From contig NC_134479.1 in NCBI RefSeq assembly GCF_964194025.1, positions 35,402,001 to 35,466,000 on the forward strand: a DNA stretch of 64,000 nucleotides. Reading direction: 5' to 3'. The notes under the pieces were generated by a model. That model did no database searches, was not told where the DNA came from, and saw nothing but the letters and a program-made list of their open reading frames with translations. Positions 1 through 64,000 of this stretch are shown piece by piece. The position numbers were made by a program, and so were the translations under genes. The DNA is from Convolutriloba macropyga. Its lineage: Eukaryota. The first letter of the stretch is position 1, and each line of letters begins with the position of its first letter.

Positions 1-1345
1 CACTTCCCGTGCTAATAACTCAGATAAAAAACTGTAATCGGTTGCGTATAACTATTAAATGTGGACAATCATTAGGGGAACATCCCCACAAATTTTCAGA
101 TTCAATGACGAATCTAACTTAAAGAGTTGAGTGTACCAGGTTTTTTGTTTGCCCATTATTTTGCAATGGCTCTCTGGCGCCTTGAAACAAAAACCCTTTA
201 AGCAAAAACGCTTATTTCAAACACCAAATTAACTTGTCTAAGTTCACCTGAATTATCTAACTTACAAAATCTGGTTATAACAATTCCCTGCATCCTACAG
301 AAAATGTCCGACGTCACAAAGTGAAAAGATCCCCAACTTTAAGACTTTGGCTTTTCCGAACCCCTCCCCCCCACCTCCGTTACCTGAAATGCCATGTCGG
401 GTTTATAATTTTGCGTGGTGGGAGGGAGGCTGTAATGGAAAGACCCTACTTTTTTTTAAATTTTCGCAGGTTATATTGTTTTTTTTGGAAACACAGTCTG
501 GAACTAACATGAACTCCATTTTAGTACTGGGCAAGTTTAATTACTAGTCTCATTTCATTACTGATTCAGAGCTAAGATCGTGTCACTTTTTACTCTTGGC
601 AGCCTAAATTCAAGTTTGATCTAAGTTGAAAATAGTTCGGAAGAACGTAATAATTAGCCAAAAAATTCTCGAAAAAAAGTCAAAACTCAAAACTAAGACT
701 GGAAAACACCAAAATTTGCCGAAAAGTAGTCAAAATAGGTTCGGAAACTTAACCGAATTTGGATGATGGGGTCCCGCAATAGCATGGGTACCTTCACAGC
801 GGTCTTCTTTACAATTTTCCGCTAGTAGAAATTCCAGACATATAATCACAAGATCAGAAAAATGGTCGGAGATCCCACAACTTAAAGACTTTGGCCTTAC
901 CGATTCTCCTCACTTCCATTACTTGCCGGGTCGAGGTTTTTACTCGCAAATAACGGGGAAAAGTGTTAAAATGAGATTTTTACACCGTTAGTTCTCCGCT
1001 TAACAAGAAAGGGAAGTGTCAAATAAAAGTGTAATTTAAATAATTATACGTGGAATAAAATTGAAATTTAAAGCAACATCGCAATTCTAAATATTTCGAA
1101 AGAATACTTTTTCATGAACTCGTTTTTTCTTAGTTAATTGATTTTCTATTTCTAGTTTCTTACTCTCTTCCTGTTCGTCTCCATTCCCTTCCTTGTTTTC
1201 GCAGGTAATAGAGATAGCTTTTTCGAAACACAACCGGAAACTAACGTCAAGTCATTTTCAGTATACTGGGCAAGTCTATTTACAAGTCTCATTCCATTAC
1301 TGATTCAGAGCTATGTTCATGTCACTTTTTTCATTTGGCAGTCTC

Positions 1346-1444
1346 AATCCAGGTCTGATTTAAGACTCGGCAATTTTTAATCCAAGTTCGATTTAATACT
1401 TGACAATTCTAAAGCCAAATCTGATTTAGGACTTGGCAAGTCCA
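1346..1444. repeat. Three 33-bp tandem repeats inside the large array unit
   Basis: AATCCAGGTCTGATTTAAGACTCGGCAATTTTT / AATCCAAGTTCGATTTAATACTTGACAATTCTA / AAGCCAAATCTGATTTAGGACTTGGCAAGTCCA. Confidence 0.8.
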
Positions 1445-1683
1445 AAATAGGTCCAAAAAACGCCAAAAATATCCCAAAAATTAGAAGAAAATAGGTCCGA
1501 AAAACGCCAATTTTAAATAAAAAATAAGAAAAATTAGGTCCGGAAGCTCCAAAATTAGCCGAAATAGATAATGGTGTCCGGGACAGCATGGGTAGATTCA
1601 CAGCGGTCTTCTTTACAATTTTCCTGACACAAATTCCAGACATATATTCAGCGGGTCTGAAATATTGTCCATTTTTGTACATT

Positions 1684-1951
1684 TCCGGGAGGAGGATTTT
1701 CCCGTAAAATAACGGGGAAAAGAGTGTAAAGAGTGTAAAATTAAAAAAAATTACCCCTATTTCTCCGCTTAATTAGCGGTGTAAGAGTGTAATTTTAAGA
1801 GTTGAATTTTAAATAATAATAGTGTAATTTCAAATAATAATTCCACTTTTAATTTTCTTTTACACTTTTTCTCATAAATAAGAGTGGAAATTGGATTAAC
1901 CCCTAATCCCCGCTAATTAGGGGTGAAATAAGGGTGAAAACTCCTCCCGGG
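1684..1951. mobile_element. MITE-like element (about 270 bp) present in every array unit
   Basis: Terminal inverted repeats (C)CCGGGAGGAGG...CCTCCTCCCGGG, internal AGAGTGTAA repeats and an ACCCCTAAT/ATTAGGGGT hairpin. No ORF. Confidence 0.6.
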
Positions 1952-4900
1952 TTGAAATTTATTAGGTTCATTTTAGTAAAATTCGGACTGAAAACGGGCT
2001 GACTAACTGTCTCAGGTTATCATATTTTTACCATATCAAACTCATTCGGCCGCTCAAAAAGGCCAATTTACGGTTTTCGGCACTCGGGTTATCCTGAAGC
2101 ATCGACTTCCAATCACAACCGGGGGTTGAAATTGTCACCAATCGAAAGCCCTTGAAAAGTTACACTACAACTCCAAACATCATAATGCTGCTACTAGTAT
2201 TCCACGAGCAATTCAAATTTTACGTTTCACTGCACCGGCGTGCGCTAGTCCCGTGCAAGTTGGTGTGCGGTCAAATCTGACACTAAAATTGGAATATTCG
2301 TACCCATATTAGTCTATCTCCCAAATTTCAGGTCAATCCGACTTCAACTTTTCGAAAAAAGACTTTCAATTTAGGTGCTAACTACCTTCCTGTGATAATT
2401 ACCAATATTCTCAAAAATTGCCACTTTACATCCTTAACTCTTCCAAAGATCACGCAAGACCCTAATTCATACGTGCATGCCATTACGACTGATTAATCTC
2501 ATTGTTTCTTACTCAAACAGTCATAATTCACAGCAACACATCTAAAAACCTTCAAATCACACTAGTTCCGGTGTTAATAACTGGAGGGTGGGTGGTCTGA
2601 TTGGCCTGAAATTTATACCCGCAGTAAAGGACCATTATGGGTTCCTCCCATCATTGACTGGTTATCAACCAATAACTCCTTCCCATCCCGGGAGGGGTCG
2701 GACAAATTATGTACCCAGGGTACTTCGAAAACCTGATAAATGCCTTTTCTTATTAAAAAAAAATCCAATAAAATTCTTCCACAATTTTCTAAACCATTCC
2801 CATGATCACACAATACATTACTGCGCAATTAAATACGACTACGACTAGTTTATACGGTTATTTCATCCATAAACAATCAATTTTCCACTTAAAATGCCAA
2901 AAAAACTTCATAAAACACCACTTCCCGTGCTAGTAACTCAGATAAAAAAAACTGTAATCGGTTGCGTATAACTATTAAATGTGGACAATCATTAGGGGAA
3001 CATCCCCACAAATTTTCAGACTCAATGACGAATCTAACTTAAAGAGTTGAGTGTACCAGTTTTTGTGTTTGCGTATTATTTTGCAATGGCTCTCTGGCGC
3101 CTTGAAACAAAAACCCTTTAAGCAAAAACGCTTATTTCAAACACCTAATTAACTTGTCTAAGTTCACCTGAATTATCTAACTTACAAAATCTGGTTATAA
3201 CAATTCCCTGCATCCTACAGAAAATGTCCGACGTCACAAAGTGAAAAGATCCCCAACTTTAAAACTTTGGCTTTTCCGAACCCCCCCCCCCACCTCCGCT
3301 ACATAAAATGCCACGTCGGGTTTATAATTTTGCGTGGTGGGAGGGAGGCTGTAATGGAAAGACCCTACTTTTTTTTTAATTTTCGCAGGTTATATTGTTT
3401 TTTTATGGAAACACAGTCTGGAACTAACGTGAACTCCATTTTAGAACGTGGCATGTTTAATTACTAGTCTCATTTCATTACTGATTCAGAGCTAAGATCG
3501 TGTAACTTTTTACTCTTGGCAGCCTAAATTCAAGTCTGATCTAAGTTGAAAATAGTTCCGGAGAACGTAATAATTAGCCAAAATATTCTCCAAAAAAGTC
3601 AAAACTCAGACTGGAAAACACCAAAAATTTGCCGAAAAGTAGTCAAAATAGGTTCGGAAACTGAACCGAATTTGGATGATGGGGTCCCGCAATAGCATGG
3701 GTACCTTCACAACGGTCTTCTTTACACTTTTCCGCTAGTAGAAAATCCAGACATGTAATCACAAGATCAGAAATATGGTCGGAGATCCCACAACTTAAAG
3801 ACTTTGGCCTTATCGATTCTCCTCACTTCCATTACCTGCGGGGTCGAGGTTTTTACTCGCAAATAACGGGGAAAAGAGTGTAAAGTGTTAAAATGAAATT
3901 TTTACACCATAGTTCTCCGCTTAACAAGAAAGGAAAGTGTCAAATAAAAGTGTAAATTAAATATTTATACGTGGAATAAAATTGAAATTTAACGCAACAT
4001 CACAATTCTAAATATTTCGAAAGAATATTTTTTCATCAACTCGTTTTTTAGTTAATTGATTTTCTTTTTCTAGTTCCTTACTCTCTTCCTGTTCGTCTTC
4101 ATTCTCTTCCTAGTTTTCGCAGGTAATAGAGATAGCTTTTTCGAAACACAACCTGAAACTAACGTCAAGTCTTTTTCAGTATACTGGGCAAGTGTATTTA
4201 CAAGTCTCGTTTCATTACTGATTCAGAGCTATGATCATGTCACTTTTTTCATTTGGCAGTCTAAATCCAGGTCTGATTTAAGACTCGGCAATTTTAAATC
4301 CAAGTTCGATTTAATACTTGACAATTCTAAAGCCAAATCTGATTTAGGACTTGGCAAGTCCAAAATAGGTCCAAAAAACGCCAAAAATATCCCAAAAATT
4401 AGAAGAAAATAGGTCCGAAAAACGCCAATTTTAAATAAAAAATAAGAAAAATTAGGTCCGGAAGCTCCAAAATTAGCCGAAATAGATAATGGTGTCCGGG
4501 ACAGCATGGGTAGATTCACAGCGGTCTTCTTTACAATTTTCCTGACACAAATTCCAGACATATATTCAGCGGGTCTGAAACATGGTGCATTTTTGTACAT
4601 TTCCGGGAGGAGGATTTTCCCGTAAAATAACGGGGAAAAGAGTGTAAAGAGTGTAAAATTAAAAAAAATTACCCCTATTTCTCCGCTTAATTAGCGGTGT
4701 AAGAGTGTAATTTTAAGAGTTGAATTTTAAATAATAATAGTGTAATTTCAAATAATAATTCCACTTTTAATTTTCTTTTACACTTTTTCTCATAAATAAG
4801 AGTGGAAATTGGATTAACCCCTAATCCCCGCTAATTAGGGGTGAAATAGGGGTGAAACCTCCTCCCGGGTTGAAATTTATTAGGTTCATTTTAGTAAAAT

Positions 4901-7900
4901 TCGGACTGAAAACGGGCTGACTTACTGTCTCAGGTTATCATATTTTTACCATATCAAACTCATTCGGCCGCTCAAAAAGGCCAATTTACGGTTTTCGGCA
5001 CTCGGGTTATCCCGAAGCATCGACTTCCAATCACAACCGGGGGTTGAAATTGTCACCAATCGAAAGCCCTTGAAAAGTTACACTACAACTCCAAACATCA
5101 TAATGCTGCTACTAGTATTCCACGAGCAATTCAAATTTTACGTTTCACTGCACCGGCGTGCGCTAGTCCCGTGCAAGTTGGTGTGCGGTCAAATCTGACA
5201 CTAAAATTGGAATATTCGTACCCATATTAGTCTATCTCCCAAATTTCAGGTCAATCCGACTTCAACTTTTCGAAAAAAGACTTTCAATTTAGGTGCTAAC
5301 TACCTTCCTGTGATAATTACCAATATTCTCAAAAATTGCCACTTTACATCCTTAACTCTTCCAAAGATCACGCAAGACCCTAATTCATACGTGCATGCCA
5401 TTACGACTGATTAATCTCATTGTTTCTTACTCAAACAGTCATAATTCACAGCAACACATCTAAAAACCTTCAAATCACACTAGTTCCGGTGTTAATAACT
5501 GGAGGGTGGGTGGTCTGATTGGCCTGAAATTTATACCCGCAGTAAAGGACCATTATGGGTTCCTCCCATCATTGACTGGTTATCAACCAATAACTCCTTC
5601 CCATCCCGGGAGGGGTCGGACAAATTATGTACCCAGGGTACTTCGAAAACCTGATAAATGCCTTTTCTTATTAAAAAAAAATCCAATAAAATTCTTCCAC
5701 AATTTTCTAAACCATTCCCATGATCACACAATACATTACTGCGCAATTAAATACGACTACGACTAGTTTATACGGTTATTTCATCCATAAACAATCAATT
5801 TTCCACTTAAAATGCCAAAAAAACTTCATAAAACACCACTTCCCGTGCTAATAACTCAGATAAAAAAACTGTAATCGGTTGCGTATAACTATTAAATGTG
5901 GACAATCATTAGGGGAACATCCCCACAAATTTTCAGATTCAATGACGAATCTAACTTAAAGAGTTGAGTGTACCAGTTTTTGCGTTTGCCCATTATTTTG
6001 CAATGGCTCTCTGGCGCCTTGAAACAAAAACCCTTTAAGCAAAAACGCTTATTTCAAACACCTAATTAACTTGTCTAAGTTCACCTGAATTATCTAACTT
6101 ACAAAATCTGGTTATAACAATTCCCTGCATCCTACAGAAAATGTCCGACGTCACAAAGTGAAAAGATCCCCAACTTTAAAACTTTGGCTTTTCCGAACCC
6201 CCCCCCCCACCTCCGCTACCTAAAATGCCACGTCGGGTTTATAATTTTGCGTGGTGGGAGGGAGGCTGTAATGGAAAGACCCTACTTTTTTTTTAATTTT
6301 CGCAGGTTATATTGTTTTTTTTTGGAAACACAGTCTTGAACTAACGTGAACTCCATTTTAGAACGTGGCATGTTTAATTACTAGTCTCATTTCATTACTG
6401 ATTCAGAGCTAAGATCGTGTAACTTTTTACTCTTGGCAGCCTAAATTCAAGTCTGATCTAAGTTGAAAATAGTTCCGGAGAACGTAATAATTAGCCAAAA
6501 TATTCTCCAAAAAAGTCAAAACTCAGACTGGAAAACACCAAAAATTTGCCGAAAAGTAGTCAAAATAGGTTCGGAAACTGAACCGAATTTGGATGATGGG
6601 GTCCCGCAATAGCATGGGTACCTTCACAACGGTCTTCTTTACACTTTTCCGCTAGTAGAAAATCCAGACATGTAATCACAAGATCAGAAATATGGTCGGA
6701 GATCCCACAACTTAAAGACTTTGGCCTTATCGATTCTCCTCACTTCCATTACCTGCGGGGTCGAGGTTTTTACTCGCAAATAACGGGGAAAAGAGTGTAA
6801 AGTGTTAAAATGAGAGTTTTACACCATATTTCTCCGCTTAACAAGAAAAGAAAGTGTCAAATAAAAGTGTAAATTAAATATTTATACGTGGAATAAAATT
6901 GAAATTTAACGCAACATCACAATTCTAAATATTTCGAAAGAATATTTTTTCATCAACTCGTTTTTTAGTTAATTGATTTTCTATTTCTAGTTCCTTACTC
7001 TCTTCCTGTTCGTCTTCATTCTATTCCTAGTTTTCGCAGGTAATAGAGATAGCTTTTTTGGAAACACAACCTGAAACTAACGTCAAGTCATTTTCAGTAT
7101 ACTGGGCAAGTCTATTTACAAGTCTCGTTTCATTACTGATTCAGAGCCAGGATCATGTCACTTTTTTCATTTGGCAGTCTCAATCCAGGTCTGATTTAAG
7201 ACTCGGCAATTTTAAATCCAAGTTCGATTTAATACTTGACAATTCTAAAGCCAAATCTGATTTAGGACTTGGCAAGTCCAAAAAAGGTTCGAAAACGCCA
7301 AAAATATCCCAAAAATTAGAAGAAAATAGGTCCGAAAAACGCAAATTTTAACTTAAAAATATTAAAAATTAGGTTCGGAAGCTCCAAAATTAGCCGAAAT
7401 AGATAATGGTATCCGGGACAGCATGGGTAGATTCACAGTGGTCTTCTTTAAAACTTTCCTCTGACACAAATTCCAGACATATATTCAGCGGGTCTGAAAT
7501 ATGGTTCATTTTTGTACATTCCCGGGAGGAGGATTTTCGCGTAAAATAACGGGGAAAAGAGTGTAAAGAGTGTAAAAATAAAAAAAATTACCCCTATTTC
7601 TCCGCTTAATTAGCGGTGTAAGAGTGTAATTTTAAGAGTTGAATTTTAAATAATAATAGTGTAATTTCAAATAATAATTCCACTTTTTTATTTTCTTTTA
7701 CAATTTTTCTCATAAATAAGAGTGGAAATTGGATTAACCCCTAATCCCCGCTAATTAGGGGTGAAATAGGGGTGAAACCTCCTCCCGGGTTGAAATTTTT
7801 TAGGTTCATTTTAGTAAAATTCGGACTGAAAACGGGCTGACTAACTGTCTCAGGTTATCATATTTTTACCATATCAAACTCATTCGGCCGCTCAAAAAGT

Positions 7901-8210
7901 CCAATTTACGGTTTTCGGCACTCGCGTGATCCCGAAGCATCGACTTCCAATCACACCCGGGGGTTGAAATTGTCACCAATCGAAAGCCCTTGAAAAGTTA
8001 CACTACAACTCCAAAAATCATAATGCTGCTACTAGTACTCCACGAGCAATTAAAATTTTACGTTTCACAGCACCGGCGTGCGCTAGTCCCGTGCAAGTTG
8101 GTGTGCGGTCAAATCTGACACTAAAATCGGAATCTTCGTACCCATATTAGTCTATCTCCCAAATTTCAGGTCAATCTGACTTCAACTTTTCAACTTTTCG
8201 AAAAAAGACT

Positions 8211-11200
8211 AATCTGATTAGGTCCGAAAACGACTACTCCAAAATAGGTCCAAAAACGCCAAAAATAACCCAAAAATTAGAAGAAAATAGGTCCGAAAAA
8301 AGCCAAGTTTAACTAAAAAAAATTAAAAATTAGGTCCGGATGCTCCAAAATTAGCCGAAGTTAGATAATGGTGTCCGGGACAGCATGGGTAGATTCACAG
8401 CGGTCTTCTTTACAATTTTCCTCTGACACAAATTCCAGACATATATTCAGCGGGTCTGAAATATGGTCCATTTTTGTACATTCCCGGGAGGAGGATTTTC
8501 CCGTAAAATAACGGGCGGGGAAAAGAGTGTAAAGAGTGTAAAAATAAAAAAAATTACCCCCCCTATTTCTCCGCTTAAATAGCGGTGTAAGAGTGTAATT
8601 TTAAGAGTGTAATTTTAAATAATAAGAGTGAAATTTCAAATAATAATTCCACTTTTTATTTTCTTTTACACTTTTTCTCATAAATAAGAGTGGAAATTGG
8701 ATTAACCCCTAATCCCCGCTAATTAGGGGTGAAATAGGGGTGAAACCTCCTCCCGGGTTGAAATATATTAGGTTCATTTTAGTAAAACTCGGACTGAAAA
8801 CGGGCTGACTAACTGTCTCAGGTTATCATATTTTTACCATATCAAACTCTTTCGGCCGCTCAAAAAGTCCAATTTACGGTTTTCGGCACTCGGGTGATCC
8901 CGAAGCATCGACTTCCAATCACACCCGGGGGTTGAAATTGTCACCAACCGAAAGCCCTTGAAAAGTTACACTACAACTCCAAAAATCATAATGCTGCTAC
9001 TAGTACTCCACGAGCAATTAAAATTTTACGTTTCACAGCACCGGCGTGCGCTAGTCCCGTGCAAGTTGGTGTGCGGTCAAATCTGACACTAAAATCGGAA
9101 TCTTCGTACCCATATTAGTCTATCTCCCAAATTTCAGGTCAATCTGACTTCAACTTTTCGAAAAATGACTAATCTGATTAGGTCCGAAAACGACTACTCC
9201 AAAATAGGTCCGAAAACGCCAAAAATATCCCAAAAATGAGAAGAAAATAGGTCCGAAAAAAGCCAAGTTTAACTAATAAAAATTAAAAATTAGGTCCGGA
9301 AGCTCCAAAATTAGCCGAAGTTAGATAATGGTGTCCGGGACAGCATGGGTAGATTCACAGCGGTCTTCTTTACAATTTTCCTCTGACACAAATTCCAGAC
9401 ATATATTCAGCGGGTCTGAAATATGGTCTATTTTTGTACATTCCCGGGAGGAGGATTTTCCCGTAAAATAACGGGCGGGGAAAAGAGTGTAAAGAGTGTA
9501 AAAATAAAAAAATTACCCCCCCCCCTATTTCTCCACTTAAATAGCGGTGTAAGAGTGTAATTTTAAGAGTGTAATTTTAAATAATAAGAGTGAAATTTCA
9601 AATAATAATTCCACTTTTTATTTTCTTTTACACTTTTTCTCATAAATAAGAGTGGAAATTGGATTAACCCCTAATCCCCGCTAATTAGGGGTGAAATAGG
9701 GGTGAAACCTCCTCCCGGGTTGAAATATATTAGGTTCATTTTAGTAAAACTCGGACTGAAAACGGGCTGACTAACTGTCTCAGGTTATCATATTTTTACC
9801 ATATCAAACTCATTCGGCCGCTCAAAAAGTCCAATTTACGGTTTTCGGCACTCGGGTGATCCCGAAGCATCGACTTCCAATCACACCCGGGGGTTGAAAT
9901 TGTCACCAATCGAAAGCCCTTGAAAAGTTACACTACAACTCCAAAAATCATAATGCTGCTACTAGTACTCCACGAGCAATTAAAATTTTACGTTTCACAG
10001 CACCGGCGTGCGCTAGTCCCGTGCAAGTTGGTGTGCGGTCAAATTTGACACTAAAATCGGAATCTTCGTACCCATATTAGTCTATCTCCCAAATTTCAGG
10101 TCAATCTGACTTCAACTTTTCAACTTTTCGAAAAAAGACTAATCTGATTAGGTCCGAAAACGACTACTCCAAAATAGGTCCAAAAACGCCAAAAATAACC
10201 CAAAAATTAGAAGAAAATAGGTCCGAAAAAAGCCAAGTTTAACTAAAAAAAAATTAAAAATTAGGTCCGGAAGCTCCAAAATTAGCCGAAGTTAGATAAT
10301 GGTGTCCGGGACAGCATGGGTAGATTCACAGCGGTCTTCTTTACAATTTTCCTCTGACACAAATTCCAGACATATATTCAGCGGGTCTGAAATATGGTCC
10401 ATTTTTGTACATTCCCGGGAGGAGGATTTTCCCGTAAAATAACGGGCGGGGAAAAGAGTGTAAAGAGTGTAAAAATAAAAAAATTACCCCCCCCCCCCTA
10501 TTTCTCCGCTTAAATAGCGGTGTAAGAGTGTAATTTTAAGAGTGTAATTTTAAATAATAAGAGTGAAATTTCAAATAATAATTCCACTTTTTATTTTCTT
10601 TTACACTTTTTCTCATAAATAAGAGTGGAAATTGGATTAAACCCTAATCCCCGCTAATTAGGGGTGAAATAGGGGTGAAACCTCCTCCCGGGTTGAAATA
10701 TATTAGGTTCATTTTAGTAAAACTCGGACTGAAAACGGGCTGACTAACTGTCTCAGGTTATCATATTTTTACCATATCAAACTCTTTCGGCCGCTCAAAA
10801 AGTCCAATTTACGGTTTTCGGCACTCGGGTGATCCCGAAGCATCGACTTCCAATCACACCCGGGGTTTGAAATTGTCACCAACCGAAAGCCCTTGAAAAG
10901 TTACACTACAACTCCAAAAATCATAATGCTGCTACTAGTACTCCACGAGCAATTAAAATTTTACGTTTCACAGCACCGGCGTGCGCTAGTCCCGTGCAAG
11001 TTGGTGTGCGGTCAAATCTGACACTAAAATCGGAATCTTCGTACCCATATTAGTCTATCTCCCAAATTTCAGGTCAATCTGACTTCAACTTTTCGAAAAA
11101 AGACTAATCTGATTAGGTCCGAAAACGACTACTCCAAAATAGGTCCGAAAACGCCAAAAATATCCCAAAAATTAGAAGAAAATAGGTCCGAAAAAAGCCA

Positions 11201-12670
11201 AGTTTAACTAAAAAAAATTAAAAATTAGGTCCGGAAGCTCCAAAATTAGCCGAAGTTAGATAATGGTGTCCGGGACAGCATGGGTAGATTCACAGCGGTC
11301 TTCTTTACAATTTTCCTCTGACACAAATTCCAGACATATATTCAGCGGGTCTGAAATATGGTCTATTTTTGTACATTCCCGGGAGGAGGATTTTCGCGTA
11401 AAATAACGGGGAAAAGAGTGTAAAGAGTGTAAAAATAAAAAAAATTACCCCTATTTCTCCGCTTAATTAGCGGTGTAAGAGTGTAATTTTAAGAGTTGAA
11501 TTTTAAATAATAATAGTGTAATTTCAAATAATAATTCCACTTTTTTATTTTCTTTTACAATTTTTCTCATAAATAAGAGTGGAAATTGGATTAACCCCTA
11601 ATCCCCGCTAATTAGGGGTGAAATAGGGGTGAAACCTCCTCCCGGGTTGAAATATATTAGGTTCATTTTAGTAAAACTCGGACTGAAAACGGGCTGACTA
11701 ACTGTCTCAGGTTATCATATTTTTACCATATCAAACTCATTCGGCCGCTCAAAAAGTCCAATTTACGGTTTTCGGCACTCGGGTGATCCCGAAGCATCGA
11801 CTTCCAATCACACCCGGGGGTTGAAATTGTCACCAATCGAAAGCCCTTGAAAAGTTACACTACAACTCCAAAAGTCATAATGCTGCTACTAGTACTCCAC
11901 GAGCAATTAAAATTTTACGTTTCACAGCACCGGCGTGCGCTAGTCCCGTGCAAGTTGGTGTGCGGTCAAATCTGACACTAAAATCGGAATCTTCGTACCC
12001 ATATTAGTCTATCCCCCAAATTTCAGGTCAATCTGACTTCAACTTTTCAACTTTTCGAAAAAAGACTAATCTGATTAGGTCCGAAAACGACTACTCCAAA
12101 ATAGGTCCAAAAACGCCAAAAATAACCCAAAAATTAGAAGAAAATAGGTCCGAAAAAAGCCAAGTTTAACTAAAAAAAATTAAAAATTAGGTCCGGATGC
12201 TCCAAAATTAGCCGAAGTTAGATAATGGTGTCCGGGACAGCATGGGTAGATTCACAGCGGTCTTCTTTACAATTTTCCTCTGACACAAATTCCAGACATA
12301 TATTCAGCGGGTCTGAAATATGGTCCATTTTTGTACATTCCCGGGAGGAGGATTTTCCCGTAAAATAACGGGCGGGGAAAAGAGTGTAAAGAGTGTAAAA
12401 ATAAAAAAATTACCCCCCCCCCCCCTATTTCTCCGCTTAAATAGCGGTGTAAGAGTGTAATTTTAAGAGTGTAATTTTAAATAATAAGAGTGAAATTTCA
12501 AATAATAATTCCACTTTTTATTTTCTTTTACACTTTTTCTCATAAATAAGAGTGGAAATTGGATTAACCCCTAATCCCCGCTAATTAGGGGTGAAATAGG
12601 GGTGAAACCTCCTCCCGGGTTGAAATTTATTAGGTTCCTTTTAGTGAAATTCGGACTGGAAACGGGCTGA
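8211..12670. repeat. Tandem array of a 960-970-bp unit derived from about positions 1441-2364 of the 2918-bp unit (about 4.6 copies)
   Basis: AATCTGATTAGGTCCGAAAACGACTAC starts units at 8211, 9171, 10141, 11106 and 12068. The body matches the middle of the large unit. The array ends at about 12670. Confidence 0.97.
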
Positions 12671-13187
12671 ACGGCTGATTACCGCTAAGAGGTCAATAAG
12701 TCAATAACTACATGAAATGACCCATTGTGACCTTCCGGGGTCCTAGAGTACTGTTTGGCATCGGCGCGGTATCAATATACAAGAACCCGCAAAATTGCGG
12801 GTAAAAATTAATTAACCTCTAACCTAAATCGTGGCACGACAAAAATCTTCGAAATTCGGAATTTTCACTCGTCTTTCATTTGGGAATCAACTTCCAAGTG
12901 TTATCCAAGTCTTGGCTAAGACTTGTAAGACTTGTATTTAGACTTCCCAGTACTGGGAAACGAAATTAAAATAGTTAGATACAGACTTGAACTTTACTGA
13001 TATAGACTGGGTGTTCGGTCCGGGATGGGAGGGGATTGCCGACGATTCAATCCTGAAGATCACGCTTAGTTTCTTATTTTTTTTTCAAAATATGAAAGTT
13101 TGAGGCGCTGAAAATTGAATTACATGGCGTTGGATATACCATTTACATAAGGGATTGACTAGAATTAGAGGGGGTAAAGAAAATATT

Positions 13188-13260
13188 TGCCGCGACCCGG
13201 GATCGAACCAGGGACCTTTAGATCTTCAGTCTAACGCTCTCCCAACTGAGCTATCACGGC
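13188..13260 (-). tRNA. tRNA-Phe (GAA)
   Basis: The reverse complement GCCGTGATAGCTCAGTTGGGAGAGCGTTAGACTGAAGATCTAAAGGTCCCTGGTTCGATCCCGGGTCGCGGCA folds as a complete 73-nt cloverleaf with anticodon GAA. Confidence 0.97.
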
Positions 13261-13463
13261 TGTTAAACACCACCGATAGTCCAGCAAAATAAAGCACGCG
13301 TTGATTGTCAGCCTAAACGTATTTAGCATAAAGAAAATATGTAGCATGACATAATATTCACGAAATGGTCGGTTGGGCGGAAATTTGACAATAGCATTCT
13401 ATTTCAACATGGTATCATTGTTTAGCGAGCACAGGAATTTATCAATTCTGTTTGCAATTTTAG

Positions 13464-13597
13464 TATTCTTGCAAATTGGCAGAAAACCTGATCGAATGCC
13501 CACACCCGCCGTTGCTAACTGACGAAACAATTGAGTCTTATTTGGAATCACGGTCGGCTTTGAACACAATCGGCCAGCAATTCAACTTCTCAGTCAA
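13464..13597 (+). CDS. DCST-like exon (YSCKLAENLIECPHPP...QQFNFSV); 3' boundary uncertain
   Basis: TTTTAG acceptor at 13463. The Cys spacing resembles the end of the DCST1 extracellular Cys-rich region. An in-frame stop at 13608 requires a donor before it. Confidence 0.6.
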
Positions 13598-14868
13598 GAA
13601 AGACTTCTAAACACACGCTCATACTTCAACCACGCTGAATTAACAATGCACGCGTAAGGGGAAAGAATTGAACTCATGACTGTCTCAATTGGCATACAAA
13701 TCGCATAACCTACAGAGTAAATAACGCAATTTTTGGGGGGCAAACGGCGTATTTTGTGTAAAATTAATCGATATTGTAAATTTGAAATATGAGCCAAGAT
13801 CAAATAAAATGGAACTGGAAAACCCATTTGAGCATATAGCCGACAGTTTGAAGAAACAATTTGGTGGATTAAAGGAATCCTTTGGCACTTTTCGGCTAAT
13901 TGTTGGGGCTCTTATTTACTGTGTTCAGATGTTCCATATATGGACTTTCGCTATGCTTGTTCGCAGACTCTGGATTTATGTCCGAAAATACAATGTTAAT
14001 ATCGAATTCGACAACAAGTACTTGGAGGATTATTTTCTTCGCATCGAGAAAAGGTAACAAGCGGTCAAGTTTAACTCAAATAAAATACGCAAAAATGCTG
14101 CTCAAATTGAATAAATGTCATATCGTTCGTATAATTTCGATCACACATCCATTCGGCTCGGGGAGAGAAAATGATTATTTTTTTTTGTACCAGCAGTAAC
14201 AATAGCCAGGCGTGCTACTTAATTTAGTCTTTAATTGCTCTTGAATGAAGGTCATAGCAATTATTGTAAACGTGTGTGTCTTCCCGTACTGAGCCTCCAG
14301 AGACCATCAGGCCTGATTCAGAAAAAAATCAGACAAGGTCCCAGGCCTGATTCAGAGTCTGATCATGTCAAATACAAGGCTGCTAAGAGAACACTCCAGA
14401 GTCGATCTCTGAGGTTTCTATTGACAGAGAAAAATCAAGATTTGGGGGTCTCTGCCCAGAGAAATCCCAAGTCTTGGGTCTCTCTGCCAAGAGAAGGTCC
14501 AAGTCTTGGGTCACTCTGTGCAGAGTACAACCAAGACTTGGTGACCCCTTGGCAGGCAAGACACAAGACTTGGGATTTCTCTTGGCAGAAAGGATCCAAG
14601 ACTTGATTTTTTCTGGACAGAGGGTTAGAATGGTACATTTTCTACGTTCATGGGCACTTTTAACATAAGTTTGAGTACCCTTATGTACAAATAAAGCACC
14701 AAATATGATTATGAATGCTATTTAAACAATGTTCGTGGCTCTTGGTAAGGTATGGTCACCTTTTCAAGGCCAAAGGGGTTCTTAAAAATACAAATTCAAT
14801 ACTCACTGTTGAAGAGAAATGAAGAGCTATAGCTAAAAAAAACCAATACAATACCGAACATTACATAT

Positions 14869-14934
<66 letters not shown>

Positions 14935-17900
14935 CAACATGCTAAAGCAAAAAAAAATGAGTTGGATTTTATGGATATAGGGGAACTTCGATTTGTAGTA
15001 ACGCTCGTAACGCTCGATATGAACAACTCCTTGACTAGCTTGAAAAAAAATATATTTTAAAAAAACATTTTAAAAAACAACGAAAAAATCTTTTGAAAAT
15101 CTAACTTTTCTCCTAAGCAAGCTAGGTCAAAAATTCTTTTTGACTTGGATCCCAGTGATATTGGGGAACTTCACCCCATGAATTTCTCAGTGGTGATTCT
15201 CTCATTGATTTTTCAGAACTTAGCGTTTTTGTTCTTCATTTATAACAATGATTGCAAAAATTATCAATTTTGAGAGATTGAGTTACTTAACAATCTGTGA
15301 AATTCAAAAATGTGCTTCTCTCTATATTAGGAACCAAATGAAAATCAGCTTATAATTCACCAACCGTTGATACAAAAAACACAAAGACTCAGAGGAGAAG
15401 ATATGCAACAAAAATCTTTGCTGAATTCTTGAAGTTGACAAAGTTTCAAAAATAACTTTTTACAGAAATTAGAACAGAATTAGTTTAACCGACCGCGAAT
15501 GAATTAAACTAATCTTTTCGTTTCGTTACTTTCTTAATAACTTTTGGGTTAAGTTTTAGATCTATTTATCAGCTGTGTAAGTTTTAAGGACTGTTTATTG
15601 TTTAAAAATGTCCACAATGTAATTTGATCCAGTTAATCGGCAAACGTTTTTTTTGAACTTCAGATTGCAGCTAATCTTTTTTTGAGACCTAATACATAAG
15701 CATGGGTAATATTTGGAAACAAATACTCAGTTTTTACTTCTATCATGGGGATATTTTGTATATCAGTGAACGTGAAGAGAAGAAACCGATTTTAAGACTT
15801 GGCTGAGAAACCCAAGACTTGGATTTTCTCTGCCCAGAGAGGCCCCAAGTCTTGGGGTGAAGTTCAAAAATTTCACCTGCAAATGGTTTTTTTGACAGAA
15901 AACGTATAATTGGGCACCAAATTTATATAAAAAAGTTGCCCTCATTAAATAAAAACTCGGGATCCTCATGATGTCAACCTTAACTCTGCTCAGAGAAACA
16001 CAAGACTTGGGGTCTGCGCTGCCCAGAAAAACCCAAGTCTTGGCCTCTCTCTGCCCAGAGATGTCTCAAGTCTTGGCTCCGCTAACCAAGTCTTGGAATC
16101 AAGACTTGGCCTTTTTTTATGCAAAATTTTTGCATGACAATTTTGACTTTTCGAGTGACTTTTACGCCCTTGACTTTTTGCGTTTCGCGTGATCTAAAAT
16201 TCCTTCTCAATTACAATTTCAAGCAGCTGAAATCAATTGGCGGCATTTTAATACTAAAAGTCAAATGAAAAGTGCGCCGAAACTGGTGCCGTTTTTTACT
16301 TTATAACTTAATAGTGGTATATGTTAACCTCTAATGTGGTTATTTGAAGCCCATTATTGAAGTTCTTAGTCCCATTTAGTCCCCCCCCCCGACTGAAGCA
16401 CTTTCTGTCGTTTGGAAAGTGGTTGCATAGCACAAATTATACACCCACTTAACACTTAATAACACATTAGTTTTTATAGAAAAAAAAACACAAACACGTA
16501 ATTTGAGTGATTTTTATTTAACGATGATGAATTTTATTACCATTAAAAAAAATGGCTGAACCACACATAATTTAATAAAGTCAACACTTCGGTCAAAATA
16601 AAATTCAAATTAAAAACCACGCAAATACTTCAAGTTGAATAAATTGAATAGTGTTTGTAATTTTGACCAGTCCGCTTTGTCCATTCGGTTTGGGAAAAGC
16701 AAAATTATTACAGTTTTAATGGGATCATTAACAATAACCATAGTAGCTGTACTGTTTATAATTCAGTCTTTTCGAGATGAATTGAATTGAATAAGTGCAG
16801 CTGGAAGTAGTGTAACTACTACTACTACGACTAATATGTGGTATGTGGCCACTTTCTAACGAAGTATGATCACATACCAAATATGCACTACAAGTTCAAT
16901 TAAAAAAACACGTGAAAAGCACGTTTTTCAAGTTTTTTATCAACAATTATAAAACGCTATCTTAGCCAACAAAGAACGCAAGATGACAGCCGACGAAACA
17001 ACACAAGATGAAAGCGATTTTAATGAAGTGCGAAGTAAAAGAAAAAGGTTCAGAAAACAAGCGCAAAATCCAATCACCAACGTTAGACCAATTGTTGTTT
17101 CTATTGATCCAAGGCCTTCACAACTACAGTTTGCAAGAGCAATCAGATCGAACTTTCCAGTGGTCAAAATAAAGCACATAAGAGAGTTGAAGAACAATAC
17201 CAATTTTTTTATTCAACCTGAGGACCTCGCTTCTAGAGAATGCCTAATGCTAACCGTAAACCTAACTCAAGCCTTTCCAAATGCCACTGTGAATGCCAGA
17301 AACACGCTTCCTAAGCCAAAAACCAAACCCAGTTTCGTAATTGTAAATGTCCATCACAGCATTAGTGTTGATGAGATAAAAGTTGAACTCCTAAACAACA
17401 ATGCAATGAATGTCAACAAAGTTACACGAATAACTAGTCGAACAACTGGCCAACCAACAAAATTGATTCGAGTCATAACTGATTCCAATAACCATGTTAG
17501 TGCAGCTCAGAAACATGGTGTAAAAATAGGTTGGCAGCTATACCGATGTGAAGCAAGCCGTGAACCACCTCTTGTAATGCAATGCTTCAAATGCCAACAA
17601 TTTGGTCACTCAGCAAAAGAATGCAGTAATGCTACTCGATGTCTTCGCTGCTCGCAGGAGCACAGTGTTAAAGAATGTAGTGTACAAAAAGAAAACGCTA
17701 AGTGTTCTAACTGTGGCGGTGCTCATGCGACAGTTTATCGCGGTTGTCCGGCCTATCAGCAGAAGCTAGCTGAGGCTTCAAGAAAGAGAAATGAGAATAA
17801 ATACTCTACTGCAGCGAAAAACTTGAAACCGCAAACCAACGTTGAAATGCCGCCACAAACTGAAAAAATAGCTGTTCTTATAGCCGAAGTCTTGAGCAAA

Positions 17901-20900
17901 ATACGAACAGTTCTAAATACCATGTCCTATAGTGATATAATAAACATTGTCTCTAACAGCGCCTCACGCATCTTCAATGAAAAAATTGATGGTCAAAAAA
18001 TACATGAGAGTATTAAGAGTGCAAATGCAATCCCTGTTAATTCAATGCCGCCTAACAACATATCAAACAGCCAAAACTTTAACCAAAATGGATAAGCTCA
18101 AAATCTTGCAATGGAACTGTCGAGGTCTAAACAACAAAATAAACGATCTCATTTTATTCTTAGCCGAAAATGACATAGACATAATTTGCGTGAATGAAGT
18201 GAAAAAATGGCAGAAAACCAGCCCTCTTCGTGATTATGTTGTTGCAACAGAAACTTATGCCAACAGTCATCATGGCTCTCTTATTTTAATAAAGAACAAC
18301 ATCTTCATAAAACCAAACAGAACAAGCTGAAAAAGAGAACGATTGCAGCGGGAAAACACTGGAAATACTAAAATTATGCATCACGCTACCGTATTTCGGA
18401 GACTTTTGGATAATATCTTTTTACAATTCACCTGGAAAACCACTCTCACTGGAAAAAGTATTCTCAGAATGTATGACAAATGTTTTTGTTTGTGGTGACT
18501 TCAACTCTCCCCACCAAGAATTAAACTGCTCCTATGATTCTGAAAACGGTGAGAAACTCCTGAATCTAATAGACAACGGTCATTTTAAACTGCTAAACAA
18601 CGGTCACCACACATATCAGTCGTTCGACGGAAAAAGTAAAAACATGCTCGATTTACACTTTTGCGATAGTACAGTTTTTAGGAATTTTAGTAATTTCGAA
18701 GTCTCAGAGGATCTGGGAAGTGGCCATAGAACCACAATCACAACGTTTAACCTCAAAATCAGCAAAAAATTTGAATTGAAATTGGAAATTGACTTCAGAC
18801 AATTCAGAGAAAACGCTATAAAATCGTATAGATCATCGGACCTTTGGCCTGCGCAGTATCCGGGAAAGGATGAACTAAATAAGTTTAGCAGCAATCTGGT
18901 TGAAATAATACACAAATCGTTGGAAGACTCCTATGTCAACAAAAACAAGATTCCCTAAAGTATTGAGACACAAAAATTGATAAAACTAAAAAGGAAAAAG
19001 CGAAGAGAACTCAAAAGTGCAGTTAACGATGAATTTAGGTCTCTAAAAACCGAGATAAATTATCTGCAGAAAAAAATCAAACGATCAATCAGGCAATCAG
19101 AAGAACAAAAAAGAGCTAAAATTTTGGCACGTGCAAGAGACAAGAGCTGCAAAGGTTTTTGGAGAGCAATAAAAGAACTAACAAATGACCACGAGTCAAA
19201 ACAAAAAACTTGCGACTATCCCGATTTAACATATAAAGAGTCGAAGGCAGTCACAGATCATGAGAAAAGCGAGCTTTTCAAACAACTCCTAAAAGGCACA
19301 ATGAAAAACCACACAACTGTACCAACAGAAATTGCCGAACACTACGAGAAAATCGAAAAAGAAACCAAAGCATTTCTAAGTACAAACGTCGACACCGAGG
19401 AACTTTGTATTGTGATTAAAACAAGGGAATTCGATGAAATAATGAGAGTATCGAGAAAGTGATGCCCAGGACCAGATAAAATCAGCTACAAAGTGCTCAG
19501 TGGGTTACCACGGAGTATAAAAGCCCTAGCCTGCCTCCTCATTTCTAGTTCAATTAACAACTCGTATGTTCCAGTAAATTGGAAAGAATCACAGATAACA
19601 ATGATACCAAAGCAAGATAAAGACAGATCAAAGGCTGAAAACTATCGACCTATTAGTCTTACAAATTGCCTGGCCAAAGTTTGCGAAACTGTTGTGAAAA
19701 ACATTGTCTTAGAACATTGCGAAAGTCTAAATGTATTTGGCGAAACTCAGAGCGCTTACAGGAAACATCGCTGTACCACGGACAATCTTATCAAACTCAC
19801 TCAGCACGTTAGTGAAGCTTTCCAATGGTCTGAAATGGTTGGTTTAGTTTGCTTGGATGTTGAAAAAGCATTTGATGCCGTATGGCGTCTAGGGTTGATC
19901 CACAAATTGAATTCAATTGAGCTGAAGATCCCAATCATTAAGTGGATAAATTCATTCTTGTCACAAAGGAACGTTTATGTAAAGATAAATACTACTGTTA
20001 GCGCCAGTTTCTGCCCGACAGCCGGTTTGCCCCAAGGCAGCGTAATTGCTCCCATTCTCTTCCTTATATACGTTAGCCGATTGCCAAAAATGAAAGCACA
20101 GATTTCACAGTTCGCTGACGATTTTGCCCTGTACTATAGATCTCGCTCAACACAACTAATTCAAAACAATCTGCAATCATCACTGAATAGCCTTATAGAC
20201 TGGTGTGACCACTTGAAAATTAAAATAAATCCTAACAAAACTCAGTACATGATTTTTATAAACCCACCTAAGAAAAAGTCTGAGCTCAATTTAAAAATAA
20301 AAGGCGCACCCGTCGGAAAAACACAAACGCTAAAGTTTCTGGGTATTACTCTCACTCCTCATCTCAGATGGAACGATCACTGCAATAACCTAATAAAGAG
20401 AGCAAATAGCAGGTTATTTCAACTGTGGAGACTCAGCAATCTAAACATCAACGAAGAGAGTCTTTTATTGGTATACAAATCTTGGATCCGGCCCCTTTTT
20501 TTGTACTCAAATGCCTGTTGGATTGACCAATCCCAAGCACTCATTAATAAAGTACAATGTGTCCAGAATAGAGCCTTGAGGATCTGCCTACGAAAACTTA
20601 GATTTTACAAGGTCCAAAAACTTCATGAAGACGCAAACATGCAAACAATTAGAGAAGTTCAGATTAAACTAGCAAATGGGTATATTAGTCGGGCAATTAA
20701 ACACAACACTCAGTCTGTAGTGGAACTAATTCACAAAAAAGGCAGTGCCCGCTTAATAATTGCAAAAGTACTCTCGATCACCTTCAATACTAAAAAAAAG
20801 AAATGACAAACTGGTGCACACCAGCCATCCGGCGTAGGTAGCAGCTCAAAACACTGATGAATGACAGAATGAGGATCGAGCCCCTGTACATCCGCAACTT

Positions 20901-23900
20901 CAAGGCCATAAATTGTTTTCCAAGAAAAATCGGCAGTCGGACTGACATCAGTGGAAAACTTGGGAATTGAATAAATAGGAATACGAAGACAAAAACGGGA
21001 AAACAAGGAAGTGCAACTTTATATTGAAATCTCAGCGAAAAACATCACACGATTTTAATGACTAGCAAACGAAATAAGACAAATTATTAGCCAGCAGCGC
21101 AGTTGTGAGGAGCAATGAACACGAAGATCTCTATACCTACAGCTACGGTTCGACTCCAACATTGTTTATTTATCACTATGCGATTTTGTTTTTTTTCATA
21201 TATCAGTCAAAGCGTTTATAACCTACAGCCAACTCAAAACGATTTAGTATAATTGTCGGAGCTAAGCCAATTGGCTCAGCGGAGAATTACGTATACACGT
21301 AACTAACAAATCGAACCGATAAGAGTTCGAAGCCGAGAAGTGTCACCTTCCTTTTAATTCCTTCTCTTACCTTTTATTTTGCACATAGGCGTCTTTTTAT
21401 CCGATCAGAAATATAATAAGTGTATGGCCAGCCAATCGCTTAGTCAATTCGGGGCCAGACACAACTTATTTTTAATCCACTTCATTCTTTTCATTCTATT
21501 CAGCCAGCCCCTCGCTTAGTAAATTCGGGGCTGAACAGATCACCAAAAACACCAAAACAAAAGCTAATTACGGCAATTATCAATTTAATCAAGCTTCGTT
21601 TCCTTTTGAAATCTTTAATTCAGTCTTTTTACCATCTATTTCATACTCCACTGAATTAAATTAAACAAGAGAAACACTTCATCATCTAGCTTTGTGCTGC
21701 GCGCGGTTTGGTTTCAGTGGTTTTATGGTTAGGTCAGCGTAGCACTTTTAATCAAGCACTTCTTATTTTTCGTCAGTTTTGATTTTTTTTTATTCACTTT
21801 CCTTTATGAATTTAAAACAAAGTTCATTTTAACTTTTTCAGTCCTTCCTTTTGGAACAGAAAATTTTAGCATTTGTTCTCCTTAGACTGACGACTATTAT
21901 ATTATACGAATTAGGATCATTTGTTTTATACTACCTATCTGCTTTAATTGGTTGGAAATTAATTCGTATTGCGATCGAAAAAGTATTGAAAATATGGGCC
22001 ATCAAACATGGAACTTAGCGCGGACAGCTAACTCGATGTTAACAATGCGAGCGTGGGTTCGAGACTCAGGATGAGCCAATTTCATCCGTCTCAATTTTTC
22101 AGACAATTCCAAACTGAGAACAATGAAACTATGATGCCAAACACCTCCAAAAACAGAAGAAAACGTAATGCAATGCACTAATATTGGTTAAAATTCTGAC
22201 ATCCACACAATGAGGTTCGAGTCCCACCAACGTCATCAAACACTTAATATCCTGAAATTTTTTTGTTTTGTTTTAATTAATTAACAGTACTTGTTACTTA
22301 CCTTGTGATAATGAAAGCTGCCGATCACACCATCTCCTACGAGGCTAGCCATGTATCCGATCCATTATTTTTTTGAAATGCCAAGTTCAGCCAGTAGAAG
22401 CCCTCCATGGTGCTTGAAATGGCTGAGTGCGCCGGATGCAAAAGAAGTCTTTGATACGACAGGAACAGAAACTCAGTTTTAACGAGAACTTTCTGCTTCA
22501 ATACTTCTTTTTAAACTGAAACTCTTTCTTAATATGTATTAAACTTCTTTTAACGAATGGCTGTACATAAATTGTGTAATTGTTGCTATCTTAGTCAACA
22601 AAGAAACTGAATTTTATACTATTATTTTGACTAAATGAGACTCTCGTTTGATTTAGTAAAATTATAGTAACAGCCGGGTCACCACTTCTGAGTAGTCATA
22701 CAAGGATCATATATGGTATCATACAAATCATAACGTATTTCCTAGTACGATCCTTGTATGATTACTAAGAAATCATACATGACTACTAGGAAATCATATA
22801 TGATCCTAGAATGAATAACAAGAATCATATATCTATTTTTCATTAATTTTTAAACCATTAATGTCTCTTAAAAATTTCACTCGTCAAGGACTCATGTGAC
22901 TCCCCGGCATCACTTTGTGATCCGCCAACAGACCCAAACGTACAATATCATTTACAAAGTTGGGCACGCAAGTATTGAGTAAGTCCAAATAGATAAATAA
23001 AGTTCTGATTTTCTTTGAAGCCAGCTTATACCTATAAATGCTCATTTATAAAAAGAATATTTGGAAAAATTTTTTCAGATAATTTCAAATTCGTTTTTTG
23101 AATGTATTTTTGTTGGAAAGTTTTTCTTTTTGCCCACACAAAAAATCAAATGTGGAATGCAAATGCGATATAATAAATTATTTTCCTCTGACTACATTAT
23201 ACCGAAATTTGTGAAACCAATCAATGTTTTATGTGTCATATATGACCTTGTATGATTTCCAGAAAATTTTTTCAACATAAAAAGACAATGAAAGATGTAC
23301 AGTTTTTATGTTTTGATTTTTTTCGTATGATCCTTGTATGATTTCTAGGAAATCATATATGACCTTGTATCCTCCCGTGACAGACCCTTCATCACCTTTT
23401 GTCACGGGTAGGGACTTCGCCACCCGATACGAGTCGTGCATAACGTTTTTTGACGGGTGGGGATGTCCCTACCCGTTACGAATTGTTCGTTAAATTTTGG
23501 CGGTGAGGAAAAAATTCAAAACATTTCAGTTTCGGTTGTGAAAAAACTTGTTGTCAAAAAAAGCTGCGGCGAATTCAATTTTGGGATCCATAAAGTTGCA
23601 TTTCAAAATTGAAAATTCTTAAACCTTTTTTTTAGTCATAAAAGACCATTCTGCGGTTTTTAAATTCAAATTTAAAAACTAACCTATGCGTATATGCGCG
23701 TGTGTGTGTTAGAGAGAATGCCAGGAAATTGCTAAATTGCAACAGTAAGAACAGTTTAACCCATTTTTTGGTGGTCCACATGTTGTAAATTTGTTAGTTT
23801 TCCCGGAGGAATACGCGCGCGCCGATAAAAAATGTAATAACTTTAAGTGCCAAGGCTCCAGGTGAATTATTGTGGCTGCTAGCCAAAGGAGTGCTATTGA

Positions 23901-26900
23901 CTTCAAAGTTAGCCTTAAAGGAGGAATAACTCCACAAAATAACTAAAAACTGTTGGTGAAACTGACCAAAGTAATAAGCGAAAGAATGTGAGATGTTGCA
24001 ACAATCACTGAAATAGTGTTATAAAATGTGTGGTGAAGCAATTAATATACATAAATGTTAAGATAGGAAAGTTAAACTAGAGAAAATTTTGTATTTTCGC
24101 GATAAAAAGGGTCCTTTTTGACAAAAGTACGCCTAAAATCTTCAATAAAAAGCAACTTGGCTATCCAAAAACTGTTGCCCATTGTTGATGAAAACGAAAA
24201 TAGGTCGTTAAATTTGGAAACCAAAGGTTTATGCGTATTTAAGCAAGTATAAACACGCACTTTGGTGTAAAATTTTGAGAAAATAAAAGAACATTGAGAA
24301 ATTCTTATCGGGAATAATTAGATAGGAAATGATTACTACTGCGTGTTGTGAACTATAGTTGACATTATGCATTTATTAAAAGCTAGCGCAGCTATTGTTT
24401 GAAAATATTTTATATTGCAACGAAACATTGTTACATACAACAAAAATATCAATAAAAACTTCTGGTTTATATAGTTTCGGGTGGTATCGGCCTCAATAAG
24501 GGCTCGATTGAAAATTTTTTTAGTAAAGTATTCTAAAGTAGCCTTCAATCTACCTAGACACTCAATCTTACAAATTGCGAAAACTTAAATTTAAGGAGTA
24601 CTAAAATAAGTGCAAACTATAGGGTGGGGTGCACTAGCAGAACAGATCCCTTTCCTCTGCTTCAACAGAAAATATAAATGATTCAGTTTTCAGGCTTTGA
24701 CATGTTTTGTATGATCTCTCAATGATTTCCAGGAGTGACTAACTATAGTTCATACAAGTCACATATGACCTAGTGTGATCACGTGATCACTAAGAGTCAT
24801 ATATGACTTAGTATGAATACTAAGAGTTTTGTATGATGAGCAACCCGTTTGTTTTGGAAGATGAGCATGTGCTATTCTGGGATTCATTTTGTATTTAATC
24901 TGGAAACGCGTTTTCCATTCGAAGTCGAATTGATCAGAATGAGATGGACAAAAAAATTTTGCGGTGACCCGTGATCGAACCAGGGACCTTTGGCCCTGAA
25001 ATTTAACAAACTCCCAACTGAGCTATCACGGCTGATCAACGACAGCGTTAGGCCATCAATATTAATAAAGCACTCGTTCCTTGTCAGCCTCAAACTTTTG
25101 ATCAGAACCAGTATTTCTGCTATTTGAATTGAAAAAGTGTTCACAAAGTTGTCGATGGCGGATATATAATCATAGAATCGTAGTTCCGCTTATTATCATT
25201 GTTTTTAGACAGCACAGGATTTTATCATTTCGGTTTGCATTTCAGTATTCTTTCAAATTTGCAAAAAAAATCTGATAGAATCAATTGTGTCATATTTGGA
25301 ATCGCGGTCGGCTTTTAACACAATCGGCAGTTAAATTTCTCAGTCATTCTCAGTCATACTATTCAACTTTTTAGCCTTCCTTTCATATACTTTTCTTATA
25401 GATCCGATGTAAATTTGACAGAAAATGAAATAGCTCGAATTGATTGCTTATCTTGGAATTATATTGTATTCTGAATGAAAAAAATGTTGAGCGGCAAAGC
25501 TGAATGATTAGTTATCAGGACTAATTGAGTGTCGAGCAATGCAATGATTATTCACAGGATAGTGGGTAATGCAGTTCAGAAAAGCTAATAGGAGAACCAT
25601 AATATCAAGACAGGTTTTAAACTGCTGAAACGAACGGGCGAAAGTGTTCCTTGTCTTTCATAGGCGAGCAGTTCTTACACCAATCGTTAATACATTTGTT
25701 TCAATTAAAAATAGATTTAGCTGATTGTGGTGCTGTTTGTGCGGTTTTAGAAGACAACGTGATAAGGAGATGTGCTTGTTTCCCCTGCGAGCTAACGAGA
25801 AACAACGTCTGCTTTCAATAACGCGACTTCTACCGACAAAAGACGAGTGTTCAAAACTTTTTGAAACAGGCATTATATTGGATCAAGGGGCTAATAAGCT
25901 GTAATAAAGAAACTTTTGCCCAGCAACAATAGCCTTACACAATTTCAATCAATTTCAAAAAATCAGAGGAAGACTTTTTCAACTCAGTTTGAGCAAATCA
26001 ACATCTTAACAACTGAACAACTGATTTTGCTCTAATTGAAAAGTCCTTTGTTTCTTGAGCGTTGGTCTTCATGGAAAAAAATTAAAAATTATTCAAATTT
26101 GTAAAAATGTCAGCAAGACACTCTTCCAGACCAGACACTCTCCCAGACTCTCGCAGACCAAGTCTGATTATAGTCCCAGATCAGTTTCGGCTGTAATCAG
26201 GTCATCTGATCAGTCAATTTACATGTGCAATTTGTTTGAGCTCATCGTGCTCTCAAAACTACCTCTGACCAGACCAATTACGGTTCTTTTTACGAGAGCA
26301 GAACTCAATTCTTTTTGTATTTTATGCTTTTATAGATCATGTTTCTGATGCAATTATCTATTATTCCAACATCCAAACTTATTCGGGGGTTAGGAACTTG
26401 CAATCCTACTTTTATTTTTTGCTAACCTGATAAAAAAGTGATATCCTTGGAGAGAGCTTGAAAAAAAGTTCATCAGTTGTTACTTATCCTGCCGCTTCAC
26501 GAAGTCATATCGCTACTAGGCTCAATTTTTTTCGTAACATTTACGTCCGTCTTTTTGTAAATTCTCCAGACAATTATTTTGGGGAATTTTTTTTTGCTTC
26601 TGATGAACCAAAAAGCGTCTGAGTCTAGAACTTAAGTCATATCAAAAATTTGACAAAAGTTACAGCTAAAAGGAAAGACATATTTAATTCTCTGAATCGA
26701 ATTGAGCTCTGTGCTTAGCAAATGATTTCTCAAATTATAACAAATGATTTCTCAAATTATAACAAATATTTTTTAAATATCGTTTGTTTTGCTCCTTTTA
26801 AAAGTGATGTCACAGCGAAAATAATCAGTCTATAAATTATAGCTCGCTCAAACAACAAAAACATTATAATTATCAGCAAAATTGAAACGTGGATTATTTT

Positions 26901-29900
26901 TAGAACCAGTTAGCATCAGTTGCAGGTGACCTAAACCAATGGTTTTAACAATAATGATTCTGTCTAAAAAATCCCTTACACCTTCATAGATAATGCCTTG
27001 GAGACCAATCAGGTAATCACGGTCCTTTTAATTATTTTTCGACCCCGACTGCAAACAATGTAATAAGTAATAATTACGATTTAAGTTATAAACTTTTCCA
27101 TACTTTCTGTAATTCAGAAATAAAAAAAAAATTAAAGTAAATTAGAAAATATTAACAAAAAGTAGCACAATAGACTAAAATATAGAAGGAAGGTTCTGGA
27201 TTCTACTCAAGGCAGAACTTTGCTGCAACTACATCTGGGTATACTCTCAAAAAATCTGCTCGCTTCGCTAAATTACTGTACGTTCCAAGAAAAAATTGGG
27301 GGGGGTAGCAAAAATGAAGAACAATAATTTTTGATTCCAGACCATAGCGCGACTTCTGGGAAGCGTTTCGCAGACCATGTAATTTGGGTTGCACCACGCC
27401 ACCAGTGGTTTTCTAAGCAAATTTTTCCAATTTGCGCTGTTCTATTTGTTCTATGGAAACCTTAATACACTATTTTGTGCTCAGCCAGCACCTTCTTGCA
27501 GCGGATGGCGTTCTTATTAAGGAAAACCCACCAATGTTGAAAGCAAAATCCCTGAGAGAGCTCGTTTAGCGCTTTAAATTTTAAGCTCATTATACTCCGT
27601 ACCCAAAAAAATTGTTTTTCACATCTTTAACAATATTTAAAATGACAGAAATTTGCAATTATAACAGATTATATTTCCAATTTTAGAACATAAAATCGAT
27701 TATGATGGAAATTAATTATATGAAATATAAAATCCCCAATCAATTATAATTCAGTAAAATTAAATTTAAAAAAATTTAATAGTTTAAAGTATCATTGCTT
27801 ATTCAAAATTAGCAACCTCTCTCTTCTCCAACTTTTTGTTTCCGCTACCTTTCTTTCTCTTTTCCTGCATCTCTGTTTGGAAAATTTGTGATCACCATTC
27901 AAAACTCCAATTTGAAGAGGAAAGGTGCAGGATCTTTTTTCCTTCAACCATTCTTCCTTGCAAGTTTTTCAAAAGATAAAATGAATGCCGTCAAAGAGAA
28001 ATAGCATCTCAATTACATTGAATAGCATCTTTTTTCTCAAATCATTATTATAAAATAATAAACTATACCTGGAAGTACTAGGTGTTCCCCAGTATTGCAA
28101 CTCTTTTTTTCATGTACTTGTCAAGGTCTTCCCAGGTTTAGTTGTCCGACTCTAGACCGCTATGGTGAGACCATTGGGATCGCATAACGGGAGTGTGGTG
28201 CGATCCAAATTACACGGTTCGTGAAACTTATGAATAGCACGATGGTCTAGACTATGGTCGTACTACCGTCTGATCAGAGAGCAATCAAGGAGAGAAATGC
28301 TCAAAAAACTAAACACGTTTTGATGCCTTTTGTTTCCATTCTTTTTGGATAATAACTTCGATTTGAAAAATTATACAGATCTTTTTTTTTAAATTTTGAT
28401 AACCTTTGTTTTCTGTAATCCCGTTGATGTTGCTGAGAGAAATCGTAGTCTCTGAAACAAAGGGGTGGGTTTTGTTAATTTTGTTTTTTTTGTGTTTAGA
28501 TTAATAACAGTTAGTTACCTTTTCGAATGATGTTGTGGAAAAATGGCGATGAGGAAAAAAGTTTGTTGAATATTCCTCTGAAAGTCTGGACCCTGGAATG
28601 GTGAAAAAAAACTCAAAATTTCAAAATGGACAAAAATAACACAAAAGTTTAAACAGATTACCTTTGTTGCGTTGAGTAACGAATTAAAACGGAGTTGATT
28701 GAGGCTAAATGTGTCACAGATCATAAAATCTGCAGCTCTATTCTGATTTGCTAAAATTCGAGTAATTTGGTTTTCGGTGTTAACGAAAACCTATAATAAT
28801 AAATTCTTTTTCGATTACTCAGAAATACAAATGGCAAACAATCCAAGCTAGCAGATGAAGGCTGATTTAAACTTTATGCAAAATTATGCAAAAGTTAACA
28901 AAATCAATTATAATTGAGAATTTTGAGACGGCTGTGGATGCGGGACATTAAACCAACTGCACGTAATTTTAAAACACGTCATAGTTGTCTAGATAAGTGG
29001 TTTTTTTGTGATTTAAATCTGTGAAAACTAATCCTAAAAAGCAACTCGATAAGAGAAAGAGGCAAGAGAAAACGACAAATTGATGTAGAATTTTGACTTA
29101 ACTTGATTGTTTTGTGATAAAAACGTTTTAATTTTAAATTTTACTTGAATATAAGAAGTGCTAACAGTAATTTTTCGCCTTGAGAAAATTTCCTTGATAT
29201 CTTTTCTCGCTCTAACCAAATTAATGCATGCACGAGAACATTGGTTTTCTAATTTCTAATGAACTTAGTTAACCAGATGGACCTAAATTTATAAAGACAA
29301 GAGTCGTAAATCGCGCAGCGCATAAACACAATTAAGCCATGTGAGTCGCTGACGGCTGCCATGAAAAATTGTTGTTTGTTAAGTTGGAACCCTTTTAGTA
29401 TGTGAAGCACAACCAATTCCAATCACCCTTAATGATTGTCTATTATGACAATTATTAATGATATAAAATATCTCATTTAATTTCTTGCTTAAATTATTTT
29501 CATATCTTTGTGAACTCGGCGAAATTACATAATATATCTCTGAATGTGTTAAATATCTTTTTTTTACTGTAAAAAAGCTTTTCTGTGTAAAAAAGTTATT
29601 TCACACATTCATTGATTAATTGCTCTCAAACGAAGTTTGTATCAATTATATTAGTCCTGTCGGTCTTTTTTATGCGATTTTTCTCTTGACCGATTTTTTG
29701 TCACGCTTTTGACTTTTTGTCCTCGAAAACGATTTAAACAGGTAGCGCCCAGCGGGCATTAAGTACTCTTAGAGCCTATCAGCTCTGTTTTAGCCCAAAC
29801 TGTTTTGGAGACTTAAACTTATGGTTTGAAGGGCGGTTCTTAAAGGTTGAAGACACCCTAACTTGTGACCCCCTCCTCCCCCCCCCCCAAAACATGCAAT

Positions 29901-32900
29901 TTTTTTTTCAAGTGTTGAAATTTTTGTCAGTTTTAGGTCTCTCAAGAGTAAAGAGCCACATAACCTCCTCTAGGGTTTGATTATAGGGTAATGCATAGCT
30001 TCTAGATGTAATGGAAGGTTTTGTCAAGATTTTATTATGAGCAATTTAAATTTTTTCAAGTTTTTTGAATCTTTTTGATTTTTTGTCATTTTTTCCAGCA
30101 CCATGGTCCTAGGAACCTCCTTCAAGGTTTGGTGATAAGCAGTGATAAGCGCAAATTTTTTTGAGTTTATGGAATGGTTATCAATATTTTAATGACTCCA
30201 GCTTTAGCAATTTTTGTTAAGTTTATTTTTTTCATTTTTTTCGGAAAATTATTATCATGTTCCAAGTTTATGAATCTCTTTGAGCCAGTGAAACTATTTA
30301 AAGCTTGAAATAGGGATTCTGGATAGTCTCGAGACATTGAAATAGTTTTGAAGAATTTAATAGCTGGAACTTTTTAAAGTTCGGTTAAAATTTGCGATTG
30401 TTTTCAAAATTTTTGAAAATACTCGAAAATTTTTCGAAAATAATTTCTAAAATTTTTCAATATTTTCGTCCTTTTCTGAGTTTAACAATCCTTACTGGCC
30501 AACGAAGCTTTTCAAGTCTCGCAGATGGGTTTCTTGACATAACTACAGAGACAAATATTAGTTTTGGCGAAATCTGGAGGCTTTTCTTTTAAATTTTGCA
30601 ATATTTTGCAAATTTTTAACAAATAAATTCTTTATTTGATTTATTTATTAAAATGGCTAGAAAACTATAAAAGATGCAGAATCGAATCAAGCTTAAGCTA
30701 GCCTCACCAAACCATGGCTAGCTCGCCGGTTGTTTGAGAGCAGTTCGCCCGACGTCGGTTATGTTATATTATGTAATTTAGCCGAGTTTAAGTAATTTTT
30801 GCCGAGTTTATGTAACTTCGCGGTCCAAAGGGAAACCTTGATCCAATTTTACCTGCAGGATTGTTTACATTGTTACGTCACGTAGCTTACTTTTCTGTGT
30901 TCGGATTTGATCAACTGATGACACGTGTGTTGTTCATGACAAGTCGCGCCCTCTACCTGGATGCAAAACTGGAAGCCTGGGAAAAGGTACTTTCTTGTGA
31001 ACAAATTGTAAGTTTTTTTCTGCGAGAACTTGAAAAAGAAGTAGCTTTTGTGAAAGCTAGACGGCTTTAATGCGGCTTTCGCGAGATTAATGCGTGATTA
31101 TGTGAACACAGAGTGTGCAAGATTTTAAATGGAATCCCGCATATCATCTTTTTAAAAGATCTTGTGACATTTTACATGAGACCAATTGACCTTTTCTACT
31201 CAAGGTCTCTAATTATGCTGTTCGCCAAACCGTCGAGGCGACATCAATTCATGATGTGAATTAGGGCAGTTATTTGAGGTTGACTTCTGCCCCCCCCCCC
31301 CCCCCCCCCCCCACTTCCACGCACTCCCTCCAGTGCGCCTCGTCCACCTCATTCCACCCATAACACGCGCTGAAAACACTCCAACCCTGGTCACACAGAA
31401 ATTGAGAAATTTGACCACAAAATCATTTAAATTTAAGCAATTGAAATCTATTGATGTAATTTTAGGTAGAAACAAGCGTGATTGGCGACGGGATAATGGC
31501 AAAGATTCTGCGGAAGTTGTCGTCTCTCTTCGAATCGAATAATAAACTGTCTCAGCAAATTTCTACTCTCAAATGTTTGCCCGAACTCTCATTCACGGAT
31601 GGAAATTTCTTCAAATTTTTCGCAGGAAAGCACTATCTTTGGGCTCTTTTGCTTTAATAGCAAGTTTTGCTAAAAACGAGTTTTTGTGTAGAAGTAATTG
31701 CTATAGTTGTCTTGTTTTCACTGCTAACTCATATAGAGGTAGGGTTCAAATTTTTTCATTGACTAAGCTTAGTCTGTTTGAACAAAAAATAAAAAATGTT
31801 TACAGCTGCAAGGAGTCTTCATTTTTTTTGTTTTTAATTTTTCATTTAAAAAACTTTAAAATTTTATTAAACGTAGAGTCAGCTAAACGTTTTTGGCTCG
31901 AATATCAATTCTGGCGATAGTTTCTATGACTACTAGAAAAGACCCATTATAACAAAAAATGAAGAAACTTGTGCGAACAAAAACTAATCGTCAAGATATC
32001 AGTTCCAGAGATAAAAAAATTGACAAAAAGCTGGAAAATTTTTTAGGTTTGGATGCTGACTCCCCATGTTTATGTCATTTGGCGTCCGAAAACAGGCTTC
32101 TAGCCTGATTGACGTACGTGNNNNNNNNNNNNNNNNNNNNNNNNNNNNNNNNNNNNNNNNNNNNNNNNNNNNNNNNNNNNNNNNNNNNNNNNNNNNNNNN
32201 NNNNNNNNNNNNNNNNNNNNNNNNNNNNNNNNNNNNNNNNNNNNNNNNNNNNNNNNNNNNNNNNNNNNNNNNNNNNNNNNNNNNNNNNNNNNNNNNNNNN
32301 NNNNNNNNNNNNNNNNNNNNATGAAAAAGATCAATTTTTTGATCGTGAAAAAAAGTAGTAAAATCCGCAAAAATATGTGCTCAATCCAATTCCTGTGTAT
32401 TTTTAGTGAAAGCTCACTTTTTTTCAATTTTCTTAAACTGGTTTCTGTTTTGACATCCCGGTCAGCCATCATACAACTTTCTTTGATATCATATTATGTC
32501 AGATATCGATACATAAAGGACACTTTCGTAGAAATCAAAGTAGATCGTATGTGGTCCGAATGAAATTCTTAATAGTCATACAAGGATCAAGTATAGTTTC
32601 CTGATAATCATACAAGGATCAAGATGATTTCTTTGTTTTGCTAGTAGGATGGTACTATGATATCAAGTACGGACAGTATGAAATCATATATGATCCTTGT
32701 ATGAAATCAACGAAACTTCACCCGTGGATTGGAAGTTAAGGATAAAAAAAGAGCCCCAATTTGCCCCCAAGTGATGGTTGTATGTCAGTGGATTTTGCAC
32801 TACACGAGGATATTTGTGACGCGTTCTTTCCATTTGATAGCAGCTTTGTACTACTATAGAAGAGGCAAAGACAGAACCCTCCACTTGTACAACTCATTCC

Positions 32901-35900
32901 TCAAGTATGTATTTTTCCTCGTTTTTCAGTTATCAAATAGAATCTTGGTTTGTTCCGACTGAAGTTTTGCATGAAATCCACAAAACTTCACGGTATTAAT
33001 TTTTTAACAAAAAAGTTCCGTAAATTTTCAAATTAAAGCAATAAAAATTTATGTAAGAATAACTGTGAATTTAACATAACTGTGATTAATTGCCCTCAAT
33101 AAAAGTTTGTCGCAATTATATTTGTCCTGTGGTCATTTATTAAATAAAATTTTTTGCTTGATCGACTTTTCGTATGAAGCATTTGATTTTTCGCCCTCAA
33201 GAATGGGATAAACAGGTAACGCTCGGGGGGCATTAAGTTCTCTTAGAGCCATACGCCTAACCACCGTCTACGAATACAATTCATCAAAAACTGTTTTGAG
33301 ACAACTTCATGGTGCAAAGGTGTTTCTTAATCTTGTAAGTTTGACAATCCAGTCACCCCCAGTCAATCAGCCCTCCCCTCCCCACTCACCCCCAACACAC
33401 CCCCATTCCTCCCTCCTCTACGTGGTGGTTGCGAACCCCCCTCGTCAAGTCGTCTCAACTTTACTCGACCCCCGCCAATCGCTGAACCCCCCCCCTATTC
33501 CGCTACCCCCACTCTATCCCCCATTCGAGCGTCTCTAAATCTCTAAGCCCCCATCTGGGTTCTACCGCAATCAACTGATCGCCGGTCGTTGGAGATTATT
33601 TCGTTCGACATTAGTTGGTTATGTTTCGTTTTGCACACGTTCCCATGTCTTGGTACCCAGACTAAAGTGACCACTGATCTGGAAAAGCCTTTGCGCGCAT
33701 TATAGTTTGAACAATGCGCTGAAACTTGACTGATCAGAGTTCACATCCGTCCTCGATGGTCTGATCAGAAACTGAATCGCCGCAGATACTCAATCACTGA
33801 ATCAGAAACATGAGTAAATTTTGAGTTAACTTTTGTCTTAGCAGAAGCAATTTAAAACGCACCATACTTTTGTCGGGGAAAAAGATTCGTTGATGCAAAA
33901 CAAATTACAGCAACTTGAAACAAATATCTGGAATAATACCACTACTCCCCTAAGCTGTTGACCTTAGCAACGTTTCGTTTCAAAAATGACGTGAATTAAT
34001 TGACCGCTTGCTTTTCAACGAGACCATCCTATAAGTTTCGGCGTTTTATCATTGGGATATCCGATAAGCAAGCGCAACCTTGCATATTAAAATCAAACGC
34101 CTTTTCTAAACAGTTACTATACGTTGGCGCAATTTACTGTCCAAAAAATAGTTCAAGCAGATCAACACAAATCTTTGAGATGTTGCCTCAAACCTAATGG
34201 TAAATTTATATGGGTTCTGGAACCATTCGTTAAAACATAGTGCCAGCCATTAGATTGTAGTCTTTCTAGGGTTCAAATCTCCAGCTACTTTTCATAAAAA
34301 ATTTCAGTTTTGTAATATAGTGATTATCTTAATTCTTTGAGAGTCAAACTAATTGACTCTCAAATTGCGAGGTTTTCTTTTTTATATTGCCAAATATATG
34401 TTAGGATAAAATTAGATTCAATCCACTCGAATTTTAAAAAATGACTCCAAGTCCAAATTATTATTTCTTGCAATTTCCGTGTGTCTCAATCACCTTATTA
34501 TAAAATCTATTGCCGTTCTATGTATAATTTGAAATCAGTCATGAAACAAATTAATCCGGTAAAATACTCCGAACGTTCTGCTGAATGTTTTGTTTTTGTG
34601 GATACATTTGTTGTTGGAATCTAGATATTGGAAAATATTGGAAACTAGAAAGAGAGAGAGAGAGAGAGAGAAACTGAGAGGAAGAGCACGAGAAACAGGG
34701 AAGGGAAGGGAGGAAGGGAGGAAAATGAACAGAGAGAAAAAATGAGAGGGANNNNNNNNNNNNNNNNNNNNNNNNNNNNNNNNNNNNNNNNNNNNNNNNN
34801 NNNNNNNNNNNNNNNNNNNNNNNNNNNNNNNNNNNNNNNNNNNNNNNNNNNNNNNNNNNNNNNNNNNNNNNNNNNNNNNNNNNNNNNNNNNNNNNNNNNN
34901 NNNNNNNNNNNNNNNNNNNNNNNNNNNNNNNNNNNNNNNNNNNNNNNNNNNNNNNNNNNNNNNNNNNNNNNNNNNNNNNNNNNNNNNNNNATGAAATGTT
35001 TCTTAAAAATTGTGCTAATATTTTTAAATTGTGCTAGTACTTTTTTTCGTTTTTTATTGTTATTAGTTGGTTTTCTGCATATGATTGGGTAAATTGATGA
35101 CACTCGAAACTGCATATTTGATTTTAACTTTTTAAAAAGCTAATTCACACTTATCACATAGCTTCTTTGTGCTGGGATAGCTTTATGTTATCTTACATGA
35201 TAATTGCAAGAAAAATATGTTTCAAGGCTCATGTATGACAATTGTTAATCAGTTAGTACATGTTCAAAAATTGAAGAAAGTTGAAAATTATCAAATTATT
35301 CAAAATTCAGAGTTAAAAAGCTGCGAGATTATTTTTTTTGTAGTAAATTTTGTCAGCTTTGATAATTGATGTTCTAACCCGGCGCAAACTTATAACCCAA
35401 AACGATATAAATTTACGGGCTGAATCAAGAGATTTTAAAGAAAATTTTCCTCAAATTTCATACACAAATGGGGGAGTAATGGTTTGAAAAAGATGTAGGA
35501 GTGGGTGGTTTTGGAGAACGTTTAGGAGAATTTGCGGCAATAGCTGGAGACAAGGGGGTTGCTTTTAATGCAAGAGTAACAGTAGTGTGGAGGAAAAAAT
35601 TGAAGAGTGTGCAAGAAAAAAGTGGAAGAGTGTGCGTACTGGGGAGATAAACGCGTACTGTGGAGATAAACGCGTACTGGGAGATAAACGCGTACTGTGG
35701 AGATAAACGCGTACTGGGAGATAAACGCGTACTGGGAGATAAACGCGTAGGGGTTGGGGGTTATAGGGATAAAACAATGTGGCCAGCGGTAATGAGAAGA
35801 AAACAATGTAGGTGTAGGTGTGGAGGCAAAGGGGAGAAAACGGCGCAGGAGTTATGGTACTGGGTAAAAAATTAAGAGTGGGGGAGGGGACGTAACGGGG

Positions 35901-36891
35901 GGGGGGGGGGTTAGAAACTCCTTTTATTACAACCCACTCTTACATTGCTTTCTGCCCAATACCCCTGAAATTACATCGATTTAACCCAGTAGTGACAACA
36001 TCTAATCTCGGAACCCCAAGCTATAGAATCATAAATTCTTACCTCTTAGCGCTCAAACACTCACGGCTGAACCCGTGCTTCGAATAAAACATTCAACGAG
36101 AAATGCAAGTAATCAATAATAATATATCATTACTTTTTTAACCCCTAATTTTACATGATTTTATCCCCAATAATAATGTTTGTAAATATTAGTCTGACGT
36201 AAATTCTAAAAATTATATGCCCTCATACCCTCACCCCCATCTGTTCCCCTATTATTATCAAATCGTTTTGGGAGAATTTGGGAGTTTTGGGGGTAAATTC
36301 AAAGAATATCGTCCCTAACCCCATTCCCCCCGTTACTCCTTCCCTTACATCGGTCTACGGAGATGTTGGGGAGAAATTTTGACAGTTGCAAAGGGATGAA
36401 AGGTAGCGTTTTAGTAACTTTTTTCATATTTTAGAGAACGAGTCCGAAAGTTTGAAACCTGCAAAACAACCCTTTTGTTACAACTGTGCCACAAAACAGA
36501 CCAAAATACGATTCCCATTGATGTTCTCAATTATGTCGCCACAAAATGCCTCCTACGCAGAAAACAGAAAAAACCAAATAGAAAATCTTCAATTAATATC
36601 AAAGATTGCGATTTCTGTGGTGAAAAACGAAATAGGGTTCACAAAACGTGTTTAGTGTGTGATTTCACGCTTTGCCAAGTTTGCTATGAACTCAGCTTGG
36701 GCGCTTGTGTTAAGTGCAAAATCGTGAAAACTCTTCGAGAAACAGGAAACGGTCAATGTCAAGTATGTGATCGATTTTTGACTGGAGACGAAGAACTTCT
36801 AACTTGTAAATTGAAAGCTGACAATAACAGTGATAACGTTATAAGAGTGTGTAATCTCTGCTCTGATGATAAACAGAGCAGTCATCATTAG
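13464..36891 (+). CDS. DC-STAMP domain protein (DCST1/sneaky/SPE-42-like), 5' end outside the window. Exons 13464-~13597, ~13799-14053, 25751-25869, 30859-30986, 31466-31625, 32772-32904, 36435-36891
   Basis: The spliced product carries family motifs in order: YN.NIEFDNKYL..YF.RIEKRR...LFPLR..E; FGFDQ; V.GDGIMAKILR; CLP; LIAALYY..R...R.L.LYN..LK.R; and a terminal CxxC-x10-CxxC-x4-CxxC-x7-CxxC RING-like domain. Splice phases from 14053 onward are mutually compatible. Confidence 0.85.
13799..14053 (+). CDS. DCST-like exon (...WIYVRKYNVNIEFDNKYLEDYFLRIEK); 5' boundary uncertain
   Basis: Hydrophobic segment followed by the FDN-Y motif. AG|GTAACA donor, phase 2. Confidence 0.85.
14300..14610. repeat. 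Cluster of degenerate short repeats (CTGAT(T)CAG and CCAAGTCTTGG/CCAAGACTTGG); a related cluster lies at 15790-16110
   Basis: Repeated CCAAG(T/A)CTTGG...CTCTGCCCAGAGA units of about 32 bp, in both orientations. Confidence 0.7.
14865..14933. repeat. (TA)n microsatellite
   Basis: Seen directly. Confidence 0.98.
16983..18095 (+). CDS. LINE ORF1, gag-like nucleic-acid-binding protein (intact, 370 aa)
   Basis: Three zinc knuckles: CFKCQQFGHSAKEC, CLRCSQEHSVKEC, CSNCGGAHATVYRGC. Confidence 0.93.
   Translation: MTADETTQDESDFNEVRSKRKRFRKQAQNPITNVRPIVVSIDPRPSQLQFARAIRSNFPVVKIKHIRELKNNTNFFIQPEDLASRECLMLTVNLTQAFPNATVNARNTLPKPKTKPSFVIVNVHHSISVDEIKVELLNNNAMNVNKVTRITSRTTGQPTKLIRVITDSNNHVSAAQKHGVKIGWQLYRCEASREPPLVMQCFKCQQFGHSAKECSNATRCLRCSQEHSVKECSVQKENAKCSNCGGAHATVYRGCPAYQQKLAEASRKRNENKYSTAAKNLKPQTNVEMPPQTEKIAVLIAEVLSKIRTVLNTMSYSDIINIVSNSASRIFNEKIDGQKIHESIKSANAIPVNSMPPNNISNSQNFNQNG
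18088..20792 (+). pseudogene. LINE ORF2 (apurinic-like endonuclease plus reverse transcriptase), disrupted
   Basis: Motifs ILQWNCRGL, GDFNS, SGH (degenerate SDH), PGPD, YRPISL, LDVEKAFD, PQGS, FADD. Frameshift at about 18315, stops at 18956 and 19460, probable frameshift at about 20735. The ATG overlaps the end of ORF1. Confidence 0.93.
22671..24849. repeat. Degenerate foldback/MITE-like region rich in CATACAAGGATCATATATG motifs (related patch at 32570-32725)
   Basis: The motif and its reverse complement cluster at 22690-22830, 23230-23370 and 24700-24845. The two ends are loosely inverted. Confidence 0.5.
24960..25032 (-). pseudogene. tRNA-Phe-derived pseudogene (anticodon position now reads TCA)
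   Basis: Ungapped match to the tRNA at 13188-13260. The D and anticodon stems are broken; the A and B boxes are largely kept. Confidence 0.85.
25033..25345 (+). pseudogene. Diverged duplicate of 13261-13595, including a dead copy of the DCST-like exon
   Basis: Shared blocks AATAAAGCAC..TTGTCAGCCT, AGCACAGGA.TTTATCA, TATTTGGAATC.CGGTCGGCTTT.AACACAATCGGC and TTCTCAGTCA, with an internal deletion. Confidence 0.85.
25751..25869 (+). CDS. DCST-like exon (RQRDKEMCLFPLRANEKQRLL...KLFET)
   Basis: TTTTAG acceptor; the phase matches the previous exon; LLPL-type motif; ends at AG|GCATTA. Confidence 0.8.
29590..29850 (+). repeat. Dispersed repeat family member (other copies at about 33083-33340 and 37420-37570)
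   Basis: Copies 1 and 2 share GATTAATTGC.CTCAA...AATTATATT.GTCCTGT. All three share AAACAG...GGGC...CTCTTAGAGCC...AAACTG.. Confidence 0.75.
30859..30986 (+). CDS. DCST-like exon (GLFTLLRHVAYFSVFGFDQ...LEAWEK)
   Basis: CCTGCAG acceptor and AAG|GTACTT donor. Transmembrane segment with the G-x-D motif. Confidence 0.85.
31466..31625 (+). CDS. DCST-like exon (VETSVIGDGIMAKILRKL...KCLPELSFTDGNFFKFFA)
   Basis: TTTTAG acceptor, phase 0. V.G.G..A..LR and CLP motifs. No usable GT donor before the in-frame stop at about 31655. Confidence 0.85.
32772..32904 (+). CDS. DCST-like exon (VMVVCQWILHY...IAALYYYRRGKDRTLHLYNSFLK)
   Basis: IAA.Y...R...R...LYN motif. The AA|GTATGT donor (phase 2) matches the last exon. 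Confidence 0.85.
34651..34751. repeat. (GA)n / purine-rich low-complexity tract next to an N gap
   Basis: Seen directly. Confidence 0.9.
35634..35749. repeat. Minisatellite, 6 copies of 18-19 bp GCGTACTG(T)GGAGATAAAC
   Basis: Seen directly; no spacers. Confidence 0.95.
36435..36891 (+). CDS. DCST-like terminal exon with a C4C4 RING-like domain and an extra Cys-rich tail
   Basis: Pyrimidine tract plus TTAG acceptor; CDFC...CLVC...CQVC...CVKC; TAG stop at 36889-36891. Confidence 0.85.
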
Positions 36892-38799
36892 AAATGTTTT
36901 ATTTGTCCTCTTTTATAACGTACATTTTAAAATTTTTAATCTAAAAAATACACATGTTATAGTGAATTGAAAAGGTGGGCGATATGCAACAGTTTGTATG
37001 TTTTATTTTCCCAAAATTTTACCTGTACACTACAAATTTCTCAAAAACTAACGCCTCAGCTGGCTATACAGGGAGTTGCTAACAACAGAAAGATAAGGAA
37101 GAAAAATTTCCTTTTGAAACTTTCATCAGAAACCTTCATTTCAAGATTAAAATTGGGGGAAGGTACAATTTTTCGTTGCTACTGACCTAATGAACTTATA
37201 GGTTTAACAACATCAAAAATTACGTCAGAAGTTGACCTCCCATATATTTGCGGCAGCGATCAAATCCAAGTCTTGAATTGCAACAAAATAGTTTCGGTAC
37301 AGTATCTATTTTCATTAAGTACTTTTTAAATGCTCTCAAACAAAGTGTGTAAAAACTATATGCAATTGATCGACTTACCGATTTTTGTACCGATCTTTTC
37401 AATTTTTGTCCACAACACCGAGATAAACAGATTTAGCCCGGAAGTTACTAACGGGCTGAGGGGCTCTCTTAGAGCCTTAAGCCTTACTAACCCCTAAGTA
37501 TGCGATTAACCAAAACTGATGTCAAGAGACCATTTCATTGTGTGAAGGTTGGTTCTTATTCATAAAAGTTTGATAAATTCAATTAAACCACTACACTACC
37601 CCAAGCATTCAGTCAACACTTCCTCGTCCACTCTCCACCACCTGTTAATTTGGAGCCCCTCGCGTCCATTCTTCCCAGCCCTAAACCCGACGCTTGATCT
37701 CTTCTCCACACCCCCTTAAGTACTCTCATCCACCTAATGCTAGCATCACTAGACCCCTCCAAATCGACCACTTTGCTTGTCCTCATTTACAATAGAGACT
37801 TTTTTAACAAACACAGGCGGCACGGTGCTTTCAACACATCCACAGGCGATGACTTTTAACGAGCAATATGAACGCAGCAATTACTTAAGTTCGAGCAACA
37901 TAAGTGCATCAAGCACTTAAGGTCGAGCCAATGTCGGCTAGGCTACTTAATATTTAGAAAAAATGCAGCAATGTGCAATATATCAAACAATTTGAGCTCT
38001 AAAGCTATGTAACCTAAGCTATTTCATGAGCTCTTTTACTGCCCAAACAGGCAGGGAAATTTGTCTGAGACTTTTTATTGCAGTACAAGACAAACTGAAA
38101 ATTTTTTTGACACTCCTTTTCAATTGTTTAAATGGAATCACGGATAAGCTCGGGTTCAAAACACACCAGAAAAACGCAAAGAATTAAAGGGCAATTAATA
38201 TACACTACATGGGAGATTGTCCTATTGTTTATTACTTGTTCACAAGATATTTCCAGATTACAATGAATTGCTAGGTTATACCATTGGCTAAATTCAAGAA
38301 TGCGCAAATTTTGCAAATCAAAAAAGAATTGGGAGTCATAATCAAATTATATAAGGAAATCAATATGGTGTTTGAACACTCCGAGCCGCGCGTTTCACGG
38401 CAAAAACTGAATGAGATTGTAAAAACTTCAAATAAACATTTTCATTTCATGTTTTCATTGATTGTTTCCTAAAACTATGTAATGACATGAACTTGTTAGG
38501 ACAGTTATAAGTTGCAGAAAGTTCTCATATCAGTTGTCTCAATTAACGATCGTTTGGCTTCATTAAAATGTTTTTGGGAACTTTCTATACACACTCTACT
38601 GGTGATGACGGCTACAGGTGTAGGTTTTTGAAAAACCATTTTTTCAGCAACATTTTGTATCAGTGTTTAAAAATAGTTGTTTGTGATTGGAATACTGTGT
38701 CGTTAAATAACAAATTTGTAAGCAGCTATTGGGCTTCATCAGGGAACTGAAGAATTTTGAAGAATTTAGGGAACTGAAAACTGACATTTGCCTTTGCAG

Positions 38800-41700
38800 T
38801 ATCAGTTCTTTTTGGTGAGTTCCTATTATGCCATTTCTTTGATTTGCGCAAAAATGAACGGGTATGTTGAATAATTTGAGTTCAGATTTGGTGATTCTAA
38901 AAGTCTATGCCAATTTTTTGAACCGAGTTTACAATTTATTGTTTCAAGTACCGTGCAAAACTTTAGCTTATTTTCTTGTCTCTTCTGTACACCTGTTGAA
39001 GTCCTTGTTACAAACCATCGTGCTGTTCCGCTTGTTAAATTGAGCCATTCTATAATTCGTCTTATAGGCCAAACACCTCTGGGACTAAACACGTCTCATA
39101 GGCCAAACAACTCGTTGATAACCCTACAAGATTATGTTCCCATTGAGTTTGTCTGATTGTGTTATTAATTTTGAGCGGCTCATAATGTTTGAGTTGTGCT
39201 TTTTTTCAGCGTTTCCAGTAATTCGCAAGTAACGTTTCGGTGTACAAGAAAACTTTTTTACTGCTTTTTTATTTGCTGGTATCAATGGTGCCCATTGATC
39301 GGTTGTGTCTGAAGAGACACGGATGACCAGTTTTGAGTTTTGAAGTCCTACAGTGAAGGCTCGAAATAATATAAGCGTTCATTTGTTGGCTGCCTGAATT
39401 CATTAGCAACGTGCTGATTTGAATTTTCTCAACAGTATTAGGATCAAGATATCATTATCGCTACACAAGTCTTTTGACGGCAAATCAACAAGTACCTCTG
39501 TCCAAAGTCTGGCAATTTTTCGGAAGCCTAGCTCTTTCTACAATAATGGTTGACAAGACATGTTTTTTTTTCTAATTTGTGATTTTTGTGCTTTCTATAA
39601 AATCTCCAAAATTATCTAATTCAAAATTTATAAACAAATTTTTTGTTTCTGAGGCTGCAAATCCGAAACTGTTGAAGTGCCCTATCAAGGAAGTAACATT
39701 TTCAGCTCTCGATCATCGGCAAACAAAGCACGTTTTGCTTTGCTTTTTTGAAAAAGGTCTTTTATAATGTATTTTATCTAATTTTTATCCTATAATTATG
39801 AAACTTTCTGACAAACGCTTCCTTGGTGTCTCTATTATTCGTCCACGAATGTAGCGAATTGTAAAAAATTGGTTTTCATATCTCGGTCTGTTCGCTGTTG
39901 AATGTGCCTAACAATTTTAGAGGAAGTTTTCTGTTGCGGTTGCCTCAACACAGAACGTCGTTCATCTTCATTGTGTTTGGTGGCTGGTCGTTTCCGGAGG
40001 ATATTGACCTCTTTCCTCTGTGTTTTTTGTTGCAAAAGTTTCTGCCTTCTAGAGAATTCTCCGTTTTCATTCACAAAAATTGTATTGGTTAAGAAACTGT
40101 CCTCTCTAAGAATCTGCTCAAATTACTGGCTTGACAATGGATCTTCAAGAATTTAAGGAGCTGGCCTGATAGCTTTTTTTCGTCCAAGTCTTTTAAGAAA
40201 GTTCTATCGTTCCATAGTAAGCCGGGTTCAATTGCTTTTTTCCGACTAAGGGTTTTTGAATTTTTTTCAATTCTTTTGGCAAAAAAATTTGAAATTTTTG
40301 CTACTGTCGGTCCGTAACCGTACTGTCGGTTAGAAACAAAATTTTGTCAATCTTCACAGTCGTCTTACATCAAACAAAAGAAGCCACTTTTGCTCCCATA
40401 GCTGCGGCTTTGTGCTCTATCATCCGATGGGGCTGTTGTTTTAATGGGTTCATATCTTGCTTTGCTAAACACTTATTGTGTTGTTGTTTCCAGAGCTGAG
40501 AGATCTGATATAAAAGCTGAATGTTTCTGCTGTACTTGATGTTTTTAAAATGTTTGCGTTAATGCTTGGCAAAAAAATCGGTATCGGTCATGTGTCTACA
40601 GAACTGTATGACATCCGTTTGATTTTGTCAACTGATTTTTGCACTTCAAGCTGAAATTCTCTTGGTTTCTCATTCCAGTAGTTGTTTTGTTCAATTATTG
40701 CTTTTAGAAAACATCACACTAAAATGGAAAGCGGTTAACTGATGTGTTAGTTCCAAGAGAACCAAACACTGATACGGCGAGTGACATCAAAAGACATTGC
40801 TGCTTGTTTCTAGTTTTCACTCTGGTTTTCAATCTGTATTTATGAAGATGAACGCCTCTTCCTTTGCATTCCACGATTGTCCTAAATTTTGTTGTTCTTC
40901 CACAGAGCCTAATTTTTCATTAGTTGCCTTCAATACATGGTTTGAATCGTTAGAAAAATTTTACCGCTGTTGTTGTGATTGCTGCCTTTTGAGTTGTACT
41001 AAGATTTGAAGGTATTCATCAAATTAGAAACTCTTTTTGATGGTTACGTAGGCATCAGAAATTTTGAATTTGAGATCATTTGCACATCTTTGTAGTATTG
41101 ATTTTGCATATTTCGTAAACGTATTACACAAATATCAATCAATTTTGATCTTGTTGTCTTAGGGAAACTTGCATAAACATCGCTTTAAAATCATTAATCT
41201 TTCTTGTTTTAAGTTTTCGCTACTGTTACCTTGGTTGAAAAATTCATACTTTTGGCGATTTGTTTGTTTTTGATTGAAAACAATTGTAAACTCTTCTATA
41301 AAGTTTGTTTTTTTTTACTATGAACTTATAAATAAATTGTTAGAATTGGATAGTCACCACGCGCCTTTTATGGCATAGCATTAAACCTAATAGCATCTAG
41401 CGAAAACATCTTCTGTAGTTCGCAAAAAATTAAGCATGTTACATTTTCAGCGTCAGGAGGGGAATTGTAAGGTTCTTTCAATTTGGGGCTATATATCATG
41501 TGCTGACTGTTTTCATCCTGAAAAGTTATTAACTCTTAGTTGTACATTTTTTCCGAACATTAATTTTCATAAATTGTAAATTGTTGTCTCTTAAGAGCGG
41601 ATATATTTTAGTAAGAGAACCAGCAACACTTTAGCTAATACAATAGGCATATTTTTTCTCGACTTCTGAATAGCTGTCAAATTTATATTTTCTAAAACAG

Positions 41701-44140
41701 TCCTTCGTTAAGTCTGTGGATTCGGATACAAATTCCTGTTTGTAATTACTATAAATCAATTGCCAAGCTGCCCTTTTTTGTTAATAATTGAACAAATCAA
41801 CTCGTTGCAATAACAAACACTATACTTTGGTATACTGCTTGAGATATCATATCAAGTAAAAATAGTTATCACTTTTTCTAAAATTTGGTGATTTTGTGGC
41901 TTTCAGTAAAAAAGGGACTTAGGTGGACTTTATGAAGGCAGATGAAACATAACTGCACTTACTTCCGACGCTTGAGTCATTCTTTCGTTGTTTAACGAGC
42001 CATTACTGAGTACCCCCTTATCACTATCCTTCAACTGAACTACTGAATATCAAATTGTGGAGCCTTCAGGAAAGTGTGGCAGAAATCCAAACCCAATGAA
42101 CCAAAGGTCCTCTTCGCTGTAACCCATACTATATGGTTCGCTTTATATTTCCCATTTATAGAAATATGAAGTTAAAATAGTATAACATATCATATGATTT
42201 TGAGAACCATTAAAATATCAGGTATTATTGATTGAGTTTTGAAGAACTAATGGTTTCCCTAGTTGAAGAGTTTCAAGCAATGTTGGGTAGTTAAAAATAG
42301 AGCAAGTTGAATCAAGGTCCAACATCAGTTGTATTTCTGAACTAATATGTTTTTTATTGTCTCCAGTAGCGAAATGATATAAGGAATATCCGGGCCTTTG
42401 GGTTTGCTATACTGTTTCCAGTATTTTTTGGAGACATTGTTAGTTTGAAGGAAACAAATCCAAGATAGCATCGGAAAATTCAACTCTAAACTCTTTTTGT
42501 GGAATCCAACAAACATTATTTTTTACTCTGCAGGCTATGTTGCTTAGTGTCCTGTAGTAAAGTAGACCTTGTAATACTATTTGCTCGATTTTCATTGATT
42601 CGACTATTTTCTCCCACATAGTATTGTTTAGCTGCGTAATTATTATGGCAGAAACGGTTTTCTCGTGGGACCCTTTAGTTATAATGCCATTATTGGTTAA
42701 ACATACTTCCTTACTTTTAATTTCCCGTTTTATGACCATTTATGTTATTGTGAAAAGAGTTTGGAGTTGGTCTTAAAAAATTCTAATTTTTTGTCTGGTT
42801 GCATATTGATTGTTTTTCCAACCTCCTCGTCTATATAAGATAATAGCCATTGGTATACCCGTGTTCTATTTTAATAATTCACTTCTAATCTTTTGTATTT
42901 CGTCATATAATTTCTTCTTGTTACAAGTAGATATTGAATGCCCATAAATTCTGCAATAACCACAGAAGCGAGTTATTTTTACTCTTCCTTTTTTAGTCGG
43001 GTCTCGAAAGAAAGTTTTTGACCCTTGCATAGCACTTAATTCGTTAGTTTCCATTAAATTTGTTATATCCGCCATCTGACATTCTAAAGTTGTTACTTTA
43101 TCTGACTATTGTTTATCCAAATTCACCTTAATTATTATGCAGATCTTTGCAGGTGATACTCTAGATCCTTTGTTATTAAATGCTCTTTCAATTCTCTCCT
43201 ACTTTCACCATTCTTCTTGATGCTTCGTTCATGAGCTTTTCAATTAACCAACGATGTTGCAGTCCCCTTATGTCAAGGTTAATACGTTTTTGTTCTTTTT
43301 GTCTAGTTTGTTTTATTTTTTGCGCTCGCTCAGATTGCCTGCATTTTTTAAATTCCTCTGGTCAACCTCTGTAAAAACTGTGCTTGAATCCGTGAAATTA
43401 ACTTTTTAGTTTATCGCCTTCTTGTCTGGACGCCTTTTCCACTTCTTATCTATGTTTAAATTTATCACGATGGTCTGTAAATCTGTCAAGGAGGTCATCT
43501 TTTATATCATTCAAGACTTTCAGACATCTCTTATTATCAGCATCAGGAGGAAATGGTCCTTGTGAAAACCTAACTTTTTGATTAACTGAGTTTGACAACT
43601 AAGGGGCAATTTGATTTGGATCATAACCCAAAAACTTTGTTAGCGATACAGTACTTAACGGATTTGAAGCATCAGCCATTTTAAGATGCAACTGGGACGT
43701 TGTCAAGTAAACATCCTAATTTAGTTTACAGTTCCTAATTTTTTGTATCAACCCGAGATGACTATAGAAAACCTAAGAATTGCGTCTTCTGGGTGCAGTT
43801 GGTTGTTTTTACACAGAGATATGATTTGAATTTTTTAAGTCTTTCAAGTAACATATCTAACGAGACATAGGAACTTTTTAAGGTAGCTGATGTAGTTTAA
43901 ACAAGAAAACTAAAACAATTCGGAGAAAAATCCTAATTATTTTTTTCTGTATAATAGAGATTATAAATAATAAGAACTACTTAACTAAGTCTAATCATAA
44001 GCCTTGAAACAAATTGGAGTTTTTCCGAAGTTTTTATCTGCCCAATAGCTTCTTTTCACTGATTTTCTTCGGAACACATAATTGGCTAACCTTCATCGTG
44101 CCGTGACGTTACTGTTAGCAACAATTTAACCTCGTCACCT
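38800..44140 (-). mobile_element. Heavily decayed Ty3/Gypsy-like LTR retrotransposon internal region
   Basis: On the minus strand: PBS-like AGGTGACGAGG at about 44130-44140; gag knuckle CGYCRIYGHSISTC (42866-43075); protease-like LDLDSTCSIFN (about 42300); RT-like SLDAIRFN (about 41395); W...EEAF (about 40860). The left limit is poorly defined and no LTR pair was identified. Confidence 0.6.
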
Positions 44141-44580
44141 AATGTAAAGAAAAACTCAACTGAACTAGGTATTGAGACGCATCATATTCATATGCGTGAA
44201 AAAGCTTTTTTTTCTTTTTTTAATATAAAAGTGGGATAAAGGTTATTATCATCATTTTGGTATAAAACCTTCCATTCTCAATTTGGCATAAACGTTCCCA
44301 CGCTTATTTTTGAAATAGTTTGTTTTAGTACAGCTAAGTGAAATTTTCTTGTTCATAACTTTTCTCTATAAAAGTATTTGCTCAAATCATTAGTTACTTT
44401 TTAATATTAATTCGAACTTCAAAACTAACACAACGGATTGAAGAAAAGGAACGAAATGGTCTGTTATCTTAGTACACCGGTAATGACCTTTTGGCACAAT
44501 GATTGTATCTCATTTGATTATTTTTATTGACCTTCTACTACAATGGCCAGTAAAAAAATTGTTACAATTTGTGTTCTCAA

Positions 44581-44669
<89 letters not shown>

Positions 44670-47600
44670 TTATGAAAGTTTTTATATTTTTATTGTTTCG
44701 TTCATCCATATTTTGAGAAAATTTTAATTAATTTCAAATGAACTTCCAGTAACCTAATATCGTATAAGTATTTATATACTTAATGCATATTTATATAAGT
44801 ATTTACATACTTAATATACGAATGCATATTTCGTAAACGTATTACACAAATATCAATCAATTTTGATCTTGTTGTCTTAGGGAAACTTGCATAAACATCG
44901 CTTTAAAATCATTAATCATTCTTGTTTTAAGTTTTCGCTACTGTTACCTTGGTTGAAAAGTTCATACTTTTGGCGATTTGTTTGTTGTTGATTGAAAACA
45001 ATTGTAAACTCTTCTATAAAGTTTGTTTTTTTTTACTATGAACTTATAAATAAATTGTTAGAATTGGATTGTCACCACTCGCCTTTTATGGCATAGCATT
45101 AAACCTAATAGCATCTAGCGAAAACATCTTCTGTAGTTCGCAAAAAATTAAGCATGTTACATTTTCATCGTCAGGAGGGGAATTGTAAGGTTCTTTCAAT
45201 TTGGGGCTATATATCATGTGCTGACTGTTTTCATCCTGAAAAGTTATTAACTCTTAGTTGTACATTTTTTCCGAACATTAATTTTCATAAATTGTAAATT
45301 GTTGTCTCTTAAGAGCGGATATATTTTAGTAAGAGAACCAGCAACACTTTAGCTAATACAATAGGCATATTTTTTCTCGACTTCTGAATAGCTGTCAAAT
45401 TTATATTTTCTAAAACAGTCCTTCGTTAAGTCTGTGGATTCGGATACAAATTCCTGTTTGTAATTACTATAAATCAATTGCCAAGCTGCCCTTTTTTGTT
45501 AATAATTGAACAAATCAACTCGTTGCAATAACAAACACTATACTTTGGTATACTGCTTGAGATATCATATCAAGTAAATATAGTTATCACTTTTTCTAAA
45601 ATTTGGTGATTTTGTGGCTTTCAGTAAAAAAGGGACTTAGGTGGACTTTATGAAGGCAGATGAAACATAACTGCACTTACTTCCGACGCTTGAGTCATTC
45701 TTTCGTTGTTTAACGAGCCATTACTGAGTACCCCCTTATCACTATCCTTCAACTGAACTACTGAATATCAAATTGTGGAGCCTTCAGGAAAGTGTGGCAG
45801 AAATCCAAACCCAATGAACCAAAGGTCCTCTTCGCTGTAACCCATACTATATGGTTCGCTTTATATTTCCCATTTATAGAAATATGAAGTTAAAATAGTA
45901 TAACATATCATATGATTTTGAGAACCATTAAAATATCAGGTATTATTGATTGAGTTTTGAAGAACTAATGGTTTCCCTAGTTGAAGAGTTTCAAGCAATG
46001 TTGGGTAGTTAAAAATAGTGCAAGTTGAATCAAGGTCCAACATCAGTTGTATTTCTGAACTAATATGTTTTTTATTGTCTCCAGTAGCGAAATGATATAA
46101 GGAATATCCGGGCCTTTGGGTTTGCTATACTGTTTTCAGTATTTTTGGAGACATTGTTAGTTTGAAGGAAACAAATCCAAGATAGCATCGGAAAATTCAA
46201 CTCTAAACTCTTTTTGTGGAATCCAACAAACATTATTTTTTACTCTGCAGGCTATGTTGCTTAGTGTCCTGTAGTAAAGTAGACCTTGTAATACTTTTTG
46301 CTCGATTTTCATTGATTCGACTATTTTCTCCCACGTAGTATTGTTTAGCTGCGTAATTATTATGGCAGAAACGGTTTTTTTTGTCGTGGGACCCTTTAGT
46401 TATAATGCCATTATTGGTTAAACATACTTCCTTACTTTTAATTTCCCGTTTTATGACCATTTATGTTATTGTGAAAAGAGTTTGGAGTTGGTCATAAAAA
46501 ATTCTAATTTTTCGTCTGGTTGCATATTGATTGTTTTTCCAACCTCCTCGTCTATATAAGATAATAACCATTGGCTTACCCGTGTTCTATTTTAATAATT
46601 CACTTCTAATCTTTTGTATTTCGTCATATAATTTTTTCTTGTTACAAGTAGATATTGAATGCCCATAACTTCTGCAATAACCACAGAAGCGAGTTATTAT
46701 TACTCTTCCTTTTACAGCCGGGTCTCGAAAGAAAGTTTTTGACCCTTGCATAGCACTTAATTCGTTAGTTTCCATTAAATTTGTTAGATCCGCCATCTGA
46801 CATTCTAAAGTTGTTACTTTATCTGACTATTGTTTATCCAAATTCACATTTATTATTATGCAGATCTTTGCAGGTACTACTCTAGATCCTTTGTTATTAA
46901 ATGCTCTTTCAATTCTCTCCTACTTTCACCATTCTTCTTGATGCGTCGTTCATGAGCTTTTCAATTAACCAACGATGTTGCAGTCCCCTTATGTCAAGGT
47001 TAATACGTTTTTGTTCTTTTTGTCTAGTTTGTTTTATTTTTTGCGCTTGCGCAGATTGCCTGCATTTTTAAATTCCTCTGGTCAACCTCTGTAAAAACTG
47101 TGCTTGAATCCGTGAAATTAACTTTTTAGTTTATCGCCTTCTTGTCTGGACGCCTTTTCCACTTCTTATCTATATTTAAATTTATCACGATGGTCTGTAA
47201 ATCTGTCAAGGAGGTCATCTTTTATATCATTCAAGACTTTCAGACATCTCTTTTTATCAGCATCAGGAGGAAATGATCCTTGTGAAAACCTAACTTTTTG
47301 ATTAACTGAGTTCGACAACTAAGGGGCAATTTGATTTGGATCATAACCCAAAAACTTTGTTAGCGATACAGTACTTAACGGATTTGAAGCATCAGCCATT
47401 TTAAGATGCAACTGGGACGTTGTCAAGTAAACATCCTAATTTAGTTTACAGTTCCTAATTTTTTGTATCAACCCGAGATGACTATAGAAAACCTAAGAAT
47501 TGCGTCTTCTGGGTGCAGTTGGTTGTTTTTACACAGAGATATGATTTGAATTTTTTAAGTCTTTCAAGTAACATATCTAACGAGACATAGGAACTTTTTA

Positions 47601-49066
47601 AGGTAGCTGATGTAGTTTAAACAAGAAAACTAAAACAATTCGGAGAAAAATCCTAATTATTTTTTTATGTATAATAGAGATTATAAATGTTAAGAACTAA
47701 TTAACTAAGTCTAATCATAAGCCTTGAAACAAATTGGAGTTTTTCCGAAGTTTTTATCTGCCCAATAGCTTCTTTTCACTGATTTTCTTCGGAACACATA
47801 ATTGGCTAACCTTCATCGTGCCGTGACGTTACTGTTAGCAAGAATTTAACCTCGTCACCTAATTGGGAGTATACAAAACTTTAAAGTTATAAAGAAAAAA
47901 GATGGCGCGGAATTTAAACTTTTTAATAAAAGATTTGGGGAGTACAAAATGAGTAGAGATCAAAGTATAACTGATATTATGTCATTGAACCGTAAATATA
48001 TGTTAAATGGCATGTATAAAGTGAAAGGAATAGATGCTGAAGTAGTTTAACTGAAATGTAAAGAAAAACTCAACTGAACTAAATATTGAGACGCATCATA
48101 TTCATAGGCGTGAAAAAGCTTTGTTTTTTTTTCTTTTTTTATATAAAAGTGGGATAAAGGTTATTATCATCAATTTGGTTTTAAACCTCCCATTCTCAAT
48201 TTGGCATAAACGTTCCCACGTTAATTTTTGAAATAGTTTGTTTCAGTACAGCTAAGTAAAATTTTCTTGTTCATAACTTTTCTCTATAAAAGAATTTGCT
48301 CAAATCATTAGTTACTTTTTAATATTAATTCAAACATCAAAATTAACACAACGGATTGAAGAAAAGGAACGAAATGGTCTGTTATCTTAGAACACTGGTA
48401 ATGACCTTTTGGCACAATGATTGTATCTCATTTGATACAAAAGAATCAACGTATTTTCTTGTTCAACACTTGTAGTGAAAAGGAGGAAAAATCAATGTTT
48501 CGCTCTGTTAAAATAATTCCAACGTGATTAACAGAGAATCATAATTTTTGCAATATGCTTCAATGTTTTCTCACATTTTGAATGATTTATCAACGACGAA
48601 TTGTATGCAGCGAGCAGTAATAATTTTTCTAAGAGGGACAATAAGTTCTTATAGTTGTTTTGACGTCTACATAATCAAAAAATCCCTCGACCTTCTACTA
48701 CATTTGCCAGTAAAAAAATTGTTACNNNNNNNNNNNNNNNNNNNNNNNNNNNNNNNNNNNNNNNNNNNNNNNNNNNNNNNNNNNNNNNNNNNNNNNNNNN
48801 NNNNNNNNNNNNNNNNNNNNNNNNNNNNNNNNNNNNNNNNNNNNNNNNNNNNNNNNNNNNNNNNNNNNNNNNNNNNNNNNNNNNNNNNNNNNNNNNNNNN
48901 NNNNNNNNNNNNNNNNNNNNNNNNNNNNNNNNNNNNNNNNNNNNNNNNNNNNNNNNNNNNNNNNNNNNNNNNNNNNNNNNNNNNNATTGTTTCGTTCATC
49001 CATATTTTGAGAAAATTTTAAATAATTTCAAATGAACGTCCAGTGACCTAATATCGTATTAGTATT
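41105..49066. repeat. Direct tandem duplication: 41105-~44772 and 44823-~49066
   Basis: TGCATATTTCGTAAACG at 41105 and 44823, with near-identical sequence after it. Copy 1 lacks the segments at about 47863-48055 and 48437-48678. Confidence 0.95.
44587..44668. repeat. (TA)n(TG)n microsatellite
   Basis: Seen directly. Confidence 0.97.
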
Positions 49067-49544
49067 GTCTATGGTCTGTTTGCCCATAGTTCACACCTTT
49101 CTTAACATTTTAAGCACAAATATATTTATAAACAATCGAACTTTTCTGAAAATTACGCCACAATATATACATTATGCGCGGGTTAATTTAATCGAAAAAG
49201 TGTCATTATTTTTTTCATTACCTGTTTTTTGTATCAGAGTTGAAATTGTGCTGGACAAGGGAAAAGTAGTTCACGGTGTTGTTACCGTTGTCTACATAAG
49301 CGTCAAAAAAGTAAAAGCGCGCGTTTTCCGGTCTGCTGGGTTTTTGGTTCAGAAATTTTTACTTTTTTTGCTGTTTTCGCTTCGCCATATTATTTTCTAA
49401 CGAACCAAAAAGCGTGAAGCTTCTTGGTCAATTAAAGAACAACTGAATGCAGAAAATAGGAAAAAAGTGATTAGTTTTAACAAACGACAGAAAATTCTTC
49501 AAATTATGTTCAGGAATAATTACAACAGCAAACAGACTCAATTA

Positions 49545-52500
49545 TCATTCTAATGGATTCTTTAACACTGGAATTCTTCCATCCGCTAAAGGAACTTGCT
49601 GCTCTTTTTCGGACAACGTGAACAAAATTGCCGCGGCCAAGCAGTTAATTTGCCCTTTAGACAACCCGAAACTTTTGCCCAAGTCAAGTTTTTCCCATTG
49701 TAGATCTGCCATGTTAAACTTATTGTCAATTAAAAGTGGGTAGATTTTCGAAACTTCTGATTTGGAGTTCTTCCGAACGACTGCGATTCGTTTCTTGTTC
49801 GGCGATAGTCGGCAATCGAGTAATCCGAGATTCAGAAATGACAGACACTGAGAGTCGTTGAAAAACTTGTCGTCAAGGATTACGAGAATGACGTCGGAGG
49901 AATCGATTATTCGGCTCAATTCGTGTTCTTGAAAGTCTTGTTGGCAGCTTACAGTCATCTCAGTTGAACCATTTTTGCATATTTTTGCTGTCAACCTAAA
50001 CGAAAAAGAAGGATGATTAAACTACATGGAATACTTTAAACAAAAGATCTTCAGCTCATTTCAAAAGAAGATATTAACTTCTGAGACTTTGCCCTAAATT
50101 AGAAATTATCGTTTTTAAGCGTGGGAAAATTGTGGGTATGTTCAGTCAGACAGAAACAATAAAAGCCCCTACGTTATTTCTTCTGTAATTTGGGTTTGAC
50201 AACATAGGAAATTGTCGTTATGTTGGGTTTATAAACATAATAAATTGTGGGTATGTTGGGTTTGAAACGCAGAAAGACGAATGAAAACCAGGATTTATTT
50301 TACCTTGGTGTAAAATCAATCATGTTTTAAATTACATTTTGTGTTTTAATCAAAAACCGTATCATTGGGGAGCTACAAAAAGAGATATTTCAGTTAGTAT
50401 TCCATTTCTGGTGCTTAAATAGTTCCTCTTTAAGGTGATAATATTTCAGTCCATAATATTTCGAGTCTCATAATATTTCAGTACCGAATCATAGTATTTT
50501 TATTATGATTTTTACTATGCCCATAGTTCTGATCATGACACTTTATAGGCATTTTATGGAAAAAATCATAGTAAAATTCTGAGCTTATTCTGGACATAAT
50601 AAACTTATTCTGAGCTCAGTCTTAACATAATGAATCGATTTTCTGATAATACTCTGAACAGACTGATTTTTAGCCTAAATTTTCTTCCGGTCTTCATAGA
50701 TGAAAGAGACTGTTTGATGTTTTGAGCCCCCCCCCCCCAACCTTTCACTATTTTATATGAAGATTGTTTTTTCTGCATTATAACACCCAAATCACAGTTT
50801 GTGCCCAAATCATTTCTCGTAATACAAAATGAGTAGTTTTCAATTGATTATGACAACAAAATAATGTTATTAATTTGACAGACTTATTTTCTGAAAACTA
50901 ATTCGTTTGTTTAATTGAAGACATATTTAAAATCAAGAGTACTATAATTTCTACTATCTAGTGAGATAATTGAGAAATAAGAAATTATGGACGTAAGAAT
51001 TAAGGAAAACTTACAATTTGACCGCTTTTGCGATATCATCGCTTGCCGGTGATGCCAAAACTGCGATTGATTTATACTTCGGTACTATTTGACCTTTTGG
51101 CTCTGTGAACACTTTCACGCTTTTGTTCGCCTTGATCCAACTCTCCACAAACTTTGTTCTAGAAAGTTCTAGATTCTTCCCAAGTTTCTGCTCTTTTCTC
51201 TGAGATAGACATCCTTGGAATAAAGATTTTCCTAAAGGTGTGTCGTTGGGGTTCCGTATAAGGTCGTGCGCAGTTTGACATAGCCTTGAGATGTCGTTGT
51301 CGGTTTTCCCAAGAGGAAATGTGGGAATTCGTTTGTATTCTGAAGGGACCTGAAGTTTGTCTGTTGATCGCAGAGGAATCAAATATTTCACTTTATCGGC
51401 TGAAATAGTATATCTGAATCTCAGCAGGAAAAATCTAGTTTTGCTGGCATCGTTAAATTTTTCAAAACTTCAAATCTTCCTATAACTTATTAATAAATTC
51501 GCCATTAGCAGAGATCATGCTCATAAAGTTACTTAAAATGATAACGCGAAATCTCAATATCTCGCATAGCACACTCGAAATGTGATTGTGAAAGTCATTC
51601 CTCTTTTAGTTTTTTTTTCAAAACATCGAGCAATTTGAACTAAAGTGGTTAAAACAATGTTAACAGCAGTTTTTAAAATTAAAGGAGTTAAAATGATAAA
51701 GGGATAAAACTATTTTTGCTGAAACTTTTGTTTCAAATTTGCCTAAACATGCAATGTACGATAAATAAACTTTGTATAATAATTCAACTTTGAGCGATAA
51801 TTCAACTCAGTAAGAGAGAAAATTATTCTGAGACCCAAATTGATTACTTGTAAAAGTTTTCCATGAAAACTGGTTTTCTAGCAGGATCATGTAAGACTCT
51901 CTTATGATTTTTTTTGCGGATTGTAGTATTTGTATTTGGCATAGAAACATCATACTAGCCGGAGTTTTTGTCTAGCCAAGTCTTGTCCGACCGATGTATT
52001 TTGCGGAGAGATACAAAAGTAATATCAATTAAACGCTCACAGAAAGCGATCGATTATTGAAGAGAATTTTTCGAACTTTTAAATTCTTGAAGAATTTTCT
52101 TGACATTTGCAATTCGTTCACAGTTGAATTCCATTAATGTTATTTGAATGACAAATTGACCCGGTATATTATGGAATTTAATTAATGGTCTAACAAATAT
52201 TGAAGTAGCTCTTCATTAATAGAATGAAACAAAATAAATATGTTCTTGTTTTCCTAAATACTGCTTTCAAAAAAAGGAGAGGTGCACTAGCCAGTACTAC
52301 CGCAAAATTAAGGCACTTGCCACTAGAAAACTAATTGACTTTTTTAGTTCAATCAGTCATGGTCACAATGGAATATCAACTTATTTGGCTCTTAGCCTGA
52401 AAATTTTTGTTAATTGTCTTTTTAATTTCTGTGTAATACTTTTGCATAAAGATTCTGCCATTGATTGAGTAATACATGTTGAGGCCAGCACAATCATATT

Positions 52501-55500
52501 GCAAAATTATCAGTTTTCAGAAAATTATACCAAAAATGAATTTACAACAAAAGCACGTAAAATGATTTTTCCACCGACATCTTGAGTTCTTTCTATGTGT
52601 TTGTCTTTTTGGGGGTGTTGTATGAAAGCACTTAAAAGATTTTATTTAAAAAAGTGTCGATTGTTTTGTTTACCAACTTTTTAAAAGGAAATAGGAAAAG
52701 AAAAATTTATCGCTATAGAGAAAGACGCATGTTTTATTAATAAAACTTGAACTTTTTTTAAGTTACCAGGCCAATTGTTGCCTGATCAAACTGCAGAAAA
52801 AAATATTTCTGCAAAAAACTGAAAGCAAAAAAATAATTTATGTATCTGTTGTCATTTCACTCAAAAAAATTATCGCATTCTCCCAGAAGTTAGAAGACTT
52901 TCAACTAAGTATGCAGTTTGAAATGCACATTGAATTGAATTGAATTAGTTTACCAGCAACATAACAATATTTAAACGAAACAAAGTTTTCAAGGAGAAAA
53001 TATACGCCTGGGTGGACACACCTGGAGCCAGTTCTCGTATGCTTTCTAGAATTTAATTATTTTCTTTAGAAAAGATGTATGCTATGATAAACTTGATCCG
53101 CAGCGAATTTGTAAGACTTTTTAATTCGGCAATGATAAAATGTTGAGTGAAACTCTTCTAGTATCATGATGGTTGCTGAATGAGTTTAATATTAGCTAAC
53201 TCGGTTTTTCTGAATTAAAGGAACTTGAATTTGAAAAACAAAACATTAATAGCAAAAAATTTTTTGTCTTCATTTTCTAATCGACTCCGTTTTTTTCTGT
53301 TTGCAAAAAATGGCCCTACATATTCTTTTTTGCATCTTATATATTTTGTCAATATGTGCCTTCTACGTGTATTCATAAATTAAAAGACCATATTCTATTG
53401 TAGATTTCACATAATCACTGAAAAACGTTAGCATTTGACTTTTTGTCAAATAATTTCTTGCCTTATTAACCAGAAAATTTTATCAATGGTTGCTCTTCAG
53501 ATAATTTTTTATACCTTGTTTAGCCTTTGACGGGCTGGAAAATAACGTGCAAACGCAATTTAACAACCCTGGTAGAGAATGGATGGTTATTTAGTAGGAA
53601 TCTGGCAGATTCTGGTTGATTCTTACAAGACGATGCATCTTCTGCCAGAAACTTCTTGAAGATTCTTACATGATAACCATTTTTCCTCCAGATTCCTAAA
53701 AGATAACCATTTTTCTGCCAGATTCCTACAAGATAACCAGTTTTCTGCCAGATTCCTACAAGATAACCATTTTTCTGTCAGATTACTACAATAGAACCAT
53801 TTCTGTGCCTGGGTCTTACAAGATATCAAATTTCTGTCAGATTATCAAAAGATATCTATTTGTTTTTTAAGATTCCTGTAATATGAAACTTATTGGGAAT
53901 TCTTTCGGGACTGATTCTTCTCTGGGAATTCGTTTATGTAAGTTTACTGTGCAACAACATAACATTAAGTGTGCTTGTAATGTATTCTGGCAAAAATTAA
54001 TAAAATTTATGAAAAACTGATGAAATGAGATAATGAGTTTGTTGTAAAAATTTGTATTTCATTTAGACACAATAAGCATGTCATGTACACTACGTAAAAT
54101 ATAGCCAACTGAACATTTTGAAAAAGCAACTCAGCAAACCATCATATCAAGCAACTTTTCGTCAATCACTGTGTAACATTTTTTGCAAAATTTTTCGTGC
54201 TCTTTTATCAAATCAATAAGACAACTGTACTGCAAATAATTTTCTGAGAAAATAATTTGAGAAGATTAGATATTATTAACCAATTGAAATGCAGCTCAAA
54301 TGAAACGAACTCATCCCCTTTAATCGGAATCTTGCAATATATCCATTTTTCTGCCAGAATGTTACAAGATAGCCATTCTTCTAGCAGATTCTGCCAGATA
54401 ATTATTTTTCTGGCAGATTCTGCCTGATAAACTTTTTTTGGCAGAACCTTGAAGATTGTCATTTTTCTGCTAGATTTTGAAAGATAACCATCTATCTGTC
54501 AGAATCTGACAGATTCCATTAAGATAACCATCCGGTCTCGACTATGCAATTCTCCCCGTTTTGCATAACCTTGCCCGAGTCTGGTAACATTACCGTCAGA
54601 TAACTGCAAAAAAAATTTGGATATAGTATTATCATGAGTGTATAACTTATGCTTATAGCCATTCTGCGAAATAAGGACTATGGCGTGGAATGTGCGGTGT
54701 ATTTTGCGTTTTTGGTATACCTGATGAGCCAAATATAATTACCTGCAAGAACTGCTGCGGTCGCCAAATGAAACTCTTCCCTGCAGACAGCGGAATCGAA
54801 ATACTCGTCTGAAAGAACTGCGAATATTACAGTCGATCTCTCCAGTGACTCATAGATAGCCTGTTCGATTGAAGATGATTGATGATGTCCAATATATATT
54901 TTTTTATTTTCAAAAATGTTTCATAACAGTGTGAATATGCATAGTTTTTAATGCAGCTTCGATCTTAGAACAAACATATGCGCATACATGGAACGACAAC
55001 GTAAATAATGAGCAGTTATAAAAACCGTTATAATACAAAACCGTTTTGACGCTCAGTTTCTACTGCATTGAGAACCTGTATGATAATGCGGAAATCGAAT
55101 AATTTATTGAATACTTTTTTCCGCAGTGGATAATCTTTTACGAAGAATTTTAGTCAAGCAAATTAATTGTTCTGTGTAAACCTATGGGAATTGTTTTGAA
55201 CATCAGTTCTCCAGAGCTGACTACCCAAATTTTTGTTGGACTGTGAGTATATCCAGAAGTATTTAGATCATTTTTGCATTTTGGCAAGATTTAGTCATAT
55301 TTTACTTTAGGAAATTTATACTTAGAGTCACTTGGACGTGAAGGTGAAAAGTAAGAAAATTGCCAATGACGAGCCAGATATGATTCGATTTGCCTTTTGC
55401 TAATAAAGCTTATAAGTTGGACATCATCATGATTTTCAACCTGTTGCCACTGGAACCCATGACGTAACTCCTCGCTGTCTAGAAACACCTGTAATGACGG

Positions 55501-58500
55501 GTCCAACTTCTCTCGGATTGAGTTCATGATGTCTTTATTTTTGTGGGCATAGGAGATAAACACATCGTAATTCGGAACATAAGCTGCACCTTCGGTTTTA
55601 GATTCGGCTGTCATTTTGTCGCGTGGAATTTTAGCTTCCGCTATTAAAGCGTTGTAGATCTGAAATTTGCAAAACCTGAGGTTTGGTTAGAAATTGGATG
55701 CTAAAGAGCTTTATGGTATCTATTCTGTTTCGCCCTCCCCGGCTTAGTGAGCTGAGCATAAATCTTTTATGACCCCCAAGCGCACGTGCTATTTTCTTAC
55801 ATAGTAACGTGCTATATAACAACATATAATTTGTAACTGGGGGTCATAAAAAACACTGGGGCGAAACAGAAAAGATCCGCTTTATGATTTCTGTAAGCTC
55901 CGACTTGTTTCAGGCCCTCTTTCGAAACACAAACCAACTTTTGAGTTTTGTCATAACAACATTAAACATTGACTAATTATCATAACTAAAAAATAGCTAA
56001 GGTGTCCATAGTTATTGTGAAAACGGCCATGATTATCGACAATTTTACTTAAATTTTTTAAAAAATAAAACTGATCGTTATTTTTGGCTTTTAAGGAAAA
56101 TATAAATTATGATTAAATTATTAGAAATTTTATGGCAAACTCCACCATGATCTTCTCAACAAGCAATCCCACCCCCGGCGCCTCCGCTTCTTACTTTTTA
56201 AAAATGATCTGTTCTGTTTCGCCTCACTACCGTGCGCACGTGCCCGGTTAGCTCTTAAAGAGAAAATTAGCAAAGATTACTATGTTTTTCCGTCCTGTTT
56301 GTTACTTTAGCTGATTGGAAGTAATTTTGGGTCTTGGGGCAAGATGAAAAATGGCAGTCCCCCGGTGAGATTGTTTCTATTTTGATAGTATTTGGTTGCT
56401 CGTGCGGTTGTTTTTTTTTCAAGTAAAGTTCCCCCCACGTTTTTGTTATTCATTAAGAAGAGAACAACAATATTTATAGATATTTCAGTATCCGATATTA
56501 AAATTTGTGACGCAGTCAGCAGCCCCAAGATAATGCAAGAAAAATCTTTCGATATATAAGAAGCTACACTTTTTATTTGGAAAATAAGAACGAGAAATGG
56601 GAAAGAGAAACGGAAACAAAATGAAAGCTTCTCCAGTTCAAAGTAATGAATGTACAACAGCAGATAGTTCTAGTTTTGTTGAAAACAGTGTGTTATCAGA
56701 CACTTTAAATGAAGGAAACCAATCCTCTGGATTAACACAGTCAATGACCAACTTGACAGTTGACGACTCTGATCCCCGTTTTCAAGTTCCTGTTGATACA
56801 GTGCTGTTTCATCCTGATACAAAAGACAGACCGTTTCAATTAACTGTGAAAAACCACAAAAACAACAAAACTTAAATCAGTTATTCAGGTTGGGGACTAC
56901 ATTTTGATAAATGGGTGTGCTCACGATCCATTTGGGCATACGCTCAATTTAGCTCCTTATTGTCAAACACAAAAAAGATTCCACGTGATATAGCAGCCCG
57001 CATTGACGAGATAGTTTTGACTGGCGAAATAGAAACCAGTTTAAGTAGCGCCGAGGTCAGTCCTGGTGCATCAAACATAAATCCTATTGGACTGCAAGAC
57101 ATGGAAACAATTTGCAGGAAACACATTCTAACACTACGGTACATACCGGTCAAATTTCGACTCAATTGGTCTGACGTTCTCACCAAAACTATTGAGGGAT
57201 GTATCTCACAGGCAAACTGCTCAGAAAACTGCAAGAAGCTTTTTTCCATTAGTAAAAGCACATTAAGAGCATCTAATAGGGGTAAAAATAACCAAAAACA
57301 AAATCAGGAAAACTTACTGTCAAAAACGTTTGAGCGCTGGAAAGCTGGGGACTACGCCGGAGTTTGGTATGAAGCTGCATCGATGAAGCAATGAAGAAAA
57401 ACTGTTACTGAAACCATAGAAGCACTTGCAGCTCGTGCTAAGGCGCTGTGCCTCCAAGGCCAATTCGGGAGAGCAGCAAAAATTCTATCATCCGATGGAG
57501 TAGCGCCAGATAATATGCAAACATTCAGAGGGCTCAAAACTCTACACCCTTTGGAAGAAAAACCCCGGCTGCGGTTTCAAGATTACAGCTCTCAAGCTCA
57601 TAAGTTTGGTGAGCCAACTGTATTTGGCCAAATTGAAGCCTTTCCCATTTTCTCAGCTGTTGGTCCATCTAAAATGTACCCTGAACACCTTTTGCACGCA
57701 GTTAATTGCGCTGCTTCTGATCAACCTAAACAAGCTATTACAGGCATAACAAAGCTAGTGAATTTTGCCAGCAGAGGTCAGCTCCCTGTGTCAGTGGCAC
57801 CTCTTTTCTGCAGTGCTTCTTTAACTGCTTTAAAGAAACTAAAAGGTGGTGTACGTCCGATAGCTGGGGGCAAGGTCTTGCGACGTTGGGTTGCAAAATG
57901 CATAGCCAAACAAACACAAACAGAGTCGGCCAAACTGTTCTCATCTAAACAACTTGGTGTAGGAGTCAAGTGTGGAGCTAAAAGTACAAAGCACAGTCAT
58001 CTTTATTATAGTAACAAATCTAACGAGTCAATCTGGAGTGCACCAAGAAGAGCCATTGGGTCCTCTGTTGTTCTCCCTAACCTTGTGGTCTATAATAGAA
58101 GAGATTGAATCAAAAATAAATAATCTTACCCATAACTGATGGTACCTTGAAGATGTTATTATTGCTGGAACAGAACCCGAACTGAACGAGGCTTTAGATA
58201 TATTGACTGTATTGGACAAAACTTGCGGCCTAGAACTCAGAAGAGACATATGTGAGGTCTGGTCAAAAAGAGCTCTGAACACGATCGATAGCAGAATTAA
58301 AAGAAACAGTAGAGAGGCACTTTAAATACTGGGTGCTGCTGTTGGATCCCCCGCTTCATTGCTTCCTTGATACATAAACGTATTCAAAAGATCGAAAATT
58401 TTCCGGAGAACCTCGAGTACATAAACGACCCACAGTGTGCTCTTGGCATTCTACGTAATTGCCTGGGTACACCAAAAATGGTGTATTCACTGCGCTGCAA

Positions 58501-61500
58501 TACACCATCAGATGAAGCTATAAATAATTTTGATGAATTTGACTCGCTTCACATGAAAACTTTTGAGAATATACTGGGAACAGTCTTTTCCAATTAATCA
58601 TGGCATCAAACTTGTTTGTCTATCAAAAAGACTGGAATTGGAATCCGACGAGCGTCTGATCAGATAAAAGCAGCCTATATTGGTTCGATATCGCAGTCAA
58701 CTACATTAGTAGAGCTTAAAGCTGGCCAATGTCCGACAGCAGATCACACTTTTACCAAAATGATTGATGAAATAAATGGTTTGTCAATATCGCAGCTTAC
58801 TCAAAGCAAAATAAAGGAAGTCCTCAAAGAAGTTGCTCTCAATATATTACTTGAAAATCAAACGTCCGAAAGAGAAAAAGCTCGTTTATTGTCACTCTCT
58901 CATCCTCAATCAGGAACGTGGTAATCGGCAGCTCCCATACCGGCTCTCGGCCTCCATTTTATGCCAAACGAGTTTCGTGCAACTGTGAAGTACAGACTTG
59001 GCGCTCCCATATATGAAAGAGAAAGGAAAGGTCCCTCTTGTAAAAGAGGATCTTTGGATACACTCGGTGATCATGCTGTTCGGCGTCATGGGCGGGGCGA
59101 TATGATTTCGCGACACGACCGCCTAAGGGACATAATTTTTCCACTTGCAGCGCTGCCAACCTGTTACCAGTTTGCGAGCAGAAAACCTAATACCAGAAAC
59201 AAATTCTCGACCTCGAGATGTGTATTTACCTTGTTGGTCTGCTGGGCAACCGGCAGCTCTGGTTATAACCATTACCTCCCCACTGCAACCAAGTATTATT
59301 TCAAATGCGGTGAGGAAATCTGGTTTTGCCTTGAGAGCTGCGGAAGACAGGAAGTTGGAGCAATATTCCCAACATTGTGCCAACATAGGTGTTCAATTTA
59401 TTCCCATGGCTTTTGAATCATTTGCAGGACATTCTGAATTGGTCAGAAAGACGTTGAAGCGCATAGCTCTGCTCACTGACAACAGAAGTTTGGACTCAGT
59501 TGGTTTGTCAGTTGCTTTCAGCAGACTTGCGCAATCGGTTTCAGTCACACTAATGCGAGGAAACGCTATAATGTTGAGAGCAAGAAGTGCAGAACTGTGA
59601 GCTAGCTGCAAGTAAAAGAAGACTCCTCAATGTCTCATGACTTTCGATTGTGCGGGTTTCAGTATCCCATTTGCAAACCAAAAAGTGTGGGTTCCACTAT
59701 CCTAGTTTAAAACCCGATTGTGTGGGTTTTACTATTCCAAATGAAAGCACGATTGATTAAGTTTAATTAATTATGAGTTTTTATTCTTACCTGACCAAAG
59801 TGGGGAGAATAGAAACATAAATTTCATATCTGGAAATGGACTATTGAAAATTGATTTATTAAACTGGTGATCTGCTGTTTTATAAACCTAGTCATGGTAA
59901 CCAAGTTAATTGTTAATTCAATTTTTCCTATTCTAAAAAAAACTTATATGGAAGTTATGAAAAAGGCGGGTCTTTCCCATTATAGCCCCCAGCTCAATGG
60001 TCAGATAACATATAGCCCCGTCCCCCAATCATGGTAATTATACCATAATGGGGGGTTATAATTTCAAGTGGGCTAATGGGAAAGACCTAAAAAGGCTATT
60101 CAAAGGGTATGCAAAAGGCTAGGAGTAGGGGGAGTGAAACAGAGTAAATCCAAAAGAATGAAATGTTGATTATTGTTGGTCATATTTTGAAGAACCCTAA
60201 TTACTGAAAATTTAATGAAATTCAATGAGCCCAAAGCTGATTGGAAGTTAAATTTTATTGTTGTTCTATAGAGAACAGGATGTCTACTTCAACTTCAAAA
60301 AGAGTGAGTAAAAGAGGCTCTGAGCGGATTTGAACCACTGATCTCCGGTTTACAAGACCGGCGCATTAACCACTATGCTACAGAGCCGGTATCTCTTTTT
60401 GCGTGATAATGATAATGAAGAAGTCAATAATAAAGTTATGCATTGACGTGTAACTCGGCGTCCAGGGCCATAAGACATATATTAAATGCACGTTTGAAAA
60501 AAAAAAATGACGCTTGTTTTTATATAGTAAATTGAAAAAAAACTGTAGATGTGACAACGTTAGCTTCTCTGTTATATTATATCGGACAAGAATGAGCATT
60601 AAAGGATTTTGAGCGAAACAGAATGGATCCAAAAAATATGAATCGTGCGACATATTTAAAAAGCTTCTTTTACCTGTTTGACAGCCTGTGCCATTTTGTT
60701 CATGTCGTATTTGTGACAGTTGAACCACTGGATCGACTTCATGTAGTTGGGCAAGGCTGTCCCTTCGTCCAGAAAAAGGGGAGCTAATAGACTCCCAATA
60801 GAGTTGTTCAGACAGTATGAAATGTTGAACTGCTCAACACACTCTGCTGCCTTAAAATTGAAGAATAAATATGTGGGACTTCATAAGTTACGAGGATTCC
60901 ATTCAAGTAAGTACGGTAATAGGCATCATAAACAACCCGGTTTTACCACCAAGATAGAAATTTACCAATCATAAAACGCATTATATGGATTTTACGGAAA
61001 CTTACTAAACATCCCAGGTTGTTGTCCAGACCAAAATCGTCTCTGATCAGACCGTCAAGACAAAAGTGACCTCTGATCATACCGACCTAGACCGAAGTAA
61101 CCTCTGGTCAGAATATTGCGCGCTCAAAATTCCTCGTGCGCTAGAAGTGTTCTCGAAAGCCTCTTCTGATCAGAATGACGTACGGTCGAAAGCCAATCCT
61201 GATCAGACAAATGTGCGCTCAACTCCGCCTCTGAGCAAACAAGTGTGCGCTTGATTCAACCTCTGATCCTAATCAAGTGCGCTCAAAATTGCTTCTGATA
61301 AGACTCAAGTGCGCACAAAATTGCCTATGATCAGATTAAAGTGCGCTCGAAATAGCCTCTGATTACACTCATTCCATATAAATTAATGTCTTTTAGTAAA
61401 ACTTTCAACTAAGTAAAAGCCAATCCCACGAGTATTATAAATGAAAAAACCAAAGTGTCCAGAAAATAATCTAGTTAGTATGACTTTGGTGCATATTTCT

Positions 61501-62436
61501 GACTCGATAGAAGAAAATTAGACACCTTTCCATAAAAACATTTTAATCAACAGTTAAGGGAATTTTCCTCCAAAAAGGATTGGCGTTTGCTATCAGCTGG
61601 ACCCCCTGGTTCTGATCAGCCCCACCAGAACCTAGATAAGTCTTCAATAAAAACGCTGCTGTATGGTTGCCTCTTGGCGGCGCCAGCGTCCCTCATGTTA
61701 AAAAATGTTTTTAAAAAATTAACTAAAGAGTGCGCTTAAAACAGTTTCTGATCAGACTAGTATTTGCTTCAATCCGCCTCTAATCAGACAAGTTTCAGAG
61801 CATTGTACAGACTAAAGTACTCTCGAAGACTTCACAGACCATGTAATACCTGCGCACCATGTACGAGCGTGCGCTGGAAGATGGCCTGAGCAGAGGTCTA
61901 GTCAGTCTTGACACGTCGAACTGGGATAGAACGATCGTAAAAATTTATATATGATACATTACTTAACACAGAACGGACCACATTTGGTCCATCGAGCTTT
62001 TAAAAAAAATGCTTGTGTCAAATATTCATATGGACACTTACGTACCATAGCGAGTACCATATATGGCGCCTTAGTCACCACAACAGAAACATAAACAAAT
62101 TTTTTACTGGCTGTGATTGACCATATATGGTCCTTTCTATGGTGAGATAGGTACCATAATGGTAATTTTTATCGTATGTAAGATTGCTCCCCCTTTAGAC
62201 CGAATGAGATCAATCTGCCGAATATTTTAAATGGGAAAAGATAAAAAGGAGTTATATGCATATAGACACATTTTAAACTGACTAAACTGACCTTCAAGTA
62301 GGGTGGGCTAAGAAAGTGAACAACCTTCTTAGACGCTTTGACATTACTGTACATCTTAGACTGCCATGAAGACTCTTCAGAAAGCGTTTCTCTCTCGTCA
62401 AAGAAACGGATAGAAGACGCTTGTGCCTTCATCACT
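49545..62436 (-). CDS. Multi-TIR-domain protein (at least 3 tandem TIR_2-like domains), 5' end not found. Exons 62436-62292, 60850-60674, 55659-55441, 54860-54743, 51399-51015, 49995-49545
   Basis: All five introns are GT-AG with matching phases. TIR-A: FFDERETL...W...MYSNVKASKKVVHFLSPPYLK|AAECVEQF. TIR-B: YDVFISYAH...VFLDSEELRHGFQWQQ|AIYESLERS...VLSDEYFDSAVCREEFHLA. TIR-C: IAVLAS...IIDSSDVILVILDDKFFNDSQC. TGA stop at 49545-49547. Confidence 0.9.
53600..53880. repeat. About 30-bp degenerate tandem repeats AGATAACCATTTTTCTGCCAGATTCCTACA (second cluster at 54325-54530)
   Basis: Seen directly; explains the repetitive spurious ORF 53623-53829. Confidence 0.85.
55724..55872. mobile_element. Small inverted-repeat (MITE-like) element
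   Basis: TTCTGTTTCGCCC...TTTTATGACCCCCA versus TGGGGGTCATAAAA...GGGCGAAACAGAA. Confidence 0.55.
56597..59600 (+). mobile_element. Decayed CRE-clade-like non-LTR retrotransposon (RT plus restriction-like endonuclease)
   Basis: GGVRPIA.G..LRR.VAK; QLGVGV.CGA; GVHQEEPLGPLLFSL; YLED (degenerate YLDD); ILGAAVG; RLG.P....C..C....D.LGDHA...RHD; RPRDV...ALVITITSP; AEDRK; FIPMAFESF. Multiple stops and frameshifts plus an internal RT deletion. Confidence 0.85.
59645..59755 (+). repeat. Three 35-bp tandem repeats just 3' of the CRE-like ORF
   Basis: CGATTGTG(C/T)GGGTT..A.TAT.C.....AAA.C, three copies. Confidence 0.75.
59968..60088. mobile_element. 121-bp MITE with an 8-bp target-site duplication
   Basis: Terminal inverted repeats GGTCTTTCCCATTATAGCCC / GGGCTAATGGGAAAGACC, flanked on both sides by AAAAAGGC. 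Confidence 0.8.
60315..60387 (-). tRNA. tRNA-Thr (TGT)
   Basis: The reverse complement GGCTCTGTAGCATAGTGGTTAATGCGCCGGTCTTGTAAACCGGAGATCAGTGGTTCAAATCCGCTCAGAGCCT forms a complete cloverleaf. Confidence 0.96.
61025..61370. repeat. Degenerate CTCTGATCAGA...GTGCGCTC repeat cluster (related patches at 26120-26280, 28140-28280, 33670-33810, 61610-61910)
   Basis: Recurrent CTGATCAG palindrome at roughly 30-35-bp spacing. Confidence 0.7.
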
Positions 62437-63053
62437 CTAAACACGATTGCAGGATTAGAAGCACGTTTAGTTCAGCTAATAGTTCAGTTAAACAGGCAGA
62501 TACGTTTGGAAGCATGTTTGTTCCAGAGCATGTGGACATGTCAATCAACAGTTGACCGAGATTTCAGTTAGACTTGAAGTGTTTAAACAAAAGGATGCAT
62601 ACAAACTGCTTTGTGTTTTTGCATTAGCCGGTGAGGACCATCAATTGTGTAGCATTTCAACAATAAATGTTGGCATAGCCTGTTAACGGGTTGAATTATC
62701 CGGTATATTTTGAATATACCTTTATGAGAGGCTAAAAAAAGAGTGGGGTTGCGAGAAAAAAGCTTTAGAGATCTATAATAGCAACTTGGTTTTAATCCTA
62801 CTTGCTGAACTGTTTTGCGTATTTGTCGTCCTGTCCACTGTAAGAAAGATAGAAGTCAAACGTCTCTCCCGTTTCGTCAGCTTCTGTTTGTTTCTTCACA
62901 AGCTCATTTATTTCACTTTTGAGATCCCCAAAGTGTTTGATCAGTACACTGTACGTCTGGAACATTTAAAAAATTTCCGCATCATTGCAGCACTTTCATT
63001 ACCCCCCCCCCCCCCCCCCGAACATACTGAGTATCTTGAGTGGTGATCGCCGT

Positions 63054-63299
63054 ATTGGCCGACAAGGCGTTCAGCCGACAACCAAAAAATGAGAAATTTA
63101 GCCGACAATTTAAGTAAAATGAGCGATGAAATTAATTCTGAAGCTCTGTGATTGGCTAATTTAAATCCCTATTTCCTAAGCGGACAAATATACCGTCAAC
63201 TAGCGTAACGAAGGTCTATCCGAAGGCCTATCCGTGGTGATAAAACTATCGGCTAAATTTCTCATTTTTCCTTGTCGGCTAAACGCCCTGTCAGCCAAT
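63054..63299. mobile_element. MITE-like element with about 50-bp imperfect terminal inverted repeats
   Basis: ATTGGCCGACAAGGCGTTCAGCCGACAA..AAAAATGAGAAATTTAGCCGA is mirrored by TCGGCTAAATTTCTCATTTTT..TTGTCGGCTAAACGCCCTGTCAGCCAAT. Confidence 0.8.
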
Positions 63300-63313
63300 C
63301 TTCCTAGCACCAT

Positions 63314-63560
63314 TTTGAGTACTTCGAGGAAACATATCTCGGCCGCATCAACACAAATTGGAATAGCCAAAAATAACGCTTTCCTCTTGTAATGTGGAAT
63401 GTGTACCATCAAACTATAAAGCACCCATCCAGAACCAAGAATGGTTTCCAAGGAAGGATTTAGGTCGATGATTTACACATGTGAGCCCGAAGTCTAAAAT
63501 TCTCGCAGGCCTTAAGCGACATAGACAACAGGCGCCTCAACAATTTGCTGTGGCTCAACA
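63314..63560 (+). pseudogene. MULE/Mutator-type transposase C-terminal remnant
   Basis: FEYFEETYLGR...*RFPLVMWNVY......SRTKNGFQG matches the YF..TYIG...FP...WN.....PRTNN..EG motif. Contains stops. Confidence 0.7.
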
Positions 63561-64000
63561 AAGAGGGGAAATCACGCGATTAAAGAAAAAGATAGTTACT
63601 GCCATTGAAGTGAGCCCCCCCCCCCCCCCCCCCCCCCTCCTAGAATCTGCACACGAATATCAACCAATGAAAAATTGCGAGCAAGTGCGTGGAAATTATC
63701 GTTTCGAAAATCTATTTAAACTTTTCGTTTTTTTTACTGGAATAGTTATTTTGTAATCTAGTCCATTCAATTACAACTATGCTTCATCGCTTCGAAAGTC
63801 AAGTGCGTAGGTTTTTAGTCGTGGGCTCTTTGGGGACTTTTTCCGCGGGACGTTTTTCCGAAACTACTTTAAAACGCTCAATGAACATTCAAAATAGCAG
63901 AATTTTTGGATTTTTTTTCCGCTTGTGCCCCCCAGTACGTTCGCCCCCCACCCCCTCCCCCCTCCCCAGTTACAGAGCACGCGCCATTACATGGTAAATC

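What the first reader, a model, noticed from the sequence alone, without database searches (positions are those of the whole stretch)
31626..32771. Probable non-canonical GA-AG intron in an otherwise intact DCST1-like gene
Seen in the sequence: exon 31466 has no usable GT before its in-frame stop, and the next exon needs phase 1. The junction GCAG|GAAAGC...CCCCAAG|TG gives the continuous peptide CLPELSFTDGNFFKFFA-V-MVVCQWILHY...IAALYY. Its CLP-to-IAAxY spacing equals that of DCST1 as I recall it. AG|GAAAG is the U2 donor consensus with +2 T>A. GA donors are very rare in animals. No downstream exon has stops or frameshifts, so the gene looks functional (inference). An alternative is a GC-AG intron at 31622-32788, which would delete 7 aa from the transmembrane segment. 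A 200-nt N gap lies inside the intron.
Basis: partly seen in the sequence, partly recalled or inferred. Interest (0 to 1): 0.75.

Follow-up and report, generated by a model that had tools for sequence, protein, structure and literature searches.

The report
Spliced GA-AG intron with paired ends
A sperm-fusion-type gene (DCST1-like) of the acoel worm Convolutriloba macropyga holds an intron that starts with GA instead of the near-universal GT; a cDNA contig shows it is cut out exactly as predicted, and its two ends pair into a short helix, as in other odd introns noted in this genome.

Summary
Observation confirmed, interpretation supported. The window is C. macropyga chromosome sequence (assembly size and scaffold count match PMC13650328). 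One 331-nt contig of an independent 2016 run joins 31625 to 32772 and 32904 to 36435 with no mismatches. The first joint can be placed three ways, and only GA..AG keeps a G at +1 and a 3' AG. Three DNA runs and the assembly lack the joined form and read A at 31627. The N gap lies wholly inside the excised part.

New here: a 10-bp perfect helix joins intron positions +16 to +25 with -25 to -16. A second, predicted GC-AG intron of the same gene (25870-30858) has a 12-bp helix. Nine GT-AG introns of this gene and its paralog have only 4-6 bp.

The scan had already noted this class (GA/GG/GC-AG introns with paired ends) on other DNA of this genome; this is one more case, with cDNA support. I found no paper describing it in acoels. 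GA-AG introns themselves are known in other animals. Not shown: that the spliceosome makes the cut, and that the helix has a role.

The parts
13464..13592 (+). predicted exon (family HMM positions about 280-321)
   Evidence: hmmsearch of ORF pieces with an HMM of 125 DCST representatives; acceptor ttttag|, donor TCA|GTCAAG read. No RNA support.
13794..14053 (+). predicted exon (HMM 320-406)
   Evidence: 34.5 bits, E 4e-10; tblastn hits of DCST1 representatives; donor AAG|GTAACA.
25751..25869 (+). predicted exon (Pfam DC_STAMP 16-57)
   Evidence: Pfam 21.2 bits, family HMM 406-443; the phase-2 join with the previous exon gives AGA.
25870..30858 (+). predicted GC-AG intron (CAG|GCATTA ... CCTGCAG|GA) with a 12-bp terminal helix, arms 25877-25888 and 30836-30847
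   Evidence: Best in-frame, stop-free junction in a scan of all donor and AG-acceptor pairs (186.4 bits; none of the 15 best-scoring junctions listed has a GT donor). Helix ATTGGATCAAGG/CCTTGATCCAAT, dG -26.1 against -12.5+-3.1 for shuffles. Not checked in RNA.
30859..30986 (+). predicted exon (transmembrane segment, HMM 446-485)
   Evidence: Weak HMM hit in the right order; phases fit on both sides; donor AAG|GTACTT.
31466..31625 (+). exon ending in ...FFKFFA + G of the split Val codon
   Evidence: Pfam DC_STAMP 105-144; cDNA contig covers 31496-31625.
31626..32771 (+). GA-AG intron, phase 1, 1146 nt as assembled (true length unknown because of the gap)
   Evidence: cDNA joint; absent from the DNA runs and the assembly.
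31623..31631 (+). donor CAG|GAAAGC: 7 of 9 positions match CAG|GTAAGT, mismatches at +2 and +6
31641..31650 (+). 5' arm of the terminal helix, GGGCTCTTTT (intron +16 to +25)
   Evidence: 10-bp perfect complement of 32747-32756. A complement this long occurs in 0.7% of 20,000 window pairs.
32121..32320 (.). assembly gap (N), inside the intron
   Evidence: DNA contigs stop at both edges, and depth is raised beside them, which indicates repeats
32576..32717 (.). very high-copy hairpin-like repeat inside the intron (MITE-like)
   Evidence: Inverted arms of 25-27 nt; word depth 40,000-70,000 against about 40 nearby.
32747..32756 (+). 3' arm of the terminal helix, AAAAGAGCCC (ends 15 nt before the intron's last base)
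32760..32771 (+). acceptor TTTGCCCCCAAG|
32772..32904 (+). exon (TG)MVVCQW...LYNSFL, Pfam DC_STAMP 152-191
32905..36434 (+). GT-AG intron (holds N gap 34752-34990)
   Evidence: cDNA joint GT..AG, skips 3530 nt
36435..36888 (+). last coding exon, Cys-rich C-terminus, stop at 36886-36888
   Evidence: cDNA covers 36435-36502; open frame; only a weak Pfam C1_2 hit

Best explanation
This is a real, in-use intron of a functional DC-STAMP-family (DCST1-like) gene.

Shown: the mRNA joins 31625 to 32772.

Inferred: the borders are GA...AG, and the major (U2-type) spliceosome removes the intron. The donor CAG|GAAAGC keeps every consensus position that pairs with U1 except +2 and +6. That is the pattern of GC-AG introns and of the GA-AG introns known from Eurytemora and Oikopleura. 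In addition, a 10-bp helix between +16..+25 and -25..-16 folds the roughly 1-kb intron so that donor and acceptor sit about 30 nt apart. I take this helix to help a weak donor find its acceptor and branch region.

The intron belongs to a class of non-GT (GA/GC/GG)-AG introns with paired ends that recurs in this genome. At this position it is probably a lineage-specific gain, possibly from an inverted-repeat element.
For: Excision:
- cDNA contig with two exact exon joints, the second a canonical GT-AG.
- No joined form in three DNA runs or in the assembly.
- A at 31627 in all DNA contigs.

Functional product:
- Gap-free alignment to five DCST proteins across the junction.
- Zero net indel in 10 of 11 homologs.
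- 81.9 against 66.8 bits for the observed junction over the alternative.
- The 461-aa model scores 186 bits.

Spliceosome-like signals:
- G at +1, AG at the 3' end, CAG before the donor, A at +3 and +4, G at +5. PMC7072748 reports the same flanks for GA-AG introns.

Helix:
- 10 bp perfect; 0.7% of background window pairs reach this.
- The gene's other non-GT intron has 12 bp (0.05% of background).
- Four GT-AG introns here and five in the C3 paralog have 4-6 bp.
- Earlier notes of this scan report the same pattern elsewhere in this genome.

Lineage-specific position:
- Starfish, Lingula and amphioxus DCST1 have no intron at this site.
Against: - RNA support is one low-depth contig (depth 6.4) in one run whose record says 'DNA?'.
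- cDNA cannot tell GA..AG from AG..CA or GG..AA.
- No lariat or branch point is known, and the 3' pyrimidine tract is poor.
- None of 27 U1 gene copies has the base that would pair with +2 A.
- The helix has no covariation test, because no ortholog or paralog of this intron could be fetched. Its energy is only marginal in some window sizes (p 0.01-0.25).
- The GC-AG intron and the C3 paralog introns are predictions without RNA.
- The intron ends are single-copy, so a transposon origin has no direct support.
- A crinoid DCST2-like gene has a phase-1 intron one codon away, so an old, slid intron is not excluded.
Confidence: 0.6

Rival explanations
1. The GA-AG intron is real and spliceosomal, but the helix is irrelevant: a chance match, or a decaying relic of inverted repeats. 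The intron is a sporadic GA-AG case carried by its strong flanking consensus alone.
For: GA-AG introns without any described helix are spliced in Eurytemora, Oikopleura and human FGFR genes (PMC7072748). The donor matches 7 of 9 consensus positions. Duplex energy is not significant with 60- or 80-nt windows. No covariation data exist.
Against: Both non-GT introns of the gene have long perfect helices (10 and 12 bp; 0.7% and 0.05% of background), while 9 GT-AG introns have none. Unchecked notes of this scan report the same link at other loci.
Confidence: 0.2
2. The intron is cut out by a route that does not use the spliceosome and is guided by the terminal helix, as has been proposed for euglenid nonconventional introns. 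The G...AG borders would then be incidental.
For: Terminal pairing together with non-GT borders is the hallmark of Euglena nonconventional introns, for which a spliceosome-independent route is discussed (PMC11170887). The cDNA allows three border placements. No U1 copy matches a GA donor.
Against: Donor and acceptor keep spliceosomal consensus at every position but +2 and +6. Both non-GT introns here, and those in the earlier notes, keep G at +1 and AG at the end, which a structure-only cut would not need. The distance from helix to cut site differs between the two introns (15/15 against 7/11 nt), so there is no fixed ruler.
Confidence: 0.12
3. Artefact: the joint in X5 comes from reverse-transcriptase template switching across the hairpin or from a chimeric contig, or the A at 31627 is an assembly error.
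For: There is a single contig of depth 6.4. A helix and a 2-nt repeat (AG) flank the joint, which are conditions that favour template switching (discussed in PMC7072748). A second X5 contig departs from the exon at 31620.
Against: The joint restores the frame and the exact family spacing, which an artefact would hit by chance about once in hundreds of possible deletions. The same contig carries a clean GT-AG joint 133 nt further on. Unspliced, the exon runs into a stop. A at 31627 stands in contigs of three further runs.
Confidence: 0.04
4. One reading: a GC-AG intron 31622-32788 that removes 7 residues of the transmembrane segment, or another isoform as the main product.
For: GC at 31622 and a fair acceptor ...TGTCAG| at 32788 exist. 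An unexplained X5 contig leaves the exon at 31620.
Against: It is not seen in the cDNA contig. It scores 15 bits lower on the family HMM, and lower for 84 of 89 homologs. It would put a 7-aa deletion where five homologs align without gaps.
Confidence: 0.02
5. A recent pseudogene whose intron is mostly retained.
For: Low-depth X5 contigs lie on unique intron DNA (31700-31865), so some unspliced RNA or DNA is present.
Against: Seven exons are open and in frame, 186 bits to the family HMM. The spliced form is present at about twice the depth of the intronic contigs.
Confidence: 0.02

Closest known systems
GA-AG introns of the copepod Eurytemora affinis and the tunicate Oikopleura dioica (PMC7072748), and the GA 5' splice site of human FGFR genes (cited there)
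   Same: GA at the 5' end and AG at the 3' end; AG before the donor and A after it; removal supported by RNA data; presumed major-spliceosome substrates.
   Different: No terminal helix is described for those introns. The FGFR site depends on a canonical GT six nt upstream, which is absent here (no GT between 31575 and the stop). The U1 variant proposed for Eurytemora has no counterpart with a matching change here.
Nonconventional (and 'intermediate') introns of euglenids (PMC11170887)
   Same: Non-GT borders combined with base pairing between the two intron ends; GT-AG introns of the same genome lack such pairing; a transposon origin is suspected.
   Different: Euglenid pairing sits within the last 10 nt or so of each end and the borders are highly variable. 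Here the arms start 8-16 nt in, and +1 G, the 3' AG and the rest of the donor consensus are kept. The host is an animal.
Introner elements of the dinoflagellate Amoebophrya (PMC7789003)
   Same: Non-canonical introns with 8-20-nt inverted repeats joining the 5' and 3' ends, thought to bring the exon ends together.
   Different: Those are repeated families with 3-5-nt direct repeats at the borders. This intron's ends are single-copy in the assembly, and only a 2-nt AG repeat flanks it.
Non-canonical introns of Fritillaria borealis (PMC13326754)
   Same: An animal lineage in which the spliceosome handles many non-GT introns.
   Different: In Fritillaria about 95% of introns break the GT/AG rule at both ends, with duplicated U2AF. 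Here most introns are GT-AG and only +2 varies. U2AF was not examined.
DCST1/Sneaky/SPE-42 sperm membrane proteins (PMC8055269, PMC8989947)
   Same: DC-STAMP domain; conserved CLP...RxLxLYN block; Cys-rich C-terminus; best named matches are DCST1 and sneaky.
   Different: At most 24% identity and a long branch with weak placement. Pfam's DCST1 RING model was not hit. The N-terminal third was not found. No expression or function data.

Membership tests
Canonical U2-type intron (GT-AG or GC-AG) | GT (or GC) as the first two intron bases | tested here: not met
   None of the three placements allowed by the cDNA joint starts with GT or GC (AG, GG or GA). There is no GT between 31575 and the stop at 31655.
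GA-AG non-canonical U2-type intron | G at +1, A at +2, AG at the 3' end | tested here: met
   Placement 31626-32771 of the joint. It is the only placement with a 3' AG.
GA-AG non-canonical U2-type intron | Rest of the donor close to consensus (AG before the donor, A after it) | tested here: met
   CAG|GAAAGC, 7 of 9 matches to CAG|GTAAGT; same flanks as in PMC7072748.
GA-AG non-canonical U2-type intron | Removed from RNA at these borders | tested here: met
   331-nt cDNA contig, 0 mismatches; one run only.
GA-AG non-canonical U2-type intron | Spliceosomal chemistry (branch point, lariat) | not testable with these tools
   Needs lariat reads or wet-lab work.
U12-type (minor spliceosome) intron | Donor /RTATCCTT | tested here: not met
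   The donor is GAAAGCAC.
Hairpin-ended non-canonical introns (euglenid nonconventional introns, Amoebophrya introners, this scan's acoel class) | Base pairing between the 5' end and a site just before the 3' end, absent from GT-AG introns | tested here: met
   10 bp perfect (31641-31650 with 32747-32756). Background for 10 bp or more is 0.7%. Nine GT-AG introns have 4-6 bp.
Hairpin-ended non-canonical introns (euglenid nonconventional introns, Amoebophrya introners, this scan's acoel class) | Helix kept by compensatory changes in related introns | not tested
   No ortholog or paralog of this intron could be fetched.
Introner / transposon-derived intron | Many near-identical copies in the genome | tested here: not met
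   The 5' end (31440-31720) and the 3' end (32715-32800) each match only themselves. Short arms alone would escape this search.
Introner / transposon-derived intron | Target-site duplication at the borders | tested here: inconclusive
   Only the 2-nt AG is repeated ('both = 2').
DC-STAMP domain family (Pfam PF07782) | Match to the DC_STAMP profile | tested here: met
   Three exon pieces match profile 16-57, 105-144 and 152-191 in order (21.2, 17.1 and 22.7 bits). Each is under the 25-bit cut-off alone. The spliced model scores 186 bits on an HMM of 125 family representatives.
DCST1 orthologs (as against DCST2) | Groups with named DCST1/sneaky in a tree | tested here: inconclusive
   It falls on the DCST1 side next to tapeworm DCST1, but on a long branch (1.88) with support 83-87 and a long-branch warning.
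DCST1 orthologs (as against DCST2) | C-terminal DCST RING finger (PF26037) | tested here: inconclusive
   A Cys-rich pattern is present, but Pfam gave only C1_2 at 20 bits.

The most novel reading that the evidence does not exclude
Acoels of this lineage run a second, structure-assisted mode of splicing. Introns whose donor has any base at +2 (GA, GC, GG) are accepted provided that a helix ties the 5' end to the region before the 3' AG. Such introns are still being gained. This intron would be an RNA-supported example in a conserved fertilisation gene.
Probability: 0.35. Interest if true: 0.8.

Novelty: new variant of a known kind. Interest (0 to 1): 0.62.

Why it matters
The GT at the start of introns is among the most fixed signals in eukaryotic genes. 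Animals that break it in numbers are few (Oikopleura, Fritillaria, Eurytemora).

This case shows, with cDNA, that C. macropyga removes a GA-AG intron precisely from a conserved gene. It also links non-GT donors to end-to-end pairing inside one gene family: 2 of 2 non-GT introns against 0 of 9 GT introns.

If the link holds genome-wide, acoels offer an animal system for two questions. One is how RNA structure can stand in for a splice-site base. The other is how new introns arise.

There is also a practical consequence. Standard gene finders and aligners that insist on GT/GC-AG will break or mis-join such genes in the coming annotation of this assembly.

Tried and rejected
- Run searches listed no run on record as RNA. 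X5 was used because its 0.25 word share fitted exon-only coverage.
- A retrocopy as the source of the joined contig is rejected.
- A second gene copy is rejected.
- The loose-end string of a second X5 contig was sought in the window and in the genome and not found. It stays unexplained.
- The C4 intronless paralog, and an HMM built from it, were too distant to map exons.
- Three protein word searches were run: the paralog gave 3 acoel hits; the last exon gave none; a mixed alignment gave only itself. So no acoel ortholog of this gene was reached, and no covariation test of the helix was possible.
- The protein atlas search on the last exon gave no usable hit.
- A U1 variant that would pair with +2 A was looked for in 27 copies and not found.
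- A stwintron-type two-step removal was considered and rejected, because no internal GT follows the first G.
- An FGFR-type dependence on an upstream GT was considered and rejected, because there is none.
- No attempt was made to read or fill the N gap.
Full report
**Source of the window**

The window is G000:C12:35402001-35466000. G000 has 1,175,981,408 bases in 4694 pieces. These are the figures published for the Convolutriloba macropyga assembly txConMacr16.3: 1175.98 Mb, 4694 scaffolds, PacBio HiFi (PMC13650328). So the animal is an acoel worm.

**The observation**

The + strand frame from 31466 reads VETSVIGDGIMAKILRKLSSLFESNNKLSQQISTLKCLPELSFTDGNFFKFFAGKHYLWALLL and then TAA at 31655. 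The last GT before that stop is at 31575, inside the CLP codons. No GT donor can therefore save the frame.

Bases 31622-31631 are GCAG|GAAAGC and 32765-32776 are CCCCAAG|TGATG. The next open stretch needs one base from the exon before it. Pfam DC_STAMP matches the first piece at profile 105-144 and the second at 152-191. The seven residues NFFKFFA fill 145-151 exactly. The N gap 32121-32320 lies between the two pieces.

**RNA and DNA evidence**

- Run X5 is from 2016, from a different study than the assembly, carries the same organism label and is recorded as 'DNA?'. It has a 331-nt contig without a single mismatch that lies on 31496-31623, 32770-32904 and 36435-36502.
- The first joint skips 1146 nt with two ambiguous letters. 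The removed piece is therefore 31624-32769 (AG..CA), 31625-32770 (GG..AA) or 31626-32771 (GA..AG).
- The second joint removes 32905-36434, GT..AG. It leads in frame into the Cys-rich last exon, which ends at the stop at 36886-36888.
- A contig with two exact exon joints, one of them canonical, is cDNA.
- The joined form is absent from three DNA runs of the assembly project (X1, X2, X4) and from the assembly at up to 2 mismatches. The exon is single-copy. A processed copy is thus not the source.
- The DNA contigs of X1, X2 and X4 cover 31325-32088/32120 with no base difference, so A at 31627 is not an assembly slip. The animals come from one culture of a species that also buds asexually, so these are not independent population samples.
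- No DNA contig crosses the gap, and repeats flank it. The intron's true length is unknown. The cDNA ties both flanks together in order and orientation, and the gap is wholly in the removed part.

**Is the junction the functional one?**

I collected DC-STAMP family representatives with a profile of the intronless paralogs on C4.

- The spliced 248-residue piece hits them at up to 55 bits. The best named ones are amphioxus DCST1, fly sneaky, and octopus, starfish and Lingula DCST1, with DCST2 close behind.
- In tblastn, 10 of 11 representatives with matches on both sides of the intron show zero net indel with the observed junction.
- On an HMM of 125 representatives, the first exon ends and the second begins at the same position, 542.
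- A multiple alignment with five homologs is gap-free from CLP to LYN.

**Gene model**

HMM hits, phases and splice signals give these exons:

- 13464-13592
- 13794-14053
- 25751-25869
- 30859-30986
- 31466-31625
- 32772-32904
- 36435-36888

Together they make 461 residues, open throughout, scoring 186 bits on the family HMM. The N-terminal third was not found. Only the last two junctions have cDNA support.

Four introns are GT-AG. The intron 25870-30858 can only be non-GT: among all in-frame, stop-free pairs of a donor and an AG acceptor, the best is CAG|GCATTA...CCTGCAG|GA, and none of the 15 best-scoring junctions listed has a GT donor.

A tree puts the protein on the DCST1/sneaky side next to tapeworm DCST1, but on a long branch with weak support. 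'DCST1-like' is therefore tentative. DCST1 and DCST2 are sperm proteins needed for gamete fusion in mouse, fish, fly and nematode (PMC8055269, PMC8989947).

**The helix**

Earlier notes of this scan on other parts of the same genome describe GA/GG/GC-AG introns whose 5' end pairs with a site just before the 3' AG. I tested that idea here.

| Intron(s) | Longest perfect complement (first vs last 45 nt) | Share of background pairs reaching it |
|---|---|---|
| GA-AG, 31626-32771 | 10 bp: 31641-31650 (GGGCTCTTTT) with 32747-32756; each arm 15 nt from its splice site | 0.7% |
| Predicted GC-AG, 25870-30858 | 12 bp: 25877-25888 with 30836-30847; dG -26.1 against -12.5+-3.1 for shuffles | 0.05% |
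| Four GT-AG introns of this gene | 5-6 bp | typical |
| Five GT-AG introns modelled in the C3 paralog | 4-6 bp | typical |

The background comes from 20,000 pairs of 45-nt windows taken from this window's own DNA. The helix measurements are, and the paralog values. So 2 of 2 non-GT introns carry a helix, against 0 of 9 GT introns. For the GA intron the duplex energy alone is only marginal (p 0.01 to 0.25, depending on window size).

**Age and origin**

- Starfish, Lingula and amphioxus DCST1 have no intron at this site. Their nearest introns lie just before CLP and after YP-K.
- The phase-0 intron 30987-31465 is shared by all homologs compared that carry introns in this region, apart from a one-residue offset in amphioxus DCST1.
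- A crinoid DCST2-like gene has a phase-1 intron one codon upstream. The C3 paralog has a GT-AG phase-1 intron five codons downstream.
- The position is therefore most likely a lineage-specific gain, though a slid old intron is not excluded.
- The intron's ends are single-copy and only AG is repeated at the borders, so a transposon origin is a guess. A very high-copy hairpin repeat sits inside the intron at 32576-32717, but it is not at the ends.

**Mechanism**

The donor keeps 7 of 9 consensus positions, with the AG-before and A-after flanks reported for GA-AG introns of Eurytemora and Oikopleura (PMC7072748). The 3' end is AG. It is not U12-type. I therefore favour the major spliceosome tolerating a +2 mismatch, with the helix shortening the path between donor and acceptor.

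The genome has 27 U1 matches with strikingly varied 5' ends. All keep the A that pairs with +2 U, so no U1 copy is tailored to GA.

A helix-guided, non-spliceosomal route, as discussed for Euglena nonconventional introns (PMC11170887), cannot be excluded. It is less likely because +1 G, the 3' AG and the donor flanks are kept, and because the spacing between helix and cut site differs between the two introns.

**Novelty**

GA-AG introns are known in animals. Introns with paired ends and odd borders are known in euglenids and in Amoebophrya (PMC7789003). Mass non-canonical splicing is known in Fritillaria (PMC13326754). I found no paper on non-GT or hairpin-ended introns in acoels.

Within this scan the class was already noted at other loci. 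This locus adds a case with cDNA support and a clean within-family contrast.

**Left open**

- A second X5 contig leaves the exon at 31620 for sequence not found in the assembly.
- An X4 contig links 31861 back to 31603.
- The nature of run X5 is uncertain: it also holds low-depth contigs on unique intron DNA.

Noticed in passing
G000 loci L012-L038 (U1 snRNA genes on C1, C4, C5, C7, C10, C15, C1753): 27 U1 matches, 25 over Rfam's gathering score, with varied 5' ends. About half are canonical ATACTTACCTGG. Others read TTGATTACCTGG (4 copies), ATATTTAAAACCTGG / AAAACCTGG (5), ATTTATACCTGG (2), ATACTAACCTGG, ATATTCAGAACCTGG and ATACTTACTTGG. These change the bases that read donor positions +3 to +6 (and -1 in the ATACTTACTTGG copy); none changes the base that reads +2.
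   Followed up: partly
window 25870-30858: A second non-GT intron of the same gene, predicted GC-AG (CAG|GCATTA), with a 12-bp perfect helix between 25877-25888 and 30836-30847. No RNA check was possible.
   Followed up: yes
window 32576-32717: Hairpin-like repeat with 25-27-nt inverted arms (TCATACAAGGATC...) inside the intron. Word depth is 40,000-70,000 in DNA runs, so it is one of the most abundant small repeats of this genome.
   Followed up: partly
window 16953-20803: Non-LTR retrotransposon-like ORFs inside the 11.7-kb intron 14054-25750: a 380-aa ORF with a Cys-His knuckle motif, then ORFs of 215, 167 and 447 aa, the last with an FADD reverse-transcriptase motif. Judged by eye only.
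   Followed up: no
window 31603-31861 and 31620: An X4 DNA contig goes from 31861 back to 31603 with 18 letters between (a possible tandem-duplication allele). An X5 contig leaves the exon at 31620 for sequence that is absent from the assembly.
   Followed up: partly
G000:C4:36520493-36521047 and C4:36063713-36064267 (L001, L002): Two intronless DC-STAMP-domain genes about 457 kb apart (432- and 476-aa ORFs, 114 bits to Pfam DC_STAMP). Relatives in other acoel data reach 45-69% identity, among them a Symsagittifera roscoffensis RefSeq protein in the same cluster.
   Followed up: partly
G000:C3:79528280-79549811: A second multi-exon DCST paralog. It was modelled with five GT-AG introns, none with paired ends. 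Its intron in the transmembrane segment lies five codons 3' of the GA-AG site, in the same phase.
   Followed up: yes
window 41394-41576 and 45112-45294; 42490-43580 and 46207-47300: The same ORF strings recur at an offset of about 3.7 kb, which indicates a tandem duplication of several kb downstream of the gene.
   Followed up: no
window 1-13000: tblastn noise hits recur with periods of about 2.9 kb (626, 3549, 6466) and about 1.9 kb (7861, 9791, 11718). Tandem repeats therefore lie upstream of the first exon that was found.
   Followed up: no
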